From an uncultured delta proteobacterium (GTDB taxonomy: Bacteria; Desulfobacterota; RBG-13-43-22): a stretch of 64,000 nucleotides of DNA. The stretch covers positions 64,001 through 128,000 of the forward strand of contig CAWDKY010000032.1 of the NCBI GenBank assembly GCA_963802945.1. Direction: 5' to 3'. Position numbers and translations under genes: made by a program. Under the pieces are notes generated by a model. The model did no database searches. It was not told the origin of the DNA and was given only the letters and a program-made list of their open reading frames with translations. Every line of letters begins with the position of its first letter. Positions within the stretch are counted from its first letter, which is position 1. Shown here piece by piece: positions 1 to 64,000 of the stretch.

Positions 1-10
1 TAATTTTCAT
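1..10 (-). CDS. 5' tip of a gene running off the window (MKI...)
   Basis: Minus strand reads GGAGTGTGGT-ATG AAA ATT A; RBS plus a promoter-like module at 51-79. Confidence 0.4.
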
Positions 11-29
11 ACCACACTCCTTTGAGAAG

Positions 30-170
30 AATTTCTGTTTTGATGGAAAAACTTTAAACTTAGAAAAAGGCGGGGTCAAGGAGAAAATAGGAAGATGAAT
101 CCTAGATTAAATCCTGATCAGAGGCATTCTCATTTTATTTTTGACCAAACCCTCAAGAGACGTTACTATG
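30..170. promoter_or_regulatory. Divergent sigma70-like promoter module (repeat A on minus, repeat B on plus)
   Basis: Minus TTGACC(74-79)-17-TAAAGT; plus TTGACC(141-146)-17-TACTAT preceded by AATCCTGATCAGAGGCAT, which recurs near 3271. Confidence 0.55.
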
Positions 171-466
171 GAAACCGCAATAGCAAACCATTTGTTCGCT
201 CTGGTCGGGGATATGGGAGGTTATGCCACCAGTCAATCTAAGGTACCAACAAAACACAGGAATACCACGCCAGTAGTCGCTTCTGACGAGTTCAATACAC
301 CAGCAACTAGGGTATGGTTCACTTCAGTTATCGCACGGGTTATACTATATGAGCCAATACTATCACGGCAGAGCCTTGGACATCATTGGAAGGGGTAATG
401 GCCGACTCGCGTCGAAACTTATTTGCTAAAATAAGTATCTTTTGCCTGAAGCTTGATGTCATAACC

Positions 467-922
467 CTACTTTTTCACCCGCCTGGTAGCTTTCTCTTCA
501 AGAAGCCTTCTGATCTCCCGACGACCAAGCTTCCTCAAGGCTACCAGCACCCTTTTCTTCTCGTCCTTCGGCTTAAACTTCCCTATCTCCCACAGGTGCG
601 CAGCCCCAACCGAAACGCCGGCCAGCACAGCTAACTCCTTCTGGGAAATGCCCAAGTGCCTACGGAGGCTTCGAATCAACCCAGGAGAAAGCCGAGAGGC
701 TTTTACTTCTTCAGGTGATGCTTCCAATATTCTCTCTCTTATCCCCGATACTTTTTGCTGATGAGCTGTAGATCGCTCGAGCAGTAAAACAATCTTACGA
801 AGTTGGGAGACCTTGTTTTTCAAAAGCCGAATATCTCGAGCCAGGGGAGCTGACGTCTTATGGATCTCCCTCTTGGTCAAACGTTGAATCTCTGATTTCA
901 TAATGGATTCCATCTTGCCCAT
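467..922 (-). CDS. XRE-family helix-turn-helix protein with N-terminal coiled coil
   Basis: IRSLRRHLGISQKELAVLAGVSVGAAHLWEIGK HTH; GAGGAGG RBS. Confidence 0.8.
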   Translation of the reverse strand: MGKMESIMKSEIQRLTKREIHKTSAPLARDIRLLKNKVSQLRKIVLLLERSTAHQQKVSGIRERILEASPEEVKASRLSPGLIRSLRRHLGISQKELAVLAGVSVGAAHLWEIGKFKPKDEKKRVLVALRKLGRREIRRLLEEKATRRVKK

Positions 923-1077
923 GCATTCCTCCTCTCAGACAGTGCCCGGTTGGTTTACAAGGTTATTTTTGATAGAGATTATGATAGATTTTTAGTTATC
1001 AGGAAGTCCCTCTTGGGCTAATAAGCCCATATAAAAGAGATCTTATTTTCTTAAAGGAGTGGTTTTTCACTGGATAG

Positions 1078-1113
1078 AGTATAGGATAAGAAAAAAACCG
1101 GGTCAAGGAGAAA
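1078..1113 (-). promoter_or_regulatory. Sigma70-like promoter, repeat A copy
   Basis: TTTCTCC-TTGACC-17 nt-TATACT on minus strand. Confidence 0.6.
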
Positions 1114-1479
1114 GACAGGGATAGAGGATATCTCGGTAGAAAATGAAAAAGCTTTCCCCAAAAATTAAAAATTACGAAAGAAACCCCCAAATTTCCCCAA
1201 ACATGGTCTCTCCTGACCGAACTCAGCGAGTACACCTCCTAATGGTTGACATTAGCATGTATTTGAATTAGCGATTACGGGTTGAAATAGACAATCCGAT
1301 TCATTGGACCTTGGAGCGGACTAAAGAATAAATTTCTCAAAGGGGTCTTCGATCATAGAGAAAATATCTCCACAGAATTTTGGGAATATCGAATACGAAA
1401 GGCCTATGAGGGATCTCGGGCAACTGATCTATCTATCAACGTATTGGAAAAAGAGTGGCCCCGGAAATTTCCAGCACCT

Positions 1480-2517
1480 TCATGCTTTCAGCTTTTCAAC
1501 GACATCTCGAAGCTTTTTAAAAAGTTCTCCCTCACGTTCCGCGCAGGTAAGCATTAACTCGCTGGCCTTATCAAAATTGTCTCCGGACTGGCCTCGCTGT
1601 TTGATGATGCGCACAGCGATGACGGCAAAATGACGCCATAAATCTCCAATAGAAGTCATTTCCTGCGATAATCGGGCAAGATCATCAGAGCCGCTAAAAA
1701 GATCAGAGGCTTCCTGAAGAAAGGCCGCATACATAAAGCGAAATCCGGCGCCGCCTGTTCCTATTTCTTCCTGCATACGAATGAGATGAGCCAGTTGCCG
1801 GCAGGCTTCATTAAAACCAAACTTGTCCGGACTATCTTTAATCTTTTTAGCCAAATAACGTATGCCCCGTATGCCAAAAAGGGGCAAAGGAATTCTCAGC
1901 ATCATGTTGCAGGTATCCTTCATACCCTTGATACAGGCTGTGCGCAGATCAGGATTAGGCCGGACGGTTTTCAGATAATACATTAAACCACGCGGCTCCA
2001 GCGGCCCGCGCGCGAAACGCGCCCTTTCCAGATCTTCCGCCAGACAATCTACCGGGTGATCCAATATCGGGTCGCTCAAGCGGAAACCGTTTTCAATCTC
2101 ATGCAGAACAATCAAGTTGTGTCCGTTAAAATTAAAACGAAAACGTTTTGGAAAATAGGAAAGCCAGTAGATGTTGGTCTTCACTGCGACAACCTGTCCG
2201 GTTCGAAGTACGCGACGCAGTTCATCCATGCCTTTTTGGGGATTGCGAAAACGCTTAAAGACGAATTTTCCCCCCAGTCTTGTGGTAGCTTTGCGGAAGA
2301 TGGCTCCCGCCTGCGTCCTGTAAGTGCTGAGTGGCATCCCGACCCATTTAATAAACGGCAGATGGCCGAAAAAAATGCCGCTCCCAATGCCGAAAGCCAT
2401 GGGTTCGGAAATATCCACGCCCTCATGACGAAACAGAGCGGATGTAACGCCGGATTCGCAATGGGCAGAAAAACGATGGATAAAAGGTTTGCCGTTGATT
2501 ATGATTTCTGTCGTCAT
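1480..2517 (-). CDS. BtrH-like / C39-like cysteine peptidase domain protein (DUF4872-type C-terminus)
   Basis: AHCESG, GHNLIV, SDP and EEIGTGGAGFR motifs. Confidence 0.8.
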   Translation of the reverse strand: MTTEIIINGKPFIHRFSAHCESGVTSALFRHEGVDISEPMAFGIGSGIFFGHLPFIKWVGMPLSTYRTQAGAIFRKATTRLGGKFVFKRFRNPQKGMDELRRVLRTGQVVAVKTNIYWLSYFPKRFRFNFNGHNLIVLHEIENGFRLSDPILDHPVDCLAEDLERARFARGPLEPRGLMYYLKTVRPNPDLRTACIKGMKDTCNMMLRIPLPLFGIRGIRYLAKKIKDSPDKFGFNEACRQLAHLIRMQEEIGTGGAGFRFMYAAFLQEASDLFSGSDDLARLSQEMTSIGDLWRHFAVIAVRIIKQRGQSGDNFDKASELMLTCAEREGELFKKLRDVVEKLKA

Positions 2518-2536
2518 GAATAAATGAGTACCTTCC

Positions 2537-2944
2537 TTATACTTGATCAGGCACGGTTTTCAACTCTTCCAGAGTAATGGCCAACACTTTTGCGTATTGG
2601 ACTAAAACCGATAATTTAAGTTTTCTAAAAATATGCGGGCGGAAATGCCTCTTGACTCTGAATTTGGCTATGCCCGCTGTCTTAGCCAGAATCTTCGGGT
2701 TCATCTGACGCCGTTCCATATGGTAAACCAGCGGGCTTTTCATGCCCGCGAGTACGGCTTTTCTGGTTTCCTCCAAATTGGCCGCCAATTCATCTACAGC
2801 GAGGCCGTTAATTTCTTCTTCTGCCTTCCAGCCGATACTGGGCACAATGACATATTTCCCCTCATCATTGACAGCGTAACAGGCACGTTTTTGGTCTTCA
2901 TAATATTGAGGAACGTCATCCTGTGGAACTTCATTTGTTTTCAT
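2537..2944 (-). CDS. Conserved hypothetical protein with C-terminal HTH-like region, co-oriented with the BtrH-like gene
   Basis: 135-aa ORF, MKTNEVPQD..YAVN..GKY..GW motif; 19-bp gap to next gene. Confidence 0.7.
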   Translation of the reverse strand: MKTNEVPQDDVPQYYEDQKRACYAVNDEGKYVIVPSIGWKAEEEINGLAVDELAANLEETRKAVLAGMKSPLVYHMERRQMNPKILAKTAGIAKFRVKRHFRPHIFRKLKLSVLVQYAKVLAITLEELKTVPDQV

Positions 2945-3074
2945 GGTCGGTTTCTTTCAATAATAGTGACCTTTTCCGTCTAAACGTATTTTTTTATACT
3001 AAAATAGATACAACGCAAAGCAAAATTCTGTTACAATAATTACTCATTATTTTATTAATAATCTCAATTAATTT

Positions 3075-3335
3075 ATAAGAAGTTGCTTTTTGATGGGAAG
3101 AGTATAAGGAAAGAAGAAGACACGGTCAAGGATAAAAATAGGGCGGAAGGCAAGGGGACAAGGGGGGACTTTAAAGAAAATGGGACTATACAGGTCTGGA
3201 CTGTACAGATAAAAGTCGATAATAGGAAAAGGAAATCCGGCTCCCAATTTCTTACAGATTTTTCCCTTTAAATCCTGATCAGAGGCATCCATCCTTATTT
3301 TCCTTTTGACGAAAGCCCCGGGAGGCGTTAGTATA
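3075..3335. promoter_or_regulatory. Divergent promoter module (repeat A + repeat B)
   Basis: Minus TTGACC-17-TATACT (3101-3129); plus TTGACG-17-TAGTAT (3306-3334); ~110 bp similar to 18672-18786. Confidence 0.6.
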
Positions 3336-3400
3336 AAACAAATTCAAAGAACACCTGATCAAAATTCAAAAGGTTTGTTAGCTGTTAGCTGGAGACCAAC

Positions 3401-4153
3401 ATGAAACCCATCATTTTCTCCGTAATGAATCACAAGGGCGGTGTGGGCAAGACGACGACCGCAGTCAGTCTGGCCGCGGGGTGGGTGGAAAACGGTCGCC
3501 GGGTCCTATTGATCGATCATGATCCACAGGGCAGCGCCAGTCTGTCCCTGGGTATTGCAACCGACGGCCAGGACCTGATGAAGGCCCTGACCGCCTCAAC
3601 CGCGCTGCCGGTAGCGGAAACCGGACTTCCCGGTTTGTATCTGGTGCCTTCCGGGCAGGGACTGGTGGAGGCCCGCCAGCGTTTCAGCGGGGCCCTCGGG
3701 CTGGAACTACTGCGGAGATGCCTAGAGCGCACGCCCTGGGATTGGGACCGGGTAATCATCGACTGCCCACCCGGAGAGGAAATCCTGACCCTGGGGGCCC
3801 TGCGGACTTCCCGGTATGTCCTTATTCCCGTAGAAGTCCACTATCTGGGCCTGAATGGGATAAACCAGATCCATAAAACCATCTCCGCCGTCCAACGGGA
3901 TAACCCTCTCCTGGAAATCGGGGCGGTCATCCCCTGCCGGTCCCATCCTCGTAGAATAATCCACAGGGTAATCATGGAGAAATTGGAAACGCTTTTTCCA
4001 GGGAAGGTAGCTCCCGGGGTACGGGAATGCGTTTCCCTGGCGGAAGTCCCGGCCTCCGGGATGTCCATTTTTCAGTATGCCCCCTGGTCCAATGGGGCCG
4101 CCGATTACCTGGAAGTGATCCGCTGGCTGGAAGGCCGGTTGAAAGGCTCTTGA
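3401..4153 (+). CDS. ParA/Soj family ATPase (no parB alongside)
   Basis: Deviant Walker A KGGVGKTT, DHDPQG, IIDCPP. Confidence 0.9.
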   Translation: MKPIIFSVMNHKGGVGKTTTAVSLAAGWVENGRRVLLIDHDPQGSASLSLGIATDGQDLMKALTASTALPVAETGLPGLYLVPSGQGLVEARQRFSGALGLELLRRCLERTPWDWDRVIIDCPPGEEILTLGALRTSRYVLIPVEVHYLGLNGINQIHKTISAVQRDNPLLEIGAVIPCRSHPRRIIHRVIMEKLETLFPGKVAPGVRECVSLAEVPASGMSIFQYAPWSNGAADYLEVIRWLEGRLKGS

Positions 4154-5023
4154 CCAGCTTTTCCTCCCAGGTACCGGTAAGCAGAGGATGAGGGAAGGCT
4201 GGATCCGCCTGACCGCTATAGTTTTAAGAAAATACATGGACCAAAAAATTCAAAAGCACCTCCTCTTGGGTGTCAGTTCTCTACTTTATCCTTTTTATGC
4301 TTTTATTGATACAAGTTAGAATCAACGTCCTTTATTACGGGACTATGCGTGTCTAAACTTCAAAATAGAAGGAGATAAGAGGAACAGAAGAGGCAGACTT
4401 TCAAAATTTGGACGAACTACCCCCTCGGTGATTTTCTAATTTTCAACCAAAAAAATGATACCTACCTATCTTGATAGTTTTGAGCCAAAAAACGGCTCTT
4501 AAAAACGATCAAATCCGCACTTTCCCGGCAGGTATCCCATGGTCAGTTTTAAGGGTAGTTTTAGGAGGGTCAATTGCAACGTTGTGTTGGGGACTTCACC
4601 TACTACTACACAGAATCAAAGCGCTAATAATTTATCAATTACCAATGGAAATATGGATGAAATAGTTAGACTACCTACGGGTTTTGAACTTGAGCTGTCA
4701 TCACTCCTTTTTTAGCCAAAGCCGTCTCCTTCCTTTGGGCTAACTCAGAGCTTATCACATGTTCAGTCGGTCCAACGACCTGGGGTTCACCCCTCGGCTC
4801 TGCCGGATGTCAAGTGACTTTTTTAAACTCATATGTTCCAGAAAGATTAAAAAAATATATGTTCACTGTCATTCCACTAAGTTAAAAGGGTCGTTGGCAT
4901 TATCAAAATTTTTAAACTCGCAATTCACAACCGTAATGGTCATATCTGCATTATTACTTCTTTGTCCCTTGGCATCCACTACAAATCAAATTATGGGGTT
5001 CAAGGTTTGGCCTTTTGCGACCT

Positions 5024-5776
5024 TTAGGGGCGGTTGATCAGGTTGGCCAGGTACCCGGCCCCAAAGCCGTTGTCTATATTGACCACGGCCACGCCCGAGG
5101 CGCAGGAATTGAGCATCCCGAGCAGGGCGGCCAGGCCGTTGAAGCTGGCCCCGTAACCTATGCTGGTGGGAACGGCAATGACCGGACGTTCCACTAAGCC
5201 CCCCACTACGCTGGGCAGGGCCCCTTCCATCCCGGCCACCACAATCAAGACCGAAGCCGACAAGATCTTTTCCTGATTGGCCATCAGGCGGTGCAATCCG
5301 GAAATCCCTACGTCATATAGGTACTCCGTAGGATTGCCCATGATTTGGGCTGTAAGCATAGCTTCTTCGGCCACCGGCATATCGGATGTCCCGGCTGAAA
5401 TAACCAGGACCAGCCCACGGCCTGGCAATGTTTTAACCGGTTTGGAAAGACAGGTTAAGACCCTGGAAAGGGGATGATAGACAGCCTCGGGAAATCGCTT
5501 GCAAACTAGAGCGGCCTTTTGAGCATCCAGCCGGGTGACCAGGATGTTTTCCTTGTTTTTTTTCATCCGACCCATGATTTCTATGATCTGTTTGGCTGTC
5601 TTCCCTTCGCCGAAAATGACTTCCGGAAATCCCTGGCGCAAAGAACGATGGTGGTCGATTCGGGCAAAGTCAATATCTTCAAAAGGAAGGTATTTCATTT
5701 TTTTCACGGCCTGATCAACAGACACCTTTCCATTCTTGACCTGGTTTAAGAGTTCTTTTAAACGGTCCGGATTCAT
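5024..5776 (-). CDS. larB: Nickel-pincer cofactor biosynthesis protein LarB (PurE-like)
   Basis: DHHRSLRQGFPEVIFG, AGTSD, AGMEGALPSVVGGL, VVNIDNGFGA. Confidence 0.9.
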   Translation of the reverse strand: MNPDRLKELLNQVKNGKVSVDQAVKKMKYLPFEDIDFARIDHHRSLRQGFPEVIFGEGKTAKQIIEIMGRMKKNKENILVTRLDAQKAALVCKRFPEAVYHPLSRVLTCLSKPVKTLPGRGLVLVISAGTSDMPVAEEAMLTAQIMGNPTEYLYDVGISGLHRLMANQEKILSASVLIVVAGMEGALPSVVGGLVERPVIAVPTSIGYGASFNGLAALLGMLNSCASGVAVVNIDNGFGAGYLANLINRP

Positions 5777-5901
5777 TTTTTCTCCCTTTAAAATTCCCCA
5801 AGTTCGGGGCTTTCCGAATCATTTGGGAATTGGTTTGATTTTAAGTTCCTGTTCAGTTAGAATACATGGGTTCTCATATTCTGTCAAATGGTTCGGTTGG
5901 T

Positions 5902-6815
5902 ATGCAAAATCCTCTTTCCTGGATCGAGGTCTGTCTGACGGTTTCCCCGCAGTTGTGCGAGGCCTGCAGTTCGATCATCTTTGAAGAAACCGGTCAGGGC
6001 TCTTTTACGGAAGACCATCAGGACGAAGGCCAAGAAATGTCCAGGCTCAAGACTTATTTCCCCAGGGATGAGTCGTTCCGGGACAATCTGTTAAAACTGA
6101 AAAAAAGAATTTTCTTTTTATATGCTCATTTCCCGGATTTTCCTCCCCCGACCTGGGCATTCAGCCAGATCTTTGAAGAGAACTGGCAGGAAAACTGGAA
6201 GCAATTTTTTAAACCTCTGCGGGTATGTTCCAACATCATCGTCTGTCCAACCTGGGAAAGGTATGAACCTGAATTGGGAGAGATCGTTTTGAGGCTTGAT
6301 CCCGGCCAGGCCTTCGGCACAGGCGGCCATGCCACTACCCGCCTTTGTTTGAAGGCCATGGAATCATTGGCCGAAGACCCTAGACAGAAGGACTTTCTTT
6401 TTTCAAGGGTCCTGGATGTAGGTACGGGAAGCGGCATCCTGGCCCTGGCCGCCGCCTGTTTTCAGGCCGGATCGGTATTGGCGATTGACAACGATCCCCT
6501 GGCCGTAGAAGCCGCCCGTGAGCATGTGCATCTGAATAAAATGGAAACACGAATCCAGGTGGAATTGGCTACACCGGAAACAGTGTCCGGCCCCTTTTCA
6601 TTGATACTGGCCAATCTGACCCTTAATGATCTGGTCCCTCTGACCCCGGTTTTTAAAAATCTGCTGTCTCCTAATGGGGTCCTGGTGACCTCAGGGGTCC
6701 TGGGCTTTCAATCCCGGGACTTGATCAGGGCCTTTGCCAAGGGAAAATACCATTGAGGACCTTGGTCCTGGAAGAGGAATGGGCCTGTATCATTTTTGGG
6801 GAATCCAGAATATAG
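5902..6815 (+). CDS. prmA: Ribosomal protein L11 methyltransferase (frameshift near 3' end)
   Basis: DPGQAFGTGGHATT, VLDVGTGSGILA; C-terminal EEEWAC continues in another frame after ~6745. Confidence 0.88.
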
Positions 6816-6844
6816 GGAACAGGATCAGAAAAAAACCAACTTCT

Positions 6845-7594
6845 ATGCGACGATTTTTTATCCCACCTGAACAGCTCCTTGCCCCGGATCCGTATTTACA
6901 AGGAGATGAAGCCAGACATCTTTTGCAGGTACTGCGGATGAAGGTCGGAGACCAGGTCATGCTCTTTGACAATTCCAATCAGCAATATCAGGCCCGGATC
7001 AGCTCCATATCCGGGGACAAGGTTCATTTTGAAATTTTGGACCGACAGACCATCAGGAGGGAATCCCCCATCCAGATCATCCTCGGTTTGCCTTTGATTC
7101 GGTCCCAACCCTTTGAGTGGATGCTGCAAAAGGGTACGGAATTAGGGGTGGCGACCTTCCGTCCCTTTTATTCCGTCCACAGCCGTCGAAATTTTGAGAA
7201 AGCAGAAATGGAATCCCGTATGAAGCGTTGGCAACGGATTATCGTGGAGGCGGCCAAACAATGTGAGAGGAATGTCCTGCCCAAACTTTTTCCCGCTGTC
7301 TCCTTCACAGATATTCTCGAAGAAGAGCAAGAAGCCATCAAGATCATTCCCTATGAAGAAGAATCTTCCCGGACTTTGAAAGACCTTGAACGGCAACCAT
7401 CCCCCTCGGGCTCTGTTTTGGCCTTGATAGGACCCGAAGGGGGGTTTCATCAAGATGAAGTACAAGAGGCCCAGCTAAAAGGGTTTGTCCCCATTTCTTT
7501 GGGCCCCAGAACTTTACGATCAGAAACCGCTGCCCTGGCCCTGATCTGCCTGTTTCAATTCCTTTGGGGAGATATGGGAACAGGGAAAACCTGA
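6845..7594 (+). CDS. rsmE: 16S rRNA m3U1498 methyltransferase
   Basis: MRRFF start, HLLQVLR, IGPEGGF, LGPRTLRSETA. Confidence 0.93.
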   Translation: MRRFFIPPEQLLAPDPYLQGDEARHLLQVLRMKVGDQVMLFDNSNQQYQARISSISGDKVHFEILDRQTIRRESPIQIILGLPLIRSQPFEWMLQKGTELGVATFRPFYSVHSRRNFEKAEMESRMKRWQRIIVEAAKQCERNVLPKLFPAVSFTDILEEEQEAIKIIPYEEESSRTLKDLERQPSPSGSVLALIGPEGGFHQDEVQEAQLKGFVPISLGPRTLRSETAALALICLFQFLWGDMGTGKT

Positions 7595-7670
7595 TTCAGG
7601 GGATTTGAAGTTATTATCTCCAATCTGATCCGCCGGAGTTGAAGGGCTGTTGAAGTCCGATCGACCGAGA

Positions 7671-7720
7671 CTGGATTCTGGATACTGGATATCGGATATT
7701 TATCAAGCATCCAGTATCGG
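7671..7720. repeat. Inverted heptamer-type repeat (GATACTG/GATGCTG family)
   Basis: ctggattctggatactggat ... atcaagcatccagtatc; same family at 27404-27485. Confidence 0.6.
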
Positions 7721-7838
7721 TTTTTGGTTTTATCCAGTATCACTCTATAAACACTTTTGCCCCCAAGCAGTTCGAAAATTGGGGATAAATTCTCAGATTT
7801 AAGCTATAAGAATTTTATTGTTATTCAAGGAGGAAATC

Positions 7839-8231
7839 ATGCGCTGTCCTAATTGTGGCTATGTCAGTTTTGATTACCTGGATCGATGTGCCAAATGCAA
7901 CGCCGATTTGACCGGGGAAAGGCGAAGGCTGAACCTTCCGGGGAGACAACCAAACCCGATTTCCTTGCAGAAAATCATGGAACGAGTGCCGATCATGACC
8001 CAAAAAGAAAAAGGGCAAGAAAGGGAAGCTTCGACCGGCAAACCCCAAGGGCCGCTTACTTCCAACGAACCCAGGATCGACCTGGATCAAGGGCTTCCTC
8101 TGGATATATCATCCTCTTCGGATCTGAAAGCTGCTCCTCAGAAATCAAAAATCCCCTCCCAGGAAGAGGGCGGATTGGAATTATCGTTGGAAGGGTTGGA
8201 AGCCATTATTACTCCTGAAAAAAAGAAGTAA
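7839..8231 (+). CDS. Hypothetical protein with N-terminal zinc ribbon
   Basis: MRCPNCGYVSFDYLDRCAKC; AGGAGG RBS. Confidence 0.75.
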   Translation: MRCPNCGYVSFDYLDRCAKCNADLTGERRRLNLPGRQPNPISLQKIMERVPIMTQKEKGQEREASTGKPQGPLTSNEPRIDLDQGLPLDISSSSDLKAAPQKSKIPSQEEGGLELSLEGLEAIITPEKKK

Positions 8232-8299
8232 TATTGAATTCACTAATTCAGGTTTTTTTTCTTGACAAATTATTTGGAAACGTTTAATTCTCCATGTGT

Positions 8300-8375
<76 letters not shown>

Positions 8376-8959
8376 CGGATGCCTGTTGATTCCCGGTCAA
8401 CAGGAGTCAAAGTCTTTTCAATATACCTCCGCTTCAAATCGACTGATAACATCAAAAGAGATCTCTCGTTTAAGTGTGCTGAGCCAATTTTCGGTCACAC
8501 ACAAAAAAACAAAGTTGTCCCTCTCGGGAAAGACGATCCCCTGCTTGATAACGCCCTCTCATTACAAAATATTTTCCGACCGGTGTAGCTATTAAGGGTC
8601 CCCAAAAAATATTGACCCAATTTGGCTGTCTGGCCCCATCTAAGGCGAACCCACCTATTTTTATGTCAAGAATATTAGGAGACTTTTAATAAAAGGGTGG
8701 GGTGTCTCTTTGTTTTATCTTTCCTGGGTAGAGAAAAAAAGAAACGAGAATTTGTCGGACAGATGTGAATTTTGAGATGTTTTCATTATTGAACGAATAA
8801 GTCTTTTTTTTCAATTAGAATTTAAAAAATTCATTGACATTATTTTTTTAATATTTTAACAATTAGACCAAAAAAAGACCATAGCTGTTCCCCTATCATT
8901 AACCACCCGAATTTCCTGAAAGAGATCTGGCTTGCCTCTTTTAGTTTATAAGGTAATCT

Positions 8960-10463
8960 ATGAACGTTGCCAGGAATTTAGAACGGTCGGCCCTCTTCTT
9001 TCCCGAGCACCCCGCCCTCAGCGATGGGGAACAGGAACTCACTTATCAAACCTTAAACACCTTGGCCAATCAGGTGGCCACCTCCTTGATTCAATTCGGG
9101 GTAAAACCGGGGGATTTTATAGGCCTTTGTGCGCCCAATAGCGCCGATTGGATTATTTTCTATTTCGGAGTTCTCAAAACCGGCGCAGTGGCCGTGACTT
9201 ATTCCTATCTTCTCCAGGAAAAGGAACTTAACCTTCTGGTTCATCACTCCAAACCCAAGATGATTTTTACAACCGACAGCCGAATCCCGGAAGTGGAGAA
9301 AATGAAGGCCTCGGGAGCTTCTGGAAAAAATCATCTGCCCTCATGGTGATGTGAATCTGACTCAATTATTGGATCGGGGTCGGGAAACTTTTCAAGCCAT
9401 CGATCGCGACCGAAGCGATCCCGCCGCTGTTTTATATACCGGAGGGACCACCGGGGATCCCAAAGGGGTCCTGCTGACGCATGAAAATATCAACGTCTCC
9501 AGCCATAATGTGGCCTTCTCGGAACGATCCAGTGAATTCGACCGGGCCCTTTGTTATCTCCCCTTCAATCATGTCTTTGGTCAAATGCACATCATGAATG
9601 CCACTGTTTTGAGCGCCGGATGTCTGGAAATTTTACCGGGTTTTGATTTGGATAAGGTCCTTAAGTTAATCTCCAGGGGAAAGATCACCAAGTTTTATGC
9701 AGTTCCTACAACCTATATCCGCCTGCTCACTGAGGAAAATCTCAAAGAAAAATTGGGTAAGATACGATATTGTTTTTCGGCCGCCGCCAGTCTGGCCGGG
9801 GAGATCGTCCGGCAATGGAAAGAACGTACCGGACTGACTATTTATGAAGCCTACGGTTTGACCGAATCCGCCTCGATGGTCACCTATAACCATTTTTGTC
9901 GTCATGTGGTCGGGTCGGTCGGGGAAGTGGCACCCGGTATCGAGGTGGAGATTCGAGATCTATCGGGTAACAAACTGGGAAAAAATCAAGAAGGTGAAAT
10001 TTGTATTCGAGGGCGGAACATCATGGCCGGCTACCTCAATAATCCCAAAGATACCCAAGCGGCTTTTTGGGAGAATGACTGGTTTAGATCCGGAGATATC
10101 GGTTATCTCGATGATCAGGGATATCTTTTCATTGTCGATCGCCTCAAAGATATGATCATCACCGGCGGGGAAAATGTTTATCCCAGGGAAGTCGAAGAGA
10201 TTATTTACACCCGAAGCGAAGTGCAGGAGTGTGCGGTTGTCGGTCTTCCTGACCGGGAGTGGGGTGAAAGGGTGACCGCTTTCATTATTCCGAAACCAGG
10301 ACGGGTGATCAGCCCTCAAGATTTGAAATCTTTCCTAAAGTCTTCTTTATCCTCTTTCAAGGTGCCTAAAGAGGTGGTGACGCTGGAGGAAATGCCCAAG
10401 AGTCCAGCCGGCAAAATCCTGAAACGAGAACTGAAAAAAAGTTATTTGGAGGGAAAGAGCTGA
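8960..10463 (+). CDS. Long-chain acyl-CoA ligase (frameshift ~9320)
   Basis: YTGGTTGDPKG, YGLTES, GDIG, KSPAGKILKR; split over two ORFs. Confidence 0.88.
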
Positions 10464-10769
10464 AACGAGCCTAACGTGGTGCAAAAACCCCATCATTTAT
10501 CTTTTATTAATTATTGACTTTTGTCCCGGAAAACCCCATCCCCCTTTTGGGGAAAGGATTGCCTGCTGGTGTTGATTCGCCTGCTTGCCGGGCGACGGGG
10601 CAGACATGGCAGGCAGACATGGAGGGGAAATTCAACTTTTAACAAAACCGTCAAAATATAATATTTTTCATTCCATAGTTAAAGATTAAGCGTGTTAGTC
10701 TTTCCACCTCATTTTTATTGGTAAAAAATAATAGAGACGAATCCGGACCTGATTAGGAGTCTATGTCGG

Positions 10770-11585
10770 ATGGAAACTGATCAAGTAAAACTGCGGATCG
10801 AACACCTATCACTCAGCTTTGGCGGTGTCAGCGCACTGGTCGACATTAGCCTGGACATCCGGGACAAAGAAATACTGGCCATTATCGGACCTAACGGCGC
10901 CGGAAAGACCGCCCTTCTCAACTGCATCAACGGCTTCTACAAACCTCAAAAAGGTGAGATCGTTTATAACGGGAAAAGGATTACCCGGATGCGCCCGGAC
11001 AAGCTGGCGAGCTTGGGCATTGCTAGGACCTTTCAGAACATCGAGCTGTACACAGGACTGACCACCCAGGATAATATCATGGCCGCCCGGCATGTGCTCA
11101 TGAAGCAAAACTTCCTCACGGGTTCGCTATACTTCGGCTGGGCCGTCAAAGAGGAAATCAAGCATCGCCGGACCGTCGAGGAGATTATCGATTTCCTGGA
11201 AATAGCGCCCATTAGAAAGAAGGTGGTCGGTCTGCTGCCCTACGGAATGCGAAAAAGGGTCGAGCTGGCCAGGGCTTTGGCCCTGGAGCCGAAAGTTCTG
11301 CTGCTTGACGAGCCTATGGCCGGGATGAACCTGGAGGAAAAGGAGGATATTGCCCGGTTCATCATTGATGTCTTCGAAGGCCAGGGAGACACCTATCCGG
11401 ATACCCCGGTTCTGAGGGATGGGATCGGCTGCATCATCCTGGTCGAACATGATATGGGAGTGGTTATGGACATTGCCGACCGGATTATCGTCCTTGATTT
11501 CGGGCGAAAGATTGCCGAGGGCACCCCGGCCGAAATCAGCACCAATCCCGAGGTGATCAGCGCTTATCTGGGGAAAGGGAAATAG
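10770..11585 (+). CDS. ABC ATP-binding protein, LivG-like
   Basis: GPNGAGKT, LLDEPMAG, VEHDM. Confidence 0.92.
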   Translation: METDQVKLRIEHLSLSFGGVSALVDISLDIRDKEILAIIGPNGAGKTALLNCINGFYKPQKGEIVYNGKRITRMRPDKLASLGIARTFQNIELYTGLTTQDNIMAARHVLMKQNFLTGSLYFGWAVKEEIKHRRTVEEIIDFLEIAPIRKKVVGLLPYGMRKRVELARALALEPKVLLLDEPMAGMNLEEKEDIARFIIDVFEGQGDTYPDTPVLRDGIGCIILVEHDMGVVMDIADRIIVLDFGRKIAEGTPAEISTNPEVISAYLGKGK

Positions 11586-11631
11586 ATCCAAACCAAGAAT
11601 ATTTTGAGAATTTATCTCTAACTTTTTCGAA

Positions 11632-11688
11632 TGGAATATTGGAATGGTGGTCTCAAAAATCCAATACTCCACCACTCCAATACTCCAG
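11632..11688. repeat. Inverted octamer-type repeat (TGGAGTAT/ATACTCCA family)
   Basis: tggaatattggaatggtgg ... ccaatactccaccactccaatactcca. Confidence 0.55.
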
Positions 11689-11750
11689 TTTATATCATTG
11701 TAATTAGTTCTGGATTTATAAGATATTTCAAATAACGTTGGTAAGATTTC

Positions 11751-12546
11751 ATGCTGCAAGTCAACAATATCGAAGTGGTCTATATGAATGTCATTCAGGT
11801 GCTGCGAGGCGTATCCCTGGAGGTGGGTGATGGAAAGATCGTTGCCCTGCTCGGGGCCAATGGCGCCGGCAAGACGACCACACTCAAGGCCATATCCGGA
11901 ATGCTGAAGACGGAAGAGGGAAAGGTAACCGATGGCAGCATTGATTTTGATGGAAAGAGGATTGACCAGTATGGTCCCGAGGCCATTGCCGCTTTGGGCA
12001 TCAGCCAGGCCATGGAAGGGCGAAGGGTTCTTGAGCACCTGAGTGTTGAGGAAAATTTACTGGTCGGCGCTTACTGCCGTAAAGACCGGGCCGGGGTCAA
12101 GAGGGACCTGGAAATGGTCTTTGACTACTTCCCCAGGATCAAAGACCTCCGCTACCGGATCAGCGGCTATCTGTCCGGTGGTGAACAGCAGATGCTGGTG
12201 ATCGGGCGGGCGCTCATGGCCCGTCCGAAGCTGATGCTTCTGGATGAACCTTCACTCGGTCTGGCCCCTTTGCTGGTGCAGGACATCTATGAAATCATCC
12301 AGAGAATCAGTGTCCGAGCAAAAAATGGCCATACTCCTTGTGGAGCAAAACGTCAGAGCTGCCCTGGGTATCGCTGATTATGGTTATGTGATGGAGAATG
12401 GCAGGGTGGTTCTAGGAGGTCCGGCTGAGAAGTTAAGAGATAATGAGGATGTTCGGGAATTTTATCTGGGATTATCGGCTGTCGGCTCCCGAAAGAGCTA
12501 TCGTGAAATCAAGCACTACCGGCGCAAGAAGAGGTGGTTGAGTTAG
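11751..12546 (+). CDS. ABC ATP-binding protein, LivF-like (frameshift ~12315)
   Basis: GANGAGKT, LSGGEQQML, LLVEQN in second frame. Confidence 0.88.
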
Positions 12547-12549
12547 AAA

Positions 12550-14513
12550 ATGAAGACAAAGGCCATGACAGACAGGGACGAAGGCAGAGATCTCATAAAG
12601 AAAAGGGCGATACCTGGCCCAAGATACTCAAGTATAACTTTGAAAAGTATGGCGATAATCGAAGAGCCATGCGCCATAAGCACTACGGCATCTGGCAGCC
12701 TTACTCCTGGAAGGACTACTATCTCAAGGTCAAATACCTGGCCCTTGGGTTGCTGTCCCTCGGCTTTGAACCCGGGGATAAGGTGCTTATTGTCGGGGAT
12801 AATGCCCCCGAGTGGTATTATGCCGAACTGGCTGCCCAGGCCAGTCATGGGGTTTCTGTGGGGGTGTGTCCGGATTTACTTCCTCGGGAGATAAAAATCA
12901 TTGCCGAAAATTCCGAAGCCAGATTTGCCATCGTTGAAGATCAGGAGCAGGTGGATAAGTTTCTCCAAATCAAAGCCGAGCTTCCCTTGCTCAAAAAGGT
13001 TATTTACTGGAGCTATAAGGGACTGGCCCACTATGATGACCCTATTTTGATGGGCTATAAACAGGTCCTGGAAAAAGGGGACAATATGAGGCGGAACACC
13101 TCGGGCTCTTTGAGCGCATAGTGGAAACCGGCAAGGCCGATGATATCTGCGCCATGGTTTACACTTCAGGGACCAGCGGAACCGCACCCAAGGGAGCTGT
13201 CCACACCTATAGGACGATGAGGGCGGGCGCCGATCATTATTTACATCTTGATCCCTGGTATGAAAACGACAATGTGGTCCCTTACCTGCCCCCGGCCTGG
13301 ATGACTGAGCAATGGGTTGGAATCGGTTGTCACCTGCTATCGGCTTGCATCCTGAACTTTGCTGAAGCGCCGGAGACCCAACAGCGGGATACCAGGGAAA
13401 CAGGACCAAGCATCGTATTCTACGATGCCCGGCTATGGGAGAGTCTGGCGGCCATGGTCCAGGCACGGATTCTTGGGGCTGATGCTATCCAAAAGCTGGC
13501 CTTCCGTCTGTTGATGCCGATCGGCTACAAGATGGCCGATCTGAGGTTTCAAAAGAAAAAACCGGACCTCTTCCAGAAAATACTCCACGGCTTGGCTGAT
13601 CTCGTCCTATTCAGACCTCTTAGAAACAGTCTTGGTCTGTCCAATGCCAGAATCTGTTATAGCACCGGGGCCGTGCTCAGTCCGGAGGCCTTCAGGTTCT
13701 ACCATGCCCTGAATCTTCCCCTCAAAAGCCTATACGGGACAACAGAGGGCGGAGCTCTCACCGGCGCCAGGGATGAGGACATCTGTACTGAGACTGTTGG
13801 GCCTGTCCCCAAGGGGACGGAGGTAAAAATAACCGATAATGGGGAACTGATTTATCGTCAGCCCGGCATTTTTGTCGGATATTATAAGGACCCGGAGAAG
13901 ACTGCCGAAGTGCTAAAAGACGGGTGGTTTTATAGTGGAGACAGCGGTTTCATCCGGGAGGATGGACACATTGTATTTTTGGACAGGGTCAGAGGACTTA
14001 ATTGAGCTGGAAAGTGGCGAAAAACTGGCCCCCCAATGGATTGAGAGCCGGCTGAAATTCAGTCCTTATATCAAGGAAGCCTGGGTTCTGGCCGGACCGG
14101 ACCAGGCCTACGCCTCGGCAATATTAATCATTAACTATGATACATGTCAGAAGGTGGGCCGGACAAAAGAGGGTGGCTTATACTACCTTCGCCGAGCTTT
14201 CCCAGAAGGCCGGAGGTTTACGAGTTGGTGAAGCAGGATATCGACAGAATAAACAGCACGCTTGCCCCCGGGTTGCAGGGTGAAGAAATATGTCAACCTG
14301 CACAAGGAATTCGATCCGGATGAGGGCGAGGTAACCAGGAACAGAAAGCTGAGGAGGACCTTTTTGGAAGAGCGTTATCGCGAGCTTATCGATGCGATCT
14401 ATGGGGATAAGACCGAGGTGTCGATAGAAGCCCGGGTCAGGTATCAGGATGGGCGGACGGGAACCATAAAGACGACTCTTAGCATCAAGTCTGTTGAAGG
14501 AGCCTTCGTATGA
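12550..14513 (+). CDS. AMP-dependent long-chain acyl-CoA synthetase embedded in the ABC operon (several frameshifts)
   Basis: YTSGTSGTAPKG, GWFYSGD, GEVTRNRKLRR across consecutive ORF fragments. Confidence 0.8.
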
Positions 14514-15397
14514 CCTTCTTCCTTCAATTGGTGGTAACCGGTTTTGCCCTGGGCATGGTCTATGCCCTTGTCGCCATAGGCTTTGTTATTATTCTAAAAT
14601 GCTCCAATGCCTTTAACATTGCCCAGGGACACTTTGTAATGATTGGTGGTTACCTGGGCTATACCTTCCTGGTGCCCTTCGGCCTGCCGATATGGGCCAC
14701 CCTGATTCTGGCAATAGTAGTGGCCATCATCATGGGTTTGTTAATAGAACGCCTTACCCTGCGCCCTTTGATGGGTCAATCAGAACTGGCTGTCATCATG
14801 ATGACTATTGCCTTGGCCACTGTATTGGAAGGGCTGGCAACCCTGATCTGGGGCGGCGAATATAAGACCTACCATGGAGTACTGCCGACGCTGACCCTGA
14901 AACTGGGTCAGATATCCATACCCCCGGAGTCGCTAATCGGACTCATCGTCTCTGTTGTTTGCGTAACGTTGCTCATGCTTCTCTTCCGCTATACCAAAAT
15001 CGGACTGGCCATGAGGGCCACTGCCGAGGATTTGCAGGTGGTGCAGAGTGTGGGTATCAAGGCAACCACGGTCTATGCCGTCTCCTGGGTCATTGCCTGT
15101 GTCGTCGGTGTGATCGGCGGCATTCTTTTGGGCGGCGTGTCCGGCGTTATGATACCCCTCGCCGAGATCGGTTTGAAAGCATTCGCCGTGGTGCTGCTGG
15201 GAGGGGTGAACTCAATTGGCGGGGCCATTGTAGCCGGGATCATACTGGGTATGCTGGAAAATGTGGCTGCCGGGTACCTGGACCCATTACTGCCCGGCGG
15301 CGGGCTGGCCCAAATATTTCCGTTTATGGTCATGATCATTGTGCTCATCTTTAGGCCCTATGGTCTATTTGGTCTGGTCAGGATAGAAAGGATTTAA
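14510..15397 (+). CDS. ABC permease, LivH-like
   Basis: Hydrophobic; YALVAIG, GLAMRATAED, RPYGLFG. Confidence 0.92.
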   Translation: MTFFLQLVVTGFALGMVYALVAIGFVIILKCSNAFNIAQGHFVMIGGYLGYTFLVPFGLPIWATLILAIVVAIIMGLLIERLTLRPLMGQSELAVIMMTIALATVLEGLATLIWGGEYKTYHGVLPTLTLKLGQISIPPESLIGLIVSVVCVTLLMLLFRYTKIGLAMRATAEDLQVVQSVGIKATTVYAVSWVIACVVGVIGGILLGGVSGVMIPLAEIGLKAFAVVLLGGVNSIGGAIVAGIILGMLENVAAGYLDPLLPGGGLAQIFPFMVMIIVLIFRPYGLFGLVRIERI

Positions 15398-15400
15398 TCA

Positions 15401-16459
15401 ATGGGTTTACGCTCCGGAACCTTTCAAGAAACCTACGCGCAGGATATGGCTGTCTTCCGCACCAAGGCTGCAATGGGGAATGCTCCTGGTCTTTCCTCAT
15501 CTTTCTTTTCACCTGCCCATTGTTATTTCAGTGACAGGATACTGACCATCATGACCATGATCGGTATTGCCATTATCAGTGTTCACGGGCTCAATATTCT
15601 GACCGGATACTGCGGCCAAATCTCCATGGGCCATGTGGGTTTTATGGCAGTCGGCGCCTATGTCTCGGCGATCTTAACCGCCAAGCTCGGCTGGTCATTC
15701 TGGGCGGCCTTGCCCTGTGCCGCCCTGGCCGCGGGAATGGCAGGTTTGATCTTCGGTCTGCCGTCCTTAAAGATCAAGGGTTCTACCTCATTATGGCCAC
15801 CATCGCCGCCCATTTTATTATTATCTGGCTGATCCTCCAGCTCCGAAGTATCACCGGCGGAGCTGACGGCATGGCTGTGCCCAAACCCCGGATAGGCAGT
15901 ATCGTGTTGACGTCCAAAGCCAGCTACTTCTACCTGGTTATGATAATGGCCTGCCTGGCCACGTTCTTGGCTGTAAACATGGTCAGGACCAGGGCAGGCA
16001 GGGCCTTCGTCGCCATCAGAGATAACGACCTGGCGGCTGAGGTCATGGGGATCAATCTGTGGAGTTATAAGCTGCAGGCATTCTTTATCGGCTGTGTTTA
16101 TGCCGGAGTGGCCGGGGCCTTGCTGGTTCACTACTATGGATTCGCCAGTGTCGACCAGTTTCCCTTCATGGATTCCGTCTGGTATATGGGCATGCTGATT
16201 GTCGGCGGAATGGGCAGCATCCCGGGGGCTATTCTCGGCGCCGTATCTCTCAAGCTGCTGGATGAGCTGGTCACCATTGTCGGCCCCATCTTATCGGCAG
16301 CCGTTGCTGCCCAGGCAGCCGCTTCATTGGCCCTCATCACCCGGGGATTAGTCATTATTCTCTTTCTTATTTTTGAACCCAGGGGACTCGCACACCGGTG
16401 GGAGACTTATCAAGGCCTATTTCAGATTGTGGCCTTTCTCACATGAAGAAACAGAGTGA
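15401..16459 (+). CDS. ABC permease, LivM-like (frameshifted)
   Basis: GYCGQISMGH, GRAFVAIRDND, FEPRGL over fragments. Confidence 0.85.
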
Positions 16460-16531
16460 AGGGGGTGATTGATCCGACAAAATACTAAACTTGTTGTTTA
16501 AACCATCAAACCATGTTGAGAGGAGGAGACA

Positions 16532-17791
16532 ATGGCTAAAATTAAATTTGGTTCAATGTGGGTCGCATTCGTAATGTTGTTTATGGTAGGTGGATTGCTG
16601 TTTTCCCCGAAGGCCAACGCTGCCGGAAAAACCGTGTATATCGGCGGCACCATGTCGCTGACCGGACCCTACGCTGAGGATTCGGCGGCAATCCTGGCTG
16701 CCTTTGAGGACTATGTTAAGTATGTAAACGAGACCAAACGTTTGGCCCCCTGGCGCAAAGAGAAATGGCCCGCCGATATAAACCTGGAACTGCTCTGGCG
16801 CGATGACGAGCTCAAACCGGCCAAGGCCCTCTCCATCTACGAGGAGCTCAAGGCCAAAGGGATGCTGGTCTACAGGATATCGGGATCGCCCATCGCCCTG
16901 GCCCTCAAGGACAGGCTGAATCAGGACCACATGGGGGCCACGAGTATGGCCTCCGGACCCTACCTCCTGAAACCACCGCAAACCGTTTTTACCTATTATC
17001 CCATTTATACCGATTCCCTGGCGGCAATCGCCGATTGGTTTAAGGCCCAATGGAAGGGGCCGGGGAAACCAAGGGTGGCTTACCTGACCGCTGATAATGC
17101 CATGGGCAAGTCGATTGAAATACCTGAGATGAAAGCCTATCTTGAGAAGGCGGGATTTGAATTTGTCGGTATCCAGTATGTGCCCCTGGTCCCCACCTCC
17201 CCGCCTACGACCCAATTAATGTGGCTGAAACAAAACAAGGTTGACCTGGCCCTGGGTGTGATGGTCAACCCCGGCTCACAACCGACCATCAAAGAAGCGG
17301 TAAGACTGGGCATGGGCCCCCATCTGGATTACAAAATCGTTTTCGGTCAAGCCTTACCCAGCCACGCCGCCGTGTTCGCTCCGGCCATGGGTGTGCTGGG
17401 TGACGGTTTTATCTGTGCCGGGAGTTTTCCTCCATTGGATGATCTAGCCACTCCGGGGATAAAATTCTGTGACGACCTGCAGAAGAAATATCACCCAACC
17501 AAAAGGGCCACCCATGTCATGTACGTGGGCGGTATGCTCGAGGCCATGGTCCAGGTTGAAGCCTTAAGGCTGGCCTTGCAAAAGACGCCCCTTGAAAAGC
17601 TGAAACCGGAAGATGTGCTTCAAAACGGGTTCTACAAAATTAAAAATCTTTCTACCGGGAACTTGAGTGCCACCCCAATGAGCTATGGTCCGGGGAATGT
17701 CGAAGGAGTTAGTGCAGTACGTATAGACCAGGTCCAGAAGGGAAAAGTGGTCAACCTGGGCACAACATGGCCGATTCGGCATATTTATTAA
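16532..17791 (+). CDS. ABC substrate-binding protein (LivJ/K superfamily)
   Basis: Signal peptide, SLTGPYA motif, last gene of operon. Confidence 0.88.
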   Translation: MAKIKFGSMWVAFVMLFMVGGLLFSPKANAAGKTVYIGGTMSLTGPYAEDSAAILAAFEDYVKYVNETKRLAPWRKEKWPADINLELLWRDDELKPAKALSIYEELKAKGMLVYRISGSPIALALKDRLNQDHMGATSMASGPYLLKPPQTVFTYYPIYTDSLAAIADWFKAQWKGPGKPRVAYLTADNAMGKSIEIPEMKAYLEKAGFEFVGIQYVPLVPTSPPTTQLMWLKQNKVDLALGVMVNPGSQPTIKEAVRLGMGPHLDYKIVFGQALPSHAAVFAPAMGVLGDGFICAGSFPPLDDLATPGIKFCDDLQKKYHPTKRATHVMYVGGMLEAMVQVEALRLALQKTPLEKLKPEDVLQNGFYKIKNLSTGNLSATPMSYGPGNVEGVSAVRIDQVQKGKVVNLGTTWPIRHIY

Positions 17792-17808
17792 CCCTAATCA
17801 CGATCATT

Positions 17809-17838
17809 CCGGGGGCTCTGCGTCAAGGGCCCCTGGTT
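17809..17838 (+). terminator. Possible terminator hairpin after the ABC operon
   Basis: ccgggggctc...gggcccctgg stem. Confidence 0.4.
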
Positions 17839-18046
17839 ACCTCAGTCGTAAACCTTTTTTATTAGCTACGAACCCACACAGACTCACGGGACAAGTCAAG
17901 GGCGATGAACTACTTTCTCGCCCTTGACGAGGTCGGCCCTACAACTATTCTAAAGAGACCATTCCGAAGGTTAACGATTACCATTTAAAATCTGCATAAA
18001 AAAAAGGGGGGGGCCGCATTTGCCCATCACTTTATTTGAAATGACT

Positions 18047-18071
18047 AAGAGTCAAGGGTAGACTTGACCCC
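18047..18071 (+). repeat. Orphan copy of the RAYT right-end repeat
   Basis: aagagtcaagggtagacttgacccc vs aagagtcaaaagcagacttgactcc at 47162-47186. Confidence 0.6.
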
Positions 18072-18171
18072 TTTTTTAACCATCTAGTCCATTCCAGCGA
18101 TGGTGGTGTCCGACACGAGGCCTGTCTGGAACTGCTTTTTAGACGAGTCTAAAGCGGACTGCCGGGCCGCC

Positions 18172-18430
18172 TCATTTCTTTTGATTCGCTACGATATATT
18201 CAGCCATGGTTCTTATAGAGGTGAATATCTTCCGCCCTTCTCTTAGGTTTTCGATCTTAATACCGTAATTGTTTTCCATAAGAATGGCAAGCTCCATCGC
18301 ATCAATAGAATCAAGACCCAACCCGTTTCCGAAAAGAGGTGCTTCCGTTTCAATTTCTTCCGGTGTAAGGTCTAACAGGTTCAGCAGCGGTTATGATCTC
18401 TTCCTTCAGTTTGAGAATCAATTCCTCCAT
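18172..18430 (-). CDS. Acyl carrier protein (missing from the ORF track; one extra base near 18388)
   Basis: Manual translation MEELILKLKEEIITA/LNLLDLTPEEIETEAPLFGNGLGLDSIDAMELAILMENNYGIKI...NQKK*; GLDSID phosphopantetheine site. Confidence 0.85.
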
Positions 18431-18591
18431 GATTTTCATTTTCCTTTAAATAGTTTTTCCAAATTAAAAAGTAAATTTTAACACATTCTTTAAATTTTTT
18501 AAATCTTTTTATCCTGTCTTCCTGCTCAACCACGAAGGGAGAAAGGAGGCTATTCTACAGGAGCGAAGAGAAAAGAAATGGTTGAATGAAT

Positions 18592-18790
18592 GATAAGAAC
18601 TTGCTTTTTATGGGAGGAAGTATAAGTTGAAAAAAAAGTCGAAGTCAAGGAGAAAATCAGGTCAAAATTTGATAAGAAGTTGCTTTTTGATGGGTAAAGT
18701 ATAAGACAAAGAAAAGTTTAGATCAAGAAGAAAAATAGGGCGGAAGGTAAGATGACAAAGGGGGACGTTTGAAGAAAAAAGGGACTTTGC
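18592..18790 (-). promoter_or_regulatory. Two tandem copies of promoter repeat A
   Basis: gataagaa(c/g)ttgctttt..tggg..agtata..tcaag twice; second copy matches 3075-3187. Confidence 0.6.
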
Positions 18791-18837
18791 CAGTTGGGAT
18801 TATACCAAGAGTGAGAAATAAGGGGGAAAGAAGGCCT

Positions 18838-19948
18838 GGCAGATTCTACTTGCAAGTGCGCCACATTAGATAACCGCAGGACATGATGGGATTTTCTGGT
18901 AGTGTGTGAAGCACGACCAACACGCACCCCAGAAAGGGACCCATCATGCCCTATACCCATCTTACAGAAAAAGATCGATATGTCATCAGCCATTTGAAGG
19001 TGGCCGGTTTTTCGCTACGGGAGATTGGACGTCGTCTCGGGCGAGACCATGCCACCATTAGTCGGGAGATCAAACGTAACGGCCCAACCTATCCTGAAGG
19101 AATATACTGGTACGATTTCACACAACCCCGGGCCATTGAGCGGCGTCATAAAGCCCGGCATTATCGCCGGCATGATCACCGTACGCTGGTTGAATATGTT
19201 GAAGCTAAAATCCGTATCGAATGGCCTCCGGAAGTTATTGCTGCTCACCTAAAGCTTGATCACCCAAACGATAAAACCATGCGTATCTGCCAGGAAACTA
19301 TTTATCGGTGGATATTTCAAGATGCTCAACAAGGTGGCGATCTCTACTGCTATCAGAGACGCCGTCACAAAAAACGCCGCAAACAAAGACGCTATGGCTC
19401 GGGAAGACGTTTTATCCCTGGGCGTGTTTCCATTGATCAACGTCCATCCCTGGTTGATTTACGCCAACGGTTTGGGGACTGGGAAGGGGACACGCTGGAA
19501 GGTGGAAAAGGAAAAGGGGGCCTGGCCACTCATGTCGAGCGTAAAGGCCGTTATCTATTGGCAGCCAAGCTCTCGGACAAGACCTCCAACACCATGACTC
19601 AGCAAAGCATTAAATCCTTTCGGAAAGCTCCCCGGACCCTACGCCATACCCTCACCGTTGATAATGGTAAAGAATTTTCTAATTTCAAAGAGCTCGAAAA
19701 TAAAACCGGGTTAAAAGTCTATTTCGCAGACCCCTATGCAGCTTGGCAGCGGGGAATCAATGAAAATACAAATGGTCTGTTAAGACAATATTTCCCAAAA
19801 GGAACTGATTTCCAAAAGATATCGGAAAAAGAGATTGCTTTTGTCGTTAAAAAACTAAATAATCGCCCCAGAAAATGTCTCCACTACCAGACCCCTCATG
19901 CGGTCTTCTGTCAGGCTCTTAGTGGTGCACTTTGAAGTAGAATCTGCC
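18838..19948 (+). mobile_element. IS30-family insertion sequence
   Basis: Terminal IRs GGCAGATTCTACTTGCAAGTGCGCCAC / GTGGTGCACTTTGAAGTAGAATCTGCC around the transposase. Confidence 0.92.
18946..19935 (+). CDS. IS30-family transposase
   Basis: [35 protein letters not shown]. Confidence 0.95.
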
Positions 19949-20045
19949 GTTTCACCTAAGGGGAACAACCCGAAGTATAAAAATCACCCTGCACCTTTTG
20001 AAAAAGGGAGGACCAGGGGAAATTTTAATAAGGTGTAGGACATTC

Positions 20046-20953
20046 ATGGATCAAATTTTAAAAGGACTTTATCGCTTGGGAGTACGTGAGTTTCCTTCTT
20101 ATCTCGTAGTGGGGAGCAGTCTAATTATTCAGGTTGATGCTGGAACCACATTTACGGGGCCGCAGGTCCTCCAAGATATTCAAGAAGCGCTGGGGAAAGG
20201 AAGGGGACCGGACTTTCTTTTCCACACCCATTCCCACTTCGACCATGTAGGCAGCACCCCTTTTCTCAAGCGGCACTTTCCGGAGATAAAAATAGGCGGC
20301 AGTGAAACGTTCGCCAGGCGGCTCTCTCAGCCCAAGGCCGGGAAAGCCATAGCTGATCTCAACCGTGCGCTTGTTCAGAAAAATAATATGGACCAGGGCT
20401 TTATTCCCGGGGATTTTGACTACAGCCTCTTGACGGTTGAGCGGATTCTTAAAAACGGGGATTTGGTCGATCTGGGTGGAGGGGCATCGCTTGAGGTCCT
20501 CGCCACTCCCGGCCACACCAACGACAGCCTGAGCTTCTTTCTCCCCCATCTGGAGGTCATGCTGCCGGGCGATGCGCTCGGGATCCTTCCGGGAGATGAT
20601 GTTTGGGTGGCGCCCCAGTTTCTATCTAGCTACGAGGATTATCTCGACTCCATCGATCGGGTTAGAAAAAAAGCGCCGAAAACCCTTCTCTTGGGCCATC
20701 ACTCCGTGGTACGCCAAGCGGAATCGACCGATTTTTTAAGGCCGCTGTTTCCGACTGCCAGGCCTTCCGGGAGATGATCGAACAGTATCTGAACGAATTC
20801 CAGATGAAGGAAGAAATGGTCGTCCAGCGTATCCAGGCCGCCGAGTATCAGACGCTCCGCAAAAGCAAACAGCCCGAGGCGGCTTTTCTTTTAAACCTTG
20901 CCGCCCAGGTCCGCTTGATCGCGAGAGATATGAAAGGGGATCGGATGGGATAA
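20046..20953 (+). CDS. Metallo-beta-lactamase fold hydrolase (frameshift ~20735)
   Basis: THSHFDHVG, TPGHT, GDA, LGH motifs. Confidence 0.85.
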
Positions 20954-21005
20954 TATTATTTTCAGGCAAAATGCCTGACCTATTTAATTTTGAGCTTTGA
21001 GTTTC

Positions 21006-21028
21006 GTTCCCACCCATAGCGTGGGAAC
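21006..21028. repeat. REP-like palindrome between convergent genes
   Basis: GTTCCCAC-ccatagc-GTGGGAAC. Confidence 0.55.
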
Positions 21029-21076
21029 AATAAATAGGTTTGTGGTTTACTTCAGCTTTCAGTTTTCAGCTATTTT

Positions 21077-22597
21077 TTATTTTCCGAGCTTATCCTTAAG
21101 CTCCCTTTTCAGTATTTTACCGGCACTATTGCGGGGGAATTCTTTTACAAAAACGACCTTTTTGGGAATCTTAAAGTAGGCAATTTTTTCTTGGAGGACT
21201 TCGAGCAGTACTTCTTCGGTCATCGTAGCGCCCTTGTTCAGCAAAACAAAGGCCGCCACCACTTCGCCCCGCTTGGAATCGGGCATCCCGACCGCTGCGG
21301 CCTCCGACACTTGAGGAATCGATTCGATGGCGCGCTCCACTTCGGCGGCATAGATATTCTCTCCCGAACTGATAATCATATCGATCTTTCGGCCGACAAT
21401 ATAAAGAAACCCCTCACGATCCTGTTTCCCTAGATCGCCAGTGTAAAACCATCCATCGCGGAAAGACGCCTGCGTCTCTTGCTCCTTATTCCAGTATCTT
21501 AAAAAAACGGTGGGGCCCTTTACCACAACCTCACCAACTTCGCCCGGCGGCACATCCTGGCCGCTTTCATCCACGATTCGCAAGTGGGTGTGGAATACCT
21601 CTTTGCCGACCGACCCGGCTTTGCGGATAGTGTCTTCGAGATCCAGGGAGGTCAGTCGCAAAGTTTCGGTCATGGCATACCCCTGCGTGAACCGGACTCC
21701 CTTTTCCTCCTGATACTTGCGGATCAGGTCAACGGACATGGAAGCCCCGCCGGCAATGAAGAAATAGACGTGGGAAAAATCAGCTCTTTCCCAGGCGTCG
21801 GTTTTGGCCATCATTTCAAACATCACCGGTACCGCAAACATGTAGTTGATTTTTTCAGCGCAGATAAGCTCAACAACTTCCGAAGGGTTGTCGAAACTTT
21901 TAAGAACCAGCGAGCCTCCGGCATAAATAGCCGGCGTGGCCGAGGCGGCCAGGGCCCCGATGTGGAAAAGGGGAGCTACTACAAGGGATTTGCAGTTGGA
22001 GCTGATGCCGTAGCCGATCAGGGAATGGATGGCCCCAAAAAGAAAGTTTTCATGCGAAAGCACGGCCCCTTTGGGATCGCCGGTCGTCCCGGATGTATAC
22101 ATGATGACTAAGGGATCTTTCAGGGTCAATTCCTCCGCGGGAATCGGTTCTTCTTCCGGAAATGAGGCTGTAAAATTCGCAAGAGAAGCATCGCTGGAAA
22201 ATCGGTCGCCGCCATGCTGGAGATAATGCTCAACCGCTGGGGATGCAGCTTTAAGCCCCTCGGCCTTGTCTACAAGTTCAGCAGAATAGATCAGGGCCCG
22301 GGGAGCGGCATCTTTAATGATATAACCCATTTCCGGCAGCGCCAGTTTTAAATTAATGGGGACGATCATCGCACCGGTTTTGGCGCAGGCAAAAAAGACT
22401 TCCAGAAATTCGCTGGAGTTGACCATCAGGGTTGCCACCCGTTCACCCTTTTTGACGTCGAGCGCTGCCAGCGCATGGGCGGTTTGGTTCACCCGCGCAT
22501 TGAACTGGCGGTTGGTGAATGCCCGGTCTTCCTGTTTTAGAAAAGGCCGCTGCGGATAAGTCAGCGCGCGCTTGTAAATCCACTCCCCAATGTTCAT
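21077..22597 (-). CDS. Acyl-CoA/acyl-ACP ligase (AMP-binding)
   Basis: YTSGTTGDPKG, GYAMTE, YTGDLG, RNSAGKILKR. Confidence 0.92.
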   Translation of the reverse strand: MNIGEWIYKRALTYPQRPFLKQEDRAFTNRQFNARVNQTAHALAALDVKKGERVATLMVNSSEFLEVFFACAKTGAMIVPINLKLALPEMGYIIKDAAPRALIYSAELVDKAEGLKAASPAVEHYLQHGGDRFSSDASLANFTASFPEEEPIPAEELTLKDPLVIMYTSGTTGDPKGAVLSHENFLFGAIHSLIGYGISSNCKSLVVAPLFHIGALAASATPAIYAGGSLVLKSFDNPSEVVELICAEKINYMFAVPVMFEMMAKTDAWERADFSHVYFFIAGGASMSVDLIRKYQEEKGVRFTQGYAMTETLRLTSLDLEDTIRKAGSVGKEVFHTHLRIVDESGQDVPPGEVGEVVVKGPTVFLRYWNKEQETQASFRDGWFYTGDLGKQDREGFLYIVGRKIDMIISSGENIYAAEVERAIESIPQVSEAAAVGMPDSKRGEVVAAFVLLNKGATMTEEVLLEVLQEKIAYFKIPKKVVFVKEFPRNSAGKILKRELKDKLGK

Positions 22598-22610
22598 CGA
22601 GATTACTCCT

Positions 22611-22741
22611 TAACAGGTTGCTGAAAAAGGCCCATCTACTGTGTTGCCCTCATCCCTCGTCATTGCGGCGTACCTCTGTGTACGCCTCACAGTCTCGGAA
22701 TTTCGGCGCCTTGTATCTGGACCTTTTCGAGCAACCTTTAA
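22611..22741. mobile_element. MITE-like element
   Basis: TIRs AGGTTGCTGAAAAAGG / CCTTTTCGAGCAACCT; interior shared with 40922-41110 and 60062-60255. Confidence 0.7.
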
Positions 22742-22765
22742 AATAAATTGGTAATACGCAAATTG

Positions 22766-23989
22766 TTAAGTAATATTTTTCAGCACCAGCGAAACAAAGG
22801 TCCCCCCGGATGAAAACCCGTTTATCAGACCGAAATTAATTGGAAGGTCTATCTTTTTTTCCATGACAAACCGCAGCGGACGGATCGGATTTTTAAGACC
22901 GACCGTGGGGGGAATGCTTCCCGCCTTTATCGATAAGGCCATGGCCGCCGTCCTTATCCCCCCGGATGAGAAGCTCTCACCCACAGCCCCTTTAATGGCG
23001 CTGATATAGGGTCGATCAGTAGCGCTTCCAAATACGATAGACAGCGCCTCGGCCTCAAGGGCGTCCAGTCTGCTGCCGCCGCTGGCGGCGGCCGAGACAT
23101 AATCGATTGCGCCGGGGGCGATCCCGGCCGAATTCAGCGCCCGGGTGATCGCCAGGACCGACCCCCGGGGATCTGAAGGCCAGTCGGTGGGCGGGGCCGG
23201 CGCTGAGCTCAGGCCCCATCCGACAATTTCACAATAGGGTCTGTGCCCGCGGGCCTCGGCCTGCGAGAAGGTCTCAAGGCATACCATCCCCGCCCCCTCG
23301 CCGACTACCGGTCCGTTTCGACGGATGTCAAAGGGACGTGCTCCCTCCGGCCCGCCGCCTAACGGGGAAAGGGCCTTAAAATGGGTCAGCACTCTAAAAA
23401 AGAATTCTGAAATAATATCTACGCCACCGGCAAACATAAAATCGGCCCGGCCTTGTTTAATCTCAGAAGCGGCGTAGACGATGGCCGTCTCGGCCGAGGC
23501 CTCACGGTGATTGATGGTTGAGTTGATCCCCCTGAAGCCAAGCTCGATGGAAGTATGGCCGGCCGGCGCGTTCATCACCGTATTCGGCACCTGAAAGGGA
23601 CCGACCATCCCCGGGCCTTGGCTGAGAAGCACTCCGGCAAACTGGGCGGCAACGTCGGTGCTGCCGACGGCGGTCCCCAGGATAATCCCCGTCCGATCCC
23701 GGTTGGAGACGTCTATGCTGACCCCGGCATCCTCCAGGGCCATCCTGGCTGAAGCGCAGGCCAGAGAGGATGTCCGGTCCATCTTGCGAAGGTTTTTCAC
23801 GGAGATGAACGCTCTGGGGCTAAAGTCCGTTACAGCCGCTCCCAGTTTGGAAGCAAAATGGGACGTATCAAAATGCGTAATCGGGGAGATGCCGCAGTCT
23901 CCCCGGAAAAGTTTCTGCAAGAAATCATCCTTTCCAACCCCTAAGGGAGTGACCAGGCCGACCCCGGATATGACCACACGGTTACTCAT
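22766..23989 (-). CDS. Ketosynthase-fold protein lacking catalytic residues (chain-length-factor-like)
   Basis: KS fold (GEGAG, GFSSGG) but INHREAS and VSAAASG replace TACSS and NAHGT; ATGAGTAA overlap with upstream KS. Confidence 0.8.
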   Translation of the reverse strand: MSNRVVISGVGLVTPLGVGKDDFLQKLFRGDCGISPITHFDTSHFASKLGAAVTDFSPRAFISVKNLRKMDRTSSLACASARMALEDAGVSIDVSNRDRTGIILGTAVGSTDVAAQFAGVLLSQGPGMVGPFQVPNTVMNAPAGHTSIELGFRGINSTINHREASAETAIVYAASEIKQGRADFMFAGGVDIISEFFFRVLTHFKALSPLGGGPEGARPFDIRRNGPVVGEGAGMVCLETFSQAEARGHRPYCEIVGWGLSSAPAPPTDWPSDPRGSVLAITRALNSAGIAPGAIDYVSAAASGGSRLDALEAEALSIVFGSATDRPYISAIKGAVGESFSSGGIRTAAMALSIKAGSIPPTVGLKNPIRPLRFVMEKKIDLPINFGLINGFSSGGTFVSLVLKNIT

Positions 23990-25229
23990 GGGCAATCCCT
24001 CTCGGGGTATAACTTCCCAAAACGATGGCGGTGTTGTTTCCGCCGAAGGCAAAAGAATTGGAAAGAACGATATTCACCTCCGCCTCCCGGCAGCCTTCGG
24101 TAACATAGTCCAGATCACATTCGGGGTCGGGTTCGGTCAGGTGAATCGTCGGCGGAATAAAATGCTGAAAAATAGCCAGAACGCAAGCCACTGCTTCGAT
24201 GGCGCCGGCCGCGCCCAAGGTGTGGCCCGTCATGGATTTTGTGGAACTCACCGGGAGGTGATAGGCCCGTTGGCCGAAAACCGCCTTGATCGCCTTGGTT
24301 TCTACAGGATCGTTGGCCGGGGTGGCCGTGCCATGGGCGTTGATATAGTCCACCTGCTCAGGGGCTAGGCCGCTGTCCTGCAAGGCGGCTTCTATACAGC
24401 GCACCGCCCCCGAAGCCTCAGGGTCCGGAGCGGTCATATGGTAGCTGTCGCAACTCACCCCGTATCCGAGGACCTCCCCGTAGATGCGCGCTCCCCGCTT
24501 TTGCGCCTGGCTCAAGGCCTCCAGGATCATGATGCCGGCCCCTTCGCCGAGAGAAAGCCCCTGCCGGTTTTTGTCGAAAGGCTTGCAATATTCCGGGTCC
24601 ACCGCCTGCAGCGCGTTAAAAGCGCCGTAAGTAATCCGGCAAAGGGGTTCGGTGCCTCCGGCGATAACCACGGTTGCCGTCCCCTCCCGGATCAGATCCC
24701 TGGCATACCCGATGGCCGTGGCGCCGGATGAACAGGCGGTCATGAATGTGGTTTTGGGTCCCATCAGCCCTAAGTTTGAGGCGATCTGGTCCGCGGAAGA
24801 GGCGCAGCAAAAGGCCGAAAAAGGCGAATAGCGGACGCCTTTACCGCTGCCCTGGAGATATTGGCGATAGGCCTCCTCGCCTTCCAGCATGCCGCCGGCC
24901 CCGCCGCCGATAACAACGCCGGTATCGGCCTGCAGGACTTCCGGAAAAGGAAAAAGTCCCGCATCGCTCAAGGCCTCCAGCGCAGCCGCCATGGCCATGC
25001 GGTCCGAACGAGACATCCGCTTTAATGAGAATTCCGGCGGGATCATCTCGCGTGGGGCAAAATTTTTCACTTCCCCGCCGGTATGGGTTCTGAAGTCGGT
25101 CGTATCAAAGACCGTGACCGGTCCGATGCCGCATACCCCTTGCCTTAGAGCTGCGCTGAATTTAGACGCACTCCCGGCAATGGCATTGATGGTTCCCAGT
25201 CCGGTGATGACGACTCTTTCTTTTTCCAT
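23982..25229 (-). CDS. Beta-ketoacyl-ACP synthase II-like
   Basis: TACSSG, NAHGTAT, GHTLGAAG, SFAFGG. Confidence 0.93.
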   Translation of the reverse strand: MEKERVVITGLGTINAIAGSASKFSAALRQGVCGIGPVTVFDTTDFRTHTGGEVKNFAPREMIPPEFSLKRMSRSDRMAMAAALEALSDAGLFPFPEVLQADTGVVIGGGAGGMLEGEEAYRQYLQGSGKGVRYSPFSAFCCASSADQIASNLGLMGPKTTFMTACSSGATAIGYARDLIREGTATVVIAGGTEPLCRITYGAFNALQAVDPEYCKPFDKNRQGLSLGEGAGIMILEALSQAQKRGARIYGEVLGYGVSCDSYHMTAPDPEASGAVRCIEAALQDSGLAPEQVDYINAHGTATPANDPVETKAIKAVFGQRAYHLPVSSTKSMTGHTLGAAGAIEAVACVLAIFQHFIPPTIHLTEPDPECDLDYVTEGCREAEVNIVLSNSFAFGGNNTAIVLGSYTPRGIAHE

Positions 25230-25303
25230 AAGAACTTATTAGTTCACAGAAAGCTGTAATAATAGGCAGACAGATTGAATGTTTTTTATTTGATATTTTT
25301 TAG

Positions 25304-25365
25304 CTAGGAACTTGCTTTTTGAGAGGAGACTATAAACCAAGGGAAAAACGGGGTCAAGGAGAAAA
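25304..25365 (-). promoter_or_regulatory. Promoter repeat A copy upstream of the KS operon
   Basis: TTTTCTCC-TTGACC-17-TATAGT followed by CAAAAAGCAAGTTC. Confidence 0.6.
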
Positions 25366-25431
25366 GGGTTATAAAGCAAGAACCCAGTATGACAATTTTA
25401 ACCAAAGAAGAGAAGTAACAGAAGATCAACC

Positions 25432-27390
25432 TTACTCTTCTATAGTTTCCATTTTCAATATCGAATCTTCCCAATAAGCCGTCAGCTGATTCACTTCTTT
25501 TTCAATCCGGGTATAGTCCTGCATCAAATCCTCGAATTGAGAACGATCCTTATAAGTCTCGGGATCGGCCAAAAGCGTTTCCATCCTTTTCTTTTCCTCA
25601 AAGGCATTCGAAAGCTGTTCCTCCAATTCTTTGATTTGTTTTATTAAGGGCGCCTGGCGTCGAAAAAGGGCATTTCTCTGTTCCGCCTCTTGACGTTTTT
25701 CTTCCTGGGATTTTCGAACAACGGATTTATTGGCCGGGGTTCCTTCTTTCTCCCTACGGGTTCTCGGCAAGGGATAGATATCGGAGAGGCGGGCTTTCCA
25801 AATTTCTTCAAAGTCCTGGTAATTGCCTGGAAAAAGTTCCGCCTTTCCATCACGGATATAGAGGACCTTGTTGGACAGGGCATTGATCAGATGACGGTCG
25901 TGGGTTATAATACATAAGGGCCCGGAAAAGGATTTCAGGGCTTCCTCCAATACTTCCCTGGAGGGGATATCCAGGTGATTGGTCGGCTCATCGAAGAGCA
26001 AAAAATTGGCCCCGGATAAAAGCATCTTGAGGATGATTAGACGGCTCTTTTCCCCACCGGAGAGGACGGACACTTTTTTTTCAATATCTCCTTCTCGAAA
26101 AAGAAAGGCCGCCAGTAAGTTTCGCAAGGTCCCGTAGGTTCGATCACCGGCCACCTGAGCTGCCTCCTGCCAAACGGTGTGGGTCTCCTCCAACTGTTCC
26201 AATTGATGTTGGGCGAAATAGCTGACCGTAATGTTATGACCCAGAATGCGCTGCCCGGAATCGGGTTGAATGACCCCGGCCATGATTCTTAAAAGGGTGC
26301 TTTTTCCTGCTCCGTTCGGCCCCAAGATGGCTATTCGATTTTCCCGGGTAATCATCAAATCCAATTTTTGATAGAGATGGTTTTGGCCGTAGGATTTTGA
26401 AATACCCTTCAGCTCCAACACAGCCTTTCCGGTCCTTGCCATTTTTGGAAAATGGAAGGAAATACTTTGTTCGGCCGAGGGGGGTTGGATTCGTTCCAGA
26501 TGTTCAAGGGTCTTGATCCGGGATTGGACCTGTTTGGCTCGATCTTTCCGGGAACGGTTGCGGGCAATAAAGTCTTCAAGCTGGCGTATTTTTTCCTGCT
26601 GGTTGGCAAAGGCGGCTTTTTGGAGTTGAAGCCGCTTTTGTTTTTCAATAAGATAGCGGCTGTAGTTCCCGGGAAAGGAAGTAAGGGCTCCTTTTTCCAA
26701 TTCAAAAGTCTTTTGAACAACCCGATCCAAAAAGGCCCGGTCATGGGAGATTAGGAGCAGGGCCGAGGAAGTGTTTTGTAAGAAGGTCTCCAGCCAGATC
26801 AAAGAATCCAGATCCAGGTGGTTGGTTGGTTCATCCAGAAGCAAGAGATCCGGTTGGCTCAAAAGGAGCCGGGCCAGGGCCACCCGCATGATCCAGCCCC
26901 CACTTAAAGTTTCCACCGCTGTCTGGAAAGATTCCTCTTTAAAGCCCAAACCGGCCAGGACCTGTTTGGCTCGAAATTCCAGATCATAAGCCCCGAGGCG
27001 TTCCATCTCTGCCAGCAGATGGCTTTGCCTTTTGGCCAGAACCTCCAATTGGGCCTGATCGGTTGTCATATCCAGTCTCTGGGTGATTTGCTTAAACTCA
27101 GCCAAGATTTGTTGAACAGAGGAATCGACTTCCATCACTTGCTGAAGTACGGTTTTCCCGGTCAACTCTATGACATCTTGGGGGAGATACCCGAGACGAA
27201 GCCCTTTCTTTCTGTGGACCAGACCACTGTCCGGCTCCATAACCCCTAGCAGGATCTTAAAGAGGGTAGTCTTGCCGGCACCATTGACCCCTACCAGGGC
27301 GATTCGTTCTCCGGCATGGATGGAGAGCGAGACATCTCTCAAGACATCTTGCTTTCCGTAGAATTTATCGACGTGACTAAGAGCAATCAT
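25432..27390 (-). CDS. ABC-F family ATPase
   Basis: Two NBDs (GVNGAGKT, GPNGAGKS), DEPTNHLD twice, C-terminal coiled coil. Confidence 0.93.
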   Translation of the reverse strand: MIALSHVDKFYGKQDVLRDVSLSIHAGERIALVGVNGAGKTTLFKILLGVMEPDSGLVHRKKGLRLGYLPQDVIELTGKTVLQQVMEVDSSVQQILAEFKQITQRLDMTTDQAQLEVLAKRQSHLLAEMERLGAYDLEFRAKQVLAGLGFKEESFQTAVETLSGGWIMRVALARLLLSQPDLLLLDEPTNHLDLDSLIWLETFLQNTSSALLLISHDRAFLDRVVQKTFELEKGALTSFPGNYSRYLIEKQKRLQLQKAAFANQQEKIRQLEDFIARNRSRKDRAKQVQSRIKTLEHLERIQPPSAEQSISFHFPKMARTGKAVLELKGISKSYGQNHLYQKLDLMITRENRIAILGPNGAGKSTLLRIMAGVIQPDSGQRILGHNITVSYFAQHQLEQLEETHTVWQEAAQVAGDRTYGTLRNLLAAFLFREGDIEKKVSVLSGGEKSRLIILKMLLSGANFLLFDEPTNHLDIPSREVLEEALKSFSGPLCIITHDRHLINALSNKVLYIRDGKAELFPGNYQDFEEIWKARLSDIYPLPRTRREKEGTPANKSVVRKSQEEKRQEAEQRNALFRRQAPLIKQIKELEEQLSNAFEEKKRMETLLADPETYKDRSQFEDLMQDYTRIEKEVNQLTAYWEDSILKMETIEE

Positions 27391-27403
27391 TTAAAGAGAG
27401 AGA

Positions 27404-27485
27404 CTGGATGCTGGATAAAAGTAAAAAGACTGATACTGGATTTCGGAAAAATCCAGCATCTAGTATCCAGTATCAGGCATCTGGC
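27404..27485. repeat. Inverted heptamer repeat
   Basis: ggatgctggat..gatactggat / atccagcatctagtatccagtatcaggcatctgg. Confidence 0.6.
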
Positions 27486-27493
27486 AATGTGCA

Positions 27494-27847
27494 TCAAAAT
27501 GATTTCTTTTCTTTCTGCAGGTATTCCCCCAAAAGGCCCCGGGAATGGATATCCTCGTGGCAATAGGCACAAAGATTTTCCCAGTTACTTCCGTCCGGCG
27601 GGTTGTTCAGATGGTTTCCATCCTTATGGTGGACGGTCAGGAGTTGCCTCTGGGCAGGGGTAAATTCCCGGCCGCAACGGGCACAGATCAAACCGTGTAG
27701 GGTCAGCGATCGTTCCCGGTAATTCTCCTTAACGGGGATGTTGGTCCGGATTTCCTGTACAATCTCCTTGATGGTTTTATTGCCGGGTTGCCCGGGTTTT
27801 TTCCCCCGCTGGGATTGCCGGCCTGGTCCGAAAGTCATACGGCCCAT
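27494..27847 (-). CDS. YajD-family HNH nuclease
   Basis: YRERSL, CARCGREF, LTVHHKDGNHLNNPPDGSNWENLCAYCH. Confidence 0.88.
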   Translation of the reverse strand: MGRMTFGPGRQSQRGKKPGQPGNKTIKEIVQEIRTNIPVKENYRERSLTLHGLICARCGREFTPAQRQLLTVHHKDGNHLNNPPDGSNWENLCAYCHEDIHSRGLLGEYLQKEKKSF

Positions 27848-27912
27848 GGCGAGTATTTTCCTCTTTGAACATTTTTAAAGGGAAGGTTAATGCAGTATCC
27901 ATTCCGTCAAGC

Positions 27913-29166
27913 CTAGTCCTTCTCGGAGGTGGCTTTTTCATCACCGCTTTTTATTTCCACGGTATCCTTTCCCTTGATCACTCTTTTAAAACAATTGGAA
28001 CAAAAATTATAAGTTTGGCGTACTGCCGGTACCTGACCAAGACCAACGCGCATTTTTAAGGGAACATAGCCGGCCAGGGTGGACCAAGGTTTATCAGGGA
28101 ACAGGTACAAATTATAATAAGATCTTCTCTTCGCTTGCCAATTCTGGTTCCAGGCATAATCAGTCAGGAGATTGATTTCATCCACCTCGCCGGAATGAAA
28201 GGCCCTTTCAAACATCTTTTCCAACAGCACGGCGCCTGGAGAGTAAGAGGAATAGGCTTCATCATAGCAAATCTTTAAAATGATCAAAGACCGATTTATT
28301 TGAAAGGCCAGGTGAGCAGCAATCGTTTTCCCTTCAGCTTCCAGGAAGTGCCACTCCAACCAGCCCAGGTCCGTCAGCCGACCGGTCAAGGCTTTATAAA
28401 AAGACACCAAGGAATCGCCTTGACATAAAGCGCTGCCTTCGGTGTACTTCCAGCTGCAGGCCTCCACCGCCATGAAACGGGAAAGTTCTTGTTCGGTAAG
28501 GGAATCCCCTGTCAAAAAGGAAATTTTTGCCCCTGGAAGGGTAAACAATTTGCGTTCCAGGCGGCGTAAGTTTCGGACATATTTGGTTCCCAGGAGGGCC
28601 TTATATTCATCAAAAGATCGATCAACTTTAACAAAAGAGCCGTAACCGTCAAAAACAGACACCGCCTTAATTTTTCTTACTCCGTTATTCATGAGCTTTA
28701 TGGTGGGAGAACTTTCAGGGAGGCGTCTCATCTCAAAACTAAAACAGGTCGGTTGCATACGGGTCAGTTGAGACAGAAGTAAGGGGATGATCTCTTGTTC
28801 GCCGCCCGATTTAACCAAGAAATCAACCGAAGCAGTCTGGTCGTTATAGGGGGTCCGGAATTTATGGCAAGGCATTCCTATTCGTTTAATAGGAGTGATT
28901 ACTACCGGAAGCACACCCACCAGAGTTGAATGGTCATAAGCAAAAAGACAAAACCAACCCTCTCCGGGACTCAATTGATACTCCAGGTAAGAAGCGATCC
29001 AGGCGTGGGATGGATCCGGCAATCGATGCGGGGCCTGGAAGGCCAGGTCATTCCAGGCAGTTGCATGGGGTTTAAGCCCTTCAAGGGTTCTCACCGTTTG
29101 AATTTGAAAACCATTGTGATTCTTAAAAATAGGTTCTCCTGAGGAATCTCTTTTTGGGGTGATCAT
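27913..29166 (-). CDS. GNAT-family (CelD/BcsL-like) acetyltransferase
   Basis: SWK..GS, YDEAYSSYSPGAVL motifs. Confidence 0.8.
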   Translation of the reverse strand: MITPKRDSSGEPIFKNHNGFQIQTVRTLEGLKPHATAWNDLAFQAPHRLPDPSHAWIASYLEYQLSPGEGWFCLFAYDHSTLVGVLPVVITPIKRIGMPCHKFRTPYNDQTASVDFLVKSGGEQEIIPLLLSQLTRMQPTCFSFEMRRLPESSPTIKLMNNGVRKIKAVSVFDGYGSFVKVDRSFDEYKALLGTKYVRNLRRLERKLFTLPGAKISFLTGDSLTEQELSRFMAVEACSWKYTEGSALCQGDSLVSFYKALTGRLTDLGWLEWHFLEAEGKTIAAHLAFQINRSLIILKICYDEAYSSYSPGAVLLEKMFERAFHSGEVDEINLLTDYAWNQNWQAKRRSYYNLYLFPDKPWSTLAGYVPLKMRVGLGQVPAVRQTYNFCSNCFKRVIKGKDTVEIKSGDEKATSEKD

Positions 29167-29262
29167 TCTTAAATTATCCTGTCTTCATCTACTTAAACAG
29201 TGTATTACTTCCAAGGATTCCCTCTCGCCCTTTCCGGAAAGAGGGTAAAGGACAATTACCGC

Positions 29263-30435
29263 CTACTTACTGAGGAGGCTTCGATATACTTCTACATTTT
29301 GTTTTGCAATCACATCCCAGCTAAATAATCTTGATGCCCTTTCATACAAGCGCCGGCCTATTTCTTCTCTCTGTTGTGAGTCACGGATAAGCCTAAGCAT
29401 TTTTTCTGCCAAGTCGGCCGGGTCATTCTCTTTTACAAATATCCCATCTCCACCGATATACTCCGGCAGGCCAACCGATCGAGAGGCAATAACCGGCACA
29501 GCGTTAGCCATGGCCGTAGTTACTGTCGATCCGGCTTCACTGGTTGTATAGGGGATGACCAAGAATAAACTCTTTTGGTATTCCACCCACAATTCTTGCT
29601 CATTCGTAAAGACATAGTCAAACCATTTAACCTGATCAGTCAAACCCGATTGGGCAATGGGCTCAATTCCCTCTTCCTGACCGTATTCACGATTCAACCC
29701 GTGGATAAGGACTTTTGGGCTAATCCCCTTTTCTTTTAAGATGACCAGGGCCTTTAAAAATAGATCGAAGCCCTTACCATGGGCCAAATGATGCCCGCCG
29801 CAAAAAATGATCTGATCTCGTGAATATGAAGTCAAATTCGGTAGGTGGGTCCCATGGGGGATGACATGAATCTTTTCAGCTTGAATACCCCAGGATTCCA
29901 ATTGTTTTTTCATGGGAAGCGTTTGAACAATAAGGGCATCAGCTTTATTATAGACCCGGTTTAATCGGACTGTAGTCAGCTTGAAATTCTTTAATTTAAA
30001 TTGCTTCTGGATGGAATCGATTTCATGAATGGTGACCACCCGCTTAGACTCGGTCGGGAAAGTCAAAAAAGAAAGCAAGGGTAGAAAGCCGAAAGAGCCC
30101 TGGGTCTGCTGATAATTTAATATAGGCAGCTTCAGGTGTTTCAGGTACCGAGCCCCCTTGAAGACATCCCCCCCATATTCAGGCAGGAGTCGGGCCAGCC
30201 GTTTAATCCTGGACCCCGGTTTGGGGTAAAAATCGGCAAAATGCATTTGGGGAACAAGGGAGAAGGACAAATCGGGGTTAAACGGATCGTGACCATAACA
30301 CCGGCAGTTGGCCGACAGGATATGGACTTTCAGACCTGTTCGTTCAAGGGCCGAAGACAGCCTGTTGGCAAAGTTGCCGCAACTTTTCTCCTTATACCAG
30401 CAAGCAATTATCCCAATTTCCTCCAAGTGATCCAT
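29263..30435 (-). CDS. Glycosyltransferase family 4
   Basis: VVTIHE, VIPHG, KGFD, AMANAVPVIAS, FSWDVIA. Confidence 0.88.
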   Translation of the reverse strand: MDHLEEIGIIACWYKEKSCGNFANRLSSALERTGLKVHILSANCRCYGHDPFNPDLSFSLVPQMHFADFYPKPGSRIKRLARLLPEYGGDVFKGARYLKHLKLPILNYQQTQGSFGFLPLLSFLTFPTESKRVVTIHEIDSIQKQFKLKNFKLTTVRLNRVYNKADALIVQTLPMKKQLESWGIQAEKIHVIPHGTHLPNLTSYSRDQIIFCGGHHLAHGKGFDLFLKALVILKEKGISPKVLIHGLNREYGQEEGIEPIAQSGLTDQVKWFDYVFTNEQELWVEYQKSLFLVIPYTTSEAGSTVTTAMANAVPVIASRSVGLPEYIGGDGIFVKENDPADLAEKMLRLIRDSQQREEIGRRLYERASRLFSWDVIAKQNVEVYRSLLSK

Positions 30436-31166
30436 TGAACCCCCTTCCTGATTAATGATTTAAGAAACCGCTTTCTTCCTTCGGTTAATTCCGGATTTAG
30501 GATGAGTTGAAGTATTTGATCAGCGACCTCCTCGGGTCTTGCCGGAGAAATATTTTTTAAAAAATCTCTTGGAAAAAGGCTTAACATCTCCGTATCGACA
30601 TATCCCGGGCAGAGGTAAGCAATTTTGATATTCGTAGCGGCCACCTCCTGTGACAAGGCTTCAGTCAAGCCAACCAGCCCGAATTTTGAGGCACAATAAA
30701 CGGCTAGATTAGGGAACCCTCCTTTCCCGGCCCCAGAGACCAAATTAATAATTTGCCCATAACCTTGCCTCAGCATGATCAACAATACTTCGCGCGAGCA
30801 AAGAAAAGCCCCTTTTAAATTGGTATCAATCATTTTATCCCAATCCGCGCTCGTTGTCGAGACCATTGGACCATAAACCAATACTCCTGCATTATTAATC
30901 AGAACATCTATCCGCCCATAGCGATCCACGACCTGAGCGATGAGGCTCTTCACTTCCTTCTCTTGTCGGACATCGGTAGGAATTGGAATACAAGAACCAC
31001 CCTTAGCCTTAATGAGGCCGCAAGCCTTTTCCAAGGCTTCCTTATTCCGTGCCGCCAGAATCACCTGTGCGCCTTTTTCAACCAAAATCAGAGAAGTTGC
31101 CAACCCGATTCCCTTGCTGGCGCCAGTCACAATAATCACTTTGTCTTGGACTAAACTTTTATTCAT
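30408..31166 (-). CDS. SDR oxidoreductase
   Basis: TGASKGIG, NNAG, YCASK. Confidence 0.92.
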   Translation of the reverse strand: MNKSLVQDKVIIVTGASKGIGLATSLILVEKGAQVILAARNKEALEKACGLIKAKGGSCIPIPTDVRQEKEVKSLIAQVVDRYGRIDVLINNAGVLVYGPMVSTTSADWDKMIDTNLKGAFLCSREVLLIMLRQGYGQIINLVSGAGKGGFPNLAVYCASKFGLVGLTEALSQEVAATNIKIAYLCPGYVDTEMLSLFPRDFLKNISPARPEEVADQILQLILNPELTEGRKRFLKSLIRKGVQWITWRKLG

Positions 31167-32169
31167 TGGCTAAGATGCTCATCATCCCAACAACTGCTCG
31201 AGCGGCCTTAACTAAAAACTTGGGGTTCAGCTTATCCAAGGTATCGTCCGCACTATGCATGTAGGGATTTCTGTAAAAGGAGGTAATGAACACCGCATTA
31301 TAGCCCTTCTCCCAGAAGGATAGTTCATCCCCTCAACCACACTGAGGGCCGATATTTTTTTTGATCCCAATGTCCCCCCCCTTCAAACGGGAATAAATGT
31401 TCTCAACAAACGAGGTATTGGCCGGACGCCCGCCGACCAGTAAAATTTCATTAGGATTTTTAAATCCTGTTTGGACAAAATAAATCGGCTTTTTAATCAT
31501 CTGTTTGGCCAAGTAAAGCCCTTCTCTCAAAAAGCCTGTGCCTTGAGTTTCCCGCCACAAGGCCTTCAAAGAAGGTTGCGTGTATCCGATCGTATCGATG
31601 TTGATGACTCCTTTAATGGAACGACCCTTGGCCGCCAGTTCTTGGGCATAGGCTTGGCTGCCTTTGTGGCCCTGTTCTTCATTGGAAAAAAAGACCCACT
31701 CCACCGTGTTATTACCGGGATTCCCGGCTAAGAATCGAGCCCCTTCCAATAAAACCGCCACCCCTGTGCCGTTGTCGTCGGCCCCGGGGGCCGACCTGTG
31801 GGATTCCCAGCCGGCCGGGTGCGAATCGTAATGGGCGCAGACCACATAAACCGTTTCAGGATCTTTTTTCCCTGAAATGCGGGCCACAACATTTTTCCAT
31901 ATTTTGCCTTCTGCGGTATAAAAGGGGTAGTTTACATCCAAGGTTTTGTACGGTTTGAGTTTATGGTAAAGATAGTCGGCCACTTGATTCTGTTTTTCCC
32001 AGGTCGTTCGATTTCTAAAGGATTGCAGTTCCTCTAAAGTCTTGAAGATCGATCGTTCCGAGATCTCCATGGGTTCTCTTCCCGGCTGGCGGAAAAGGCT
32101 GGAAGCAACAGCTGGGCTTTGTTGAAAAAATACCCAGAGAAAAACAAGAAGCCATAATTTAATTTTCAT
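31159..32169 (-). CDS. Secreted M28-family metallopeptidase, 336 aa with in-frame UGA at codon 279 (candidate selenocysteine)
   Basis: AHYDS, GADDNGTG, NEEQG, NIDTIG; frame continues past TGA (31333-31335) as GDELSFWEKGYNAVFITSFYRNPYMHSADDTLDKLN...ANE*. Confidence 0.8.
31305..31332 (-). promoter_or_regulatory. Candidate SECIS hairpin of the M28 gene
   Basis: UGA-GGGGAUGAACUAU-CCUUCU-GGG-AGAAGG. Confidence 0.5.
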
Positions 32170-32184
32170 TAAACCCGTCCTTTT

Positions 32185-33625
32185 TTAAAACCGATGGTCT
32201 TTCTTATCCTCTTTTTTATCCGGGTTAAGGCTCTTGACTTCTTTTTCAATTCGTTCTTTCTGCTGGGGATCTTTTTCAACATATTTCAAGGCGGTTTGGA
32301 AATGAAACAAGGCCTTCTTTCTATCTCCCTTCAAACCGAACGACTTTCCAAAATAATAATGGGCCTGTCCCAGATTGTTCAAATTTCCATAGACCATACC
32401 CAGATAATAATAAAGATCCTCTCCCTCCGAACCGAGCTTCAAGGCCCTTTGAAAATTTTCCAGGGCCAATAGATTTTCCCCTTTTTCCTGGTAGGCTCGG
32501 CCTAGAAAAAAAGCGGTGCTGGCATCTCTTGGATCAAGAATGGAGGCCTGACCCAATTTTTGAATGGCCTTTTCCAGGTCTCCCTTCATAAAAAAGGCTT
32601 GACCTAAATCTCTCACCAGGTAGATCTCTTGCGGTCTTAGCAATAATGCCTTCTCAAATTGATCGACGGCATCGTCAAATTTCCCTTCACGGATATCAAT
32701 CCAGCCTTGGCCGTAATGGACCCAAAATAAAGTTTGGGTGTCCTTGGCCCAGGACTGAAAAAGATTTCTGGCCCTTTGTAAGTCACCATAGTTGGTCAGG
32801 ATAATGGTTTGGACGCGTCGGAATTCATCGGAAGTCCCCCGCCAGGGACCCTGATTGGCATATTGTTGTATCAGGCTTTCAATATGGGACATGCGGTCCA
32901 CGGTCAGGGGATGGGTCATCATATAGGCCGGGATCCCTTCTGAACCAAATGACCCCCAGCGGCGAAGGTTGTCGAACAGATCGATCATGCCCTTGGGATT
33001 GAATCCCGTCTTGGACATATATTTGAATCCAAAATTGTCTGCCTCGCTTTCGTCCTCTCGACTGTATTGCAGGAACAAGGTCTGGGCCGTGGCCATAGAA
33101 CCGGCCATGGTGGCCATCAGCTATGTTGGGATCTCCGGCCAAAATGCCGAGCAAAACCGCAGCCATGGTGGCCAGGCCGATCTTTTTTTGTTTTTCCATC
33201 TGTCTGGAAATGTGGTGGTGGGTGACATGGGTGATCTCGTGGCCGAGTAAACCGGCCAGTTCAGCTTCCGAGTTCATGATTTGAATAATGCCGGTGGTAA
33301 CAAAGACATGTCCGCCCGGAACGGAAAAGGCATTCAATTGGGGATCCTTTAAGAGGTAAAAACGAAAAGGGTAGGGTTGTGGCCCGGCTTGTTTGAGAAT
33401 CTCTTGGCCCAGTCTATTGAGATATTCCAGGAGCAAAGGATCATGGATCACGGAGAATTCCTTCTCCACTTCTCGGACTGCATCTTCTCCTAACTTTTGT
33501 TCCTCTGCGGTGGTCAGGGCGCAAATATTTCCTCCAGTTCCTGGCAACCAGAAATTGATTTGAAAAAATAGGAAAAATCCTATTAGCCCACTGATGATCT
33601 TAATCAATTTGTTGCGCATGCTCAT
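32185..33625 (-). CDS. M48 metallopeptidase with TPR repeats, BepA-like (frameshift ~33120)
   Basis: NAFSVPGG, HEITH, YSREDESEAD, THP, TPRs. Confidence 0.87.
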
Positions 33626-35172
33626 CCAATCAAACAGCTTCCCGTCATCTCCTCGGGGATCGGAATATTTAAAATGGTCAGGATCGTCGGGGCAACATCA
33701 GCCAGTATCCCGTCTTTTAGCCGAACCTGGGGTCTTTCCGGATCTATCAATAAAACAGGGACCGGATTGGCTGAAGTATGGGCCGTATGAGGCCCCCCAT
33801 TTTTTAGGTCGATCATTTCTTCGGCGTTGCCGTGATCCCCGGTTAACAATACCATCCCTCCTTGATCGGCTACCGCTGAGATCACCTGACCCAAACAGGT
33901 GTCAACCACCTCACAGGCTTGAACAGCCGCTTCCAATTTACCGGTGTGCCCGACCATATCCAGATTAGCATAATTCAAGACCATAAATCCATAGCGCTTG
34001 AATCTTATCCGCTTGATGATCTCCACGGTCACTTCCGGGGCGCTCATAGCCGGTTTTAGATCGTAAGTAGGGACATCCCTGGTCGAGGGAATTAGACAGC
34101 GATCCTCCAAGGGGAAAGGGGTTTCTACGCCTCCATTGAAAAAATAGGTCACATGGGCATACTTTTCGGTTTCGGCGATCCGGAGCTGAGGGATCCCTTG
34201 TTGACTGATGGTTTCTCCCAGGGTATGGGTTAGGTTTTGCGGAGGAAAGGCCACCTCTACCGCTGGAGAAAAATGGGAGTCATATTCAGTCATGGTCATA
34301 AATTTTGAAAGTTTAGGACGTCCGACCACCGAAAAGGGAGAGAAATCCTGCTCAATAAAGGCCCGGGTAATCTCTCTGGCCCGGTCGGCCCGGAAGTTAA
34401 AGAAAAAAACCGTATCCCCATTCTGAAGGGTTCCTATCGGACGGGCATCTTCTCCCATCAGAATTCGTGGAGCGATAAATTCATCCGTTTCTCCCTTTTG
34501 GTAGGCCTCCTTCATGGCCTGAACAGGATCCCGGCAAGGAATCCCCTGCCCTTCGGTCAAGGCTTGAAAGGCCTTTTCCACACGTTCCCAGCGATTGTCC
34601 CGATCCATGGCATAGAATCGTCCACAGATGGAGGCTATCCGACCCACCCCGATCTCCCGCATCTGTTCCTGTAATTGACGTATGAACTCCACACCCTTTT
34701 GAGGAGGGGTGTCGCGTCCATCGGTGATGACCTGGATCATCACCCGTTCCAAATTTTCTTTTTTGGCCAACTGGAGGAGAGCCAAAAGATGATTAATGTG
34801 GCTGTGAACTCCGCCATCCGAAACCAGGCCCAGAAGGTGGAGAGTTTTTCCTCCATCACGGCATTGCCGGATCATGTTAAGTAATCCGGGATGAATAAAA
34901 AATTCGCCTTTCCGGATGGACAGGTCAATCCGGGTTATATCTTGATAGACGATGCGACCGGCCCCAAGGTTAAGATGCCCCACCTCGGAATTGCCCATCT
35001 GGCCTTCCGGCAGGCCGACCGATTCACCCCAGCACTTCAGTTTTGCATGAGGCCGGGTATTAAATAATTGATTCATAATCGGGGTGTTGGCCCGGGTTAT
35101 GGCATTCCCCGGATAATCAGGACCTATTCCCCAGCCGTCCAGGATCATGAGGAGGAAAAGAGGAGAAGACAT
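33622..35172 (-). CDS. gpmI: 2,3-bisphosphoglycerate-independent phosphoglycerate mutase
   Basis: ILDGWG, GQMGNSEVGH, AETEKYAHVT, DMVGHTG. Confidence 0.96.
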   Translation of the reverse strand: MSSPLFLLMILDGWGIGPDYPGNAITRANTPIMNQLFNTRPHAKLKCWGESVGLPEGQMGNSEVGHLNLGAGRIVYQDITRIDLSIRKGEFFIHPGLLNMIRQCRDGGKTLHLLGLVSDGGVHSHINHLLALLQLAKKENLERVMIQVITDGRDTPPQKGVEFIRQLQEQMREIGVGRIASICGRFYAMDRDNRWERVEKAFQALTEGQGIPCRDPVQAMKEAYQKGETDEFIAPRILMGEDARPIGTLQNGDTVFFFNFRADRAREITRAFIEQDFSPFSVVGRPKLSKFMTMTEYDSHFSPAVEVAFPPQNLTHTLGETISQQGIPQLRIAETEKYAHVTYFFNGGVETPFPLEDRCLIPSTRDVPTYDLKPAMSAPEVTVEIIKRIRFKRYGFMVLNYANLDMVGHTGKLEAAVQACEVVDTCLGQVISAVADQGGMVLLTGDHGNAEEMIDLKNGGPHTAHTSANPVPVLLIDPERPQVRLKDGILADVAPTILTILNIPIPEEMTGSCLIG

Positions 35173-35564
35173 CAGGACACCTCAGGAAGGGAATCATTCG
35201 AAGGGATAAGCAGGCGTGGGGCTTCCATCCAAAGCCCTTCCAAATCATAGAATTCTCTAACCGACTCAAAAAAGATATGCACAATCACCTCATCATAATC
35301 CATCAAAATCCATTGCCCTGTTGCCATCCCTTCTTTTCCGCGAAGCCGGATTCCCTGCTTGCTGAGTGTCTCTTCCAAGTGACCGGCCAGGGCCTGGGTC
35401 TGACGGGTTGAACTCCCGCCCAGGATCAAAAAGAAATCGGCAAAGGAACAGCTTTTCCGCACATCAAGCAAAACAGGGTTTCGGGGCTTTCTTTGAAGGG
35501 CTGTCCGGGTCACCAACAGGGCCTTCCCCCGAGCGGATAACTTTTTATGATGTTTAGAGGGCAT
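35172..35564 (-). CDS. rsfS: Ribosome silencing factor
   Basis: WILMDY..VIVHIF...REFYDLEGLW. Confidence 0.92.
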   Translation of the reverse strand: MPSKHHKKLSARGKALLVTRTALQRKPRNPVLLDVRKSCSFADFFLILGGSSTRQTQALAGHLEETLSKQGIRLRGKEGMATGQWILMDYDEVIVHIFFESVREFYDLEGLWMEAPRLLIPSNDSLPEVS

Positions 35565-36201
35565 AGAAATTTTTTGATAAAATATAGTCTTCCACCTTTT
35601 CAGGTAAGAGATACCGGATAGATTTTTTATGTTGTCTGAGCAAACGAATCCGGGTTGAGGAAATGTCCATCAGGGTTATGGGAAACACATAGATCGAAAA
35701 TCCCCCCGGGTGCAGGAAACGATTCTCCTTGGGAAAATAAATAATATCAGGGGATATTTCCTGACGAATAAAATCTTTGATCCGGTTTCGATGATATCCC
35801 GGACGATCCATGACCACAAAGTGACACAAGCCAAAAAGATCCCGATACGATTTCCAGGTATTGATTTCCAAAAAGGCGTCTAACCCAACAATAAAAAAAA
35901 TCCCCCATTCGGGACCGAAGGTTTTTTTAAAAAACCGCACCGTCTGGATGGTATAGGACTTTCCTTTCCTCTTTTTTTCAACATCCGAGGCCTTAAAAGA
36001 GGGATGTCCGGCGATGGCCAAACGGATCATCTTTAAACGATGGACAAAAGGAATAAGATTCGTGGTTTCCTTGTGAGGCGGTAAGGCCGTTGGGATAAAC
36101 AGGACCTGGCTTAAGGAAAAGGCCTCCTGGATTTCCAGGCCAGCCCTGAGGTGACCCAAATGGATAGGATTGAAGGCCCCGCCGAAAAGACCAAGGCGCA
36201 T
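35554..36201 (-). CDS. nadD: Nicotinate-nucleotide adenylyltransferase
   Basis: GGAFNPIHLGH, ISSTRIR; ORF-track N-terminal extension is repeat DNA. Confidence 0.94.
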   Translation of the reverse strand: MRLGLFGGAFNPIHLGHLRAGLEIQEAFSLSQVLFIPTALPPHKETTNLIPFVHRLKMIRLAIAGHPSFKASDVEKKRKGKSYTIQTVRFFKKTFGPEWGIFFIVGLDAFLEINTWKSYRDLFGLCHFVVMDRPGYHRNRIKDFIRQEISPDIIYFPKENRFLHPGGFSIYVFPITLMDISSTRIRLLRQHKKSIRYLLPEKVEDYILSKNFYAL

Positions 36202-36202
36202 A

Positions 36203-36395
36203 GATTGCGGATTTCGGATTACGGATTGTAGAGTTTGGAGTTCAGAGTTCGGAGTTCGGAGTCTTTGGCTAAAAGCAGAAGTCTGTTTTAGACCTGTGTC
36301 GGTCCTTGAACCTCCTGCACCTGCGGGCCTGCAGGCGCAGGCCTTGAACCTTGAACCTTTTGTTTCTCGTCCCTCGTCCCTCATCCCTCTTGCCT
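36203..36395. repeat. Cluster of heptamer tandem repeats between proA and nadD
   Basis: (ATTGCGG/ATTTCGG/ATTACGG), (GAGTTCG)n, (CCTTGAA)n, (CTCGTCC)n. Confidence 0.7.
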
Positions 36396-36396
36396 T

Positions 36397-37662
36397 CTAA
36401 CTCCTCACCTGCCCCTGACCAAAGACAATAAATTTCGTGGTCGTCAATTCATTTAAACCCATAGGACCGAAGGCGTGCAGTTTGGAAGTGCTGATTCCGA
36501 TTTCCGCCCCAAGACCCAACTGAAACCCGTCATTGAAACGGGTGGAGGCATTGACCAAAACCACCGAAGAATCCACCGATTTTAAAAACTCCCGGGCCCG
36601 GTCATAATCCTGAGTAACAATGGCCTCCGTATGTTTGGAACTGTATTTATTGATATGGGCTATGGCCTCTTTCAGATTAGACACTATCCGGACAGCCAGG
36701 ATCAGGTCCAGATATTCTTCGTACCAGTCTTCTTCTGTGGCTTCCCGAATCCCTTTTCCTTTTCCAATGATCTTAAGGGTGGCGGGACAGCCTCGTATCT
36801 CAACCCCTTCTTTGCGGAATCGTTGTACCATGCCGGGCAGGAATGCCTTGGCTATGTCCTTATGGACCAGGAGGGTTTCCATGGCATTACAGACCCCCGG
36901 ACGCTGAACCTTGGCGTTGAGGCAAATCTGATAGGCCATAGAAATATCCGCCCCTTGATCGACAAAAACATGACAAACCCCTTTATAGTGCTTCAGGACC
37001 GGCATACGGGCCTGGGCCGTCACCATGCGGATCAGTCCCTCCCCGCCCCTGGGGATAACCAGGTCGATGTATTCTTCCAATTTCAACAATTCGGCCGTGG
37101 CCTCCCGGTCCGTAGTCGGTATGATCTGAATTGCCCCTTTGGGTATTCCTTCCTGAATCAGGCAGTCTTGAAGTATTTTGGTCAAGATCAAGTTAGACCG
37201 GATGGCCTCGCTACCGCCTTTCAAGATGATGGCGTTGCCGGATTTCAGGCAAAGTCCGGCCGCATCCACGGTCACATTGGGACGGGATTCATAGATGAAA
37301 CCGATCACCCCCAGAGGGATACGCATGCGTCCTACCTGCAAGCCGTTGGGACGAAGCCACATTCCGGTAACCTCTCCCACCGGATCAGGCAACAGGGCGA
37401 CTTCCTGAAGGCCCTGAGCTATTTCCTTTAAAATCACTTCAGTCAGTTTGAGGCGATCGAGAAAGGCATTGGGATGACCTGCTTTGGCGGCCTCTTCCAG
37501 GTCTTTTTTATTTTCTTTAAGGATAACCCTGGATTGTTTTATCAGGGCTTGGGCCATCCGTTCCAAGGTCTGGTTCTTTTGTTTGGAATTAAGTTCGGCC
37601 AAAGCTGGACAGGCCTCTTTGGCGTTTTTAGCTATTTGAAGAATTTGTTTTTTAAGTTCCAT
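36397..37662 (-). CDS. proA: Glutamate-5-semialdehyde dehydrogenase
   Basis: [34 protein letters not shown]. Confidence 0.96.
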
Positions 37663-37739
37663 GAACAATCTCCTAAAGATAATACGTTGTTCTTTTCCGT
37701 TGAAAAGGATCAGTCGACGAACGCTCAACGCCGAACGAT

Positions 37740-38880
37740 TTACCCTTCCGCCTTGGTTATGACCATATTGTCCCGGTGTATCACTTCATCCGAATGTTTG
37801 AATTCCAGTCGTCTTTCAATTTCCGAGGTCTTCAGTCCACGGATTTTCATTATATCTGAAGACGAATAATTAACCAGTCCTTTTCCAACAACTCGATCTG
37901 TTTGATCCACAAGGCTGACACAGGCTCCGATCCCAAAACGCCCGCGCACTTCAACCACTCCTGAAGGCAGCAGACTTTTCCCCTTTTCCGTCACAGCCTT
38001 TTTAGCCCCTTCATCCACGACAATTTCCCCTTTGGGTTTAAGGGTAAAAGCGATCCAGTGTTTCTTCCGACTTAAGAGCGGTTTTTGGGGTAGGAAAAAG
38101 GTACCCAGGGGTTTCCCTTTGATGATCTCTTGTAGAACACCCGGCTTCCTTCCATTGGCGACAATGACCGGAATACCGCCGGCTGTGACCTTTCGAGCGG
38201 CCATTATCTTGGAGCGCATCCCGCCCAAACCCCACTGCTCCTGAATATTTCGAGGTATATTCGACGACCTTTCCATCGACATGTTCAACCACGGGAATTA
38301 AGCGGGCCTTGGGGTCTTCCCGAGGATCCCGATCATAAAGTCCTTCCGTATCGGTCAGAACGATTAACAGATCGCTTTCGATCAGATGAGCGATCAAGGC
38401 CGAAAGGTTGTCATTGTCGCCGAATTTAATTTCATCCACAGCCACCGTGTCGTTTTCGTTGATAATCGGGATGATTCCCCATTCTAAAAGGGTGATCAAG
38501 GTATTTCTGGCGTTCAGATACCGTTGACGATTGGTTAGGTCTTCACGGGTCAAAAGGATCTGGGCCACCAACAACTGATGGGTATTAAAGGCCTCTTCAT
38601 AAGCATACATCAAGCTTCCCTGGCCGACCGCCGCCACGGCTTGTTTCTGAGGAATGGTAACCGGTTTCCGGCTCAGACCCATCTTGCCTACACCCGAAGC
38701 AATGGCCCCTGAACTGACGATAGCCGTTTGATACCCTTTCTTTCTCAAAAAGGCGATATCATCGGCCAAACGGGCAATGGCCGGACGATGCAATACCCCG
38801 TTATCGGTCAGGACTGCGCTGCCGATTTTGATTACGATCTTTTTAATCCCTTTAATGAGGGCTTTTCGTTGTTCCATCAA
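37740..38880 (-). CDS. proB: Glutamate 5-kinase (frameshift ~38240)
   Basis: KIGSAVL, NENDTV, FGDND, GGMRSK, PUA domain. Confidence 0.93.
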
Positions 38881-39900
38881 TCCGGTCCAATTCTCCAGAG
38901 TCTCTTGGTCGCAACAGTCGAAAAAAGGTGATCTATTAAAAAGGGAATACCTTCTCCGGTTTTGGCCGATATGGGAATCACATCCTGTTTGAGCTTTTTA
39001 AAAGCCCTTTGGATCCTTTTGAAATTGGCTTGCGATGGAGGTAAGTCCATCTTATTGACCACCACCAGTCGAGTTTTATCCAAAAGGGTCGTGATTATAG
39101 GCCTCCATTTCCTTTACCAGGGTCTGATAGGAAAAAAAGGTTCTTTCCCTGGTAAGGAGCCGTCAATCAAAAACACTAGAACTTCAGTCCGATCAATGTG
39201 CTTGAGGAATTTGAGTCCCAGCCCGGCCCCCTCGCTTGCACCGGCAATAATCCCAGGAATATCGGCTATAGTCAAGCGCTGTCCTTGATTATTTTCAAGA
39301 ATCCCAAGGTTGGGTGCAAGGGTGGTAAAAGGATAGTCGGAAATTTTGGGTTTGGCGTGCTGAAAGCCTGGAAAGCAGGGTAGATTTCCCGGCATTGGGC
39401 AGGCCCACCAGTCCTATCTGGGCCAATACTTTCAACTCCAGTAACAGCCAGGCCTCGATGCCCGGCTCTCCTCTTTGGGCGAATCTCGGGGTCCGATGAG
39501 TGGCCGTGGCAAAGTGCTTATTCCCCTTGCCCCCTCTCCCACCCCGGGCAACGACTAAGGTCTGACCTTCTCTGGTTAAATCCGCTAAGACTTCCCCTGT
39601 TTCCAGCTCCCGAACCAGGGTCCCCAAGGGAACGATGAGTCGAATGTCCTGGCCTTTTCTGCCGTCTCGATCATTACCCTGACCGTGGGCCCCTTTGGGG
39701 GCCTTAAAATGCTGATGAAAATGATAATCCTGTAAGGTCTGACACTGAGAGGTGGCGGTAATCAGGACGTCCCCGCCCTTGCCCCCATCGCCGCCGTCCG
39801 GACCTCCCCGGGGTTTAAATTTCTCCCGTCGGAAGCTTAGGCACCCATTGCCCCCGTCTCCGGATCGAACAAAAATTTTGGCTTCGTCAAAGAATTTCAA
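38877..39900 (-). CDS. obgE: GTPase Obg (several frameshifts)
   Basis: [33 protein letters not shown] in successive frames. Confidence 0.92.
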
Positions 39901-39982
39901 AGATAGCTGGAAGGAAACTGTGATGGGTTACGGTTTAATAAATCCTCATCCGAAGAAAATGAATTCGGATGAGTGCGGTCAC

Positions 39983-40060
39983 TTATCTGCTTTCAGCTAT
40001 CAGCAAAGACCGTTAGCAGCAATGGGTTGGCTAAATCCAGATCGCTGACTGCTGGAAGCT
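39983..40060. repeat. Inverted heptamer repeat (TCAGCTA/GCTGACT family)
   Basis: gctttcagctatcagc ... gctgactgctggaagc. Confidence 0.5.
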
Positions 40061-40096
40061 CCATCTGGAAATCTTTGATTTCCGGATGGGCACTAA

Positions 40097-40345
40097 TTAA
40101 TAGACGCTGATCCTTTTTCGGTCTTTTCCCCAGCGCTCGAAGGTCACCACCCCATCTATTTTGGCAAAGATGGTAAAATCCTTTCCCAATCCCACGTTTT
40201 CACCGGGATGAAACTGGGTGCCGACCTGCCGGACCAGGATATTTCCGGCCTTAACCTTCTGGCCGCCATATCGCTTGATTCCAAATCGTTGTCCTTCGCT
40301 ATCTCGGCCGTTTCTTGAACTGCCGCCGGCTTTTTTATGTGCCAT
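40097..40345 (-). CDS. rpmA: 50S ribosomal protein L27
   Basis: [16 protein letters not shown]. Confidence 0.98.
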
Positions 40346-40355
40346 AACAACCCCT

Positions 40356-40670
40356 CTAAACCCCTTGGATTTCTGTTATTTTAAACTGGGTATAAGGCTG
40401 CCGGTGTCCGACCATTTTCTTATACCCTTTTCTTCTCTTATGTTTAAAAATCAATATCTTCCGGTCACGGCCCTGATGGAGGATCTCCCCGACCACCGAA
40501 ACCCCATCCAAATAGGGTTTGCCCACCAGAATCTCCTGCTCCCGGGCGACAAATAGGACATTGGGTATGGATACCGTTGTCCCTTTTTCGCCCTCTAAGG
40601 TTTCGATCCGAATCACGTCTCCGGGGGCTACCTGATACTGTTTTCCCCCGGTCTGAATAATGGCATACAT
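40356..40670 (-). CDS. rplU: 50S ribosomal protein L21
   Basis: [12 protein letters not shown]...GHRQPYT. Confidence 0.97.
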
Positions 40671-40921
40671 GGCTGTTCCCTCACAAAAATTTATAAATAA
40701 AAAGTTTAACATTTAGTAAACTTTTTGTCAAACATAAAAATAATTTACTTTTAGAAGTCATTTTTAATTGAACGCGGATTAAAAAAGAAACTCCCAGAAC
40801 CTTGGACTTATTGATTATCTTGTAATTTTAAGCTTTTATTCAACATACTGGAGTGGTATACTGTCAGATAAGATTGGAAAAAACGAACTTCGTATATTAA
40901 ATTGTTGGAGCATTTAAAGGA

Positions 40922-41110
40922 TGATGGATTCGTAAAAAGTCATCAAATGAGACGGCACAGTAAAAAGCTCCGGATACAAGGCGCACAAATCCTGAGGAAT
41001 GAGGCATACAAAGAAGTACGCCGCAATAAGCTTGCCCCGCTGAAAAGCGGGGAAGGGTGCAGAGCAATCCCGCGAAACGCGGGACTGATGGACTTTTTAC
41101 GAGGCCGTCA
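40922..41110. mobile_element. MITE-like element with 4-bp target duplication
   Basis: TIRs TGATGGATTCGTAAAAAGTC / GACTTTTTACGAGGCCGTCA; AGGA on both sides. Confidence 0.78.
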
Positions 41111-41121
41111 AGGATGAGACC

Positions 41122-41568
41122 ATGGAATATCATGAAATACTAAAACGACTTGCACCATGCGGTCTGAGTTGCGCTAAATGTATGGCCTTTATTGATGGAG
41201 ACATAAAAAAGAACGCCAATGAGCTGAAAAGATTGCTGGGAGCTTTTGACAGCTACGCTGATCGATTTTCTCGTTTCAATCCGGTTTTCGAAAACTACCC
41301 TTCCTTCAAGAAGTTGTTAGAGCATTTCGGGCAAGGCGGTTGTAAAGGTTGTCGTAATGGGGATTGTGTATATCCGAACTGCGGTGTGGTTGCCTGTTAT
41401 AAACAGAAAGGAATCGATTTCTGTTTTCAATGCGATGAATTCCCCTGTGAAAAAACTAATTTTGATCTAAATCTCAAAGAGAGATGGATTAAAATGAATA
41501 ATTTGATGAAGCAAAAAGGCGTCGAGGCCTACTTTGAGGAGACGAAAGATTCGCCCCGATATATTTAG
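41122..41568 (+). CDS. Cys-rich DUF3795-like protein
   Basis: APCGLSCAKC, CKGC, CFQCDEFPC. Confidence 0.8.
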   Translation: MEYHEILKRLAPCGLSCAKCMAFIDGDIKKNANELKRLLGAFDSYADRFSRFNPVFENYPSFKKLLEHFGQGGCKGCRNGDCVYPNCGVVACYKQKGIDFCFQCDEFPCEKTNFDLNLKERWIKMNNLMKQKGVEAYFEETKDSPRYI

Positions 41569-41806
41569 CTTCTTCGATTATAGAAGGCTTTGATCCAGTT
41601 GATTGGCCTTAGAGGAATCTATACAAATAATTTAGGAGGCGGGACATGAAACGTTTATCGTCAGTATTGCGGCCTGGAAGACCATCCATTTTTTTAATAA
41701 TGATTGGATTGTCGTTGCCTACATGAAAATGAAGTAAAGTAGGTGGAAGTTCGTATATTAATTATTATGTGTCTTAATGATGAATATGAAGGAGATTGAG
41801 GAAATT

Positions 41807-42589
41807 ATGGATGAATTAATAGAAGTGAGACAGCACGAGAATATTGTTGAAGTTGCTTTGAATCGGCCCAAAGCATTTAACGCCTTCAATCTTGAAATGA
41901 TTTCGGAGCTGGCAAATATTTTAATGAGGCTATCTACGGAGAGTTCTGTGAAAGGTATTGCCCTTACAGGAAAAGGAAGGGCCTTTTGTGCCGGTGGAGA
42001 TCTTAAATGGGCTGTTCATTTTTCTGAGAAGCCCGGTTCTTCGTTCCACAGGTTAGCGTCACAATTACATCAATCTGTTGTTGAAATCCGGAGAATGAAT
42101 AAACCTGTTGTAGCCGCCATTAATGGTCCGGCAGCTGGAGCAGGTTTTGCCTTAGCCTTAGCCTGCGACTTTCGTGTCATGGAAGAATCGGCAGTTCTCA
42201 CACAGGCCTACACCTCAAATGGTCTTAGCATGGATGGAGGTGGTAGCTTTATGTTGCCGAGAGTTGTTGGATTTGCCCGTGCTTTAGAAATTGCCGCATT
42301 TGACAAACCTATATCGGCGAAACAGGCGATGGACTGGGGATTGGCAACCAAGGTAGTTGAAGATGGGACGGCTCTGAAAGTGGCCATCGATATGTTGAAT
42401 GAATTAGCAAAGGTTTCACTTCATTCTTTTGGCTGGTCGAAAAAATTGCTTAATGAATCTTTCAGCAATTCATTCGAATCACATATAGAATTAGAAAGAG
42501 AAGGACTTTCTGACTGTGCAAACCATCCTGATGGGAAGGAAGGACTGAACGCTTTCATTGAAAAGCGAAAACCTGTCTTTAACCGTTAA
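41807..42589 (+). CDS. Enoyl-CoA hydratase/isomerase family protein
   Basis: LNRP, AFCAGGDL, AAINGPAAGAG, AFIEKRKP. Confidence 0.92.
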   Translation: MDELIEVRQHENIVEVALNRPKAFNAFNLEMISELANILMRLSTESSVKGIALTGKGRAFCAGGDLKWAVHFSEKPGSSFHRLASQLHQSVVEIRRMNKPVVAAINGPAAGAGFALALACDFRVMEESAVLTQAYTSNGLSMDGGGSFMLPRVVGFARALEIAAFDKPISAKQAMDWGLATKVVEDGTALKVAIDMLNELAKVSLHSFGWSKKLLNESFSNSFESHIELEREGLSDCANHPDGKEGLNAFIEKRKPVFNR

Positions 42590-42644
42590 AAAGTTTATCG
42601 GAAATATACACATAATCGGTCGCTGACCCAGGACGCATAGACTT

Positions 42645-42700
42645 GGATCAGCCCTTTTGTCTTGATATCTTACTGATACCATAATAAAGGTCCTGGCCCT
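42645..42700 (+). repeat. Palindromic spacer R1 (~52 bp)
   Basis: ggatcagcccttttgtcttgatatcttactgataccataataaaggtcctggccc. Confidence 0.75.
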
Positions 42701-42736
42701 TTTTACATTCAACAATCATTCTCCATGGAGGGTTTT

Positions 42737-43042
42737 ATGGAATGGTATTATTATCTCGCTGGCTTCTTCGCTGGTTTGTTTTTAACCAATGCTATTCCAC
42801 ATTTCGTGCATGGTATATCCGGTAATCGTTTTCCGACCCCCTTCGCAAAGCCACCGGGCAAAGGATTATCATCTCCAACAGTAAATGTTTTGTGGGCTCT
42901 TGCTAATCTCATTATCGGGTACATCCTCTTTAGAGTGGGTATGGTCTCTCAAACAAATATATGGACCCTTGTCACGTTTTTTGCCGGTGTCGCTTTCGCC
43001 AGTATAGTGTTAAGCCTTACATTCATTAATAAGGAGCATTAG
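42737..43042 (+). CDS. Small membrane protein
   Basis: Three hydrophobic segments; NAIPHFVHG, FPTPFAKPPG; GGAGG RBS. Confidence 0.8.
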   Translation: MEWYYYLAGFFAGLFLTNAIPHFVHGISGNRFPTPFAKPPGKGLSSPTVNVLWALANLIIGYILFRVGMVSQTNIWTLVTFFAGVAFASIVLSLTFINKEH

Positions 43043-43108
43043 GAACTCAAGCTAATTAAGGCTTGTAACATAAACCCTGTAAGTGAGAAACACTGTTGGG
43101 TAGAATAA

Positions 43109-43162
43109 GGGTAGGCCTGTTGTCTTGATTTTTTACTAACACCATAATAAAAGACCCTATTT
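43109..43162 (+). repeat. Palindromic spacer R2
   Basis: gggtaggcctgttgtcttgattttttactaacaccataataaaagaccctat. Confidence 0.75.
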
Positions 43163-43248
43163 TCTGTGCTCGGTCGGACGAAGAACACACTCGTAAAGAC
43201 TATTCGTCATTAGGGGAGGCACCCTATAAGGGAGCACGGAGGTGCACC

Positions 43249-44100
43249 ATGACATCATGGGAGGAAACACCGCTTGGTAGGCTTACAAGCCATATGCATA
43301 ACCTTTTTGAAGAATACTTTAAGAAGCATCCCCAAAGAGACCACAGTCAGGACAATGCTCTCCTCGAGGTCCGCAATCTTGTTCTTCAATCTGTTGAAAT
43401 TTTTCTTAAAGAGTCCAGCATTCATAAGCAGTATGGCGTGCCGATTGACTCCTTAAGTCTAGTCTCTTTTGCTTCCGATGATGAACCCGTCAATCCTCAA
43501 AGTTCCTGGATACCCATTCCAGGCGGTGAGGATAAGAAACGTCCCGCCGGGATCACAAATGAGGAGTTTACAGAATTCTCTGACCGCCTTAGTAAGCTCT
43601 TTATCGATCACGGAATGTATACATCGGGTCTTTTCGTTAATGTGCTTAACCTTTTCCGCGACGCGTACTTAAGGCCTGCAGAGAACAGACCCTTCAGGCA
43701 AGGCACATACACAAGGCTTATATTCGGCAACATAGTTTACAATGAAACAATCAAACAACAGGCTGTACCCTGTGAGGTATGTGGAGAGAATAGGGTTGTC
43801 GATATTTGCCATATCATCCCGAGGAGAATCAAGGGCACACAGAAGATTGATAATGTTCTCTTCCTGTGTCCGTCTCATCACCGCCTTTTTGATGCCTGCA
43901 TGTTGACTAAAGAGGAGTGGGATAAAGTACTTTGGACCAGGAAGTCACGCAAGTCACAGATTTACGCTGAGAAGGTTCTTAAAGTGGCACATGGGAAATT
44001 CTGGGAAAAAGTAGAAGCTGCCAATTACCAGAAGCAAACAACTTGGGAAATAGGGCTTCATGATCTCTACAAGTCGAACGAGAAAGACATCGATGAATGA
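43249..44100 (+). CDS. HNH endonuclease domain protein
   Basis: CEVCG...CHIIPR...DNVLFLCPSHHRLFD; GGAGG RBS. Confidence 0.82.
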   Translation: MTSWEETPLGRLTSHMHNLFEEYFKKHPQRDHSQDNALLEVRNLVLQSVEIFLKESSIHKQYGVPIDSLSLVSFASDDEPVNPQSSWIPIPGGEDKKRPAGITNEEFTEFSDRLSKLFIDHGMYTSGLFVNVLNLFRDAYLRPAENRPFRQGTYTRLIFGNIVYNETIKQQAVPCEVCGENRVVDICHIIPRRIKGTQKIDNVLFLCPSHHRLFDACMLTKEEWDKVLWTRKSRKSQIYAEKVLKVAHGKFWEKVEAANYQKQTTWEIGLHDLYKSNEKDIDE

Positions 44101-44276
44101 TCTTGTCTATATCCCGATAAAAAGAATAAAGGGGACAAACAGGAAATCAAAATAATTAAGAAAGCAACGTATAATAAAAGCATTGTGCTGACAGGGGATA
44201 AGCCCGTTTTGTTTTTGCAAAAGCCGATTGACCCGTGCGGCTGATTCCCCTCGTTCGGCACAGAAGAAGACAGGCT

Positions 44277-45047
44277 ATGGAACCTAAGCTATCCACGATC
44301 AAGAGACTGTTCGCTCTTTCGGGCAATCAATGCGCATTCCAAGGATGCTCTGCTCCCATTGTTGAGGGTAGCGGCTCGATAACAGGTGTTGTGTGCCACA
44401 TCTGCGCACGAAGTCCTGGCGGACCTCGCTACTACCCCATGCAAACCGATGAGGATCGACACGGATTCGAGAATCTTGTCTTGATGTGTGCCCGACACAG
44501 CAAACTCATAGACAATGAGCCGGAGCGGTACTCACCAAAATTTTTGCGAGACATGAAGACCATGCACGAAAAAGGTGGGTCGATAGAATTGTCAGCATTA
44601 CAAGCTCATATGGCTACACTCCTTTGGGAAAACTACAAGTCAATTCACATCTCAGCTGGTGGCCATGTCATGGTCAACAGCCCAGGCGCAATACAAGCTG
44701 AAAAAGTCACTATCAAAACAAATCGAGCCAGCATCAGGCCTGCTCTTCGCGAAGGCACGATCGCTGCGGATCGCTCCAAACGAAATTACGTGAAACACCT
44801 CATCGACCAGTATAACAATTTTGCCTCAAAGCAACCGGGGCGGAAGTTTTCGTTCGTAGCGATTTATGCTGATATCAAGAAACGTTTCGGGGCGCATTGG
44901 GAAGAAAATGCTATTGAGAAATTTCCTGATATAGTGGCATACTTACAGCAACGAACTGACGGGACAAGGTTGGGAAGGATCAACCACGGAAAAGGCTATC
45001 CCAATTATTCGACATACGAAGAGTATAGGCGGAAATATCGGGAGTAA
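44277..45047 (+). CDS. Protein with N-terminal HNH-like domain
   Basis: KRLFALSGNQCAFQGC, CHICARSPGGPRY, ENLVLMCARHSKLID. Confidence 0.8.
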   Translation: MEPKLSTIKRLFALSGNQCAFQGCSAPIVEGSGSITGVVCHICARSPGGPRYYPMQTDEDRHGFENLVLMCARHSKLIDNEPERYSPKFLRDMKTMHEKGGSIELSALQAHMATLLWENYKSIHISAGGHVMVNSPGAIQAEKVTIKTNRASIRPALREGTIAADRSKRNYVKHLIDQYNNFASKQPGRKFSFVAIYADIKKRFGAHWEENAIEKFPDIVAYLQQRTDGTRLGRINHGKGYPNYSTYEEYRRKYRE

Positions 45048-45062
45048 TAAAGCGTAGAATAA

Positions 45063-45200
45063 GGTCAGGTTATTGGTCTCGATGTATTACTAAGACCTTA
45101 ATAAAAGATCCGTTTCTATTCTATTTATTTCAGAAGAGTTGGGTATGCTCAATAAAGGCCTGAAATGCGATTTGGCGTGTACGGATGTAAACAGGGACTT
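45063..45200 (+). repeat. Palindromic spacer R3 plus ~60-bp extension duplicated at 46008-46140
   Basis: ggtcaggttattggtctcgat...taataaaagatcc, then tatgctcaataaaggc...gatgtaaacaggg. Confidence 0.75.
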
Positions 45201-45355
45201 TATCCTTCCAAATGGCTTTGGGGACGCTGGTAAGAAAATAAATTATCAAAAGGAATATATGAGTTGTTTGCCGCATATCCCGAATGAGTTTCTTATTTAT
45301 TTATCAGCATCCCAATGTGTCTATAGATAGAAGCCGTTTTTTTAACAAACGGCAT

Positions 45356-45508
45356 TTATCCGTCATTTAGATTTTTCTTTTTGTCCTGCCCTTCAACCTG
45401 GCAGGAAGATTTAGACATTCAGCCCTGGATGCCGAATTTCGGAAAAACCCACCGATTCAGGGCATACCAACCGGCAATAATAATCAACAACCAGATAATT
45501 GTTTTCAT
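45356..45508 (-). CDS. 50-aa membrane peptide with in-frame UGA at codon 30 (candidate selenoprotein; not in ORF track)
   Basis: MKTIIWLLIIIAGWYALNRWVFPKFGIQG-U-MSKSSCQVEGQDKKKNLNDG*; hairpin UCCUGCC-AGGUUGAAG-GGCAGGA after UGA. Confidence 0.72.
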
Positions 45509-45549
45509 TTTCCATCCTTAATGAAACCTAAGAACTCACGGTTCTTAAA

Positions 45550-45768
45550 TTACGAAGCTCATGAAAATCCCGAAGAAGAGGGGCCGCAGGAAGAGGAAAA
45601 AGACGCCTCATTCCCCGACTGCTCCCCCGCCTTGGAAAACGCTGATAACAGTCGAATGACCTTTTCTCCTTTACAATAAGGGCATTGAACCGTTTTATCT
45701 TTTGAATTCAAGATTATTTTTTCAAAGGTTCGGGAACAATCAGAACATTGATATTCATAAATAGGCAT
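45550..45768 (-). CDS. FmdB-family zinc-ribbon protein, probable C-terminal Sec (…SCGPSSSGFS-U-AS*)
   Basis: MPIYEYQCSDC...CPYC; TGA GCT TCG TAA followed by hairpin UAAGAAC-CGUGA-GUUCUUA. Confidence 0.75.
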
Positions 45769-46007
45769 ATTCATCCTCCTTCCCGTTTTCGAAGAATATT
45801 TAATAAAATAATGATAAATCCCTTTTTGTCAAGGGTCGAATCATATTAAATGCTACCAAGATGGTAGTAAAATAGGGAACGTTGATTCATAATTACTGTT
45901 ACTGAGGGATGTAGATTCCATTCATCATAACTCTCAAGTTACTCCCTCCCCCTCCGTTCGTTTGAACAAGGGCTTGCCAATGGGATCAGGTCAAGAGTAA
46001 ATAACAG

Positions 46008-46140
46008 AATCAGGTCTTTTGTCTTGATCTTTTGCTAATACCAGAATAAAAGACCCTAATAGTTCACAACGGGAGAATTTGTTATGCTCAATAAAGGCTT
46101 AAAGTGCAATTTGGGGTGCACCGATGTAAACAGGGGCTTT
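46008..46140 (+). repeat. Palindromic spacer R4 plus duplicated extension
   Basis: tcaggtcttttgtcttgatcttttgctaataccagaataaaagaccc; tatgctcaataaaggc...gatgtaaacagggg. Confidence 0.75.
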
Positions 46141-46148
46141 ATAAACAA

Positions 46149-47186
46149 GGAGTCAGGGCTGCTCTTGATTCTTATTAATACTTTATGAAAAAGATTGGAA
46201 TATGTCCAGACCATTGAGAATAGAATACCCGGATGCCTGGTATTATGTCATGAATCGTGGGAGACCGAGAGAGGAAGTCTTCACCGGCCCAAAAGACTAC
46301 AGGCAATTTATTGAAGTCATAAATGAAACAGCGGGGATTTGGAAACTGCGGGTAGCGGCCTATGGTTTGATGCCCAATCATTATCACCTTTTAGTTCAGA
46401 CACCCCATGGCAACCTGTCCCGCTGTCTGCGCCACATCGATGGGGTGTATACCCAGAGATTCAATCGAGCCCACGGCACTAACGGGCCATTATTCCGGGG
46501 GCGCTACAAGTCGATTCTGGTCGAAGCCGACAGTTATTTGCTCCCTCTGGTAAGGTATATTCATCGGAATCCCTTGAGGGCCGGTTTGGCAAAAACAATG
46601 GCTAGGTATCCCTGGAGCAGTCACAAGGATTACTTGTCGAGTGCCGAAATGAACCGTTGGTTCAATAAAGCCTTTGTACTTTCCATGTTTTCTGGGAAAA
46701 AGCAAGAGAGGCTAAGGGATTATCGACGGTTTGTTTCCTTGAAAGATGAAGAGGAAATTATAGAGATTTTAGGGAGAAAGAAGTGGCCGTCGGTTTTAGG
46801 TTCGAGAGATTTTATCTATCGGATAAAAGAGAGGTTTTATTCGGGCCAGACAGATAATGAAGTACAACGGTCCAAGGCATTGGCTCCGAAGGTAAAGCAA
46901 ATCCAAGAAGCAATAGAAAAATTTTATAGGATCAGCAGGAAAGCTTTGATGTCTTCCCAACGGGGAGTTTTCAATGAACCGAGGAATATGGCCATTTATT
47001 TGACACGCCAGTTGAGAGGGGACAGTTTAAACCAGATCGGCCTGGATTTTCGTATGAACAATTACAGTTCGGCGAGCAGTGCAATTGAAAGAACCAAACG
47101 GTTGATGGCCGAGGACAGGAAGTTAAGAACAAAGGCAAAAAAACTCTTTTTTCAGTTGAGCAAGAGTCAAAAGCAGACTTGACTCC
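46149..47186 (+). mobile_element. RAYT-like element bounded by 25-bp inverted repeats
   Basis: GGAGTCAGGGCTGCTCTTGATTCTT vs reverse complement of right end GGAGTCAAGTCTGCTTTTGACTCTT (21/25). Confidence 0.75.
46202..47182 (+). CDS. HUH Y1 transposase (RAYT-like) with C-terminal DnaA-like HTH
   Basis: MSRPLRIEYP, LMPNHYHLL (HUH), YIHRNP, YPWSS; PRNMAIYL..SLNQIG. Confidence 0.9.
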   Translation: MSRPLRIEYPDAWYYVMNRGRPREEVFTGPKDYRQFIEVINETAGIWKLRVAAYGLMPNHYHLLVQTPHGNLSRCLRHIDGVYTQRFNRAHGTNGPLFRGRYKSILVEADSYLLPLVRYIHRNPLRAGLAKTMARYPWSSHKDYLSSAEMNRWFNKAFVLSMFSGKKQERLRDYRRFVSLKDEEEIIEILGRKKWPSVLGSRDFIYRIKERFYSGQTDNEVQRSKALAPKVKQIQEAIEKFYRISRKALMSSQRGVFNEPRNMAIYLTRQLRGDSLNQIGLDFRMNNYSSASSAIERTKRLMAEDRKLRTKAKKLFFQLSKSQKQT

Positions 47187-47311
47187 TACGCGGCCCCTCC
47201 CAGGGAAAAGGCCCGATGGGAGGCCATCGATTATTTTGTGAAAGTCAGGATTTAACTATACAGATATTGTCAACTTTGCTGGTGACTTTCTTCCTTGTTT
47301 ATTCCAGTCAA

Positions 47312-47540
47312 GTGTTTTTTATCTTTTAAGGCGTTATAGGTTTTGCCCTACCAGGCGGGTTCCCCATCGCTCTGTGACATCCTACCCAACCCTTGTAATT
47401 AGAAAGTCGTCTGAGAGACGCTTTTACCTTGCTCAATTGGAGTTAGGATGTTGACGGGGAGTCATGGACTCTGTACTGGGAGGTCGCTTAAGCGCCTCAA
47501 TGGAAGAAAACGATGATCTCCCCGCCTGTGTGCTCATCCC
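47312..47540 (-). ncRNA. Putative bridge/seek RNA downstream of the IS110 recombinase
   Basis: Structured ~230-nt non-coding region with segments matching the inferred target and donor. Confidence 0.6.
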
Positions 47541-48806
47541 TTAGGCAGCCTTTTTGAGCACTCTCCTTTCGGGGGCCTGGTATTGTCCCACATAGTCGTT
47601 GTCGTCCCGAACGATGGCATGGATGATCCCTAAGAGCTTCCTCGATACGGCAATCAGCGCCCTCATCCTGCCCATGCCCCTGTCGGTCAGTCTGATATAA
47701 TACTCATACAGGATTCCATTCTTTCTTATCGTTTGGATAGCCGCATAGAACAGGATTTTTCTCAGAAGGCTCCGGCCCTTCTTGGATATCCTTCTCTGCC
47801 CTTTTCTTTTCCCCGAACTGATCTCGTAGAGGTCAAGCCCCGCCAGCTTCAGGATTTCGGACTGGGAACTGAACTTCGAAAAATCTCCCACCTCGCCAAT
47901 GAGACCGGCCACTGATACTATTCCCAGGCCTTTGATCGACAACAACCTGGAGCTAAAGGGTATCCGTTCGAGGGTGGATTCCATCTCGGCTTCTATCTCG
48001 GCCATAAAGCGCTTTTCAGCTTCAAGCTGTAGGAGGATATGCCGGATGTCCCTGACGATACCGGCCAGACCCTCTTGGATACCTACCGTCCCTTGTGCCA
48101 GGGCAATCAGAGACTCCGCATCTTGAAAACCGAACTTGCCCCGGCTCCGTTTCCACATCTCTTCCCCCAGCGCCTTCTTGGATAAGCTGCCTATCCTTTC
48201 AGGAGTGGTATATCTTTTCAGGAGGTACTGAGCCGTCTTGCCCCGGATTTCCTTCAACACGGTTTTGAATTCAGGGAAGATAAGGTAGACGAGCTGCTGG
48301 AGTTGATTGAGCAGTGCGGTCCGCTCTCCCACGTGCCGTTCCCGGGCGTGGGTCAACATCCTCAGATAGGCCGCATCCCCCTCGGGGACAATGATGGTCA
48401 AAGCCCTTCCTAGTCGGATGATATCCGCGATCACCCTCGGGTCCTTATCGTCCGTCTTCAACGGAGAGTTGTCATTGACTTCCTTCATCTTCTTCGTGTG
48501 CATGGGGTTGACCTGGACCATTTTGACCTGTTTATCCGCAAGATAATGGACCAGGGGTTCAGCATAGGGGCCTGTAGATTCATAGCCAACGAGCACCTCA
48601 TCACATCCAAAACGGTTCTTACTCGCTATAGTCATACCCCAAAACTTTTCGAATCCTTCCCGGGTGTTGCCAAACCTGAAAGTCTTGGTGCTTCTCCCGT
48701 CCATGGTTGTGCAATACCCTGTGTTGCTGGCTAAGCCTATATCCACCGTGGCAATCAGCGTGCCTTCCTTCACCGTTTTTACCCTTTTCGCCCTCAGTTC
48801 TCTCAT
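47541..48806 (-). CDS. IS110-family recombinase/transposase
   Basis: VDIG, ESTGPY, KTDDKD (DEDD); SSGKRKG..ISKKG; AGGAGG RBS. Confidence 0.93.
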   Translation of the reverse strand: MRELRAKRVKTVKEGTLIATVDIGLASNTGYCTTMDGRSTKTFRFGNTREGFEKFWGMTIASKNRFGCDEVLVGYESTGPYAEPLVHYLADKQVKMVQVNPMHTKKMKEVNDNSPLKTDDKDPRVIADIIRLGRALTIIVPEGDAAYLRMLTHARERHVGERTALLNQLQQLVYLIFPEFKTVLKEIRGKTAQYLLKRYTTPERIGSLSKKALGEEMWKRSRGKFGFQDAESLIALAQGTVGIQEGLAGIVRDIRHILLQLEAEKRFMAEIEAEMESTLERIPFSSRLLSIKGLGIVSVAGLIGEVGDFSKFSSQSEILKLAGLDLYEISSGKRKGQRRISKKGRSLLRKILFYAAIQTIRKNGILYEYYIRLTDRGMGRMRALIAVSRKLLGIIHAIVRDDNDYVGQYQAPERRVLKKAA

Positions 48807-49011
48807 TGTCATCTCCTCCTTGTTTCCTAATCGGAATAAACAGCTCCAGAAAAGGAGGATATCCTTACTTCTTGTTCCCCTCAATCATGAACTACAATAT
48901 AGCAAGCTGAACTCGTGATTTTCTAAGATCCTCCTTCCATGCAACCTTCGATTAGTAATCAATAATTCTTGTATCAGCGGACAGTAAGAATATTTTTTCA
49001 AAAAATAAAGC

Positions 49012-49046
49012 TTGACAAGTGAAAGTAGATGTGTTAGCATGCTAAC
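49012..49046 (+). promoter_or_regulatory. Promoter with palindromic operator
   Basis: TTGACA-17-TAGCAT; perfect palindrome GTTAGCATGCTAAC (49033-49046) over the -10. Confidence 0.75.
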
Positions 49047-49065
49047 TAATAAGGAGGAAGTAAAT

Positions 49066-49498
49066 ATGCCACTTCTCGACCCATTCGAAAGCCTCGGCTT
49101 TCACTGCCATCTTACACTCAAGGCTTTCATCGGTACTCTACAGAGAAAGCTTAAGGGTACAGACGTGAGTCCAGCCCAGCTTGTAGCCCTTGCGCACCTT
49201 ATTGCCTTAGGACCGCTGTCCCAGTCCGAACTCGGTGACCGCCTTTTTATCACGCGGGCTACCGCTGTGCGGCTTGTGGACCGTATGGAGCGGGACGGGT
49301 GGGTAAATCGCCAGATTGATCCTAAGGATAGCCGTGTGAAACGTGTAGTGCCTACGAAGAAAGCGACCGAGGTGTGGGAGGAGGTGTCTTGGGCGGGTCG
49401 GGGAGCTCTTGGATCAGGCCTATCGTGGCGTCCACCCTGCTGAGATCGAGACCGTAAAGCGGGTACTGGAGCGAGTGCGGCGGAACCTAAAGGGATAA
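49066..49498 (+). CDS. MarR-family regulator (frameshift ~49400)
   Basis: SQSELG..ITRATAVRLVDRMERDGWV.R..D..DSR. Confidence 0.87.
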
Positions 49499-49612
49499 TT
49501 TTTTTGATAATATTGTTAGTATACAAACATTTTTCACTTTTGCTTTAACCGAAAACGCGATAAAGATTTCATTCATTTTGTAAAAAGACTACTTATCGGA
49601 GGAGGATAGTGT

Positions 49613-50014
49613 ATGAAAAAGAAAAACTCTGCCGAAGTTATACCCCGTGAAATGAAGAACGAAGGTATCAAAGGTGTTTTTGCCCGTTATCTCTGGTCAA
49701 CAGACGACGGCTGCAAGAATTTTGCCATGCGAGTATTTGAATTTGAAGCGGGTGGTTACACTTCTTATCATTCGCATCTCGAAGATCACGAATTTTATTT
49801 CCTTGAAGGCGAGCCTGCATATGTTGATGCTGATGGTAATGAAGTTCGTTTAGCCCCTGGCGATACAATTTATTGTCCTCCTAGAGAGCCGCACCAAATT
49901 AAGAATATGGGTAGGGCAAAAATGAGAATGATCTGCGTGATTCCGATTCTCGGGAGCGGCGATGGGAAGATGAGTACGGGTTATGTGAGGAGAGAGAAGC
50001 ACAAGGGAGAGTGA
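49613..50014 (+). CDS. Cupin-domain protein
   Basis: HSH..DHEFYFLEG, PHQIKN. Confidence 0.88.
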   Translation: MKKKNSAEVIPREMKNEGIKGVFARYLWSTDDGCKNFAMRVFEFEAGGYTSYHSHLEDHEFYFLEGEPAYVDADGNEVRLAPGDTIYCPPREPHQIKNMGRAKMRMICVIPILGSGDGKMSTGYVRREKHKGE

Positions 50015-50066
50015 TTATTTGATGTGGTAGAGGAATAAAACTTTTACCAGAAAGGGAGGTACTGTC

Positions 50067-50546
50067 ATGTTTGCCACGGCATTGTATGTTTTGACCGGCT
50101 TGCTGCTTTTTATCTCTTTTCGTAAAGACAGAAAAAAAACCATTCAGGGATTAAAAAAATCATGGAAGGCTTTTGAAAATATCTTACCCCTGTTCCTTTC
50201 GATCATCATGATTATCGGGCTGGGGCTTGCCCTCTTAAGCCCCCAGGTAATATCAAAGTGGATGGGCGAAAAATCCGCCTGGCTTGGAATAGCGGCTGCG
50301 GCCTTTATCGGCTCGGTGACTCTGATACCGGGTTGGATTACCTTTCCTTTAGCCGCTGTCTTATTAAAGAGTGGAGCAGGCTTAATCCAGATAACCGTGT
50401 TTGTGTCCACTTCCATGATGGTTGGAGTTGTCACCATGCCTGCGGAAATAAGATATCTTGGACGAAAAGTCGCTGTTTTTAGAAATACCCTAGCCCTTGT
50501 TTTTTCCTTCATCGTATCCTTGATTATGTGGGAGGTGCTAAAATGA
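50067..50546 (+). CDS. Predicted permease, first of a pair (DUF318-like)
   Basis: Hydrophobic; GSVTLIPG..FPLA. Confidence 0.78.
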   Translation: MFATALYVLTGLLLFISFRKDRKKTIQGLKKSWKAFENILPLFLSIIMIIGLGLALLSPQVISKWMGEKSAWLGIAAAAFIGSVTLIPGWITFPLAAVLLKSGAGLIQITVFVSTSMMVGVVTMPAEIRYLGRKVAVFRNTLALVFSFIVSLIMWEVLK

Positions 50547-51079
50547 TAAACTTGTTTAAAAGATATAGATTTTTTTTGGCAATGGTTTTAATTAATCTGA
50601 TTTTGTTGTGGTTAAACTTGGAAGCAGGATTAAGATCCTTCAAAATATCAGCCGACAACATGCTTCAAGTCTTTCTTATCATCCCGCCTATTTTTATTCT
50701 GCTCGGCCTGTTGGATATTTGGGTGAAGAGAGAAACCATGATCAAATTGATGGGAGAAAGCTCAGGTTTACTCGGAATAACCATTGCTTTCTTACTGGGG
50801 TCTTTTGCTGCCGGTCCCCTTTATGCGGCTTTCCCTGTTGCAGGTGTTTTGTTAAATAAGGGAAGCAGGTTTTCTAACATAATCATTTTTATAGGCGCCT
50901 GGTCGACTACCAAAATCCCTATGTTATTATTTGAAACATCAACCATGGGTTGGAGGTTCATGCTGATAAGATTTATTCTGGACATCTTTGGGATCACAGC
51001 CATTGCCTATCTCACCGAAAAGATAATGACCACCCAGGAGAAAGAGATTATTTATCAAAATGCCAATATGCTTGCGTGA
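50543..51079 (+). CDS. Predicted permease, second of the pair
   Basis: AGPLYAAFPVA, GAWSTTKIPM; ATGA overlap. Confidence 0.78.
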   Translation: MINLFKRYRFFLAMVLINLILLWLNLEAGLRSFKISADNMLQVFLIIPPIFILLGLLDIWVKRETMIKLMGESSGLLGITIAFLLGSFAAGPLYAAFPVAGVLLNKGSRFSNIIIFIGAWSTTKIPMLLFETSTMGWRFMLIRFILDIFGITAIAYLTEKIMTTQEKEIIYQNANMLA

Positions 51080-51080
51080 T

Positions 51081-51256
51081 TAAAAACATATTCTATCGAG
51101 ATATTGACCATCTTTTCCTCCTCCGGTGCGGACAATGATTGGGGACCTTTCCAGCACTGAACGTGTTCTAAAGGGGTTGCATATTGGTTTAACAGTGTTT
51201 GTTTGATTAAGTATCTTTGCGAACAAATCATTCCTTCACCACCCCACTCACTTTCA
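51081..51256 (+). repeat. 176-bp direct repeat, copy 1
   Basis: One mismatch seen versus 55976-56151. Confidence 0.92.
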
Positions 51257-51337
51257 GAGGTGATGTTGTGAGAAGGAGAACATTTAATCATTTAGTAAAA
51301 GGGATTCAGAGTTTAACTTTGTGGGAGGTCAGAGTCT

Positions 51338-52741
51338 ATGAGGAAAATTAGGTTTGCGCCGGTGATCTTTATGGTGAGTCTCCTGCTCACCACTACTTCT
51401 TCGGCACAAGGCATGGATCAGCAAGCTGGAGGCGTTCGGGGAATAGAAGATCAAGCCACCGCACAAGGAAATGATTATCAGGCACTGAGCCTCGAGGATT
51501 GCCTGGCCTTGGCTCATAAGTACAACCCCCTTCTGGGAGCCAGCCGAGAGAAGATCCGGGAATTGGTGGCCGACTATGATGCGGCGCAATCAAAATTTTT
51601 CCCTTTGCTTGTCCTGGGATCTTATTATCAACGACTTGCCCCTGACAGGCTGCCACCGGGCGGCTCTCTCCCGCCCGGCCAGCAGTTGTTTGGCCTTGAG
51701 ACTCTCAGCAGTGTTACCGGGAAACAAATAATATTCGACGGCTTAAAAACCTATTACAGTTCCCGGGCCGCTAAGATTGGTATTAGAGCCCATAGAATGG
51801 AAGTGCAACAAACCGGAGATGAAGTGGCCTTTGCGGTGACCGAGGCATTCCACCGCTTGATAGAAGCCAAAGAGAATCTTAAGGTGGCCGAGGAGACTCT
51901 GCAGCAACGACAGGATTTTGCCAGACTCACCGAGGCCTTTTTTAAGGCCGGTAAGGTTACCCGCCTGGATTCCTTTCGCGCTCAATCCCAGGTTTCAGAC
52001 GCAGAACAGGCAAGAGTAGAGGCGGAAAACGGGGTTCGCATGGCCAGGGAAATTTTGAGCCGCACCTTGGGGCTAAAAGAGCAAGTCGAGGTGGATATTC
52101 GGGGGCAACTGTCCGAGCAGTTCGCTCCGGCGGGTACTGTCGAGTCATTGTGGCAGGAAGCGTTAAAAAATAATCCTGAAATCAAGTCACTCGATTTAGG
52201 AATAGAGCAGAGCCAGGCGTCAATCAAAGCAGCCCGGGGCGGGTATTTCCCGGAGATCAGCCTGCAAGGAAGCGGCGGGGTGCGCCACCGGAACGTGGGC
52301 GGCACGGAGCCGGAATGGCTGTTTGGGGTCTTTATGGAATATCCCTTTTTTGAAGGAGGATTGACCAAAGCTCAGGTGGCCAAGGCTTCCTCCCAGAAGC
52401 TGCAGCTATTGGAGAAAAAGCGCGACTTCCTCAACACCCTCAAGGTAGATCTCACCACTGCCAGGACGGACCAGGAGAACTCACGCCAGGGGGTAGTTAC
52501 CAGCCGGCAAACTGTAGCCACCAACGAAGAGGCATACGCCAGTGCCCAAACCCTTTACCGGAATGGCAAGGCCATCGGCCTGGATGTGTTGCAGGCGCAA
52601 GTGGAGCTCACCAGCTCTCGGTTCACCTTCATCAAATACGCGGTGGCATACGAAGTCGCCCGGGCGCGGATCAAGCAATTGGTCGGCTCCGGAGTATCCA
52701 AACCTTATCAACAAACCGACATTGGGGGGCAAGAGAAATGA
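51338..52741 (+). CDS. TolC-family outer membrane efflux protein
   Basis: Signal peptide, LSLEDCL..A..YNP, two OEP repeats. Confidence 0.9.
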   Translation: MRKIRFAPVIFMVSLLLTTTSSAQGMDQQAGGVRGIEDQATAQGNDYQALSLEDCLALAHKYNPLLGASREKIRELVADYDAAQSKFFPLLVLGSYYQRLAPDRLPPGGSLPPGQQLFGLETLSSVTGKQIIFDGLKTYYSSRAAKIGIRAHRMEVQQTGDEVAFAVTEAFHRLIEAKENLKVAEETLQQRQDFARLTEAFFKAGKVTRLDSFRAQSQVSDAEQARVEAENGVRMAREILSRTLGLKEQVEVDIRGQLSEQFAPAGTVESLWQEALKNNPEIKSLDLGIEQSQASIKAARGGYFPEISLQGSGGVRHRNVGGTEPEWLFGVFMEYPFFEGGLTKAQVAKASSQKLQLLEKKRDFLNTLKVDLTTARTDQENSRQGVVTSRQTVATNEEAYASAQTLYRNGKAIGLDVLQAQVELTSSRFTFIKYAVAYEVARARIKQLVGSGVSKPYQQTDIGGQEK

Positions 52742-53898
52742 AATTTTCTGGCAGAAAGAAGGCTGTTGGGGTTGCCTTAGGCATTCTAATCATAATACTG
52801 CTGGGCTATCGACTGTTCTGGTATCGTCCCGCAGTGGCCGTAACCGTGGTTAAGAAGGCAGAGATTCAGAGCAAAGGCCATGGTCCGGGCACGGTGCAAT
52901 CCAAAGTGCCGGTGACGGTGAGCACTAAAATTACTGGGATTTTGGAAAAACTCCATACCGATCAGGGGGATCAGGTGCAGAAAGGCCAACTCCTAGCTGA
53001 ACTTGATATAGCTGAGCTGAGGGCCCGAACCGCCGCCGCCCGGGCAGCCAAGAATCGTGCCCAGCGAGACCTGGCGCGGGCCGAAGCCGATTTAGTCAAA
53101 GCCCAGGCTAACTTGGCCCTGGCTCAAAGCAATTATCAGCGGGACATGGAAGTATTCAAGCCTGGCTATATTTCACAGGCGACCTTTGACAACACTAAAG
53201 CCGCTCTTAAGGTGGCGGAGAGTGAAGTCAATGCATCTCAAGCTGCTGTGGCAGCTTTGCAGGCGCAGGTTGATCAGGAGGAATCGGAGACCCATGCGGC
53301 CGAGGCGGTATTTGCCTATGCCCACATCCTGGCGCCCATGAACGGGTTGATCACCGTGCGCAAGGCGGAGGTTGGAGATACAGTATCTCCCGGAACACCC
53401 ATCTTTCAAATGGTGGATTACCAAATCTGGGCAGCCTCCTGGATTGATGAAACCAAGATAGCCCAACTGCGGGAGGGACAGAAAGCTTCGATCAAACTGC
53501 GCTCGGGGCGAGTTTACCAAGGGGAGGTTATCCGCCTCAACAAAGAGGCCGATACCGTCACAAGGGAGTTGGAAGTCGATGTGAAATTTAACACCTTACC
53601 GCATCCCCTTGTTATCGGCGAAGAGACTGAGGTGGACATTGATACGGGCCGCCAAACTGCTTTGGCCGTTCCCTTATCTTCCATCATTAAACGGAACGGC
53701 TCTCAAGGGGTGCTGGTGGTTTCCAAGGGTTTGGCAAGTTTCCGTCCCGTTGTTATTGGGTTGCAAGACGAGCACCAAGCTGCCGTCCTGGAGGGCCTCA
53801 GGGAGGGTGATATGGTAATAATTAATCCGGCGGGAATTGAACCGGGGAAACAAGTCAAGCCAGAAATTAAGTCCCCAGGGAAGAAGCAGAACCCATGA
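52738..53898 (+). CDS. Efflux periplasmic adaptor (MacA/HlyD-like)
   Basis: GDQVQKGQLLAEL, ILAPMNG, GLREGD. Confidence 0.9.
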   Translation: MKFSGRKKAVGVALGILIIILLGYRLFWYRPAVAVTVVKKAEIQSKGHGPGTVQSKVPVTVSTKITGILEKLHTDQGDQVQKGQLLAELDIAELRARTAAARAAKNRAQRDLARAEADLVKAQANLALAQSNYQRDMEVFKPGYISQATFDNTKAALKVAESEVNASQAAVAALQAQVDQEESETHAAEAVFAYAHILAPMNGLITVRKAEVGDTVSPGTPIFQMVDYQIWAASWIDETKIAQLREGQKASIKLRSGRVYQGEVIRLNKEADTVTRELEVDVKFNTLPHPLVIGEETEVDIDTGRQTALAVPLSSIIKRNGSQGVLVVSKGLASFRPVVIGLQDEHQAAVLEGLREGDMVIINPAGIEPGKQVKPEIKSPGKKQNP

Positions 53899-53961
53899 GC
53901 TTAGTCGAATTCCATCTTAATTTATAAGCAGATGCTTAGCCCCCCTCTTTAAGGAGGATTG

Positions 53962-55161
53962 ATGGATTTAGCAGTCTATGACCTGAAGCTTCATAAAGTC
54001 CGGTTTATCGCCACGATTATCGGGATAAGCCTGCTGTTTACCATTGTACTCGCCATGAATGGCCTGTATCGTGGCAATATCTATGAAGGCCTCGCTCTCA
54101 TCAAGGCCACTAATCCTGATCTGTGGGTGGTGGAAAGATATCGGGGCGGACCTTTTAACGAACAATCCACCATGCCCGAATTTTACCATTATAGTGTTAA
54201 GGCCATCCCTGGCGTAGAGAAAGCCAGTTCCTATATTTCTTATGCCGTGGAAAGGCAGATCGGGGGCAAGAGCCAACATTTCAGCATCGTCGGCTATGAT
54301 GTCTTTGGCGGGCTCGGAGGGCCGCAAAAGATCTACGCCGGGAGGAATATCGAGCACGCCCATTATGAAATGGTCGCTCATCCAAAATTAGGGGTGCACC
54401 TTGGGGACACGGTTCCTCTGGGCCTGCATACCTATACGGTGGTGGGTTTGACCCGGGAGTCGGTCGATCCGCAGGGGGATCCTTTGGCCTACTTGTCTCT
54501 GCCCGATGCCCAGGAAGTGCTCTTCCAAAAAGACAATGAAGAAGTTCGCAATCAGCGAGAACAACTGCTTCGCACCCTTTCCAGCCAGAGCTATTTATCT
54601 GCAGCTCAGGCGGAAAAATTGCTCCCCAAGTTGGAGCCCGACACCCACATTATTAACGCCATCCTGGTAAAGCTGAGACCCGGGGCGAATCGCGCCGAGG
54701 TAGCTCGCCAGATCGAAAGCTGGCTCTATTTCAATGTCTTCACCACTCAGGAAGAAACCCAACTGGTGCTGAAAGGGCGATTGGCCGGCATGACTCAACA
54801 GCTTTTGCTTTTTAGAATCCTTCTGCTGATCATCTCCGTAATCATAATTTCCTTGGTTGTCCATACATTCACCATGGAAAAAATTCGCAGTATTGCTGTC
54901 ATGAAACTCATCGGTGCTCCTAATTGGGTAATTGTCCGGATGGTGATGGAACAGTCGCTCCTTTTGACTATCAGCGCCTTTTTATTTGGACTGGTTCTGA
55001 TCCAGAATACTTACCCCCTATTTCCCAAAACCATATTGAGAGTCCCCAGCGATGACCTGATTACTTTTATAATAGCCTTTGTCGGGGGTGTCCTTGCCAG
55101 TATTTTAGGGCTTTGGCAGGCATTAAAAACCGAACCCCATATGGCCCTGGGGGAACAATAA
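53962..55161 (+). CDS. ABC permease (MacB/FtsX-like)
   Basis: N-terminal TM, periplasmic domain, EKIRSIAVMKLIGA. Confidence 0.88.
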   Translation: MDLAVYDLKLHKVRFIATIIGISLLFTIVLAMNGLYRGNIYEGLALIKATNPDLWVVERYRGGPFNEQSTMPEFYHYSVKAIPGVEKASSYISYAVERQIGGKSQHFSIVGYDVFGGLGGPQKIYAGRNIEHAHYEMVAHPKLGVHLGDTVPLGLHTYTVVGLTRESVDPQGDPLAYLSLPDAQEVLFQKDNEEVRNQREQLLRTLSSQSYLSAAQAEKLLPKLEPDTHIINAILVKLRPGANRAEVARQIESWLYFNVFTTQEETQLVLKGRLAGMTQQLLLFRILLLIISVIIISLVVHTFTMEKIRSIAVMKLIGAPNWVIVRMVMEQSLLLTISAFLFGLVLIQNTYPLFPKTILRVPSDDLITFIIAFVGGVLASILGLWQALKTEPHMALGEQ

Positions 55162-55847
55162 TGGAAGTCCTGAGAATCGAAGGCCTGAGTAAGATTTTCG
55201 GCACCGGTCGTTTAGAAGTTCGGGCACTCGAAGATATAAATCTATCCGTTTCGCAGGGCGACCTGGTTGCCCTCCTCGGACCCAGCGGGTCGGGCAAGAC
55301 TACCTTGCTGCTATGCATCAGCTTGATTTTAGAACCCACCGGGGGCAAGATTCTTTTCGATGGTGAGACAATTTATCAAAAAAATGGTTGGGCGGACGTG
55401 GACGTCCGCCGGCTGCGCCGGGAAAAAATAGGCTTCATCTTTCAGTCTCGCAATCTAATCCCTTTTCTCACTGCCCGACAAAATTTGCTTCTTCCTTTGA
55501 GCCTGGTGGGTCTGAAAGGAGCAGAAGCTGAGAGCCAGGTGAAAGACCTGCTGGAATATATGGAAATCGCTGACCGTGCCGATTACCTGCCCGCCATTCT
55601 TTCCGGGGGTGAGCAGCAGCGAGTGGCCATCGCTCGCGCCCTGGCGAATAAGCCGAAGCTGATCCTGGCTGACGAACCTACAGGAGCCTTGGACACCGCC
55701 AGGGGGATGCGGGTCATGGAATTGCTAAAGAAGATCGCCAAAGAAAATCAGTCGGCGGTAATTGTGGTGACCCACGATGTGCGAATGATTGAGGGGTTTG
55801 ACTACGTTTACCATCTAAAAGATGGCCGCATCAACCATAACCAATAA
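55161..55847 (+). CDS. ABC ATP-binding protein (LolD/MacB-like)
   Basis: [26 protein letters not shown]. Confidence 0.93.
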
Positions 55848-55975
55848 TCACAGGGGTGCAAAACGGTTAGATCTTAATCTGCCAAATTTTATTCGATTTA
55901 TTCATCGAGGAGATTCTCTAGGCTTAGATTCCCGTTATCAGCCCAGGAATTCTTTATCCATTTGAATTTTGGACC

Positions 55976-56151
55976 TAAAAACATATTCTATCGAGATATT
56001 GACCATCTTTTCCTCCTCCGGTGCGGACAGTGATTGGGGACCTTTCCAGCACTGAACGTGTTCTAAAGGGGTTGCATATTGGTTTAACAGTGTTTGTTTG
56101 ATTAAGTATCTTTGCGAACAAATCATTCCTTCACCACCCCACTCACTTTCA
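55976..56151 (+). repeat. 176-bp direct repeat, copy 2
   Basis: Matches 51081-51256. Confidence 0.92.
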
Positions 56152-56157
56152 ACTGAA

Positions 56158-56210
56158 AATTAGTAACGTCTCCCGGGGACTTCGTCAAAAAGAAAATGAA
56201 GATGCCCCGA
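56158..56210 (-). promoter_or_regulatory. Promoter repeat B copy
   Basis: Minus GGCATCTTCATTTTCTTT-TTGACG-AAGTCCCCGGGAGACGT-TACTAA, similar to 3284-3334 and 123-169. Confidence 0.6.
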
Positions 56211-56240
56211 TTCCCCTACAATCTCTGAAGATACTTTACA

Positions 56241-56268
56241 AGCCGCCTCATTTGGCAGTGAGGCGGCC
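56241..56268. terminator. GC-rich hairpin
   Basis: GCCGCCTCA-tttggcag-TGAGGCGGC. Confidence 0.45.
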
Positions 56269-56740
56269 TGAAGAGTTCAAACCATAATCCTCAGTTTTGA
56301 GTCCTGCTCCCAAGCAAGAGTAATAGGTGTAAGCCGCAAGAAGAGTTATCTGGACACTGTACGTCAACCCAAATGCTGGTCAGGACAATTATTTCGAGAT
56401 GTTTTATAACAGCGATCGCCTTCATTCGTCTCTGAACTATAATACCCCTAATGATGTTGAAAGAAACTTCTTTTTGGCTAATGTAGCTTAACCCCCCTGT
56501 CCATTTTTAGTTGACTAGATCCATTCCCAACTTTCACCAAACTCAGCCCTTGCCACATCTGCCTTGGGGATGTCCCATCTTAATATCTTCCTCTTTTCTG
56601 GGGACATTTTGACTTTGTTATCGTATACCTTAGCTTTTATATTTGACTCTTGTTTCCTCCCTATTTTATACTTTGATCTCTTGGAAGAGGATTCAGTCAA
56701 AATAATAACTAATTCATTCTTATGAAAAGGAGACGTTACG

Positions 56741-58285
56741 ATGATTAAAACAGTCGAACAGTATCTTGAGAGCTTAAACGACGGCCGGCAGATCTGGTGT
56801 CTGGGAGAAAAGGTGGCCGATGTTCGAACCCATCCCACCCTCAGCAGTATCATCAAATCCGCCTGCATGGACTATGTCCTGCCCAATCATCCTGATTTCC
56901 GGGACTTGTTCGTAACCAAGAACGAAGAAGGGGAGGATATTAATTTCCTGCTGACCTCTCCCAGATCTCCACAAGATCTACTACGAAGGAGGGAATGTTA
57001 CATCAATGGCGTCCGATCGGGCGGTGGGGTGATGGTTCATTGCATGGGCGCCGATGCCCTGGCTGCCTTTACCGTAGCGGCCGAGGTCATGGATAAGGAA
57101 ATCAAGACCCATTATACGGAGCGGGTGGAAAATTATCGGAAAGTGCTGCAAAAACAGGACCTGGCCATCACCGGCGCCATCACCGACGTCAAAGGGGATA
57201 GGAGTATCCATGCCTCGAAACAGAAACAGCACCCGGACTATTATTTGAGAATCGTGGATAAACAGAAAGACGGCATCGTGGTGCGAGGGGCCAAGGTGCA
57301 TATCAGCGCCACCCCTTGTTCCAATGAAGCCCTCTGCCTGCCCTGCCGGACCCATGGTGAGGAAGACAAGGATTATGCCTTGGCCTTTGCCATTCCTCTT
57401 AATACACCGGGCATCAAACTTTTAGCCGTGGAACCGGTATCACGAACCTATGGCGAAGAAGGGGAATTTGATTATCCCAAGACCAGCGCCACCCAGCCTA
57501 CGGAGTGCCTCATCGTTTTTGATGATGTCTTTGTGCCCTGGGAACGGGTCTTCATGTGTGGGGAATGGCAGTACACACGCAACCTGGCCTATGCTTTTGC
57601 CAGCTATCACCGTCTTTTCGGCACCTGTAAGATGATCGGAAAGCTGGAGATCATCACTGGAACGGCGGCCCTGCTGGCCGAGTATAACGGGGTCGAGAAT
57701 ATGAACCATATCAGAAAAAAGCTGGCCTGGATGGCCATGATCACGGAATCGGTGGCCCTGCTGGGTAAGGCGGCTTGTCTTGATCCGATAACGGAATTCG
57801 GGCACGATGTGGTCATGCCCAACCGGATGGCCATCAATGCCTCCAAGTACACCTTCGCCAGTAATTTTCACCAGATGTGCCAGCACCTGCAGGATATCGC
57901 CGGAGGACTTTCAGCCACGGTGCCGACCTTCCGGGATTGGAACAATGCCGAAATACGTCCTTACATAGAAAAATATCTGAGTGCCAAGGACGGTGTTTCC
58001 ACTGAAGACCGGCTAAGGGTGATGCGTCTGGCCAAGGATATGACCTGCAACTTTTATCAGATCGACACGATTCACGGGGAGGGGTCCATGGCCGCGCAAG
58101 AGATGTTTATTTACGGTAGTGCCGACTGGAATAAGCTCAAATCCGCGGCCAAACGGGCCGCCCATGTGAACGGTTGGCAGGATAATCCTATCTACGGAAA
58201 ACTATTATCGGTCAAAGAACAGGTCAAAATGCCGGCCATTGACGAATCCTATAAAAGCATTCCGAAAACGGCCAAGAAAAAATAA
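56741..58285 (+). CDS. 4-hydroxybutyryl-CoA dehydratase / HpaB-family flavoprotein
   Basis: AITDVKGDRS, GIVVRGAK, FDDVFVPWERVF, HGEGS. Confidence 0.88.
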   Translation: MIKTVEQYLESLNDGRQIWCLGEKVADVRTHPTLSSIIKSACMDYVLPNHPDFRDLFVTKNEEGEDINFLLTSPRSPQDLLRRRECYINGVRSGGGVMVHCMGADALAAFTVAAEVMDKEIKTHYTERVENYRKVLQKQDLAITGAITDVKGDRSIHASKQKQHPDYYLRIVDKQKDGIVVRGAKVHISATPCSNEALCLPCRTHGEEDKDYALAFAIPLNTPGIKLLAVEPVSRTYGEEGEFDYPKTSATQPTECLIVFDDVFVPWERVFMCGEWQYTRNLAYAFASYHRLFGTCKMIGKLEIITGTAALLAEYNGVENMNHIRKKLAWMAMITESVALLGKAACLDPITEFGHDVVMPNRMAINASKYTFASNFHQMCQHLQDIAGGLSATVPTFRDWNNAEIRPYIEKYLSAKDGVSTEDRLRVMRLAKDMTCNFYQIDTIHGEGSMAAQEMFIYGSADWNKLKSAAKRAAHVNGWQDNPIYGKLLSVKEQVKMPAIDESYKSIPKTAKKK

Positions 58286-58298
58286 AGAGGGATGCTCT

Positions 58299-59954
58299 AT
58301 GATTTTTAGACCGCCTTTCTCTCGGCAGTTACCGAACCTTTTGCTGGGCCTTCTGTTGGCCTGGTCGATCGTTTCCTTTCCGGTTTCCCAAAACGCCTGG
58401 GCGGAACCCGCCAAGACCACGGAAATCATTCAGTTGGATACCGGGAAGATAACCGGTCTGATCATCGGCAGAGATCCCGAAATCCATGTCTTTAAGGGGA
58501 TTCCCTACGCTGCCCCGCCTGTAGGGAGGCTGCGTTGGAAACCGCCGCAGCCGGTGAAGCCCTGGCAGGGTGTGAGATATTACGATACATTCGGTCCTGC
58601 CAGTCCCCAACCGGATACCCTTTCTCGTTTCTATAGACTCAAGTTCGACAAAATCAGCGAGGACTGCCTTTACCTCAATGTCTGGACTCCGGTTAAGGAC
58701 TCCAAAGAAGCCCTCCCGGTCATGTTTTGGATTCATGGCGGTGGGAATATTTCAGGGGCCGGGTCCACACCTTCTTATGACGGCGAGGCCCTGGCCCGGC
58801 AGGGCGTGGTCCTGGTCAGTATCAACTATCGCCTTGGCCCGTTTGGGTTTTTCGCCCATCCCCTACTGTCTAAAGAATCCGGTCGTAATACATCCGGCAA
58901 TTATGGTCTCCTCGATCAGATCGCTGCCCTTCAGTGGGTTCAGAAGAACATCCGTGCTTTTGGAGGCAATCCGAATCGAGTGACCATCTTCGGGGAATCG
59001 GCCGGTGGGTTAAATGTCTGCTGCCTGATGACCTCTCCTTTGGCCAAGGGTTTGTTTCACCGGGCCATTGCCGAGAGCGGACATGCCTTCGGCCGTATTC
59101 GGCATCTGCGAGAGACATGGTATGGACAGGAGTCCTTGGAAAAACAGGGGGAACAAATTACAAAAGAACTGGGATGTGCGGATGTTCCTGATCCCCTGAC
59201 TGCCCTGCGCGCGCTTAGCACCGAAAAGATTCTGGAAGGATCCAAACCCATCCTGGGTTTCGGCGGGGAAATTGGGAATCGTTTTGGCCCCGGGGTGGAC
59301 GGTTGGGCGATTCCCGATGATATCAATGCCATCTTTGAACAGGGGAAACAGAACGATGTTCCCTTAATCGCCGGGACCAATGCCAACGAGGGGATAATAT
59401 TTACATTGAATCCTAACATAAAGACTGTCGAGGCCTATAAATTGACGGCCAAGGCCCTGTATGGACGATTCTCAGATGATTTCCTGGCCATGTATCCCGT
59501 CAAGGAATCCTCGGAAATCAGAAAGGCATTAAGTGACGCTATCGGGGACCTGGGGTTTATTGCCGGAGCACGTACTTTTGTCCGCGGGATGCATACGGTT
59601 AAATCCAAGGCCTATCTGTATCATTTCACCATGAAACCTCAGGGACCGATCGGAGAAATCCTGGGCGCATTTCATGGAGCGGAAATTCCCTTGGTGTTTG
59701 ACAACCTACATAAAGGTCAACTCCCTCCGGATGAAAAGCACCAAGCGTTGGCTAAAGTGATGAGCGGCTATTGGGTGCAGTTCGCCAAAACAGGAGATCC
59801 CAACAGAGAGGGTTTTCCCACATGGCCGGCTTATAATGCCAAGGGGGATCAGCACCTGGAATTTGGTGAGACGGTCAAGATGGGCAGTGGTCTTCGCAAG
59901 GCGGCCTGTGACCTTTTCGACAACATCCTGGCCGAACAGAGAAAAAACAGGTAG
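58299..59954 (+). CDS. Secreted type-B carboxylesterase
   Basis: FKGIPYAAPP, SEDCLYLNVW, FGESAGG, FHGAEI; signal peptide. Confidence 0.93.
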   Translation: MIFRPPFSRQLPNLLLGLLLAWSIVSFPVSQNAWAEPAKTTEIIQLDTGKITGLIIGRDPEIHVFKGIPYAAPPVGRLRWKPPQPVKPWQGVRYYDTFGPASPQPDTLSRFYRLKFDKISEDCLYLNVWTPVKDSKEALPVMFWIHGGGNISGAGSTPSYDGEALARQGVVLVSINYRLGPFGFFAHPLLSKESGRNTSGNYGLLDQIAALQWVQKNIRAFGGNPNRVTIFGESAGGLNVCCLMTSPLAKGLFHRAIAESGHAFGRIRHLRETWYGQESLEKQGEQITKELGCADVPDPLTALRALSTEKILEGSKPILGFGGEIGNRFGPGVDGWAIPDDINAIFEQGKQNDVPLIAGTNANEGIIFTLNPNIKTVEAYKLTAKALYGRFSDDFLAMYPVKESSEIRKALSDAIGDLGFIAGARTFVRGMHTVKSKAYLYHFTMKPQGPIGEILGAFHGAEIPLVFDNLHKGQLPPDEKHQALAKVMSGYWVQFAKTGDPNREGFPTWPAYNAKGDQHLEFGETVKMGSGLRKAACDLFDNILAEQRKNR

Positions 59955-60061
59955 CGGCAGGCGTTGGAGAAAGAAGGATTTTTGTTTTTCGAGGTAAAGA
60001 TGTCAGGGTTCCGATGAGGTAGGATTTTAATCTTTTAGCAGGATGCGGAAAACTCTTTTTT

Positions 60062-60255
60062 ACAGGTTGCTCAAAAAGGTTCTGTCGGCCTCCTTGGAGG
60101 CCTTTTATATAGGTCGGCAAAGCCGACCGGCTACAAGGCGCCCGAAACCCCGAGGAATGAGGCGTACATGGAAGTACGACGCAATAAACCTGCCACGCCG
60201 AAAGGCGGGGAGAGATGAGGGCAACGCAGTAGATGGGCCTTTTTCAGCAACCTGT
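60062..60255. mobile_element. MITE-like element
   Basis: TIRs ACAGGTTGCTCAAAAAGG / CCTTTTTCAGCAACCTGT. Confidence 0.72.
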
Positions 60256-61349
60256 TAGAATTCCAAAATCGCCCGTCCTTGGATACGTCCCGCTTCCAAG
60301 GCCGCGACCGCCTCGTTCACCTGGTCAAGGGTGAACCGCTCTGTAACCAGGACATTCAGATCGAGCTGGCCGCTTTTGTGCCACTCAAGGAAAATAGGGA
60401 AGTCCCGATCTGGATGACAGGAACCCCCATTACTTCCGATAAACTTCTTCTCATTGATCAGAATGTCCAGGGCGTTCATTTCCATCTTGGTCTGCGGTAT
60501 TCCAACCAAGACGGCCGTACCGCCAACCGAATCTCCAAACGTACCTGCTCGAACAACTCGAAGGATCTGCTCCATGGTCACTTTTTGCCCGATGCAGTCA
60601 AAAGCAAAGTCCACCCCGGCAACAGGTCTTTTAAGGGGGTCGAAGATCCCGACGTGCTCAGTCAGCTTTCGGATCGCTTTGACCGGATCCTCCTTTGAGG
60701 CATTGATGGTCGCTGTGGCCCCAAACCGACGGGCGAATTCCAACTTGCCGTCATTCAGGTCCACGGCGATGATGGGGTCGGCTCCCACCACCTTGGCTGC
60801 GGCGAGTGCGGAGAGTCCCACGCCTCCGACACCGAAGACGGCCACGCTTTCCCCTTTCTTCACACCGGCGGTATAGAGGACCGCCCCGGCGCCGGTCATC
60901 ACTGCACAGGCAATCACCGCTGTAACATCTTTCACTGTGTCCTCAGGTATCCGGACCACGTACTGCTCATCAGCAATCGTCTGATCCGCCCAAGTAAAAA
61001 CATTTTGAGACACCGCTAAAGTCCCGTCAGGTAATTTTAATGTAGCCGCCTTGGTGATCCGCGGATTGGTAGCCTTGTTTCTGGGAACCCAGGTTACCAG
61101 CACCAGATCCCCCTCCTTCACATGAAAGACATCGCTCCCCTTGGCTATGACGACACCTGTGGACTCATGGCCCAGAACAACTGGGGTAGTCCTCGGCAAG
61201 TGGATCTGGTGGAGCTGGCTATGGCACACACCGCTTGAGAACTGCTTGATCACAACTTCGTGGGGACCAGGGTCAGGCAGATTCACTTCGACAATGGAGA
61301 GATGTCCTTTGTCCTGCGGTACTACGGCGACACGGGCTGGTGTTGGCAT
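60255..61349 (-). CDS. Zinc-dependent alcohol dehydrogenase family protein
   Basis: GVCHSQ, LGHESTG, CAVMTGAG, GVGGVG. Confidence 0.9.
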   Translation of the reverse strand: MPTPARVAVVPQDKGHLSIVEVNLPDPGPHEVVIKQFSSGVCHSQLHQIHLPRTTPVVLGHESTGVVIAKGSDVFHVKEGDLVLVTWVPRNKATNPRITKAATLKLPDGTLAVSQNVFTWADQTIADEQYVVRIPEDTVKDVTAVIACAVMTGAGAVLYTAGVKKGESVAVFGVGGVGLSALAAAKVVGADPIIAVDLNDGKLEFARRFGATATINASKEDPVKAIRKLTEHVGIFDPLKRPVAGVDFAFDCIGQKVTMEQILRVVRAGTFGDSVGGTAVLVGIPQTKMEMNALDILINEKKFIGSNGGSCHPDRDFPIFLEWHKSGQLDLNVLVTERFTLDQVNEAVAALEAGRIQGRAILEF

Positions 61350-61946
61350 GGAAAAGGCCTCCAATTGATAAAAAATTTTTCCAATTATAGTATATATAAT
61401 ATAGACCTTAGTAAGTCAAGATAATTTGATTGTTTTTCTCCTTGACCTATCAAGGGGGCTTTTTTTATAGTACCATTATTATATTATGAAGATATTAATG
61501 GCCCCAAAATAACATAGACCATATTTTCTGTCAGGGGTTGGAGGGTTCTCTTTTCTGGGTTGTCCAAAAGGTAACGCATAGCCAAAACTGGGACCCGCTC
61601 CAAAGGAGTGGGCATGAGCATGGCTTTAGATGCGAAGAAATCCGGCCCGGATCTCGCCCGAGGCAGGATTTGGCCCGGCAAAGAAGCTTGAGGCCTTATG
61701 GTTAGGAGCCATTGGTTCGATAAAGAGAGATTATTTCTCACCCCAAAAAGAAGAACCGTTAAGATTCAGTTGCTGTATCCGCCTAATCCTTTTCCACTTC
61801 GGGGCGCCATCGTCAAGGTCTTATGGTCAAAAACCCGTTTATTCCGAACGACCTTTTTGCTTGACATAGTGCCCTGAAGGAGTTACTCGTTTTCCCTCAA
61901 AGAAAGGGCCGGCTATTGAGAAAATTTGTATCCGAAGGAGAAAGAA

Positions 61947-62393
61947 ATGTTTGAAAAAATATTATTCCCTACCGACTTTTCCGATGTGGCTGCCAGGGCT
62001 CTGGAATTTGTAAAACAATTGAAAGATTCCGGGGCAAAAGAGGTCGTTGTCTTAAACGTCATCGAAGAAAAATATTTCTATCTTTCGGAAGAATATCCGA
62101 CTATCGATCTGGAAACATTGGACAAGAATCTGAAAAAGGATGTGATGAAAAAAATGGCTGTCGTAGCCAACGCCCTTTATGAAAAAGGTTTTAAGGTAAA
62201 GGTGATAACAGCCAAAGGGGTCCCGGCGAGTGAAATCATCCGGATCGAACAGGAAGAGCAGGTATCCATTATTGTTCTTGGATCTCATGGAATGAGCAAT
62301 ATCAGAGAAATGCTTCTGGGATCGGTTTCGGAGGCAGTCATCAGAAAATCCAAGCAGCCGGTGCTGGTCGTCAAAAGACAGTCCAAGGTATAG
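61947..62393 (+). CDS. Universal stress protein
   Basis: KILFPTDFS, IVLGSHG..LLGSVSEAVIR. Confidence 0.93.
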   Translation: MFEKILFPTDFSDVAARALEFVKQLKDSGAKEVVVLNVIEEKYFYLSEEYPTIDLETLDKNLKKDVMKKMAVVANALYEKGFKVKVITAKGVPASEIIRIEQEEQVSIIVLGSHGMSNIREMLLGSVSEAVIRKSKQPVLVVKRQSKV

Positions 62394-62911
62394 TCTGTTT
62401 CTGCGGGAAGTTGAAAACCAACGGCTGTATTTCTTCTTCGGCGAAATTCAACAGGAAATACTTTTTAGAAGGGGTGGTTGTTTTATTACCAAATGCAATA
62501 AATAGATTGCCTTTTTGCCACAGACAAAATAGACAACTGCAGACAAAACCTGATAAAATAACGCCCGTAGTTGTCCGTGTGGGTCCGTGGCCAAAAACTA
62601 ATTATGGTATCTTTTTTGTGCACCGTATTGAAAGCAATCAATTTTACGCTCTGCTTACTAACTGTAATTAAAGACAATTATGCCTTTCTGTTGGATGAGA
62701 ATTCAAAAATAGATTGAGAAGATCTCGAAAAATGGTCGGTCAAGGACGCATAAAAATAAATTGGAAACTGTGGCTCATGAATTATTGGACAAAAGTCTTA
62801 AAGTCAAAGCAAACTGGATTTTTCGTAAAAAACCCGATTATGGCGTGGCCAAGGCCAAATCAGAAACCTCTCTGGGTGGGAGTTGAATTGGGTATAGGGA
62901 GGGGATGATCA

Positions 62912-64000
62912 GTGAAATTTAAAATATTCTATGGCTGGTACATCGTTATTTCCGGTGCTGTTTTGGCCTTTTTTTTCGGTTCAATGGTCGGTTATGGTTG
63001 GACCGCTTTCCTGACCCCCATCATGACCACATTCGGCTGGAGCATGGCCCAAATTTCGCTGGCTTCTTCTCTGCGTAGCCTGGAAATAGGCGTTTTTAAT
63101 CCGCTGTGGGGGCCGGCAGTTGACCGCTGGTCACCCAAGTGGTTAATGAGAATTGGAGTCGTTTGTGCGGCCCTGGGGTTATTTTGCTTAAGCCGGATGC
63201 AGAATCTGGTTGTGTACTACCTCGGTTTCCTCCTGGCCGGTATCGGGAGTTCACTCGTAACCGGGATGCTTCCTCTGGTCGTGATATCCAGATGGTTTAG
63301 AAAAGATATCGGCAAGGCCAATGGTCTGTTTTTTATGGGTGCCGGGCTTGGTGGGGTGGCGATTCCCTTAGTGGTAACCGTCATAGACCATTTAGGTTGG
63401 CGGACAACACTTCTTTACACATCCATCGGATTTTTGCTTCTGGGCCTATCGTTGTCCTTTGTTTTTCGCAGCCGCCCCGAAGAATATGGATATCTTCCTG
63501 ATGGGAAGGCCTCTGGTGAGTCGGAAAAGCCGGAATCTTCTTTTACACCAGAATTCGGCACAAGCGTTAAGGAGGCGCTCAAAATGCGGGCCTTTTGGCA
63601 TATCGCCGTGGTGACCTTATTTCAAAATGCCACTATGAGCACCGTCATGTTATATGCCTTTCCCTACCTAACCCAGCTTGGCAAGACCAGAGCAACTGCA
63701 GGAACCCTGGTCATGCTTTATACCTTTGTGAGCCTTTTTGGACGTGTCCCTTTTGGCATACTGGCTGATATGTTCAAAAAAAGTCATGTGACCGCCGTCT
63801 CTCTAATCCTTCAGGTGGTCGGCCTATGCCTATACTCGCAAATGGAAGGGACAAGCCCATTCTGGCTCATCGTCCTCTTCGCCATTCCCTATGGATTAGG
63901 GGTCAGTGGAGTCCTGCCTCTCAGGGCGCCGCTTCTATCCGAATATTTTGGACTGAAGAACTTTGGAACTATTATCGGTCTGACGAGTGTATTTATTGCA
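62912..64000 (+). CDS. MFS transporter, truncated by window end (not in ORF track)
   Basis: GTG start, MKFKIFYGWYIV...GPAVDRWSPK...RAFWHI...EYFGLKNFG. Confidence 0.85.
   Translation, partial: MKFKIFYGWYIVISGAVLAFFFGSMVGYGWTAFLTPIMTTFGWSMAQISLASSLRSLEIGVFNPLWGPAVDRWSPKWLMRIGVVCAALGLFCLSRMQNLVVYYLGFLLAGIGSSLVTGMLPLVVISRWFRKDIGKANGLFFMGAGLGGVAIPLVVTVIDHLGWRTTLLYTSIGFLLLGLSLSFVFRSRPEEYGYLPDGKASGESEKPESSFTPEFGTSVKEALKMRAFWHIAVVTLFQNATMSTVMLYAFPYLTQLGKTRATAGTLVMLYTFVSLFGRVPFGILADMFKKSHVTAVSLILQVVGLCLYSQMEGTSPFWLIVLFAIPYGLGVSGVLPLRAPLLSEYFGLKNFGTIIGLTSVFIA

What the first reader, a model, noticed from the sequence alone, without database searches (positions are those of the whole stretch)
31159..32169. 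Secreted M28 peptidase whose last zinc ligand lies beyond an in-frame UGA: candidate selenoprotein with a C-G-U motif
Seen: the ORF stops at ...PQCG-TGA, but the frame stays open for 57 more codons (GDELSFWEKGYNA...NPYMHSADDTLDKL...). It ends in an ATGAATAA overlap with the next gene's start. A hairpin CCUUCU-GGG-AGAAGG follows, its G-rich loop starting ~19 nt after the UGA. Known: M28 enzymes need the C-terminal His of the H...D motif as a metal ligand, Vibrio-type aminopeptidases have a CGYAC disulfide just before SDH, and bacterial SECIS elements are G-loop hairpins just 3' of UGA. Inference: the UGA is Sec at the second Cys position, giving a selenosulfide in an exported protease. I do not recall this as an established selenoprotein family.
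Basis: partly seen in the sequence, partly recalled or inferred. Interest (0 to 1): 0.85.

Follow-up and report, generated by a model that had tools for sequence, protein, structure and literature searches.

The report
New selenocysteine-containing secreted M28 peptidase family
This gene encodes an exported zinc aminopeptidase-like enzyme in which a conserved UGA "stop" is almost certainly read as selenocysteine next to the active site, and no catalogue of selenoproteins that I could search lists such a family.

Summary
The minus-strand M28 peptidase ORF (32169..31333) stops at ...GPQCG-TGA. The frame then stays open for 57 codons to a TAA inside an ATGAATAA overlap with the next gene.

The TGA is not an error. 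It is present in 26 of 26 distinct homologous DNA sequences examined, at 35-92% protein identity. These include 23 of 23 metagenome loci found with a probe about 220 codons upstream of the site.

The 55 codons after the TGA evolve under the same purifying selection as the codons before it (dN/dS 0.13-0.17 against 0.18-0.20). They carry the last metal ligand (H305).

Six full-length relatives have Cys where the TGA lies (C-G-C-G-D-E). The position aligns with Cys227 of the Cys223-Cys227 disulfide that holds the lid loop over the two zincs in Vibrio/Aeromonas aminopeptidase.

The genome has tRNA-Sec, selA and a Sec-containing selD, plus other UGA-containing genes. Its selB is frameshifted as assembled.

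A 7-9 bp hairpin with a GGG loop 18-19 nt after the UGA fits the bacterial SECIS model. My controls show that the peptide S-F-W-x-x-G largely dictates it.

Two catalogues of 87 and 119 families, read in full text, list no M28 peptidase. Verdict: a real, apparently undescribed selenoprotein family. The role of the selenium is inferred only.

The parts
31159..32169 (-). Complete read-through gene: 336 codons including one in-frame TGA, plus the TAA stop. It encodes an M28-family metallopeptidase.
   Evidence: Pfam Peptidase_M28 E = 4.3e-32. AlphaFold model pTM 0.82; the best solved matches are Aspergillus LapA and 1amp.
32101..32169 (-). Probable signal peptide (residues 1-23, ...AVAS).
   Evidence: Read from the sequence. 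The model has a helix at 2-15, then residues 14-32 at pLDDT below 50. Subgroup 2 relatives instead have L-x-G-C lipobox-like N-termini. No signal-peptide predictor was run.
31333..31335 (-). In-frame TGA, residue 279, proposed selenocysteine.
   Evidence: It is TGA in 26 of 26 distinct homologous DNA sequences. Six full-length relatives have Cys here. It aligns with Cys227 of 1amp-type aminopeptidase.
31339..31341 (-). Cys277 codon (TGT), the partner in the C-G-U motif.
   Evidence: Cys in 22 of 23 full-length read-through relatives; L148 has Asp. It aligns with the first Cys of C-G-Y-A-C in chain 5gne_A.
31304..31320 (-). Candidate SECIS hairpin UCCUUCU-GGG-AGAAGGG. It starts 12 nt after the UGA, and the loop starts after 19 nt.
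   Evidence: A stem of 7-9 bp is present in 26 of 26 relatives, with the loop 18-19 nt from the UGA. It fits the published bSECIS constraints quoted. Controls show that the peptide largely dictates it.
31162..31332 (-). 57-codon extension beyond the UGA. It contains the invariant G-D-E-x-S-F-W block, a beta strand, the last metal ligand and the C-terminal helix.
   Evidence: dN/dS is 0.17 and 0.13 over 55 codons, the same as upstream. The model has strand 292-297 and helix 316-335 at block pLDDT of 76-94.
31255..31257 (-). His305 codon, the last metal ligand (N-P-Y-M-H-S-A-D-D).
   Evidence: It aligns with residue 256 (His) of the 291-residue Vibrio aminopeptidase chain. It is replaced by Glu in several subgroup-2 relatives.
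31594..31833 (-). Span holding the other metal-site codons: H113 (31831-31833), D131/D132 (31774-31779), E164/E165 (31675-31680) and D192 (31594-31596).
   Evidence: All are invariant in 23 read-through relatives and in the wider alignments. Their assignment as zinc ligands rests on recalled knowledge of the 1amp enzyme.
31159..31166 (-). ATGAATAA: the stop of the extended ORF overlaps the start of the SDR gene (31166..30408).
   Evidence: The same arrangement is in the sister genome (L103: 2504..3262 follows 1501..2508).

Best explanation
The gene encodes one 336-residue exported M28 (aminopeptidase-type, two-metal) hydrolase. The UGA at codon 279 is decoded as selenocysteine by SelB and tRNA-Sec. 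A hairpin 12 nt downstream, built from the codons for S-F-W-E-K-G, probably serves as the SECIS element. This gives an active-site lid loop with the motif C277-G-U279-G-D-E. U279 occupies the position of Cys227 of the Cys223-Cys227 disulfide that holds this loop rigid over the two zinc ions in the Vibrio/Aeromonas enzyme. I therefore infer that C277 and U279 form a selenenylsulfide, or a reversible selenol/thiol pair, that fixes or gates the lid.

Shown here: the conserved UGA; selection on the downstream frame; Cys homologs at the same column; the position in the fold; presence of the Sec genes.

Inferred only: that selenium is actually inserted; that the hairpin is the SECIS; that a Se-S bond forms; that the enzyme is a peptidase acting outside the cytoplasm.
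For: 1. Conserved UGA.
- Five other genomes of the same genus each show '1 TGA' inside a match to residues 1-336 (314 in a cut contig).
- 6 of 6 of those loci, the window included, have TGA at this codon.
- 6 of 12 genome loci found by the peptide D-[E/H]-x-S-F-W-E-K-G-Y have TGA. The other 6 are ordinary x-S-D-H M28 genes.
- A probe for W-E-K-Q-x-x-V-A-[D/N]-Y-L, 194-222 codons upstream of the site, returned 31 metagenome loci. One was a chance match, 7 ran off the contig before the site, and 23 of 23 that reached it have TGA followed by G-D-E-x-S-F-W.
- This makes 26 distinct sequences in all.

2. Protein databases. Of 262 relatives fetched end at this very column and 117 of those end in C-G.

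3. The downstream frame is translated. dN/dS over the 55 codons after the UGA is 0.167 (74 pairs) in subgroup 1 and 0.129 (58 pairs) in subgroup 2. The 40 codons before it give 0.175 and 0.195. G278, U279, G280, D281, E282, S284, F285 and W286 are invariant in 23 relatives of 35-92% identity.

4. Sec/Cys pair. Six full-length relatives read C-G-C-G-D-E. Solved aminopeptidases have Cys at the aligned position.

5. The truncated product would lack H305 (which aligns with His256), a core strand and the C-terminal helix.

6. Sec machinery in the genome.
- tRNA-Sec scores 74.3 bits against a cut-off of 47, and ARAGORN calls SeC with anticodon tca.
- selA scores 627 bits.
- selD scores 392 bits and has its own in-frame TGA.
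- selB domains are present.
- Other UGA-containing genes carry similar 7-bp hairpins with G-containing loops 20-22 nt from the UGA: two HdrA-like genes and a molybdopterin oxidoreductase.

7. TGA is an ordinary stop here. 19 of 47 long ORFs in the window end in TGA.

8. The hairpin fits the published bSECIS constraints (loop 3-9 nt, G in the first two loop positions, 16-37 nt spacing) in 26 of 26 sequences. The core free energy is -7.5 kcal/mol or lower in 23 of 26. Pairing survives peptide changes (E-K-G, D-E-G, A-E-G, E-E-D), including a C-G to U-A change on both sides in L138.

9. [quoted passage not shown]
Against: 1. selB is split in this assembly. Three single-base insertions, relative to the intact 646-aa gene of the sister genome, divide it into three ORFs. 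If they are real, this organism could not insert Sec. I think assembly error is more likely, because selD, two HdrA-like genes and this gene all keep intact frames around their UGAs. I could not check reads for selB.

2. The hairpin is weak evidence.
- The window's own core hairpin is the weakest of its subgroup (7 bp, -6.4 kcal/mol).
- The fold z-score is -1.24.
- Synonymous shuffles reach the native stem length in 12-39% of trials.
- 15 of 67 non-Sec M28 genes have a stem of 7 bp or more in the equivalent place.
- No Rfam family matched.

3. tRNA-Sec was not found in 2 of 8 carrier genomes searched (G199 and G402, both fragmented; only 150 of the candidates were scored in each).

4. One full-length relative (P0125) reads Trp at the site. 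This could be TGG, or a TGA called under another code.

5. The Se-S bond is doubtful in detail. The spacing is C-x-U, not C-x-x-x-C. L148 lacks the Cys. The model is unreliable exactly here (residues 279-281 at pLDDT below 50).

6. There is no expression or selenium-incorporation data.
Confidence: 0.87

Rival explanations
1. The UGA is a genuine stop. The 278-residue protein is the only product, and the downstream frame is untranslated or a relic.
For: Gene callers and NCBI annotation treat it this way. For example, P0023 and P0043 are deposited as 278-279-aa M20/M25/M40 hydrolases. TGA is a normal stop in this genome.
Against: The downstream 55 codons have dN/dS of 0.13-0.17, equal to the upstream part. 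No relative whose contig extends far enough (21 of the 23) has a stop or frameshift in them. The truncated protein lacks a metal ligand, a core strand and the terminal helix. The most conserved block of the whole protein straddles the UGA.
Confidence: 0.03
2. The UGA is read through without selenocysteine, by near-cognate Trp, Cys or Gly decoding or by a lineage-wide recoding of TGA.
For: One full-length relative (P0125) has Trp at the site. The hairpin is not statistically distinguishable from a by-product of the peptide.
Against: 19 of 47 long ORFs in the window end in TGA. The aligned residue in sense-codon relatives is Cys in six and Trp in one. The site lies two residues after a Cys and on a known disulfide Cys of the fold. 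Six of 8 carrier genomes searched have tRNA-Sec.
Confidence: 0.04
3. The family is a selenoprotein family, but in this particular genome the system is decaying. selB is broken, so this copy now yields only the truncated protein.
For: selB in G000 carries three 1-nt insertions relative to the sister genome and splits into ORFs of 254, 160 and 260 aa. The neighbouring M48 gene in the window also has a 1-nt insertion at about 33115 that a related metagenome contig lacks.
Against: selA, tRNA-Sec, Sec-containing selD, two HdrA-like genes and this gene all keep intact frames on both sides of their UGAs. This is not expected long after loss of SelB. Scattered single-base insertions in two unrelated genes look like consensus errors of the assembly.
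Confidence: 0.07
4. The TGA is a sequencing error or a recent nonsense mutation (a pseudogene).
For: The assembly has at least four suspicious single-base insertions elsewhere.
Against: The same TGA is in 26 of 26 distinct homologous sequences from independent assemblies. Contigs from three further public runs cross 31333-31335 with no difference listed there.
Confidence: 0.01

Closest known systems
Vibrio (Aeromonas) proteolyticus leucyl aminopeptidase, PDB 1amp, and Legionella LapA/LapB (6esl, 5gne)
   Same: Same fold: Foldseek E = 1e-15, TM 0.77 normalised to 1amp. The five metal-site residues align. U279 aligns with Cys227 and H305 with His256. The Cys223-Cys227 disulfide holds the loop over the zinc site (PMC4012986, passages).
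   Different: About 19-20% identity. The motif is C-G-U-G-D-E here, against C-G-Y-A-C-S-D-H there: a two-residue shorter ring, Sec for Cys, and G-D-E for S-D-H. This family also has a roughly 37-residue insert after the fourth ligand.
Aspergillus oryzae leucine aminopeptidase A (6zep/6zeq, 7oez)
   Same: Best sequence and fold match among solved structures. Its Y-G-C-S-D-H aligns column for column with C-G-U-G-D-E.
   Different: Fungal, with a propeptide, and a plain Cys. The residue two positions before is Tyr, so there is no C-x-C/U pair.
Cys-form members of the same subfamily (P0123, P0124, P0127, P0129, P0166, P0205)
   Same: 29-39% identical over the whole length (BLASTP). They share the same C-G-x-G-D-E-x-S-F-W block and the same insert.
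   Different: Cys instead of Sec. They are rare: 6 against 125 truncated (presumed Sec) forms among the 262 relatives fetched.
Predicted bacterial selenoproteins with a C-x-U motif or a hydrolase fold in the published catalogue (UshA-like protein, rhodanese form 2/3, thioredoxin-like Sec.1, trypsin-like serine protease)
   Same: They are listed as computationally predicted selenoproteins. UshA-like, rhodanese and Sec.1 carry C-x-U. The trypsin-like protease is the only protease listed (PMC9312934 Table 1, read in full).
   Different: None is an M28/M20-type metallopeptidase. The words peptidase, protease, hydrolase and M28 do not occur in the 2026 catalogue of 119 families (PMC13188914, word search of the whole text).

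Membership tests
Bacterial selenoprotein (UGA decoded as Sec) | In-frame UGA conserved at the same codon among orthologs | tested here: met
   26 of 26 distinct DNA sequences, including 23 of 23 metagenome loci found with a probe unrelated to the site.
Bacterial selenoprotein (UGA decoded as Sec) | Reading frame continues past the UGA and is under protein-level selection | tested here: met
   dN/dS is 0.167 and 0.129 downstream, against 0.175 and 0.195 upstream. The block around the UGA is invariant.
Bacterial selenoprotein (UGA decoded as Sec) | Homologs with Cys at the aligned position | tested here: met
   Six relatives read C-G-C-G-D-E. Cys227 of 1amp-type enzymes and the Cys of fungal LapA align here.
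Bacterial selenoprotein (UGA decoded as Sec) | [quoted passage not shown] | tested here: met
   The geometry is met in 26 of 26. The core free energy is -7.5 or lower in 23 of 26. The window's core is -6.4, but its 48-nt fold is -8.2. The model is as quoted in PMC13188914, section 5.
Bacterial selenoprotein (UGA decoded as Sec) | Hairpin conserved beyond what the encoded peptide requires | tested here: inconclusive
   12-39% of synonymous shuffles reach the native stem. 15 of 67 non-Sec M28 genes have 7 bp or more, against 26 of 26 here. A few compensatory changes occur (L138, and G-C against A-U at the stem base).
Bacterial selenoprotein (UGA decoded as Sec) | selA, selB, selC (tRNA-Sec) and selD in the genome | tested here: inconclusive
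   tRNA-Sec, selA and selD are present and intact. selB is present but split into three frames in this assembly, and intact in two sister genomes.
Bacterial selenoprotein (UGA decoded as Sec) | Selenium actually incorporated at the UGA | not testable with these tools
   Needs 75Se labelling or mass spectrometry.
Peptidase family M28 (two-metal aminopeptidase fold) | Profile match above the curated threshold, and the fold | tested here: met
   PF04389 scores 111.9 bits against a cut-off of 21.3. The top Foldseek matches are M28 aminopeptidases.
Peptidase family M28 (two-metal aminopeptidase fold) | His, Asp, Glu, Asp and His metal ligands plus the catalytic Glu | tested here: met
   H113, D132, E164/E165 and D192 are invariant. 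H305 aligns with His256, but is Glu in several subgroup-2 members. The ligand roles are recalled from the 1amp literature, not from a call.
Vibrio-type aminopeptidase lid disulfide (Cys223-x3-Cys227) | Two Cys spaced C-x-x-x-C just before S-D-H | tested here: not met
   Here the motif is C-x-U followed by G-D-E. The second position matches. The spacing and the following motif do not.
NCBIfam named aminopeptidases (LapA NF045908 and others) | Score above the curated cut-off | tested here: not met
   Best score is 68.4 bits against a cut-off of 600. No curated NCBI model covers this family.

The most novel reading that the evidence does not exclude
The C-G-U-G-D-E loop is not just a staple. It is a redox- or metal-gated switch over the two-metal centre. 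In the reduced state the selenolate of U279 (with C277, D281 and E282) binds or blocks an active-site metal. Oxidation to a Se-S bond releases it. This would be a 'selenocysteine switch' that tunes an extracytoplasmic hydrolase to the redox state of anoxic sediments and peat.

Three observations hint that the metal site itself was remodelled together with the arrival of Sec. S-D-H changed to G-D-E together with C-x-U. The last His ligand is replaced by Glu in some members. Sec forms far outnumber Cys forms (125 to 6).
Probability: 0.2. Interest if true: 0.8.

Novelty: new member of a known kind. Interest (0 to 1): 0.62.

Why it matters
- A non-redox fold. The 2026 review I read says the majority of characterised selenoproteins have a thioredoxin-like fold with a redox motif. 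A widespread, exported, two-metal hydrolase in which the Sec form outnumbers the Cys form about 20 to 1 would be an unusual use of selenium. The selenium would sit at a structural or regulatory disulfide position next to a zinc site.
- An annotation fault. Databases hold well over a hundred versions of this protein cut off at residue 278, lacking a metal ligand.
- How a SECIS can arise. The ancestral peptide S-F-W-x-x-G of M28 enzymes already encodes a hairpin with the Trp codon's G-G in the loop, at the right distance from the disulfide Cys codon.
- Gene context. In both subgroups the neighbours are an Acetyltransf_6 GNAT, SDR, glycosyltransferase and carbamoyltransferase genes. This points to a role in cell-envelope or modified-polysaccharide chemistry rather than bulk protein digestion.

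Tried and rejected
- Rfam scan of 31100-31500 at E up to 10: only chance snoRNA/miRNA-type hits, no SECIS family.
- Whole-hairpin thermodynamics: z = -1.24, not significant.
- Synonymous-codon shuffling and natural non-Sec controls, meant to prove selection on the hairpin: they showed instead that the peptide dictates most of it. I therefore do not count the hairpin as strong evidence.
- The search for related loci with alignment A1 chose a generic M28 pattern and returned only distant relatives of 25-36% identity. I reused these as controls.
I then wrote my own degenerate patterns.
- Sequencing runs: no RNA holder listed. All holders had small shares (0.17 or less) and were Logan contigs of relatives, so nothing can be said on expression or on the source reads.
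- A genome-wide scan for TGA plus hairpin gave 451 candidates, mostly false. Only SelD, two HdrA-like genes and one molybdopterin oxidoreductase were followed up. Three 'L-T-G-C-U' candidates look like copies of a repeat, not genes.
- Formal covariation counting with the count of structure pairs was not run. The gapless alignment A3 puts the two subgroups in different registers, and subgroup 1 hardly varies.
- The AlphaFold model is unreliable at 279-281 (pLDDT below 50) and gives no coordinates to me, so no Se-S or Se-metal distance could be read.
- Literature gaps: supplements are closed, so the BSepDB family list (its Table S2) and the deep-Sep candidate lists were not seen. The two Haft papers (PMC9879109, PMC12013261) and Deng et al. 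2026 (Cell Rep) are not held. Any of these could mention this family. Their families are, however, folded into the 2026 review table that I word-searched.
- Searches for selenoprotein together with Peptidase_M28 found 0 papers. None of the 12 papers listed holds 'selenocysteine'. In one search, of the 15 papers listed (61 matched), only a review on non-canonical amino acids in protease research (PMC10531186, listing only) held both M28 and selenocysteine.
Full report
THE OBSERVATION. On the minus strand an ORF runs from the ATG at 32169 to a TGA at 31335..31333 (278 codons, ending G-P-Q-C-G). The same frame then stays open for 57 more codons, to a TAA at 31161..31159. That TAA sits inside ATGAATAA, whose ATG starts the next gene, a short-chain dehydrogenase. 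The sequence UCCUUCU-GGG-AGAAGGG lies at 31320..31304, so the GGG loop begins 19 nt after the UGA.

WHAT THE PROTEIN IS. The read-through product (336 residues) matches Pfam Peptidase_M28 (E = 4.3e-32). No curated NCBIfam model covers it; the best scores 68 bits against a cut-off of 600. An AlphaFold model built on 23 relatives has pTM 0.82. Its best solved matches are Aspergillus leucine aminopeptidase A, the Vibrio/Aeromonas aminopeptidase 1amp (TM 0.77 on the target) and Legionella LapA/LapB. H113, D131/D132, E164/E165 and D192 are invariant in all alignments. H305, which lies beyond the UGA, aligns with residue 256 of the 1amp-type chain. That these are the metal ligands is recalled knowledge of that enzyme. 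The segment after the UGA also supplies a core strand (292-297) and the C-terminal helix (316-335), both modelled with confidence. A 278-residue product would therefore be a broken enzyme.

IS THE TGA REAL AND CONSERVED? I checked this in four ways.

- Related genomes. A search of 401 genomes of the phylum found the gene in five other genomes, all of the same genus (5 of the 10 other members sampled). Each match runs through the site with exactly one TGA inside, and the codon is TGA in 6 of 6, the window included.
- A pattern search downstream of the site. I searched species-representative genomes for the peptide D-[E/H]-x-S-F-W-E-K-G-Y, leaving the codon in question free. This returned 12 loci. 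Six have TGA preceded by G-P-Q-C-G, and six are ordinary M28 genes with x-S-D-H.
- An independent metagenome probe. I searched with W-E-K-Q-x-x-V-A-[D/N]-Y-L, which lies 194-222 codons upstream and so cannot bias the result. Of 31 loci, one was a chance match and 7 ran off their contig before the site. All 23 that reached the site have TGA followed by G-D-E-x-S-F-W. In 20 of them a further open frame of 57-61 codons runs to a stop. L138 stays open for 55 codons to its contig end, and L131 and L139 end within a few codons of the TGA. Counting distinct sequences, the total is 26 of 26.
- Other assemblies. Contigs of three further public runs (90-99% identical) cross 31333-31335, and no difference is listed there.

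The relatives fall into two subgroups that are only about 36% identical. Subgroup 1 reads G-P-Q-C-G-U-G-D-E-[L/M/Q]-S-F-W-E-K-[G/D]-Y and has ordinary signal peptides. Subgroup 2 reads [E/K]-[D/E]-C-G-U-G-D-E-G-S-F-W-[D/A/E]-E-[G/D]-Y and has lipobox-like N-termini.

At the protein level, I examined the 262 relatives fetched in two database searches. Of these, 125 end exactly at this column (117 in C-G), 118 span it and 19 could not be placed.

IS THE DOWNSTREAM FRAME TRANSLATED? Nei-Gojobori estimates for the 55 codons after the UGA give dN/dS of 0.167 (74 pairs, subgroup 1) and 0.129 (58 pairs, subgroup 2). The 40 codons before it give 0.175 and 0.195. The block G278-U279-G280-D281-E282-x-S284-F285-W286 is the most conserved part of the protein. 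No start codon or gap separates the two parts.

SEC RATHER THAN SOMETHING ELSE?

- TGA is a common stop in the window: 19 of 47 ORFs of 180 aa or more end in it.
- Among relatives that span the site with a sense codon and share the G-D-E signature, six read C-G-C-G-D-E and one reads C-G-W-G-D-E. Two lack the motif.
- HMMER alignments to solved structures put U279 on the Cys of Y-G-C-S-D-H in fungal LapA and on Cys227 of the Vibrio enzyme. They put C277 on the first Cys of Legionella's C-G-Y-A-C-S-D-H.
- The genome holds a tRNA-Sec (74.3 bits; ARAGORN calls SeC, anticodon tca), selA (627 bits) and selD (392 bits, itself with an in-frame TGA at the usual place).
- The genome also holds further UGA-containing genes. 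Two are HdrA-like, with the D-C-x-M-U motif. One is a molybdopterin oxidoreductase. Each has a 7-bp hairpin whose G-containing loop starts 20-22 nt after the UGA.
- tRNA-Sec was found in 6 of the 8 distinct carrier genomes searched, and in two non-carrier genomes of the same genus.

THE CAVEAT ON selB. In this assembly selB is cut into three ORFs by three single-base insertions, relative to the intact 646-aa gene of the sister genome (93% identical DNA). A third genome of the genus has an intact 682-aa gene. The M48-TPR peptidase gene next to our gene is likewise frameshifted by one extra base at about 33115. That base is absent from the sister genome and from a related metagenome contig. I read these as consensus errors of the assembly, because every Sec-dependent frame I looked at is intact. 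I could not test this.

THE HAIRPIN. [quoted passage not shown] All 26 sequences have a 7-9 bp stem. The loop is GGG, GGGC or UGGGAY and starts 18-19 nt after the UGA. The core energy is -7.5 kcal/mol or lower in 23 of 26. The window's own copy is the weakest of subgroup 1, at -6.4 for the core and -8.2 for 48 nt.

Pairing is kept when the peptide changes (E-K-G, E-K-D, D-E-G, A-E-G, E-E-D). There is a C-G to U-A change on both sides in L138, and G-C against A-U at the stem base between subgroups.

The controls, however, are sobering.

- The fold z-score is -1.24.
- Random synonymous recoding gives a stem as long as the native one in 12-39% of trials.
- 15 of 67 ordinary M28 genes have a stem of 7 bp or more in the allowed window. 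Several sit at the same spot, because S-F-W-[D/E]-[K/E/Q]-G inherently encodes UCC-UUY...RAR-GGN, with the Trp codon supplying the loop Gs.

So the hairpin is compatible with a SECIS and probably is one. It looks like a pre-existing feature of the M28 motif that was recruited, and it is not independent proof.

HOW IT LIKELY WORKS. [quoted passage not shown] U279 takes the place of C227, with a Cys two residues before it. My best reading is that C277 and U279 form a selenenylsulfide, or a reversible selenol/thiol pair, in this lid loop.

Why selenium? My inference, from general chemistry and not from any call, is that a Se-S link resists reduction better than S-S. That would suit an exported enzyme of anaerobes from peat, soil and sediment. 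Contigs 90-99% identical to the window lie in runs labelled soil and peat metagenomes.

Several facts argue against a simple staple. The ring is shorter (C-x-U). The following S-D-H has become G-D-E in every member that has C-x-[U/C]. One member lacks the Cys (L148). Several subgroup-2 members have Glu for the last His ligand. These facts leave room for a direct role of Sec at the metal site, which is the novel case above.

CONTEXT. Upstream lie a phosphoglycerate mutase gene and the M48-TPR peptidase gene, the latter 15 nt away. Downstream lie the SDR gene, a GT4 glycosyltransferase and an Acetyltransf_6 GNAT protein. An Acetyltransf_6 gene follows the peptidase gene directly in L133, L153 and L132 (subgroup 2). 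Carbamoyltransferase and SDR genes recur. This suggests envelope or modified-polysaccharide chemistry, but it was not pursued.

IS IT KNOWN?

- I read in full the 'complete list' of 87 prokaryotic selenoprotein families in PMC9312934 (Table 1). Its only protease is a trypsin-like serine protease, and it has no M28/M20 entry.
- The 2026 review PMC13188914 tabulates 119 families in its main text. A word search of the whole text for peptidase, aminopeptidase, protease, hydrolase, M28, PF04389, PF01546 and Zn-dependent found none.
- The main texts of the deep-Sep paper and the BSepDB paper also lack these words.
- Full-text searches pairing selenoprotein with Peptidase_M28 found no paper. None of the 12 papers listed pairs selenocysteine with an M28 term.
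- Public annotation deposits these genes as truncated 278-279-residue hydrolases.

VERDICT. The in-frame UGA is real, ancient and under selection, and it is almost certainly Sec. The gene belongs to a sizeable family of exported M28-type metallohydrolases with a C-G-U-G-D-E lid loop. As far as I could check, the family is not in the selenoprotein catalogues. The mechanism of UGA decoding is the ordinary bacterial one. What the selenium does in this enzyme is open.

Noticed in passing
window 32185-33625 (minus strand): The M48 peptidase + TPR gene just upstream is split into two overlapping frames (33625..32879 and 33117..32185) by one extra base at about 33115. The sister genome (L103) has a single ORF of at least 494 aa, and a related metagenome contig (run X4) lacks the base.
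   Followed up: partly
L009 (G000 contig C30, 178705-182334): selB of this genome is cut into ORFs of 254, 160 and 260 aa by three single-base insertions relative to the sister genome's intact 646-aa gene. This is either assembly error or recent decay, and it bears on whether this organism can insert Sec.
   Followed up: partly
L164 (G000 contig C15, 494410-496308): A molybdopterin oxidoreductase has an in-frame TGA inside the N-terminal Fe4S4-domain motif, read as C-V-L-U-G-N-R-C. The TGA takes the place of the second Cys of the cluster motif, not the usual Mo-ligand position. A 7-bp hairpin with a GGT loop lies 20 nt downstream.
   Followed up: partly
L162 and L163 (G000 contigs C15 and C30): Two HdrA-like flavoprotein/ferredoxin genes have D-C-[S/A]-M-U and near-identical hairpins (loop AGGT, 22 nt after the UGA). 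The genome's SECIS elements share 7-bp stems and short G-containing loops.
   Followed up: partly
L141, L146, L149, L151, L154, L157, L138 (subgroup-2 loci): The residue aligned with the last His metal ligand (H305) is Glu in these relatives (N-P-Y-N-E-S, N-P-Y-H-E-S, N-P-K-R-E-T). The metal site may differ within the family.
   Followed up: no
window 27913-29166; L133 8001-9272; L153 8732-9940; L132 5236-6348: A 370-423-aa Acetyltransf_6 (GNAT) protein is a recurrent neighbour of the Sec-peptidase gene in both subgroups. GT4 glycosyltransferase, SDR and carbamoyltransferase genes occur with it, suggesting a polysaccharide or envelope-modification locus.
   Followed up: partly
G000 contigs C28 (83516-83872), C16 (62637-63005), C30 (128994-129320): There are three copies of a repeated element. 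Its reading frame gives L-T-G-C-stop, followed by a GC-rich hairpin with a GAA loop. They surfaced as false selenoprotein candidates and are probably a repeat family, not genes.
   Followed up: no
G258 contig C40 (33090-34985): A second SelB-like gene (248 bits, 664-aa frame) lies beside a second weaker tRNA-Sec-like hit (52 bits) in one sister genome that is 7% contaminated. It could be a second Sec system or a contaminant contig.
   Followed up: no

Follow-up and report, generated by a model that had tools for sequence, protein, structure and literature searches.

What are four short palindromes doing between unrelated genes, beside a gene for an HUH transposase-like protein? An earlier interpretation made from the DNA letters alone (the sequence-only reading) placed four same-orientation palindromes at 42645, 43109, 45063 and 46008 of the 64-kb stretch analyzed here (the window), and offered two explanations: an integron-like gene-capture array driven by the HUH enzyme, or REPIN-like units that concentrate at cassette junctions. 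Each of these start points falls inside one of the repeats, R1-R4, that our repeat search of the window recovered as one family of four copies, all on the plus strand and 72-78% identical to the reference copy (Table 1). R is an AT-rich imperfect palindrome of ~50-72 nt, with a G+C content of 0.32-0.40 in the window copies. All four lie inside 3.4 kb of the 64 kb, spaced by 463, 1954 and 945 nt, and R3 starts 15 nt beyond the stop codon that ends the second HNH gene.

A pattern derived from R2 found three sites in the window at ≤3 mismatches, compared with none in 100 shuffles; R3 lies outside this limit, as it needs more than 3 mismatches. An nhmmer profile of R1-R4 returned only those four in the 64 kb (E 6.5e-18 to 1.3e-16; next best, E 0.14). 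Two genomes carry R, the window and a relative (L001) that is ~90-93% identical to it, and we used the four window copies and three from L001 to build a covariance model. Run with filters off over 84 kb (the 64-kb window and 20 kb of L001), it detected no R beyond the seven, apart from their own reverse strands. A scan of 185,579 species genomes, using an exact pattern that matches just one of the three L001 copies, yielded a single site, in L001, whose MAG is part of that collection. Pairwise identity among copies is 64-80% when R1 and its L001 orthologue (89%) are set aside, and 23 columns of the 72-nt unit, in a block running from GAT to AATA, are invariant in all seven. R is therefore a genuine repeat family, held in one orientation and, in the sequence searched, confined to this locus. 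The profile scan of the genome and its relatives envisaged by the sequence-only reading thus extends to 84 kb and two genomes, in the second of which the same HUH gene accompanies R.

Table 1. Features of the repeat-bearing locus, in window coordinates
Feature	Position	Strand	Remarks
Enoyl-CoA hydratase gene (ECH_1)	41777..42589	+	conserved with L001, along with R1 and the membrane-protein gene
R1	42633..42704 (core 42645-42694; repeat-search span 42637-42694)	+	gap between enoyl-CoA hydratase and small membrane-protein genes; covariance model 81.5 bits
Small hydrophobic protein gene, 105 aa	42725..43042	+	without any family match
R2	43096..43167 (core 43108-43157; repeat-search span 43100-43157)	+	gap between membrane-protein and first HNH genes; 78.8 bits
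Two-gene HNH module	43249..45047 (genes 43249-44100, 44235-45047)	+	type II R-M pair stands here in L001
R3	45050..45121 (core 45062-45111; repeat-search span 45054-45111)	+	opens ~155-nt long unit; 77.8 bits
D3a, 69-nt module after R3	45135..45203	+	D3 family, 84% identity between both window copies
FmdB module	45371..45774	-	FmdB zinc-ribbon gene 45559-45774 and small membrane-like ORF 45371-45508; absent from L001
R4	45995..46066 (core 46007-46056; repeat-search span 45999-46056)	+	opens second long unit, upstream of TIRYT gene; 78.5 bits
D3b, second 69-nt module copy	46074..46142	+	ends 5 nt ahead of upstream TIR
Upstream TIR 46148-46173 and following bases	46148..46200	+	inverted-repeat search; degenerate fifth R-like copy ~46151-46194
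TIRYT gene, 326 aa	46202..47182	+	N-terminal Y1 HUH nuclease domain; C-terminal DnaA-domain-IV-like HTH
Downstream TIR	47162..47187	+	22/26 complementary to 46148-46173; overlaps stop codon 47180-47182

The symmetry of R is clear in the seven-copy alignment, where 87.6% of the 105 cells of a 15-pair helix are paired, compared with 35-57% when the partners are slid. Folding energy, on the other hand, was no better than that of shuffled sequences (z -2.27 to +1.37 in eight folds), and covariation did not rise above the shuffle control, with one compensatory pair and 245 of 500 shuffles doing equally well. The R hairpins are thermodynamically weak. Given these weak hairpins and a covariation signal not above controls, the step in the sequence-only reading by which RAYTs nick REP hairpins is not directly transferable to this locus.

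The HUH gene itself had been read as a RAYT-like transposase. Its product matches Pfam Y1_Tnp (1.6e-11, residues 12-122) and Bac_DnaA_C (2.8e-10, residues 232-296), and residues 223-319 align with the DnaA domain IV chains 8btg and 1j1v of the PDB. The NCBIfam model REP_Tyr_transpos gives 71.9 bits, under its cut-off of 80 (E 4.9e-20, residues 6-139), and transpos_IS200 gives 16.1 bits against a cut-off of 55. The catalytic residues H60, Y61, H62 and Y119 are invariant in all 25 sequences compared (the window protein and 24 homologues). We dropped the classical RAYT identity in favor of the TIRYT type, which combines a Y1 HUH domain, a DnaA-domain-IV-like HTH and 26-nt terminal inverted repeats (TIRs). 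By its predicted architecture the gene is a TIRYT, a class already described: in the available text of their descriptions, TIRYT/TIRtron (Di Nocera et al. 2013, PMC3733652) and subclass 2.1.2 (Quentin et al. 2018, PMC6006769), whose C-terminal HTH is of Bac_DnaA_C, HTH_23 or HTH_28 type, fit its domains and TIRs. The type is numerous, with 7,557 homologues scored among 8,000 candidates.

The two TIRs of the gene are 26 nt long and 85% complementary, and the right one does run over the stop codon, as had been noticed from the sequence; the same arms are visible by eye around the TIRYT gene of L001. The sequence-only reading also likened the left arm of R to these inverted repeats, a likeness that stands for the upstream arm region and not for the downstream arm. 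Aligned to the R consensus, the upstream TIR region scores 37, against 15.9 +/- 3.1 in shuffles, none of 2000 of which reach 37, and with scores totaled across the seven R queries it comes top of 12,620 background windows. The R-like copy here ends 8 nt ahead of the TIRYT ATG. For the downstream TIR, the extended likeness to R is not significant, since 175 of 2000 shuffles reach its score. Profile searches miss the TIR regions (covariance model at E≤10, nhmmer at E≤100). R thus resembles the upstream TIR region of the gene beside it.

Further comparisons concern TIRs described elsewhere. A GGGGWSAS motif is found in the TIRs of the majority of TIRYT cases in the available text of PMC3733652 and PMC6006769; read by eye, the window TIR opens with a near match (GGAGTCAG, agreeing at 7 of 8 positions), and the TIR of L001 agrees equally well (GGGGTCAA, 7 of 8), which for a motif this short is weak evidence. 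A distant plasmid homologue (35% identity) likewise has TIRs of 26 nt, the right one running over the stop codon, and the 12-mer GGGTCAGGCCTT occurs both in its TIR and in the L001 copy of R1 (read by eye). When L001 was scanned with this plasmid TIR, R arms made up four of the top 10 places; the same scan of the window placed no R copy among its top 10.

The genes between the repeats are as unrelated as had been claimed: ECH_1, the 105-aa hydrophobic protein, two HNH-type proteins, and FmdB with a small neighboring ORF that contains an in-frame TGA. The HNH-type proteins are unrelated even to one another (BLASTP E 0.25), the first belonging to the HNH_2 family and the second matching PADLOC PDC-M68A (9.4e-28). 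D3a includes a possible small ORF from 45145 (MLNKGLKCDLACTDVNRDF...).

Comparison with L001 showed that these genes differ in the second genome while repeats are retained. At the corresponding locus L001 has three R copies, on one strand only; the genes lying between these copies are a type II R-M pair and a PIF1-WYL helicase, in place of the HNH and FmdB genes. Across 43082-~46147 of the window and 9608-~5150 of L001, the only common sequence is the R+D3 units, which have the same order and orientation beside the TIRYT gene in both genomes. R4 and the L001 copy at the corresponding place are 73% identical, against ~93% for the adjoining ORF. Because L001 keeps repeats with different genes between them, the locus may be a repeat-marked site of gene swapping, for which any mechanism is a proposal. 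The sequence-only reading proposed to test whether such variation breaks at a fixed repeat position. Gene content indeed differs and the repeats persist, but homology between window and L001 stops at 43081, 19-26 nt upstream of R2, a copy without an L001 counterpart, and the L001 module boundary before the R-M pair has no repeat; the breakpoints therefore do not share a single fixed position in the repeat. The same 10 kb has further indels without R at their bounds. These are unrelated to R, so breakpoints could have come to lie near R by chance, through general plasticity.

Among the closest described systems are TIRtrons. In the available text of PMC3733652 and PMC6006769, these share with the window a RAYT-like protein of ~300 aa that joins a Y1 HUH domain to a C-terminal HTH of Bac_DnaA_C type, long TIRs that bracket the gene, one of them over its 3' end, and a small family of TIR-related repeats that may cluster; some TIRYT genes have TIRs that are members of repeat families occurring as singles, dimers or clusters. 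The array seen here is not described in that text. In the window, unlike in those accounts, a single array of co-oriented repeats lies to one side of the gene, every copy is a palindromic doublet with a conserved core that the downstream TIR lacks, and the copies part gene modules that vary between two relatives. REP/REPIN-RAYT systems are alike in having an HUH Y1 gene beside intergenic palindromic repeats that are related to its flanks and have two inverted arms. However, REPs are 20-40 bp palindromes of high copy number dispersed genome-wide (PMC3733652, available text), whereas R is AT-rich, folds no better than shuffles and occupies one locus in the 84 kb searched, and the window protein falls under the REP_Tyr_transpos cut-off and has an extra HTH domain. 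With IS200/IS605 elements the locus shares a Y1 HUH enzyme and repeats in direct orientation, as LE and RE hairpins are. Here, by contrast, the gene is bracketed by inverted repeats, and the covariance model found no R downstream of it in the window. We rejected an IS200/IS605 identity given the IS200 score below cut-off and the lack of a like-oriented R at the other end of the gene.

We favor, at about even confidence, a reading in which R1-R4 are REPIN- or MITE-like derivatives of the end of a TIRYT element (a "TIRtron") that punctuate a variable, defense-rich islet. They would be short sequences, non-autonomous and related to one end of the neighboring element, each composed of two TIR-like arms inverted around a conserved core, and would stand to TIRYT, by analogy, as a REPIN does to the RAYT beside it or a MITE to its parent element. 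The TIRYT protein, with its HUH Y1 nuclease and DnaA-like DNA-binding domain, would recognize R sites, binding or nicking them, and may have made the copies by seeding R locally into the intergenic gaps by its own gene. This local seeding, as a proposal, rests on two genomes. The stretch would be a hot spot of gene turnover, mostly of defense-type modules, in which R units, some with the 69-nt D3 added, stay in place as punctuation and the intervening modules give way to others; we infer that R may participate in this exchange. The longest exact match between any two repeat units inside one genome is 16 nt, which argues against plain homologous recombination. Between the two explanations first offered, REPIN-like units at module junctions fit better than an integron-like capture machine, although weak hairpins and covariation no higher than in controls set R apart from REPs.

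Other explanations can be weighed against the same observations. Each R might be a portable sigma-70-type promoter (TTGTCT, 17 nt, CATAAT) for the module downstream, with its symmetric flanks as the operator of a dimeric regulator; that regulator could possibly be TIRYT through its DnaA-like HTH, creating a small local regulon that includes its own gene. We regard this as unlikely. The four window copies and the R-like copy at the upstream TIR do sit 8-92 nt ahead of co-oriented starts, the same hexamer positions are filled in all seven copies, and a sequence conserved without covariation fits recognition of double-stranded DNA. A consensus scan listed R1 and R2 as promoter-like at one register (42657-42685 and 43120-43148; 9 of 12 matches), but just these two of the four window copies pass, and promoter-like sites are no commoner across the region than in shuffles (11 vs 12.2 +/- 2.9). 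Two of the seven copies lack the A at position 2 of the -10 hexamer (R3 has T there, and one L001 copy has G), conservation is higher in the "spacer" columns than in the hexamers, and R3 would serve only a doubtful small ORF, since the genes that follow are encoded on the opposite strand. It is quite improbable, in our view, that R and R+D3 are decaying traces, without present function, of ancient segmental duplications or of a MITE that has died out, in a region that varies for unrelated reasons. The 64-80% identity of the copies (the R1 orthologue pair aside), their weak hairpins without a covariation signal and the nearby indels without R at their bounds would suit decay; it sits poorly with 23 of 72 columns staying invariant in seven copies despite replacement of the surrounding modules, and with units whose order, orientation and neighboring gene are shared by both genomes.

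Two further alternatives would make the locus a capture device. TIRYT might cut and rejoin two co-oriented R on single-stranded DNA, so that the segment between them is released as a circle and re-enters beside another R, letting the array capture and shuffle single modules. This is distinctly unlikely, even though it would account for a co-oriented array with gene-sized spacing, for non-homologous modules between kept R+D3 units in the two genomes, for units too diverged for ordinary homologous recombination, and for the divergence of R4, which looks as if it traveled with its upstream module; the catalytic residues of TIRYT are also intact. Against it stand the left breakpoint outside R2, with no R at that boundary in L001, the absence of R downstream of the TIRYT gene, the weak hairpins, a comparison limited to two genomes that include no empty/occupied site pair, and a literature search that found no such system. 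That R is the attC site of an integrase-less integron array (CALIN) is extremely improbable. Integron arrays and CALINs resemble the locus in their co-oriented, imperfect palindromes (here of 50-75 nt and downstream of ORFs) at ORF-sized spacing and in cassette-like turnover between relatives. An IntI-type recombinase nearby is not required for a CALIN, and attC sites are conserved in structure, not sequence; R, by contrast, has a long conserved sequence core. Tyrosine recombinase families had no match in the 62 window ORFs or six L001 ORFs scanned, an HUH nuclease being the neighbor instead, and the attC core boxes RYYYAAC (R'') and GTTRRRY (R') were seen by eye at the foot of the palindrome in none of the four R copies. 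Some window modules, moreover, hold two genes, and one module lies on the opposite strand. With neither a recombinase among the ORFs scanned nor core boxes seen by eye, the integron-like analogy of the sequence-only reading is not supported.

We return to the favored reading of R as derivatives of a TIRYT element end, and to what the locus may mean. It is a long shot that the array captures genes by means of an HUH single-strand nuclease, not a tyrosine recombinase; TIRYT would then cut and rejoin co-oriented R, and modules, here mostly anti-phage genes, would be excised as circles and inserted beside the TIRYT gene. If true, such a platform would parallel the integron in function while relying on different chemistry, and would give the very large TIRYT family a first cellular role; its proteins are given no function beyond "transposase-like" in the available text of PMC3733652 and PMC6006769. 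The locus couples a TIRYT gene with a private, co-oriented set of repeats that outlasts swaps of defense-type modules, and thereby provides a concrete, testable candidate substrate for the enzyme. Should TIRYT drive the swapping, it would represent a new route of gene capture; should it not, the locus would still be a clean example of TIR-derived repeats arising beside their parent gene.

The palindromes between the genes of this stretch form a family (R) whose four co-oriented copies are spaced 463, 1954 and 945 nt apart. A sequence-only reading of the stretch had described these copies, and they were recovered here by a repeat search, by a pattern derived from R2 (three sites at ≤3 mismatches; 100 shuffles gave no site) and, as that reading had proposed, by scanning with an nhmmer profile of R1-R4, which returned these four alone within the 64-kb window (E values 6.5e-18 to 1.3e-16; next best, 0.14). 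The consensus of seven copies, three of them from a related Thermodesulfobacteriota metagenome-assembled genome (L001), is approximately GGTCAGGTCTTTTGTCTTGAT-ATTTTACTAAT-ACCATAATAAAAGACC, close to the repeat sequence first written down. Twenty-three columns are invariant across the seven, most of them in the central block from GAT to AATA. At gathering thresholds, Rfam matched only one tRNA in the window and nothing at the R copies, and a stretch covering R, the 69-nt module that follows R3 and R4 (D3) and the terminal inverted repeat (TIR) of the adjacent transposase gene had no match in plasmid or phage collections. The short arm motif CAGGNCTTT showed no useful enrichment, with nine matches in the window against 3.1 expected and two of the nine within the array.

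The R palindrome is formal, not thermodynamic. In the seven-copy alignment, 87.6% of the 105 cells of its 15-pair helix are paired, compared with 35-57% when partners are slid by one to three columns. Covariation is confined to one pair with change on both sides, a result equaled by 245 of 500 shuffles. RNAalifold added three outer pairs with some compensatory change, at a consensus energy of only -4.58 kcal/mol; the four window copies, folded as single-strand DNA on both strands, gave z scores of -2.27 to +1.37, and a terminator scan flagged no R copy.

The adjacent ORF (46202-47182) encodes Y1_Tnp and Bac_DnaA_C domains, and the C-terminal part of its product aligns with PDB chains of DnaA domain IV. 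Residues H60, Y61, H62 and Y119 are invariant in all 25 aligned sequences (the window protein and 24 homologues). Its best NCBIfam model, REP_Tyr_transpos, scored 71.9 bits, under the cut-off of 80, and the IS200 model scored 16.1 bits; the AlphaFold model is poor (mean pLDDT 51.1). Homologues are abundant, with 7,557 of 8,000 scored candidates at E≤0.001 and a length of 326 aa in most of the matches listed. Close relatives (P0002-P0009) are 73-91% identical, and tblastn against plasmids gave distant homologues only (identity ≤35%). Quentin et al. 2018 (PMC6006769) and, in earlier work, Di Nocera et al. 2013 (PMC3733652) describe RAYT-like proteins whose tail is a Bac_DnaA_C or HTH domain (subclass 2.1.2), named TIRYT for the long flanking TIRs, many with GGGGWSAS, that they have instead of REPs; some of these TIRs are members of repeat families whose units occur alone, as dimers or grouped together. 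The class they describe is an exact fit for our gene in both domains and TIRs. The RAYT-like transposase of the sequence-only reading is thus a Y1 HUH gene, but a TIRYT, a known kind, rather than a classical RAYT; its right inverted repeat does overlap the stop codon, as had been noticed.

Alignment indicates that R is likely related to the TIRs of this gene. By summed local-alignment score against the seven R copies, the upstream TIR region (46131-46210) ranks first against 12,620 background windows (205; mean 101.9, sd 16), with other AT-rich windows close behind at 201 and 197. The R consensus aligns with 46148-46205 over ~46 nt with three gaps at a score of 37, which none of 2000 shuffles reached (15.9 ± 3.1), suggesting that the upstream TIR region is a degenerate fifth R copy ending 8 nt before the ATG. 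The downstream TIR region scored 21, a value reached by 175 of 2000 shuffles, and its similarity is not significant. The resemblance proposed between the R arm and the inverted repeats around the HUH gene therefore holds for the upstream region but not for the downstream one. Neither TIR was reported by nhmmer or by a covariance model with filters off. A distant TIRYT homologue on a Legionella adelaidensis plasmid (NZ_LR134433.1; 35% identity) has 26-nt TIRs, the right one likewise overlapping the stop codon, and inspection by eye showed GGGTCAGGCCTT in both its TIR and the L001 copy of R1. When this TIR was scanned over L001, R arms were four of the best 10 places; over the window, no R arm was among the best 10. 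The same plasmid carries two co-oriented ~80-nt AT-rich repeats (4220-4299 and 6929-7008; 76% identical) that bracket two hypothetical genes and the TIRYT gene and are the sole two copies in the 365-kb record and the plasmid collection. This pair is a hint that TIRYT genes may more generally have private repeats close by.

The genes between the R copies are those the sequence-only reading had listed. The enoyl-CoA hydratase matches ECH_1, and the membrane protein is a hydrophobic protein of 105 aa without a family match. One HNH gene encodes an HNH_2 protein; the product of the other, unrelated to it (BLASTP E 0.25), matches PADLOC PDC-M68A and CBASS/Shedu-type HNH effector models. The remaining pair comprises the gene for an FmdB zinc ribbon and a small ORF containing a TGA in frame, 14 nt 3' of which a 7-bp GC-rich hairpin begins; from their sequences, both could encode selenoproteins, as had been supposed.

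Features of the R array and its surroundings (window coordinates)
Feature	Position	Strand	Remarks
R family, four copies	42637-42694, 43100-43157, 45054-45111, 45999-46056	+	repeat search of the window
TIRs of the TIRYT gene	46148-46173 and 47162-47187		26 nt, 85% complementary; right arm over stop codon
FmdB zinc-ribbon gene	45559-45774	-	ends ...GFS-TGA-AS-TAA
Small ORF with in-frame TGA	45371-45508	-	MKTIIWLLIIIAGWYALNRWVFPKFGIQG-TGA-MSKSSCQ...
Block common to window and L001	33641-40900		
Block common to window and L001	41669-43081		hydratase gene, R1, membrane-protein gene
Block common to window and L001	45974-47236		R4, D3b (the D3 copy after R4), TIRYT gene
Split-gene or partial-match sites	8960-10460, 12534-14002, 15401-16443, 32188-33625, 39298-39900, 50067-51076		

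D3 opens a candidate small ORF (window 45145-45327 and 46084-46188; L001 about 7753 and 5181) with a conserved start of 19-20 residues (MLNKGLKCDLACTDVNRDF) and variable tails; one L001 copy has ATA instead of ATG. Variable columns number 8, 4 and 9 at the three codon positions. Searching 1.84 billion representatives with the D3 peptide (phmmer) gave four matches, one of them a real relative: P0123, of 71 aa, matching at 83% over residues 1-24. Beyond this shared N-terminus, P0123 continues into sequence whose L001 counterpart is located farther downstream, so a third genome has a shortened L001-like arrangement. D3 has no similarity to the inside of the TIRYT element.

An exact pattern of R's invariant columns, run over 185,579 species genomes, returned one site, in L001. 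The pattern fits one of L001's three R copies, giving the scan a sensitivity of about one in three; it missed all four copies of the window, and the source genome therefore apparently lies outside this collection. L001 is syntenic with the window at ~90-93% identity, and its R copies all lie on the same strand. The rest of the L001 assembly yielded no further copy at that sensitivity, and the family is therefore neither abundant nor dispersed there. The variable segment reads R2, HNH, HNH, R3 with its D3 copy, then FmdB and the small TGA ORF in the window, and N6_N4 methylase, EcoO109I-type endonuclease, R+D3, a short ORF remnant and PIF1-WYL helicase in L001. The sole sequence common to both segments is the R+D3 unit (~155 nt, ending ...CTTTAT), which occurs twice per genome; the upstream TIR begins 5 nt past the second copy in both. 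R1 is 89% identical to its L001 orthologue. Across the right-hand block, identity is 70-78% over R4-D3b, 82% over the TIR and ~93% over the ORF; by this comparison, R4 looks to have been exchanged along with its upstream module and not inherited with the TIRYT gene. The short L001 ORF between R+D3 and the helicase gene (~7190-7420, minus strand) ends ...EQITIIAITPHP, which, by eye, we take to be like the C-terminus of a RelE/ParE-type toxin.

Other parts of the locus have also been rearranged. The 16-nt repeat GAASTTCGTATATTRA occurs twice in each genome (window 40885-40900 and 41746-41761, with 0.08 expected in the window; L001 11775-11790 and 10933-10948). In L001 it flanks an intact 267-aa sensor-domain gene; the window slot holds an inserted DUF3795 gene, two GC-rich hairpins upstream of it (~41033-41085) and no more than a short sensor-gene remnant (~41647-41740). 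A 9.15-kb segment (47237-56387) bordered by the 7-nt direct repeat ATTATTT encodes an IS110-family protein, MarR, a cupin, a split ArsP permease and an OEP-HlyD-MacB-ABC efflux set; its absence from L001 looks like a deletion there through microhomology. The C-terminal remnant of an IS3-like transposase, which is longer in the window (~56360-56490), is joined directly onto the TIRYT terminator in L001. Besides IS110 and TIRYT, the window has a mobile-element gene of a third kind, for an IS30-like transposase (HTH_38 and rve; 18946-19932), located 22 kb upstream of the array. In several places one gene is broken up into neighbouring ORFs whose matches cover successive parts of a single Pfam model (AMP-binding, twice; BPD_transp_2; Peptidase_M48; ArsP_1), and the matches of the Obg ORF are limited to GTP1_OBG and the first residues of the GTPase model (MMR_HSR1 1-23 of 113); these cases reflect either error-prone assembly or many pseudogenes.

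Module content differs between the window and L001 while the R+D3 units stay, and no two units of the same genome share an exact match longer than 16 nt, which is shorter than RecA-dependent recombination needs. Both observations would suit an HUH-driven platform for gene capture at R sites. Gene content between repeats does vary, as the sequence-only reading anticipated, but not with breakpoints at a fixed repeat position: the left breakpoint, at 43081, lies 19-26 nt upstream of R2, and in L001 the restriction-modification pair follows the membrane-protein gene, with no repeat at that boundary. Moreover, the DUF3795 slot and the 9.15-kb segment lack R at their borders, so some breakpoints could have come to lie close to R by chance, through the general plasticity of the locus. 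With two genomes as its support, we regard capture as quite improbable. As for the choice once offered between an integron-like array and REPIN-like units, the latter, in a REPIN/MITE-like form, fits best; no ORF among the 62 scanned in the window matched a tyrosine recombinase family, attC-type core boxes were seen by eye in none of the four R copies, and the literature on TIRYT and HUH cassettes contained no HUH-run cassette array among the matches listed, judged by title and abstract.

Alternatively, the R copies may be promoters, perhaps regulated through the TIRYT HTH. All seven contain TTGTCT-like and CATAAT-like hexamers 17 nt apart, a promoter scan flags R1 and R2, and a co-oriented start codon follows 8-92 nt downstream of each of the four window copies and of the degenerate fifth. 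However, two of the seven lack the key A in the -10 hexamer, the spacer is conserved better than the hexamers, and promoter-like sites in the region are no commoner than in shuffles (11 versus 12.2), making this role doubtful. It is compatible with a REPIN/MITE-like origin, as an R bound by the HTH could be both marked and regulated.

Judged by their sequences, the best reading of the R repeats makes them REPIN/MITE-like relatives of the upstream end of TIRYT. They are confined to a variable, defence-gene-rich islet beside this gene and are kept while the modules between them turn over. This arrangement of R, modules and TIRYT is a new variation on the known TIRtron and TIR-repeat theme. The reading that would matter most, if true, is that of a capture platform driven by the HUH enzyme.

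Follow-up and report, generated by a model that had tools for sequence, protein, structure and literature searches.

The DNA analysed here is a stretch of 64,000 nt (the window) from an uncultured delta proteobacterium. Its minus strand carries at positions 45356..45508 a real gene for a 50-residue peptide with one hydrophobic helix, in which an internal TGA almost certainly encodes selenocysteine (Sec). Judged from comparative sequence data, the locus is predicted to give rise to a genuine selenoprotein by SelB- and SECIS-dependent recoding of UGA (probability of roughly 85%), with the 7-bp hairpin inside codons 35-42 serving as the SECIS by which, together with SelB, the in-frame UGA would be recoded. 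The peptide represents an undescribed protein family with an ordinary decoding mechanism, a family that is widespread and absent from the family libraries and the literature searched here. The initial annotation had proposed a 50-aa open reading frame with one membrane helix and an internal TGA, and this layout is borne out on the minus strand at the same positions. Read from 45508 to 45356, the sequence is MKTIIWLLIIIAGWYALNRWVFPKFGIQG-UGA-MSKSSCQVEGQDKKKNLNDG-TAA, with the following features:

45356..45508, minus strand: predicted gene of the small membrane selenoprotein, 50 codons plus TAA stop
45508-45506, minus strand: start codon ATG, read from the sequence
45419..45421, minus strand: in-frame TGA, residue 30, read as Sec on the basis of column conservation and Cys homologs
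45401..45403, minus strand: codon TGC of Cys36, the partner of Sec in U-x5-C, a column invariant in alignment A1
45384..45406, minus strand: SECIS-type hairpin with 7-bp stem and 9-nt loop, AGGUUGAAG, assigned from folding and covariation
45358-45356, minus strand: stop codon TAA, read from the sequence
45511..45519, minus strand: Shine-Dalgarno-like sequence AAGGAUGGA, with AAGGA at 45519-45515, 6 nt 5' of the ATG
45333..45353, minus strand: terminator-like hairpin, GCCGTTT / AAACGGC with a T-rich tail, 2 nt past the TAA

The hydrophobic helix is N-terminal (residues 3-17) and is followed by RWVFPKFGIQG-U-MSKSSC and a charged tail, with the juxtamembrane motif NRW-x-x-P-K-x-G-x-x-x-U-x5-C being conserved. 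AAGGA or GGAGG-like motifs are also present at the equivalent position in relatives of the gene. The terminator-like hairpin at 45353-45333 comes after the TAA of the extended reading frame and not after the UGA, and closes a two-gene unit consisting of an FmdB-family gene and the peptide gene. An Rfam scan of positions 45200-46000 at E ≤ 10 returned chance-level matches only. Among public sequencing runs, no RNA data set containing the locus was listed, and the best DNA runs had shares of 0.07 or less. As had likewise been anticipated, standard gene callers miss the gene, and public protein sets contain only stubs of 29-30 aa from close relatives; protein homology searches with the peptide after U-to-C replacement and with the copy from Desulforhabdus sp. 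TSK returned just one 29-aa stub and a 30-aa stub, respectively. The part ahead of the UGA encodes only 29 residues, which is why gene callers overlook the family.

As checks on a Sec reading, the initial annotation had named in-frame conservation of homologs beyond the TGA and the occurrence of TAA or TAG at its column; neither these checks nor that of the host's machinery (see below) refuted this reading. In a six-frame search of 41 related genomes, 21 significant matches were obtained, each of them interrupted once, by an in-frame TGA in the same position, with similarity running past it to residues 41-49, and 20 relatives have the same layout as the window's peptide. Alignment A1 (n = 20) shows M1, P23, G26, U30 and C36 to be invariant. 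Matches at E ≤ 1e-4 were found in 138 of 301 sampled genomes of the phylum, and the column is occupied by TGA in 142 of 143 matches, the remaining one, with TAA, being the only instance of another stop codon. Within the Planctomycetota, 21 of 201 genomes have a match, with TGA in 22/22 matches. A scan of one genome per species likewise gave TGA at the column in 80/80 loci, 79 of which were scored by script, while the unparsed locus (L098) has a frame that halts at the column. These 80 loci belong mostly to Deltaproteobacteria / Thermodesulfobacteriota, and also to Verrucomicrobiota, Spirochaetota, Leptospirales, Planctomycetota, Acidobacteriota, KSB1, Bacteroidota (Cytophagia) and Bacteriovoracaceae.

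Past the TGA, frame 0 is free of stops for 12 or more codons in 99% of the 142 unique Sec forms, compared to 60% and 63% for the other two frames. Homologs are conserved in frame beyond the TGA, and the downstream Cys is kept, with the Ser-Cys pair being invariant or nearly so. This Cys lies at +5 from U in 117, at +6 in 23 and at +7 in 2 of the unique Sec forms; the proposed U-x5-C motif is correct for the window's copy, which is of the +6 type, but does not hold as the family norm, which is U-x4-C (117/142). Moreover, pairwise differences among the 17 closest sequences amount to 0.242, 0.154 and 0.409 at first, second and third codon positions past the UGA and to 0.313, 0.099 and 0.514 before it, i.e., the order third > first > second applies on both sides. 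The sequences in all these family counts are related, so that p-values derived from them overstate significance.

Searching 1.84 billion representative proteins with a profile of A1 resulted in 632 proteins at E ≤ 0.001. Among the best 150 of these, 86 are full-length with Cys at the Sec column and 34 end exactly there; the others show W (22), R (3), G (2), L (2) or E (1). One of the W-form clusters also holds a 30-residue stub, which suggests that the W forms result from TGA being translated under another table by the source pipeline. The typical motif of the Cys forms is LP-x-x-G-x-P-T-C-M-S-G-A-C, and a metagenome scan with their alignment recovered both Sec and Cys loci, the latter comprising 32 unique sequences whose codon at this position is TGC or TGT. 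Examples are MBS0205901.1 (Planctomycetota), MGQ9915370.1 (Thermogutta sp.) and WP_078683970.1 (Desulfobaculum bizertense), all labelled 'hypothetical protein', which share with the window's peptide the N-terminal helix and LP-x-x-G-x-x-T followed by a Cys pair. Cys forms differ from the window's peptide in having Cys for Sec, in a spacing that is mostly C-x4-C and in the SECIS-type hairpin, which is present in just 7 of 32. An ESM Atlas look-up of one Cys form led only to an unnamed 'hypothetical protein' cluster (0.89). Sec forms make up the majority of the genomic copies found, and Cys forms with T-C-M-S-G-A-C the minority.

A perfect 7-bp stem with a loop 19 nt past the UGA had been described for the window, and both are found as placed: UCCUGCC (45406-45400) pairs with GGCAGGA (45390-45384). 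Taken alone, this hairpin is not significant (-14.5 kcal/mol, z = -1.57, a fold equalled by 12 of 200 shuffles). Its assignment as SECIS-like, for which covariation had been suggested as a check, is substantiated by the family. In 21 aligned sequences (UGA to +45), the stem cells are paired at 88.6%, compared to 37-54% after a shift of the 3' partner by 1-3 columns, changes on both sides are found in 4 of the 7 stem pairs, and none of 500 shuffles attains the observed stem pairing or covariation score. RNAalifold predicts the same seven pairs unprompted. Even the two copies in the window's genome differ by a compensated pair (UCCUGCC/GGCAGGA versus UCUUGCC/GGCAAGA), an exchange of C-G for U-A that is synonymous (UCC...CAG versus UCU...CAA), and distant family members have a very different stem sequence at the same position.

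The comparison of Sec and Cys forms points in the same direction. For nt +8 to +50, the mean z-score is -1.16 in Sec forms (n = 141) versus +0.26 in Cys forms (n = 32), based on 100 dinucleotide shuffles and with a Mann-Whitney p of 1e-9 that refers to related and not independent sequences. A hairpin, defined by at least 5 contiguous pairs and a loop of 3-10 nt starting 15-29 nt past the UGA, is found in 109/141 Sec forms versus 7/32 Cys forms, and 107 of the 109 hairpin-bearing Sec forms show a G as first or second nucleotide of the loop. The hairpins of the window and the family agree with the consensus for bacterial SECIS elements given in section 5 of a recent review, a part of that source which describes a small apical loop 16-37 nt past the UGA with G in the first two positions (PMC13188914). 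A role of the coding hairpin as rho-independent terminator was considered and rejected, as a U-tract is missing and a distinct terminator is located past the TAA.

The machinery for Sec synthesis and insertion, i.e., selABCD, had been named as a further check, and genes for all its parts are found in the host, that for SelB in a disrupted state. Genes for SelA (627 bits) and tRNA-Sec (74 bits) are present, as well as a Sec-containing SelD with its own in-frame TGA. SelB is found too (266 bits for the N-terminal part) but is frameshifted three times in the assembly, its gene being spread across three frames; compared to the intact selB of two congeners, three 1-nt insertions in 1.9 kb are apparent, two of them outside long homopolymers. 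An alternative genetic code was rejected, as TGA is among the stops of the window's reading frames and the genome encodes tRNA-Sec and SelA.

Three other readings of the UGA have to be weighed against the selenoprotein. The frameshifts could mean that the family is truly one of selenoproteins while the copy in this genome is not expressed as such, owing to an inactivated SelB in a decaying Sec system. Besides the position of two insertions outside long homopolymers, this would be in accordance with an unbroken selB (model positions 1-580) in 11 of 13 further genomes from the genus, with the host's rpoB being intact and with an indel load of three in 1.9 kb of selB versus one frameshift in about 8 kb of rpoB plus rpoC. 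However, rpoC is also split in the assembly, into two overlapping reading frames in different frames, which is impossible for an essential gene and thus demonstrates that the assembly has indel errors. In addition, selA, tRNA-Sec and the UGA-containing selD are intact, and neither copy of the module has lost its open frames or its stem pairing. The selB frameshifts are likely assembly errors, and loss of SelB in this organism is considered unlikely.

Were the UGA a true stop, a membrane peptide of 29 residues would be produced, and the hairpin would be a transcriptional or translational control element instead of a SECIS. Gene callers and public databases do stop there, as do the 34 truncated entries among the best 150 representatives, and the single-sequence fold of the hairpin is insignificant. 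A true stop is nevertheless highly improbable, given that the frame and the codon-position pattern continue past the UGA, that an invariant Cys follows 5-7 residues downstream, that homologs have Cys codons at exactly the UGA column and that TAA or TAG almost never occupies it (1/143). Moreover, the hairpin lacks a U-tract, with the separate terminator past the TAA, and is mostly missing from the Cys forms. A small reading frame of this kind might also be a regulatory leader, in which Sec insertion at the UGA would report the selenium supply and the peptide would have no job of its own. The very short frame with its single UGA and the small operons would suit such a leader, which is hardly credible in view of an amino-acid sequence strongly conserved across phyla on both sides of the UGA and of Cys forms that retain the same protein. 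The peptide gene is also the last one before the terminator in the window, so that there is no downstream gene to regulate. Recoding to Sec in a functional peptide is hence the preferred reading.

Comparison with NCBIfam selenoprotein models, also suggested initially, yielded none that matches the peptide, and searches of Pfam-A and NCBIfam 20.0 returned no family at E ≤ 10. Likewise, 20 relatives (19 Cys forms and one W form) gave nothing above any cut-off of Pfam-A or NCBIfam 20.0, with one chance-level NCBIfam match (E 0.11) and Pfam matches only below the cut-offs. In being tiny, with one N-terminal helix and a short cysteine motif, the peptide resembles the FeoB-associated Cys-rich membrane protein PF12669; membership in that family was rejected in view of the different motif and the missing Pfam match at E ≤ 10. 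The textbook example of a bacterial SECIS-dependent gene is fdhF. With bacterial SECIS-dependent genes in general, the consensus of which is given in section 5 of the 2026 review (PMC13188914), the window's gene has in common the in-frame UGA, the stem-loop and the pairs of Sec and Cys homologs, and its host, like the bacterial SECIS systems, has selA, selB, selC and selD genes, with selB frameshifted in the assembly. The peptide fits none of the 119 families and subfamilies in Table 1 of that review (PMC13188914). By term search, neither 'membrane' nor 'zinc ribbon' is mentioned in the deep-Sep paper, and no description of the peptide family was found in the literature searched, the coverage of which is incomplete.

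Upstream of the peptide gene, a second candidate selenoprotein gene belongs to the same unit:

45550..45774, minus strand: FmdB-family zinc-ribbon gene (TIGR02605 / PF09723), upstream of the peptide gene
45529..45547, minus strand: hairpin UAAGAAC-CGUGA-GUUCUUA, candidate SECIS of the FmdB UGA, with a UGA-to-loop distance of 18 nt
45805..45832, minus strand: weak sigma-70-like promoter match TTGACA-16-TATTTT, the regional count of such matches being not above that of shuffles

The FmdB gene starts at 45774 or 45768, with relatives beginning at the ATG at 45768, and reads to 45562 before a TGA. Its product shows an N-terminal pair of CxxC motifs and scores above the model cut-offs, with 56 bits for TIGR02605 (cut-off 31.3) and 52.3 bits for PF09723 (cut-off 34.4). 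The end of the gene reads ...CGPSSSGFS-UGA(45561-45559)-Ala-Ser-TAA(45552-45550), the last codons being GCT TCG TAA. All 30 unique FmdB neighbours of this type, from several phyla, end in GF[STGK]-U followed by 1-2 codons and a stop, and they are invariant in the four ribbon cysteines, in F68 and in the U column. A hairpin soon past the UGA is present in 30/30 of these genes, with differing stem sequences. FmdB homologs in databases end at ...GF[SG] in all 13 compared of 20 found. From these sequence patterns, the FmdB gene is a candidate for a protein with C-terminal Sec, the SECIS of which would lie beyond the stop codon, and the locus is probably a two-gene unit with Sec in both products. 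The peptide gene would be co-transcribed with the FmdB gene, the product of which would itself end in Cys-x8-Sec-Ala-Ser. As Cys forms of this C-terminal type were not found, the claim for Sec in FmdB is weaker than that for the peptide. The UGA tail of the FmdB gene does not figure in the initial annotation of the locus.

Selenoproteins of the FmdB family have been predicted in Global Ocean Sampling data, in the pertinent part of that study from two sequences in which Sec replaces a zinc-ribbon cysteine in a CxxU motif (PMC2398784). The FmdB neighbour resembles these ocean proteins in its TIGR02605 / PF09723 zinc ribbon but differs from what is described there (PMC2398784) in retaining Cys at all four ribbon positions, in having the UGA as third-last codon (GFS-U-A-S) and in a hairpin located past the stop. 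The membrane peptide itself is not an FmdB protein. With Sec placed 2-3 residues before the stop, the FmdB neighbour is similar to the UXX-star / KCU-star proteins (NF041114, NF041211, NF033934) as listed in Table 1 of the review (PMC13188914), and in both cases this position requires the SECIS to sit past the stop codon. It differs from UXX-star / KCU-star in fold and in its NCBIfam match, which is TIGR02605 and not one of those models, and the likeness is one of the FmdB neighbour, not of the membrane peptide.

For information on the role of the peptide, up to two reading frames on each side were clustered and named with Pfam for 173 unique loci. Recurrent neighbours in this survey are Rhodanese plus YgaP-like_TM (18 loci), DUF302 (17 loci), ArsR HTH_5 (16 loci), thioredoxin (15 loci) and zf-HC2 anti-sigma proteins (8 loci), often encoded on the strand of the peptide gene and separated from it by -4 to +35 nt. 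An FmdB gene with GF[STGK]-U on the same strand, scored as adjacency within about 2.5 kb of the peptide gene, accompanies about 34 of 142 unique Sec-form loci from several phyla and none of 32 Cys-form loci. At least one recurrent neighbour or FmdB is found in 74/142 Sec-form and 19/31 Cys-form loci, while 68/142 and 12/31, respectively, lack all of them within two reading frames. A redox or metal-binding role of the peptide, as proposed initially, would fit these gene neighbourhoods. Six Lys/Arg residues are found in the tail past the helix versus one before it, and this charge distribution, combined with the cytoplasmic type of the partner proteins, argues for a cytoplasmic location of the U...C motif at the membrane, as the positive-inside rule would predict for the tail.

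The slightly favoured function, as far as sequence and gene context indicate, would be that of a membrane-tethered Sec/Cys pair on the cytoplasmic side engaged in exchange with soluble thiol proteins, in which either a selenenylsulfide bond or an atom of sulfur or selenium would be transferred. The pair would either cycle between the selenol/thiol and the selenenylsulfide state or carry a sulfur, selenium or soft-metal atom, and its partners would be the FmdB-Sec protein in the window's lineage and YgaP-like rhodanese, DUF302 proteins and thioredoxin in others. In E. coli, YgaV and YgaP are an ArsR-type regulator and a membrane-anchored rhodanese. The peptide gene is reminiscent of this system in often abutting Rhodanese plus YgaP-like_TM or ArsR genes, and the peptide would be a component additional to those described for ygaVP; in the window, neither of the two ygaVP-type genes is adjacent.

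The main alternative to this selenol/thiol exchange would be a membrane ligand for soft metals or metalloids (e.g., Hg, As, Cd, Cu, Ni or organotin) that is not part of a redox or sulfur relay, with the Sec/Cys pair of the peptide and the Cys/Sec pair of the FmdB tail chelating the metal and handing it on. In 16 unique Sec-form loci, the peptide gene adjoins that of an ArsR-family regulator, which is accompanied by NikR in 5 of them, and the U-x4/5-C spacing would suit bidentate binding. ArsR-family proteins also sense persulfide or redox signals. Moreover, the genes in closest linkage (-4 to +35 nt), those for DUF302, YgaP-like rhodanese and thioredoxin, rather suggest sulfur and thiol chemistry, and no recurrent metal transporter or reductase is among the neighbours, making a metal-ligand function appear doubtful. 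Regarding exchange chemistry, a more specific and tentative idea, which we regard as possible at best, is that peptide and FmdB protein might each form one half of a selenol relay tethered to the membrane and not described so far, by which an atom of sulfur or selenium, or a selenenylsulfide bond, would be passed on. The exchange partner of the peptide's Sec/Cys pair would then be the Cys-x8-Sec tail of FmdB and, in other lineages, YgaP-type rhodanese, DUF302 proteins and thioredoxin. Such a relay, if true, would be a common and overlooked way of handling reactive sulfur and selenium in anaerobes, and its membrane component would rank among the most frequent selenoproteins of the Desulfobacterota (138 of 301 sampled genomes).

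Counts of selenoproteomes rest on annotated genes, which do not include the peptide family. Should the family be real, a selenoprotein missing from such counts is present in nearly half of the genomes sampled from the phylum and in members of at least six other phyla, with the Sec form being the usual one in the genomes searched and the Cys form the exception. With more than 140 Sec forms and Cys forms as controls, the family is a natural data set for the rules governing SECIS elements in very short genes, and its FmdB partner would be a case of a SECIS sited after the stop codon. The tight and recurrent linkage to rhodanese, DUF302, thioredoxin and ArsR, in turn, offers a testable handle on domains of unknown function.

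The genome holds a second copy of the peptide gene on another contig (G000:C15, L038, positions 5460-5317, minus strand), which is 81% identical to that of the window and has the tRNA-Sec gene at a distance of about 5 kb. There, the gene order is as in relatives, with YkuD, FmdB, peptide, DUF4390 and histidine kinase. The module in the window is located between direct repeats of roughly 140 nt (45065-45203 and 46010-46142), which are 73% identical over their whole length by BLAST and 77-84% identical for two parts and of which only these two copies exist in the genome. It is found beside an IS200-like Y1 transposase/DnaA_C gene, an IS110 transposase gene and an HNH gene. Because of this position among genes of mobile elements, the window's copy is probably a second one that was acquired, perhaps recently, or relocated.

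The gene for an FmdB zinc-ribbon protein upstream of the peptide gene has a 3' end reading GFS-TGA-Ala-Ser-TAA, with a conserved hairpin directly following, and probably encodes a second selenoprotein in which selenocysteine is the third-last residue and the SECIS element is located 3' of the stop codon. The module formed by these two genes is enclosed by two copies of a direct repeat of about 140 nt, showing 73% identity overall and 77 and 84% in separate parts, and no further copies of this repeat were found in the genome beyond the two flanking the module. Two transposase genes are located beyond the repeats, and two genes with Cys/His-rich motifs lie side by side just upstream of the repeat-flanked module. 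In window coordinates, the features are:

43249-44100, plus strand, HNH_2-domain gene (283 aa, Cys/His-rich motifs)
44235-45047, plus strand, 270-aa gene (Cys/His-rich motifs, without Pfam match)
45065-45203, direct repeat, one copy
45529-45547, minus strand, conserved hairpin
45550-45774, minus strand, FmdB zinc-ribbon gene
46010-46142, direct repeat, other copy
46202-47182, IS200-like Y1 transposase/DnaA_C gene
47541-48884, minus strand, IS110 transposase

A second FmdB-peptide module is present on the minus strand of contig C15 of the same genome (G000; locus L038, 5317-5721), about 5 kb from the tRNA-Sec gene. This copy is preceded by a YkuD gene and followed by genes for a DUF4390 protein and a HAMP/PAS histidine kinase, a setting common to relatives.

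With respect to the selenocysteine machinery, selD (L221, contig C17, 415477-416388) bears an in-frame TGA and, therefore, represents a selenocysteine-containing form of selenophosphate synthetase. The selB gene (L001, contig C30, 178705-182334) reads in three frames due to three single-base insertions compared to intact congeners, which may reflect either assembly error or decay. The rpoC gene (L225, contig C14, 74400-78700) is likewise split into two overlapping ORFs of 1127 and 318 aa in different frames, indicating that the assembly contains indel errors.

Among the 150 best database relatives of the peptide, the column aligned with its TGA is occupied by Trp in 22 sequences and by Gly, Arg or Leu in a few, probably because some source pipelines translated TGA under another genetic code. 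At five loci from Desulfomonile-like MAGs (L088, L100, L107, L116, and L117), the peptide gene is found in a common order, following the gene for a 447-aa protein without Pfam match and preceding ArsR and NikR genes. A Cys-rich protein of 98 residues, also without Pfam match, is encoded immediately 3' of the peptide gene in six loci (L085, 1621-1914, and five others). At the Pirellulales MAG locus L111, the peptide frame continues stop-free from about position 2501 into thioredoxin-like sequence (WCGPC), which may represent a fusion or a missing stop.

What the first reader, a model, noticed from the sequence alone, without database searches (positions are those of the whole stretch)
45510..45768. 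FmdB-like zinc ribbon with probable C-terminal Sec, forming a two-gene selenoprotein operon
Seen: ...SCGPSSSGFS-TGA-GCT-TCG-TAA, then hairpin UAAGAAC-CGUGA-GUUCUUA with the loop 18 nt after the UGA and GU in the loop. The next candidate selenoprotein starts 41 nt after the TAA. All three UGA hairpins in this window share nearly the same spacing, which argues against chance. Known from memory: FmdB-family selenoproteins have been reported. Inference: a soluble CxxC-CxxC/C-x7-U protein and a membrane U-x5-C peptide form an uncharacterised Se-dependent module sitting inside a mobile gene array.
Basis: partly seen in the sequence, partly recalled or inferred. Interest (0 to 1): 0.75.

Follow-up and report, generated by a model that had tools for sequence, protein, structure and literature searches.

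The report
Overlooked zinc-ribbon selenoprotein with membrane partner
A small zinc-finger-like bacterial protein that databases end three residues early very probably carries the rare amino acid selenocysteine at its tip, in many bacterial groups, and it often sits next to a second small selenium-containing membrane peptide.

Summary
The FmdB-family gene reads ...GFS-TGA-GCT-TCG-TAA with a SECIS-type hairpin 18 nt downstream. A membrane peptide with its own TGA and hairpin starts 41 nt later.

In a genome scan that did not specify the stop codon, 89 of 89 homologues ending GF[ST] used TGA (neighbouring genes: 165 of 326). 85 of 89 had a second in-frame stop within three codons. 84 of 88 had the hairpin (control TGA stops: 23 of 163). 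The UGA always has a cysteine partner: upstream in 85 cases, and downstream in all 10 that lack one upstream. Only 1 of 120 top protein hits has Cys instead.

The published FmdB selenoprotein has Sec in the zinc knuckle, so this C-terminal form is a different variant; I did not find it described. The partner is an already predicted selenoprotein family. It lies beside this FmdB class in 17 of 120 loci, once fused in frame, so the pairing recurs but is optional. The repeat-bounded "mobile array" is local to this genome.

Function is inferred: a flexible Cys/Sec arm that binds soft metals or metalloids, with a redox relay as close rival.

The parts
45550..45768 (-). Gene 1: FmdB-family zinc ribbon (TIGR02605/PF09723), 72 aa with read-through, tail C-x8-U-A-S (Cys61, Sec70)
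   Evidence: family statistics
45559..45561 (-). Sec-encoding UGA of gene 1 (predicted)
   Evidence: 89 of 89 GF[ST] homologues have TGA; Cys version P0115 with the same short extension
45525..45551 (-). SECIS-type hairpin of gene 1 (loop CGUGA 45540-45536), lying almost wholly after the true stop
   Evidence: meets the published bSECIS constraints
45356..45508 (-). Gene 2: 50-aa single-helix membrane peptide, P-x-F-G-x-x-G-U-x5-C; member of the predicted 'Geobacter lovleyi hypothetical' selenoprotein family
45419..45421 (-). Sec-encoding UGA of gene 2 (predicted)
   Evidence: 17 of 17 DNA homologues plus the window have TGA; 9 of 17 protein hits have Cys there
45384..45406 (-). SECIS-type hairpin of gene 2 (7-bp stem, loop AGGUUGAAG, -11.1 kcal/mol)
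45333..45353 (-). Terminator-like stem directly after gene 2 (consensus match only)
   Evidence: 3 found, 1.1 +/- 1.1 in shuffles
45805..45832 (-). Sigma70-like promoter match upstream of gene 1 (not above chance)
   Evidence: 2 found, 3.1 expected
45031..45203 (+). Copy of the ~100-bp D1 repeat plus the ~70-bp D3 repeat, bounding the two genes on the left
45976..46142 (+). Copy of D1 plus D3 on the right, directly upstream of the transposase
46202..47182 (+). Y1/RAYT-like HUH transposase with a DnaA-type C-terminal helix-turn-helix (context, not part of the Sec module)
   Evidence: PF01797 above cut-off; NF047646 71.9 bits against cut-off 80

Best explanation
Step 1 (strongly supported by sequence statistics, not by experiment; about 0.95 for the family, 0.9 for this organism): the UGA after GFS is recoded as selenocysteine by the hairpin behind it, which lies in the 3' untranslated region, and the protein ends 1-2 residues later. 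Gene 2 is likewise a selenoprotein. Step 2 (model plus inference): the protein is a folded four-cysteine zinc ribbon carrying a disordered Ser/Gly arm whose working part is one Cys plus one Sec. Step 3 (inferred, the mechanism I commit to): the arm is a two-ligand trap for soft, thiophilic metals or metalloids (As(III), Hg(II), Cu(I) species). It carries or senses them in the cytoplasm and can hand them to, or take them from, the U-x4/5-C pair of the membrane peptide on the cytoplasmic face of the membrane. The confidence given is for all three steps together.
For: TGA in 89 of 89 GF[ST]-ending homologues against 165 of 326 neighbour ORFs, including 15 of 15 loci below 45% GC where neighbours use TGA 8 of 26 times. 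The 89 form 76 clusters at 70% identity, mean identity 41%, under at least ten phylum-level labels. Second in-frame stop within three codons in 85 of 89 against 21 of 165 controls, in frame 83 of 88, off frame 0 of 88; the next codon is Ala/Gly in 86 of 88 with a free third base. Hairpin in 84 of 88 against 23 of 163 control TGA, 15 of 161 TAA/TAG, 296 of 1760 shuffles; GU loop 68 of 88 against 4 of 163; pair types vary along the stem. Cys partner rule: 85 have Cys within 12 residues before the UGA and none after; 10 lack it and all have Cys after the UGA. One Cys version with the same short tail (P0115). tRNA-Sec 1.7 kb from one homologue. AlphaFold: ribbon pLDDT 80-92, tail 51-63. For metal binding: free Cys-Sec spacing and order; other FmdB tails carry 3-5 Cys (18 of 20 short rows); the same C..GFT-U-G tail ends the TIGR04167 radical SAM selenoprotein; a C-terminal Cys tail binds arsenite in ArsL (bioRxiv 2024.02.01.577332). 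Adjacent genes are thiol-redox, sulfur-transfer, Fe-S-assembly or metal-handling in 12 of 51 against 1 of 49 distal. Partner: 17 of 120 loci, all of the GF[ST] class, 14 within 500 nt, one in-frame fusion.
Against: No Sec machinery in the window (one tRNA-Phe only; none among the ORFs scanned), so Sec use by this organism is assumed. No experiment shows read-through or any ligand. The 10 downstream-Cys cases are about three lineages, not ten events. The neighbour category was defined by me after seeing the adjacent set, and about half its members are thiol-redox rather than metal genes. No large gene family recurs next to it. 43 of 57 long-flank GF[ST] loci lack gene 2, and the fused L116 copy lacks gene 2's Cys. 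Binding between the two products was not tested. The scan pattern demanded a GF[ST]-like tail and stopped at 120 rows, so the share among all FmdB proteins is unknown.
Confidence: 0.45

Rival explanations
1. Same recoding, but the Cys/Sec arm is a redox couple (selenenyl-sulfide), a swinging arm like the C-terminal arm of animal thioredoxin reductase (recalled). It passes electrons or sulfane sulfur between cytoplasmic thiol proteins and the membrane U-x4-C peptide.
For: Exactly one Cys partner per Sec. Adjacent genes include thioredoxin/AhpF-like, TlpA/AhpC, DsbD, CMD/AhpD and DsrE proteins. Most uncharacterised selenoproteins are thought to be redox proteins (PMC13188914).
Against: Cys-Sec spacing varies from 4 to 12 residues before, or 1 to 4 after, unlike fixed redox motifs; no thioredoxin fold; non-Sec relatives carry multi-Cys tails.
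Confidence: 0.35
2. Selenium-status switch or sink: the ratio of the GFS-stopped form to the full U form reports selenium supply to a regulatory zinc ribbon, or simply stores selenium; the chemistry of the tail is secondary.
For: Stopping at UGA leaves an intact ribbon; the family name implies a regulator (TIGR02605, putative); Cys forms are unusually rare (1 of 120; 0 of 121).
Against: The strict need for a Cys partner points to chemistry; gene 2 lies upstream in 7 and downstream in 9 loci, so no fixed translational coupling; no selenium genes recur nearby.
Confidence: 0.12
3. The UGA is an ordinary stop and the hairpin is a terminator, processing stem or protein-binding site.
For: Databases end the protein at GF[ST] (111 of 120; 19 of 20). 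The window hairpin region is not unusually stable.
Against: No TAA/TAG in 89; codon-type conservation after the UGA; Cys compensation across it; a Cys version; TTTT after the stem in only 4 loci; the gene 1 hairpin is not called terminator-like.
Confidence: 0.04
4. The UGA is recoded, but to another residue (Cys or Trp) by a UGA-reading tRNA (such tRNAs in anaerobes are recalled, not checked).
For: 4 of 17 gene 2 protein hits show W at the site, and one gene 1 hit shows L.
Against: W is what gene callers print when they choose a UGA=Trp code (inference); all 17 DNA copies have TGA with 16 of 17 hairpins incl. the window; TGA is a normal stop in these loci.
Confidence: 0.04

Closest known systems
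Putative regulatory protein, FmdB family selenoprotein (GOS; TIGR02605; PMC2398784, PMC13188914, PMC12013277 file 3)
   Same: Same zinc-ribbon family, start motif MPIYEY, predicted UGA recoding.
   Different: Published form has UxxU/CxxU in the first knuckle, 2 sequences against 807 Cys homologues, and a different tail. Here all four ribbon Cys are intact, Sec is 1-2 residues from the C-terminus, and the Cys form is the rare one.
[quoted passage not shown]
   Same: Gene 2 has the same build: hydrophobic helix, P-x-x-G-x-x-x-U, then M/L and a Cys four to five residues on (compared by eye).
   Different: No NCBIfam or Pfam model; absent by that name from the 2022 and 2026 review tables; its linkage and fusion to FmdB was not found in print.
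C-terminal Sec proteins: UXX-star families (NF041114, NF041211), KCU-star, SaoC
   Same: Sec at or near the C-terminus, SECIS beyond the coding region, missed by annotation.
   Different: Different folds; none of these models matched 24 FmdB-U proteins.
Radical SAM selenoprotein TIGR04167 tail; ArsL RCCLKC tail
   Same: TIGR04167 representative ends in C-x-x-G-x-G-F-T-U-G-G, the same tail pattern; ArsL uses a C-terminal Cys tail to bind arsenite.
   Different: Those tails sit on enzymes; here the tail is on a 45-residue ribbon. ArsL's tail has three Cys and no sequence likeness.

Membership tests
FmdB zinc ribbon (TIGR02605/PF09723) | Paired CxxC motifs, score above curated cut-off | tested here: met
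   55.9 bits against 31.3; 52.3 against 34.4
Published FmdB selenoprotein subfamily | Sec in the first knuckle (UxxU/CxxU) | tested here: not met
   All four ribbon positions are Cys and invariant in 77 aligned members; published form
Predicted bacterial selenoprotein (Haft and Gwadz criteria) | At least ten examples, 100% TGA at the site | tested here: met
   Gene 1: 89 of 89. Gene 2: 17 of 17 plus window
Predicted bacterial selenoprotein | Similarity through the U and Cys-bearing homologues | tested here: met
   Gene 2: 9 of 17 hits have Cys (the query carried C there, which favours them). Gene 1: only 1 of 120, so weakly met; extension conserved
Bacterial SECIS model | Loop 3-9 nt, stem 4-16 bp, G in first two loop positions, 16-37 nt from UGA, MFE <= -7.5 | tested here: met
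   Both window hairpins; my version of the rule passes 78 of 88 homologues and 7 of 25 other-tail genes
Predicted bacterial selenoprotein | selA, selB, selC, selD in the host genome | not testable with these tools
   Not in the window; one homologous locus has tRNA-Sec
Geobacter lovleyi hypothetical selenoprotein | N-terminal helix, P-x-x-G-x-x-x-U-[ML]..C | tested here: met
   By eye against the supplement entries; no formal alignment with those entries
UXX-star, KCU-star, SaoC, Tso families | Match to the NCBIfam model | tested here: not met
Intrinsic terminator (gene 1 hairpin) | U-tract after the stem | tested here: not met
   TTTT in 4 loci only; not called in the window
REP-associated tyrosine transposase (NF047646) | Score above cut-off | tested here: inconclusive
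   71.9 against 80; PF01797 met
Integron cassette array | attC sites and an integron integrase | not tested
   No attC model run; no integrase among the ORFs scanned

The most novel reading that the evidence does not exclude
A widespread, unannotated and almost Cys-less selenoprotein family forms a two-selenium relay with a membrane-anchored U-x4-C peptide (fused in one genome). The relay moves arsenic, mercury or copper species to the membrane in anaerobes, and in this genome it travels as a cassette between transposase-associated repeats.
Probability: 0.2. Interest if true: 0.8.

Novelty: new variant of a known kind. Interest (0 to 1): 0.63.

Why it matters
It adds a selenoprotein subfamily that looks common in anaerobes (89 in a capped sample of 120 loci) and is mis-ended in databases. 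It breaks the working rule that selenoproteins have far more abundant Cys homologues (PMC13188914), which deep-Sep names as its blind spot. Its SECIS is free of coding constraint, so it gives a clean natural set for the bacterial SECIS consensus. It gives a first functional handle on FmdB zinc ribbons and links two orphan proteins, so a 72-aa protein and a 50-aa peptide can be tested directly.

Tried and rejected
Window-only hairpin spacing as proof: rejected, about 6% background. MAFFT alignment of the hairpins was too poor for covariation; replaced by loop-anchored counting. Plasmid searches gave only 3 distant ribbons and nothing for the DNA. PDB sequence and fold searches gave generic zinc ribbons only, no fold match with E <= 0.001. 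Atlas search with a Cys homologue of gene 2: one unnamed cluster at 0.87, a lead only. Search for further hidden selenoproteins beside FmdB-U: 520 candidates, only the gene 2 family clustered convincingly. Neighbour clustering found no conserved large operon. The tree is a quick one with 64 of 111 branches open (114 rows; L060 and rows of 95 aa or more left out), so it supports no order of events. RAYT literature searches gave nothing on repeat-bounded gene arrays. BSepDB supplement lists examined genomes only and was cut before the family table. No complex prediction was run. Left open: cluster names and accessions of the gene 2 hits; DNA context of the Cys versions; metagenome and viral contigs; Haft and Tolstoy 2025, the journal version of Haft and Gwadz, Deng et al. 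2026 and bioRxiv supplements, any of which could already mention this form.

Full report
Observation. Gene 1 (45768-45550) is an FmdB zinc ribbon (TIGR02605 55.9 bits, cut-off 31.3) ending CGPSSSGFS-TGA-GCT-TCG-TAA. A 10-11 bp hairpin with loop CGUGA begins its loop 18 nt after the UGA. Gene 2 (45508-45356) starts 41 nt after the TAA and has a UGA with a hairpin loop 19 nt downstream. Both hairpins meet the published bacterial SECIS constraints. Within the window this is weak evidence, since about 6% of all stops pass a loose version of the rule.

Test on homologues of gene 1. The one genome scan used a pattern covering the ribbon and a GF[ST]-like stretch but not the stop codon. It stopped at 120 loci, which hold 121 FmdB genes: 89 end in GF[ST], 7 in GFxGGG-type tails, 25 otherwise. 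All 89 and all 7 stop on TGA; the other 25 use TGA 13, TAG 8, TAA 4; neighbouring ORFs of 200 aa or more use TGA 165 of 326 times. The bias holds in 15 of 15 loci below 45% GC, where neighbours use TGA 8 of 26 times. The 89 are diverse: 76 clusters at 70% identity, mean identity 41%, at least ten phylum-level labels.

What follows the UGA behaves like coding sequence. The next codon is Ala or Gly in 86 of 88 with a free third base; a second stop follows within three codons in frame in 83 of 88 and off frame in 0 of 88 (one locus dropped because the contig ends). A stem-loop with G at loop position 1 or 2 lies 14-25 nt downstream in 84 of 88, against 23 of 163 control TGA stops, 15 of 161 TAA/TAG stops and 296 of 1760 shuffles; with GU in the loop, 68 of 88 against 4 of 163. 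Pair types change along the stem, and a TTTT run follows in only 4 loci, so it is not a terminator. Of 95 genes with a complete tail, 85 have a Cys within 12 residues before the UGA and none after it; the 10 without such a Cys all have one after the UGA. These 10 are about three lineages. Among the 120 best of 927 protein hits to a family profile, 111 end at GF[ST], 1 continues with Cys and the same short tail, 1 with Leu, and 7 have other ends. One locus carries tRNA-Sec 1.7 kb away. The window holds no Sec machinery, so Sec use by this organism is assumed.

Gene 2. Of 17 protein hits, 9 have Cys at the UGA position, 4 Trp, 2 stop there and 2 have other residues (the query carried Cys, which favours Cys hits). 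No NCBIfam or Pfam model fits. A profile found the family in 17 of the 120 loci, all beside a GF[ST]-type FmdB, all with TGA: 14 of 57 long-flank GF[ST] loci against 0 of 20 other-tail loci (p 0.016). Seven lie upstream, nine downstream and one on the other strand; 14 are within 500 nt; in L116 read-through runs in frame into the FmdB gene, giving a possible double-Sec fusion. The motif is U-x4-C in 16 of 17. The stretch after the helix is positively charged in all 18 copies, which suggests a cytoplasmic C-terminus (inference). [quoted passage not shown]

Mechanism. AlphaFold gives a confident three-strand ribbon and a low-confidence tail; structure searches return only generic ribbons. The conserved unit in the tail is one Cys plus one Sec, at free spacing and in either order. 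Non-Sec FmdB tails carry 3-5 Cys in 18 of 20 short rows. The TIGR04167 radical SAM selenoprotein ends in the same tail pattern, and a C-terminal Cys tail binds arsenite in ArsL. Adjacent same-strand genes are thiol-redox, sulfur-transfer, Fe-S-assembly or metal-handling in 12 of 51 cases against 1 of 49 distal ORFs; I drew that category after seeing the adjacent set, and 24 of the 49 distal ORFs had no Pfam match (12 of 39 against 1 of 25 among matched ones, p 0.011). I rank a soft-metal(loid) binding arm at 0.45, a redox arm at 0.35, a selenium switch or sink at 0.12, no recoding and non-Sec recoding at 0.04 each. Interaction of the two products is inferred from linkage and one fusion only.

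Mobile context. A ~100-bp repeat occurs four times (42617, 43078, 45031, 45976), separating a small membrane gene, two HNH genes and the Sec pair; the last copy precedes a Y1/RAYT-like transposase, and a further ~70-bp repeat follows the last two copies. The repeat is in none of the 120 loci, and a related transposase lies near only one. The array is a local feature, and movement is not shown.

Comparison with print. The published FmdB selenoprotein has Sec in the first zinc knuckle (PMC2398784 passages; PMC13188914 section 7 parts 1-2 of 3; PMC9312934 passages; PMC12013277 file 3 part 3). Searches that found no C-terminal-Sec FmdB and no pairing; term searches in PMC12013277 text and supplements, PMC13326102 text and its cut supplement, bioRxiv 2022.07.06.499078 (passages and sections 5, 29) and PMC13745706 (passages); and NCBIfam June 2026 on 24 family members. 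'FmdB' in PMC11227280 is a different enzyme (passages). PMC13188914 section 9 on selenoprotein operons does not list this pair. Haft and Tolstoy 2025 and Deng et al. 2026 were not seen, so prior mention cannot be excluded.

Verdict. Real and well supported as a predicted selenoprotein; a new variant of a known kind, with a known but orphan partner. Interest 0.63.

Noticed in passing
window 31159-32169 (-), TGA at 31335-31333: M28 peptidase with an in-frame TGA that aligns to a Cys of solved leucine aminopeptidases, a hairpin loop 19 nt downstream (-5.9 kcal/mol), and 57 further residues that match the family C-terminus. Candidate Sec peptidase (C-G-U); I saw no M28 selenoprotein in the review table. 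Homologue DNA not checked.
   Followed up: partly
window 42617-46142: Four copies of a ~100-bp repeat between unrelated genes, upstream of a Y1/RAYT-like transposase with a DnaA-type HTH; looks like a cassette array with a site type I could not assign.
   Followed up: partly
L116 291-671 (-): Gene 2 homologue reads through its UGA in frame into FmdB-U: possible double-Sec fusion. The record is titled Enterobacterales, which looks doubtful.
   Followed up: partly
L009, L031, L052, L074, L094, L104, L113: Nitrospirota variant with tail GFxGGG-U-x2-3-C, all TGA; parallels Acidobacteria tails with GF[ST]-G4-5-CC.
   Followed up: partly
L056 7888-7986: tRNA-Sec 1.7 kb from the FmdB-U gene.
   Followed up: no
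window 8960-14005, 32185-33625, 37740-39900: Several housekeeping genes are split by frameshifts (AMP-binding ligases, M48 peptidase, proB, obgE; the last two named from the sequence by recall), suggesting an error-prone assembly.
   Followed up: no
window 51136-51256 and 56031-56151: Exact 121-bp duplication flanking a TolC/RND/ABC-type efflux operon.
   Followed up: no
window 40922-41110: Short element with 20-bp inverted ends, MITE-like.
   Followed up: no
window 50067-51079 and L019: Pair of ArsP_1/SaoE-like permease halves 4-5 kb from the FmdB-U gene in both the window and L019.
   Followed up: no
window 47541-48884 (-) and 18946-19935 (+): IS110-family transposase and an integrase-core (rve) transposase.
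   Followed up: no
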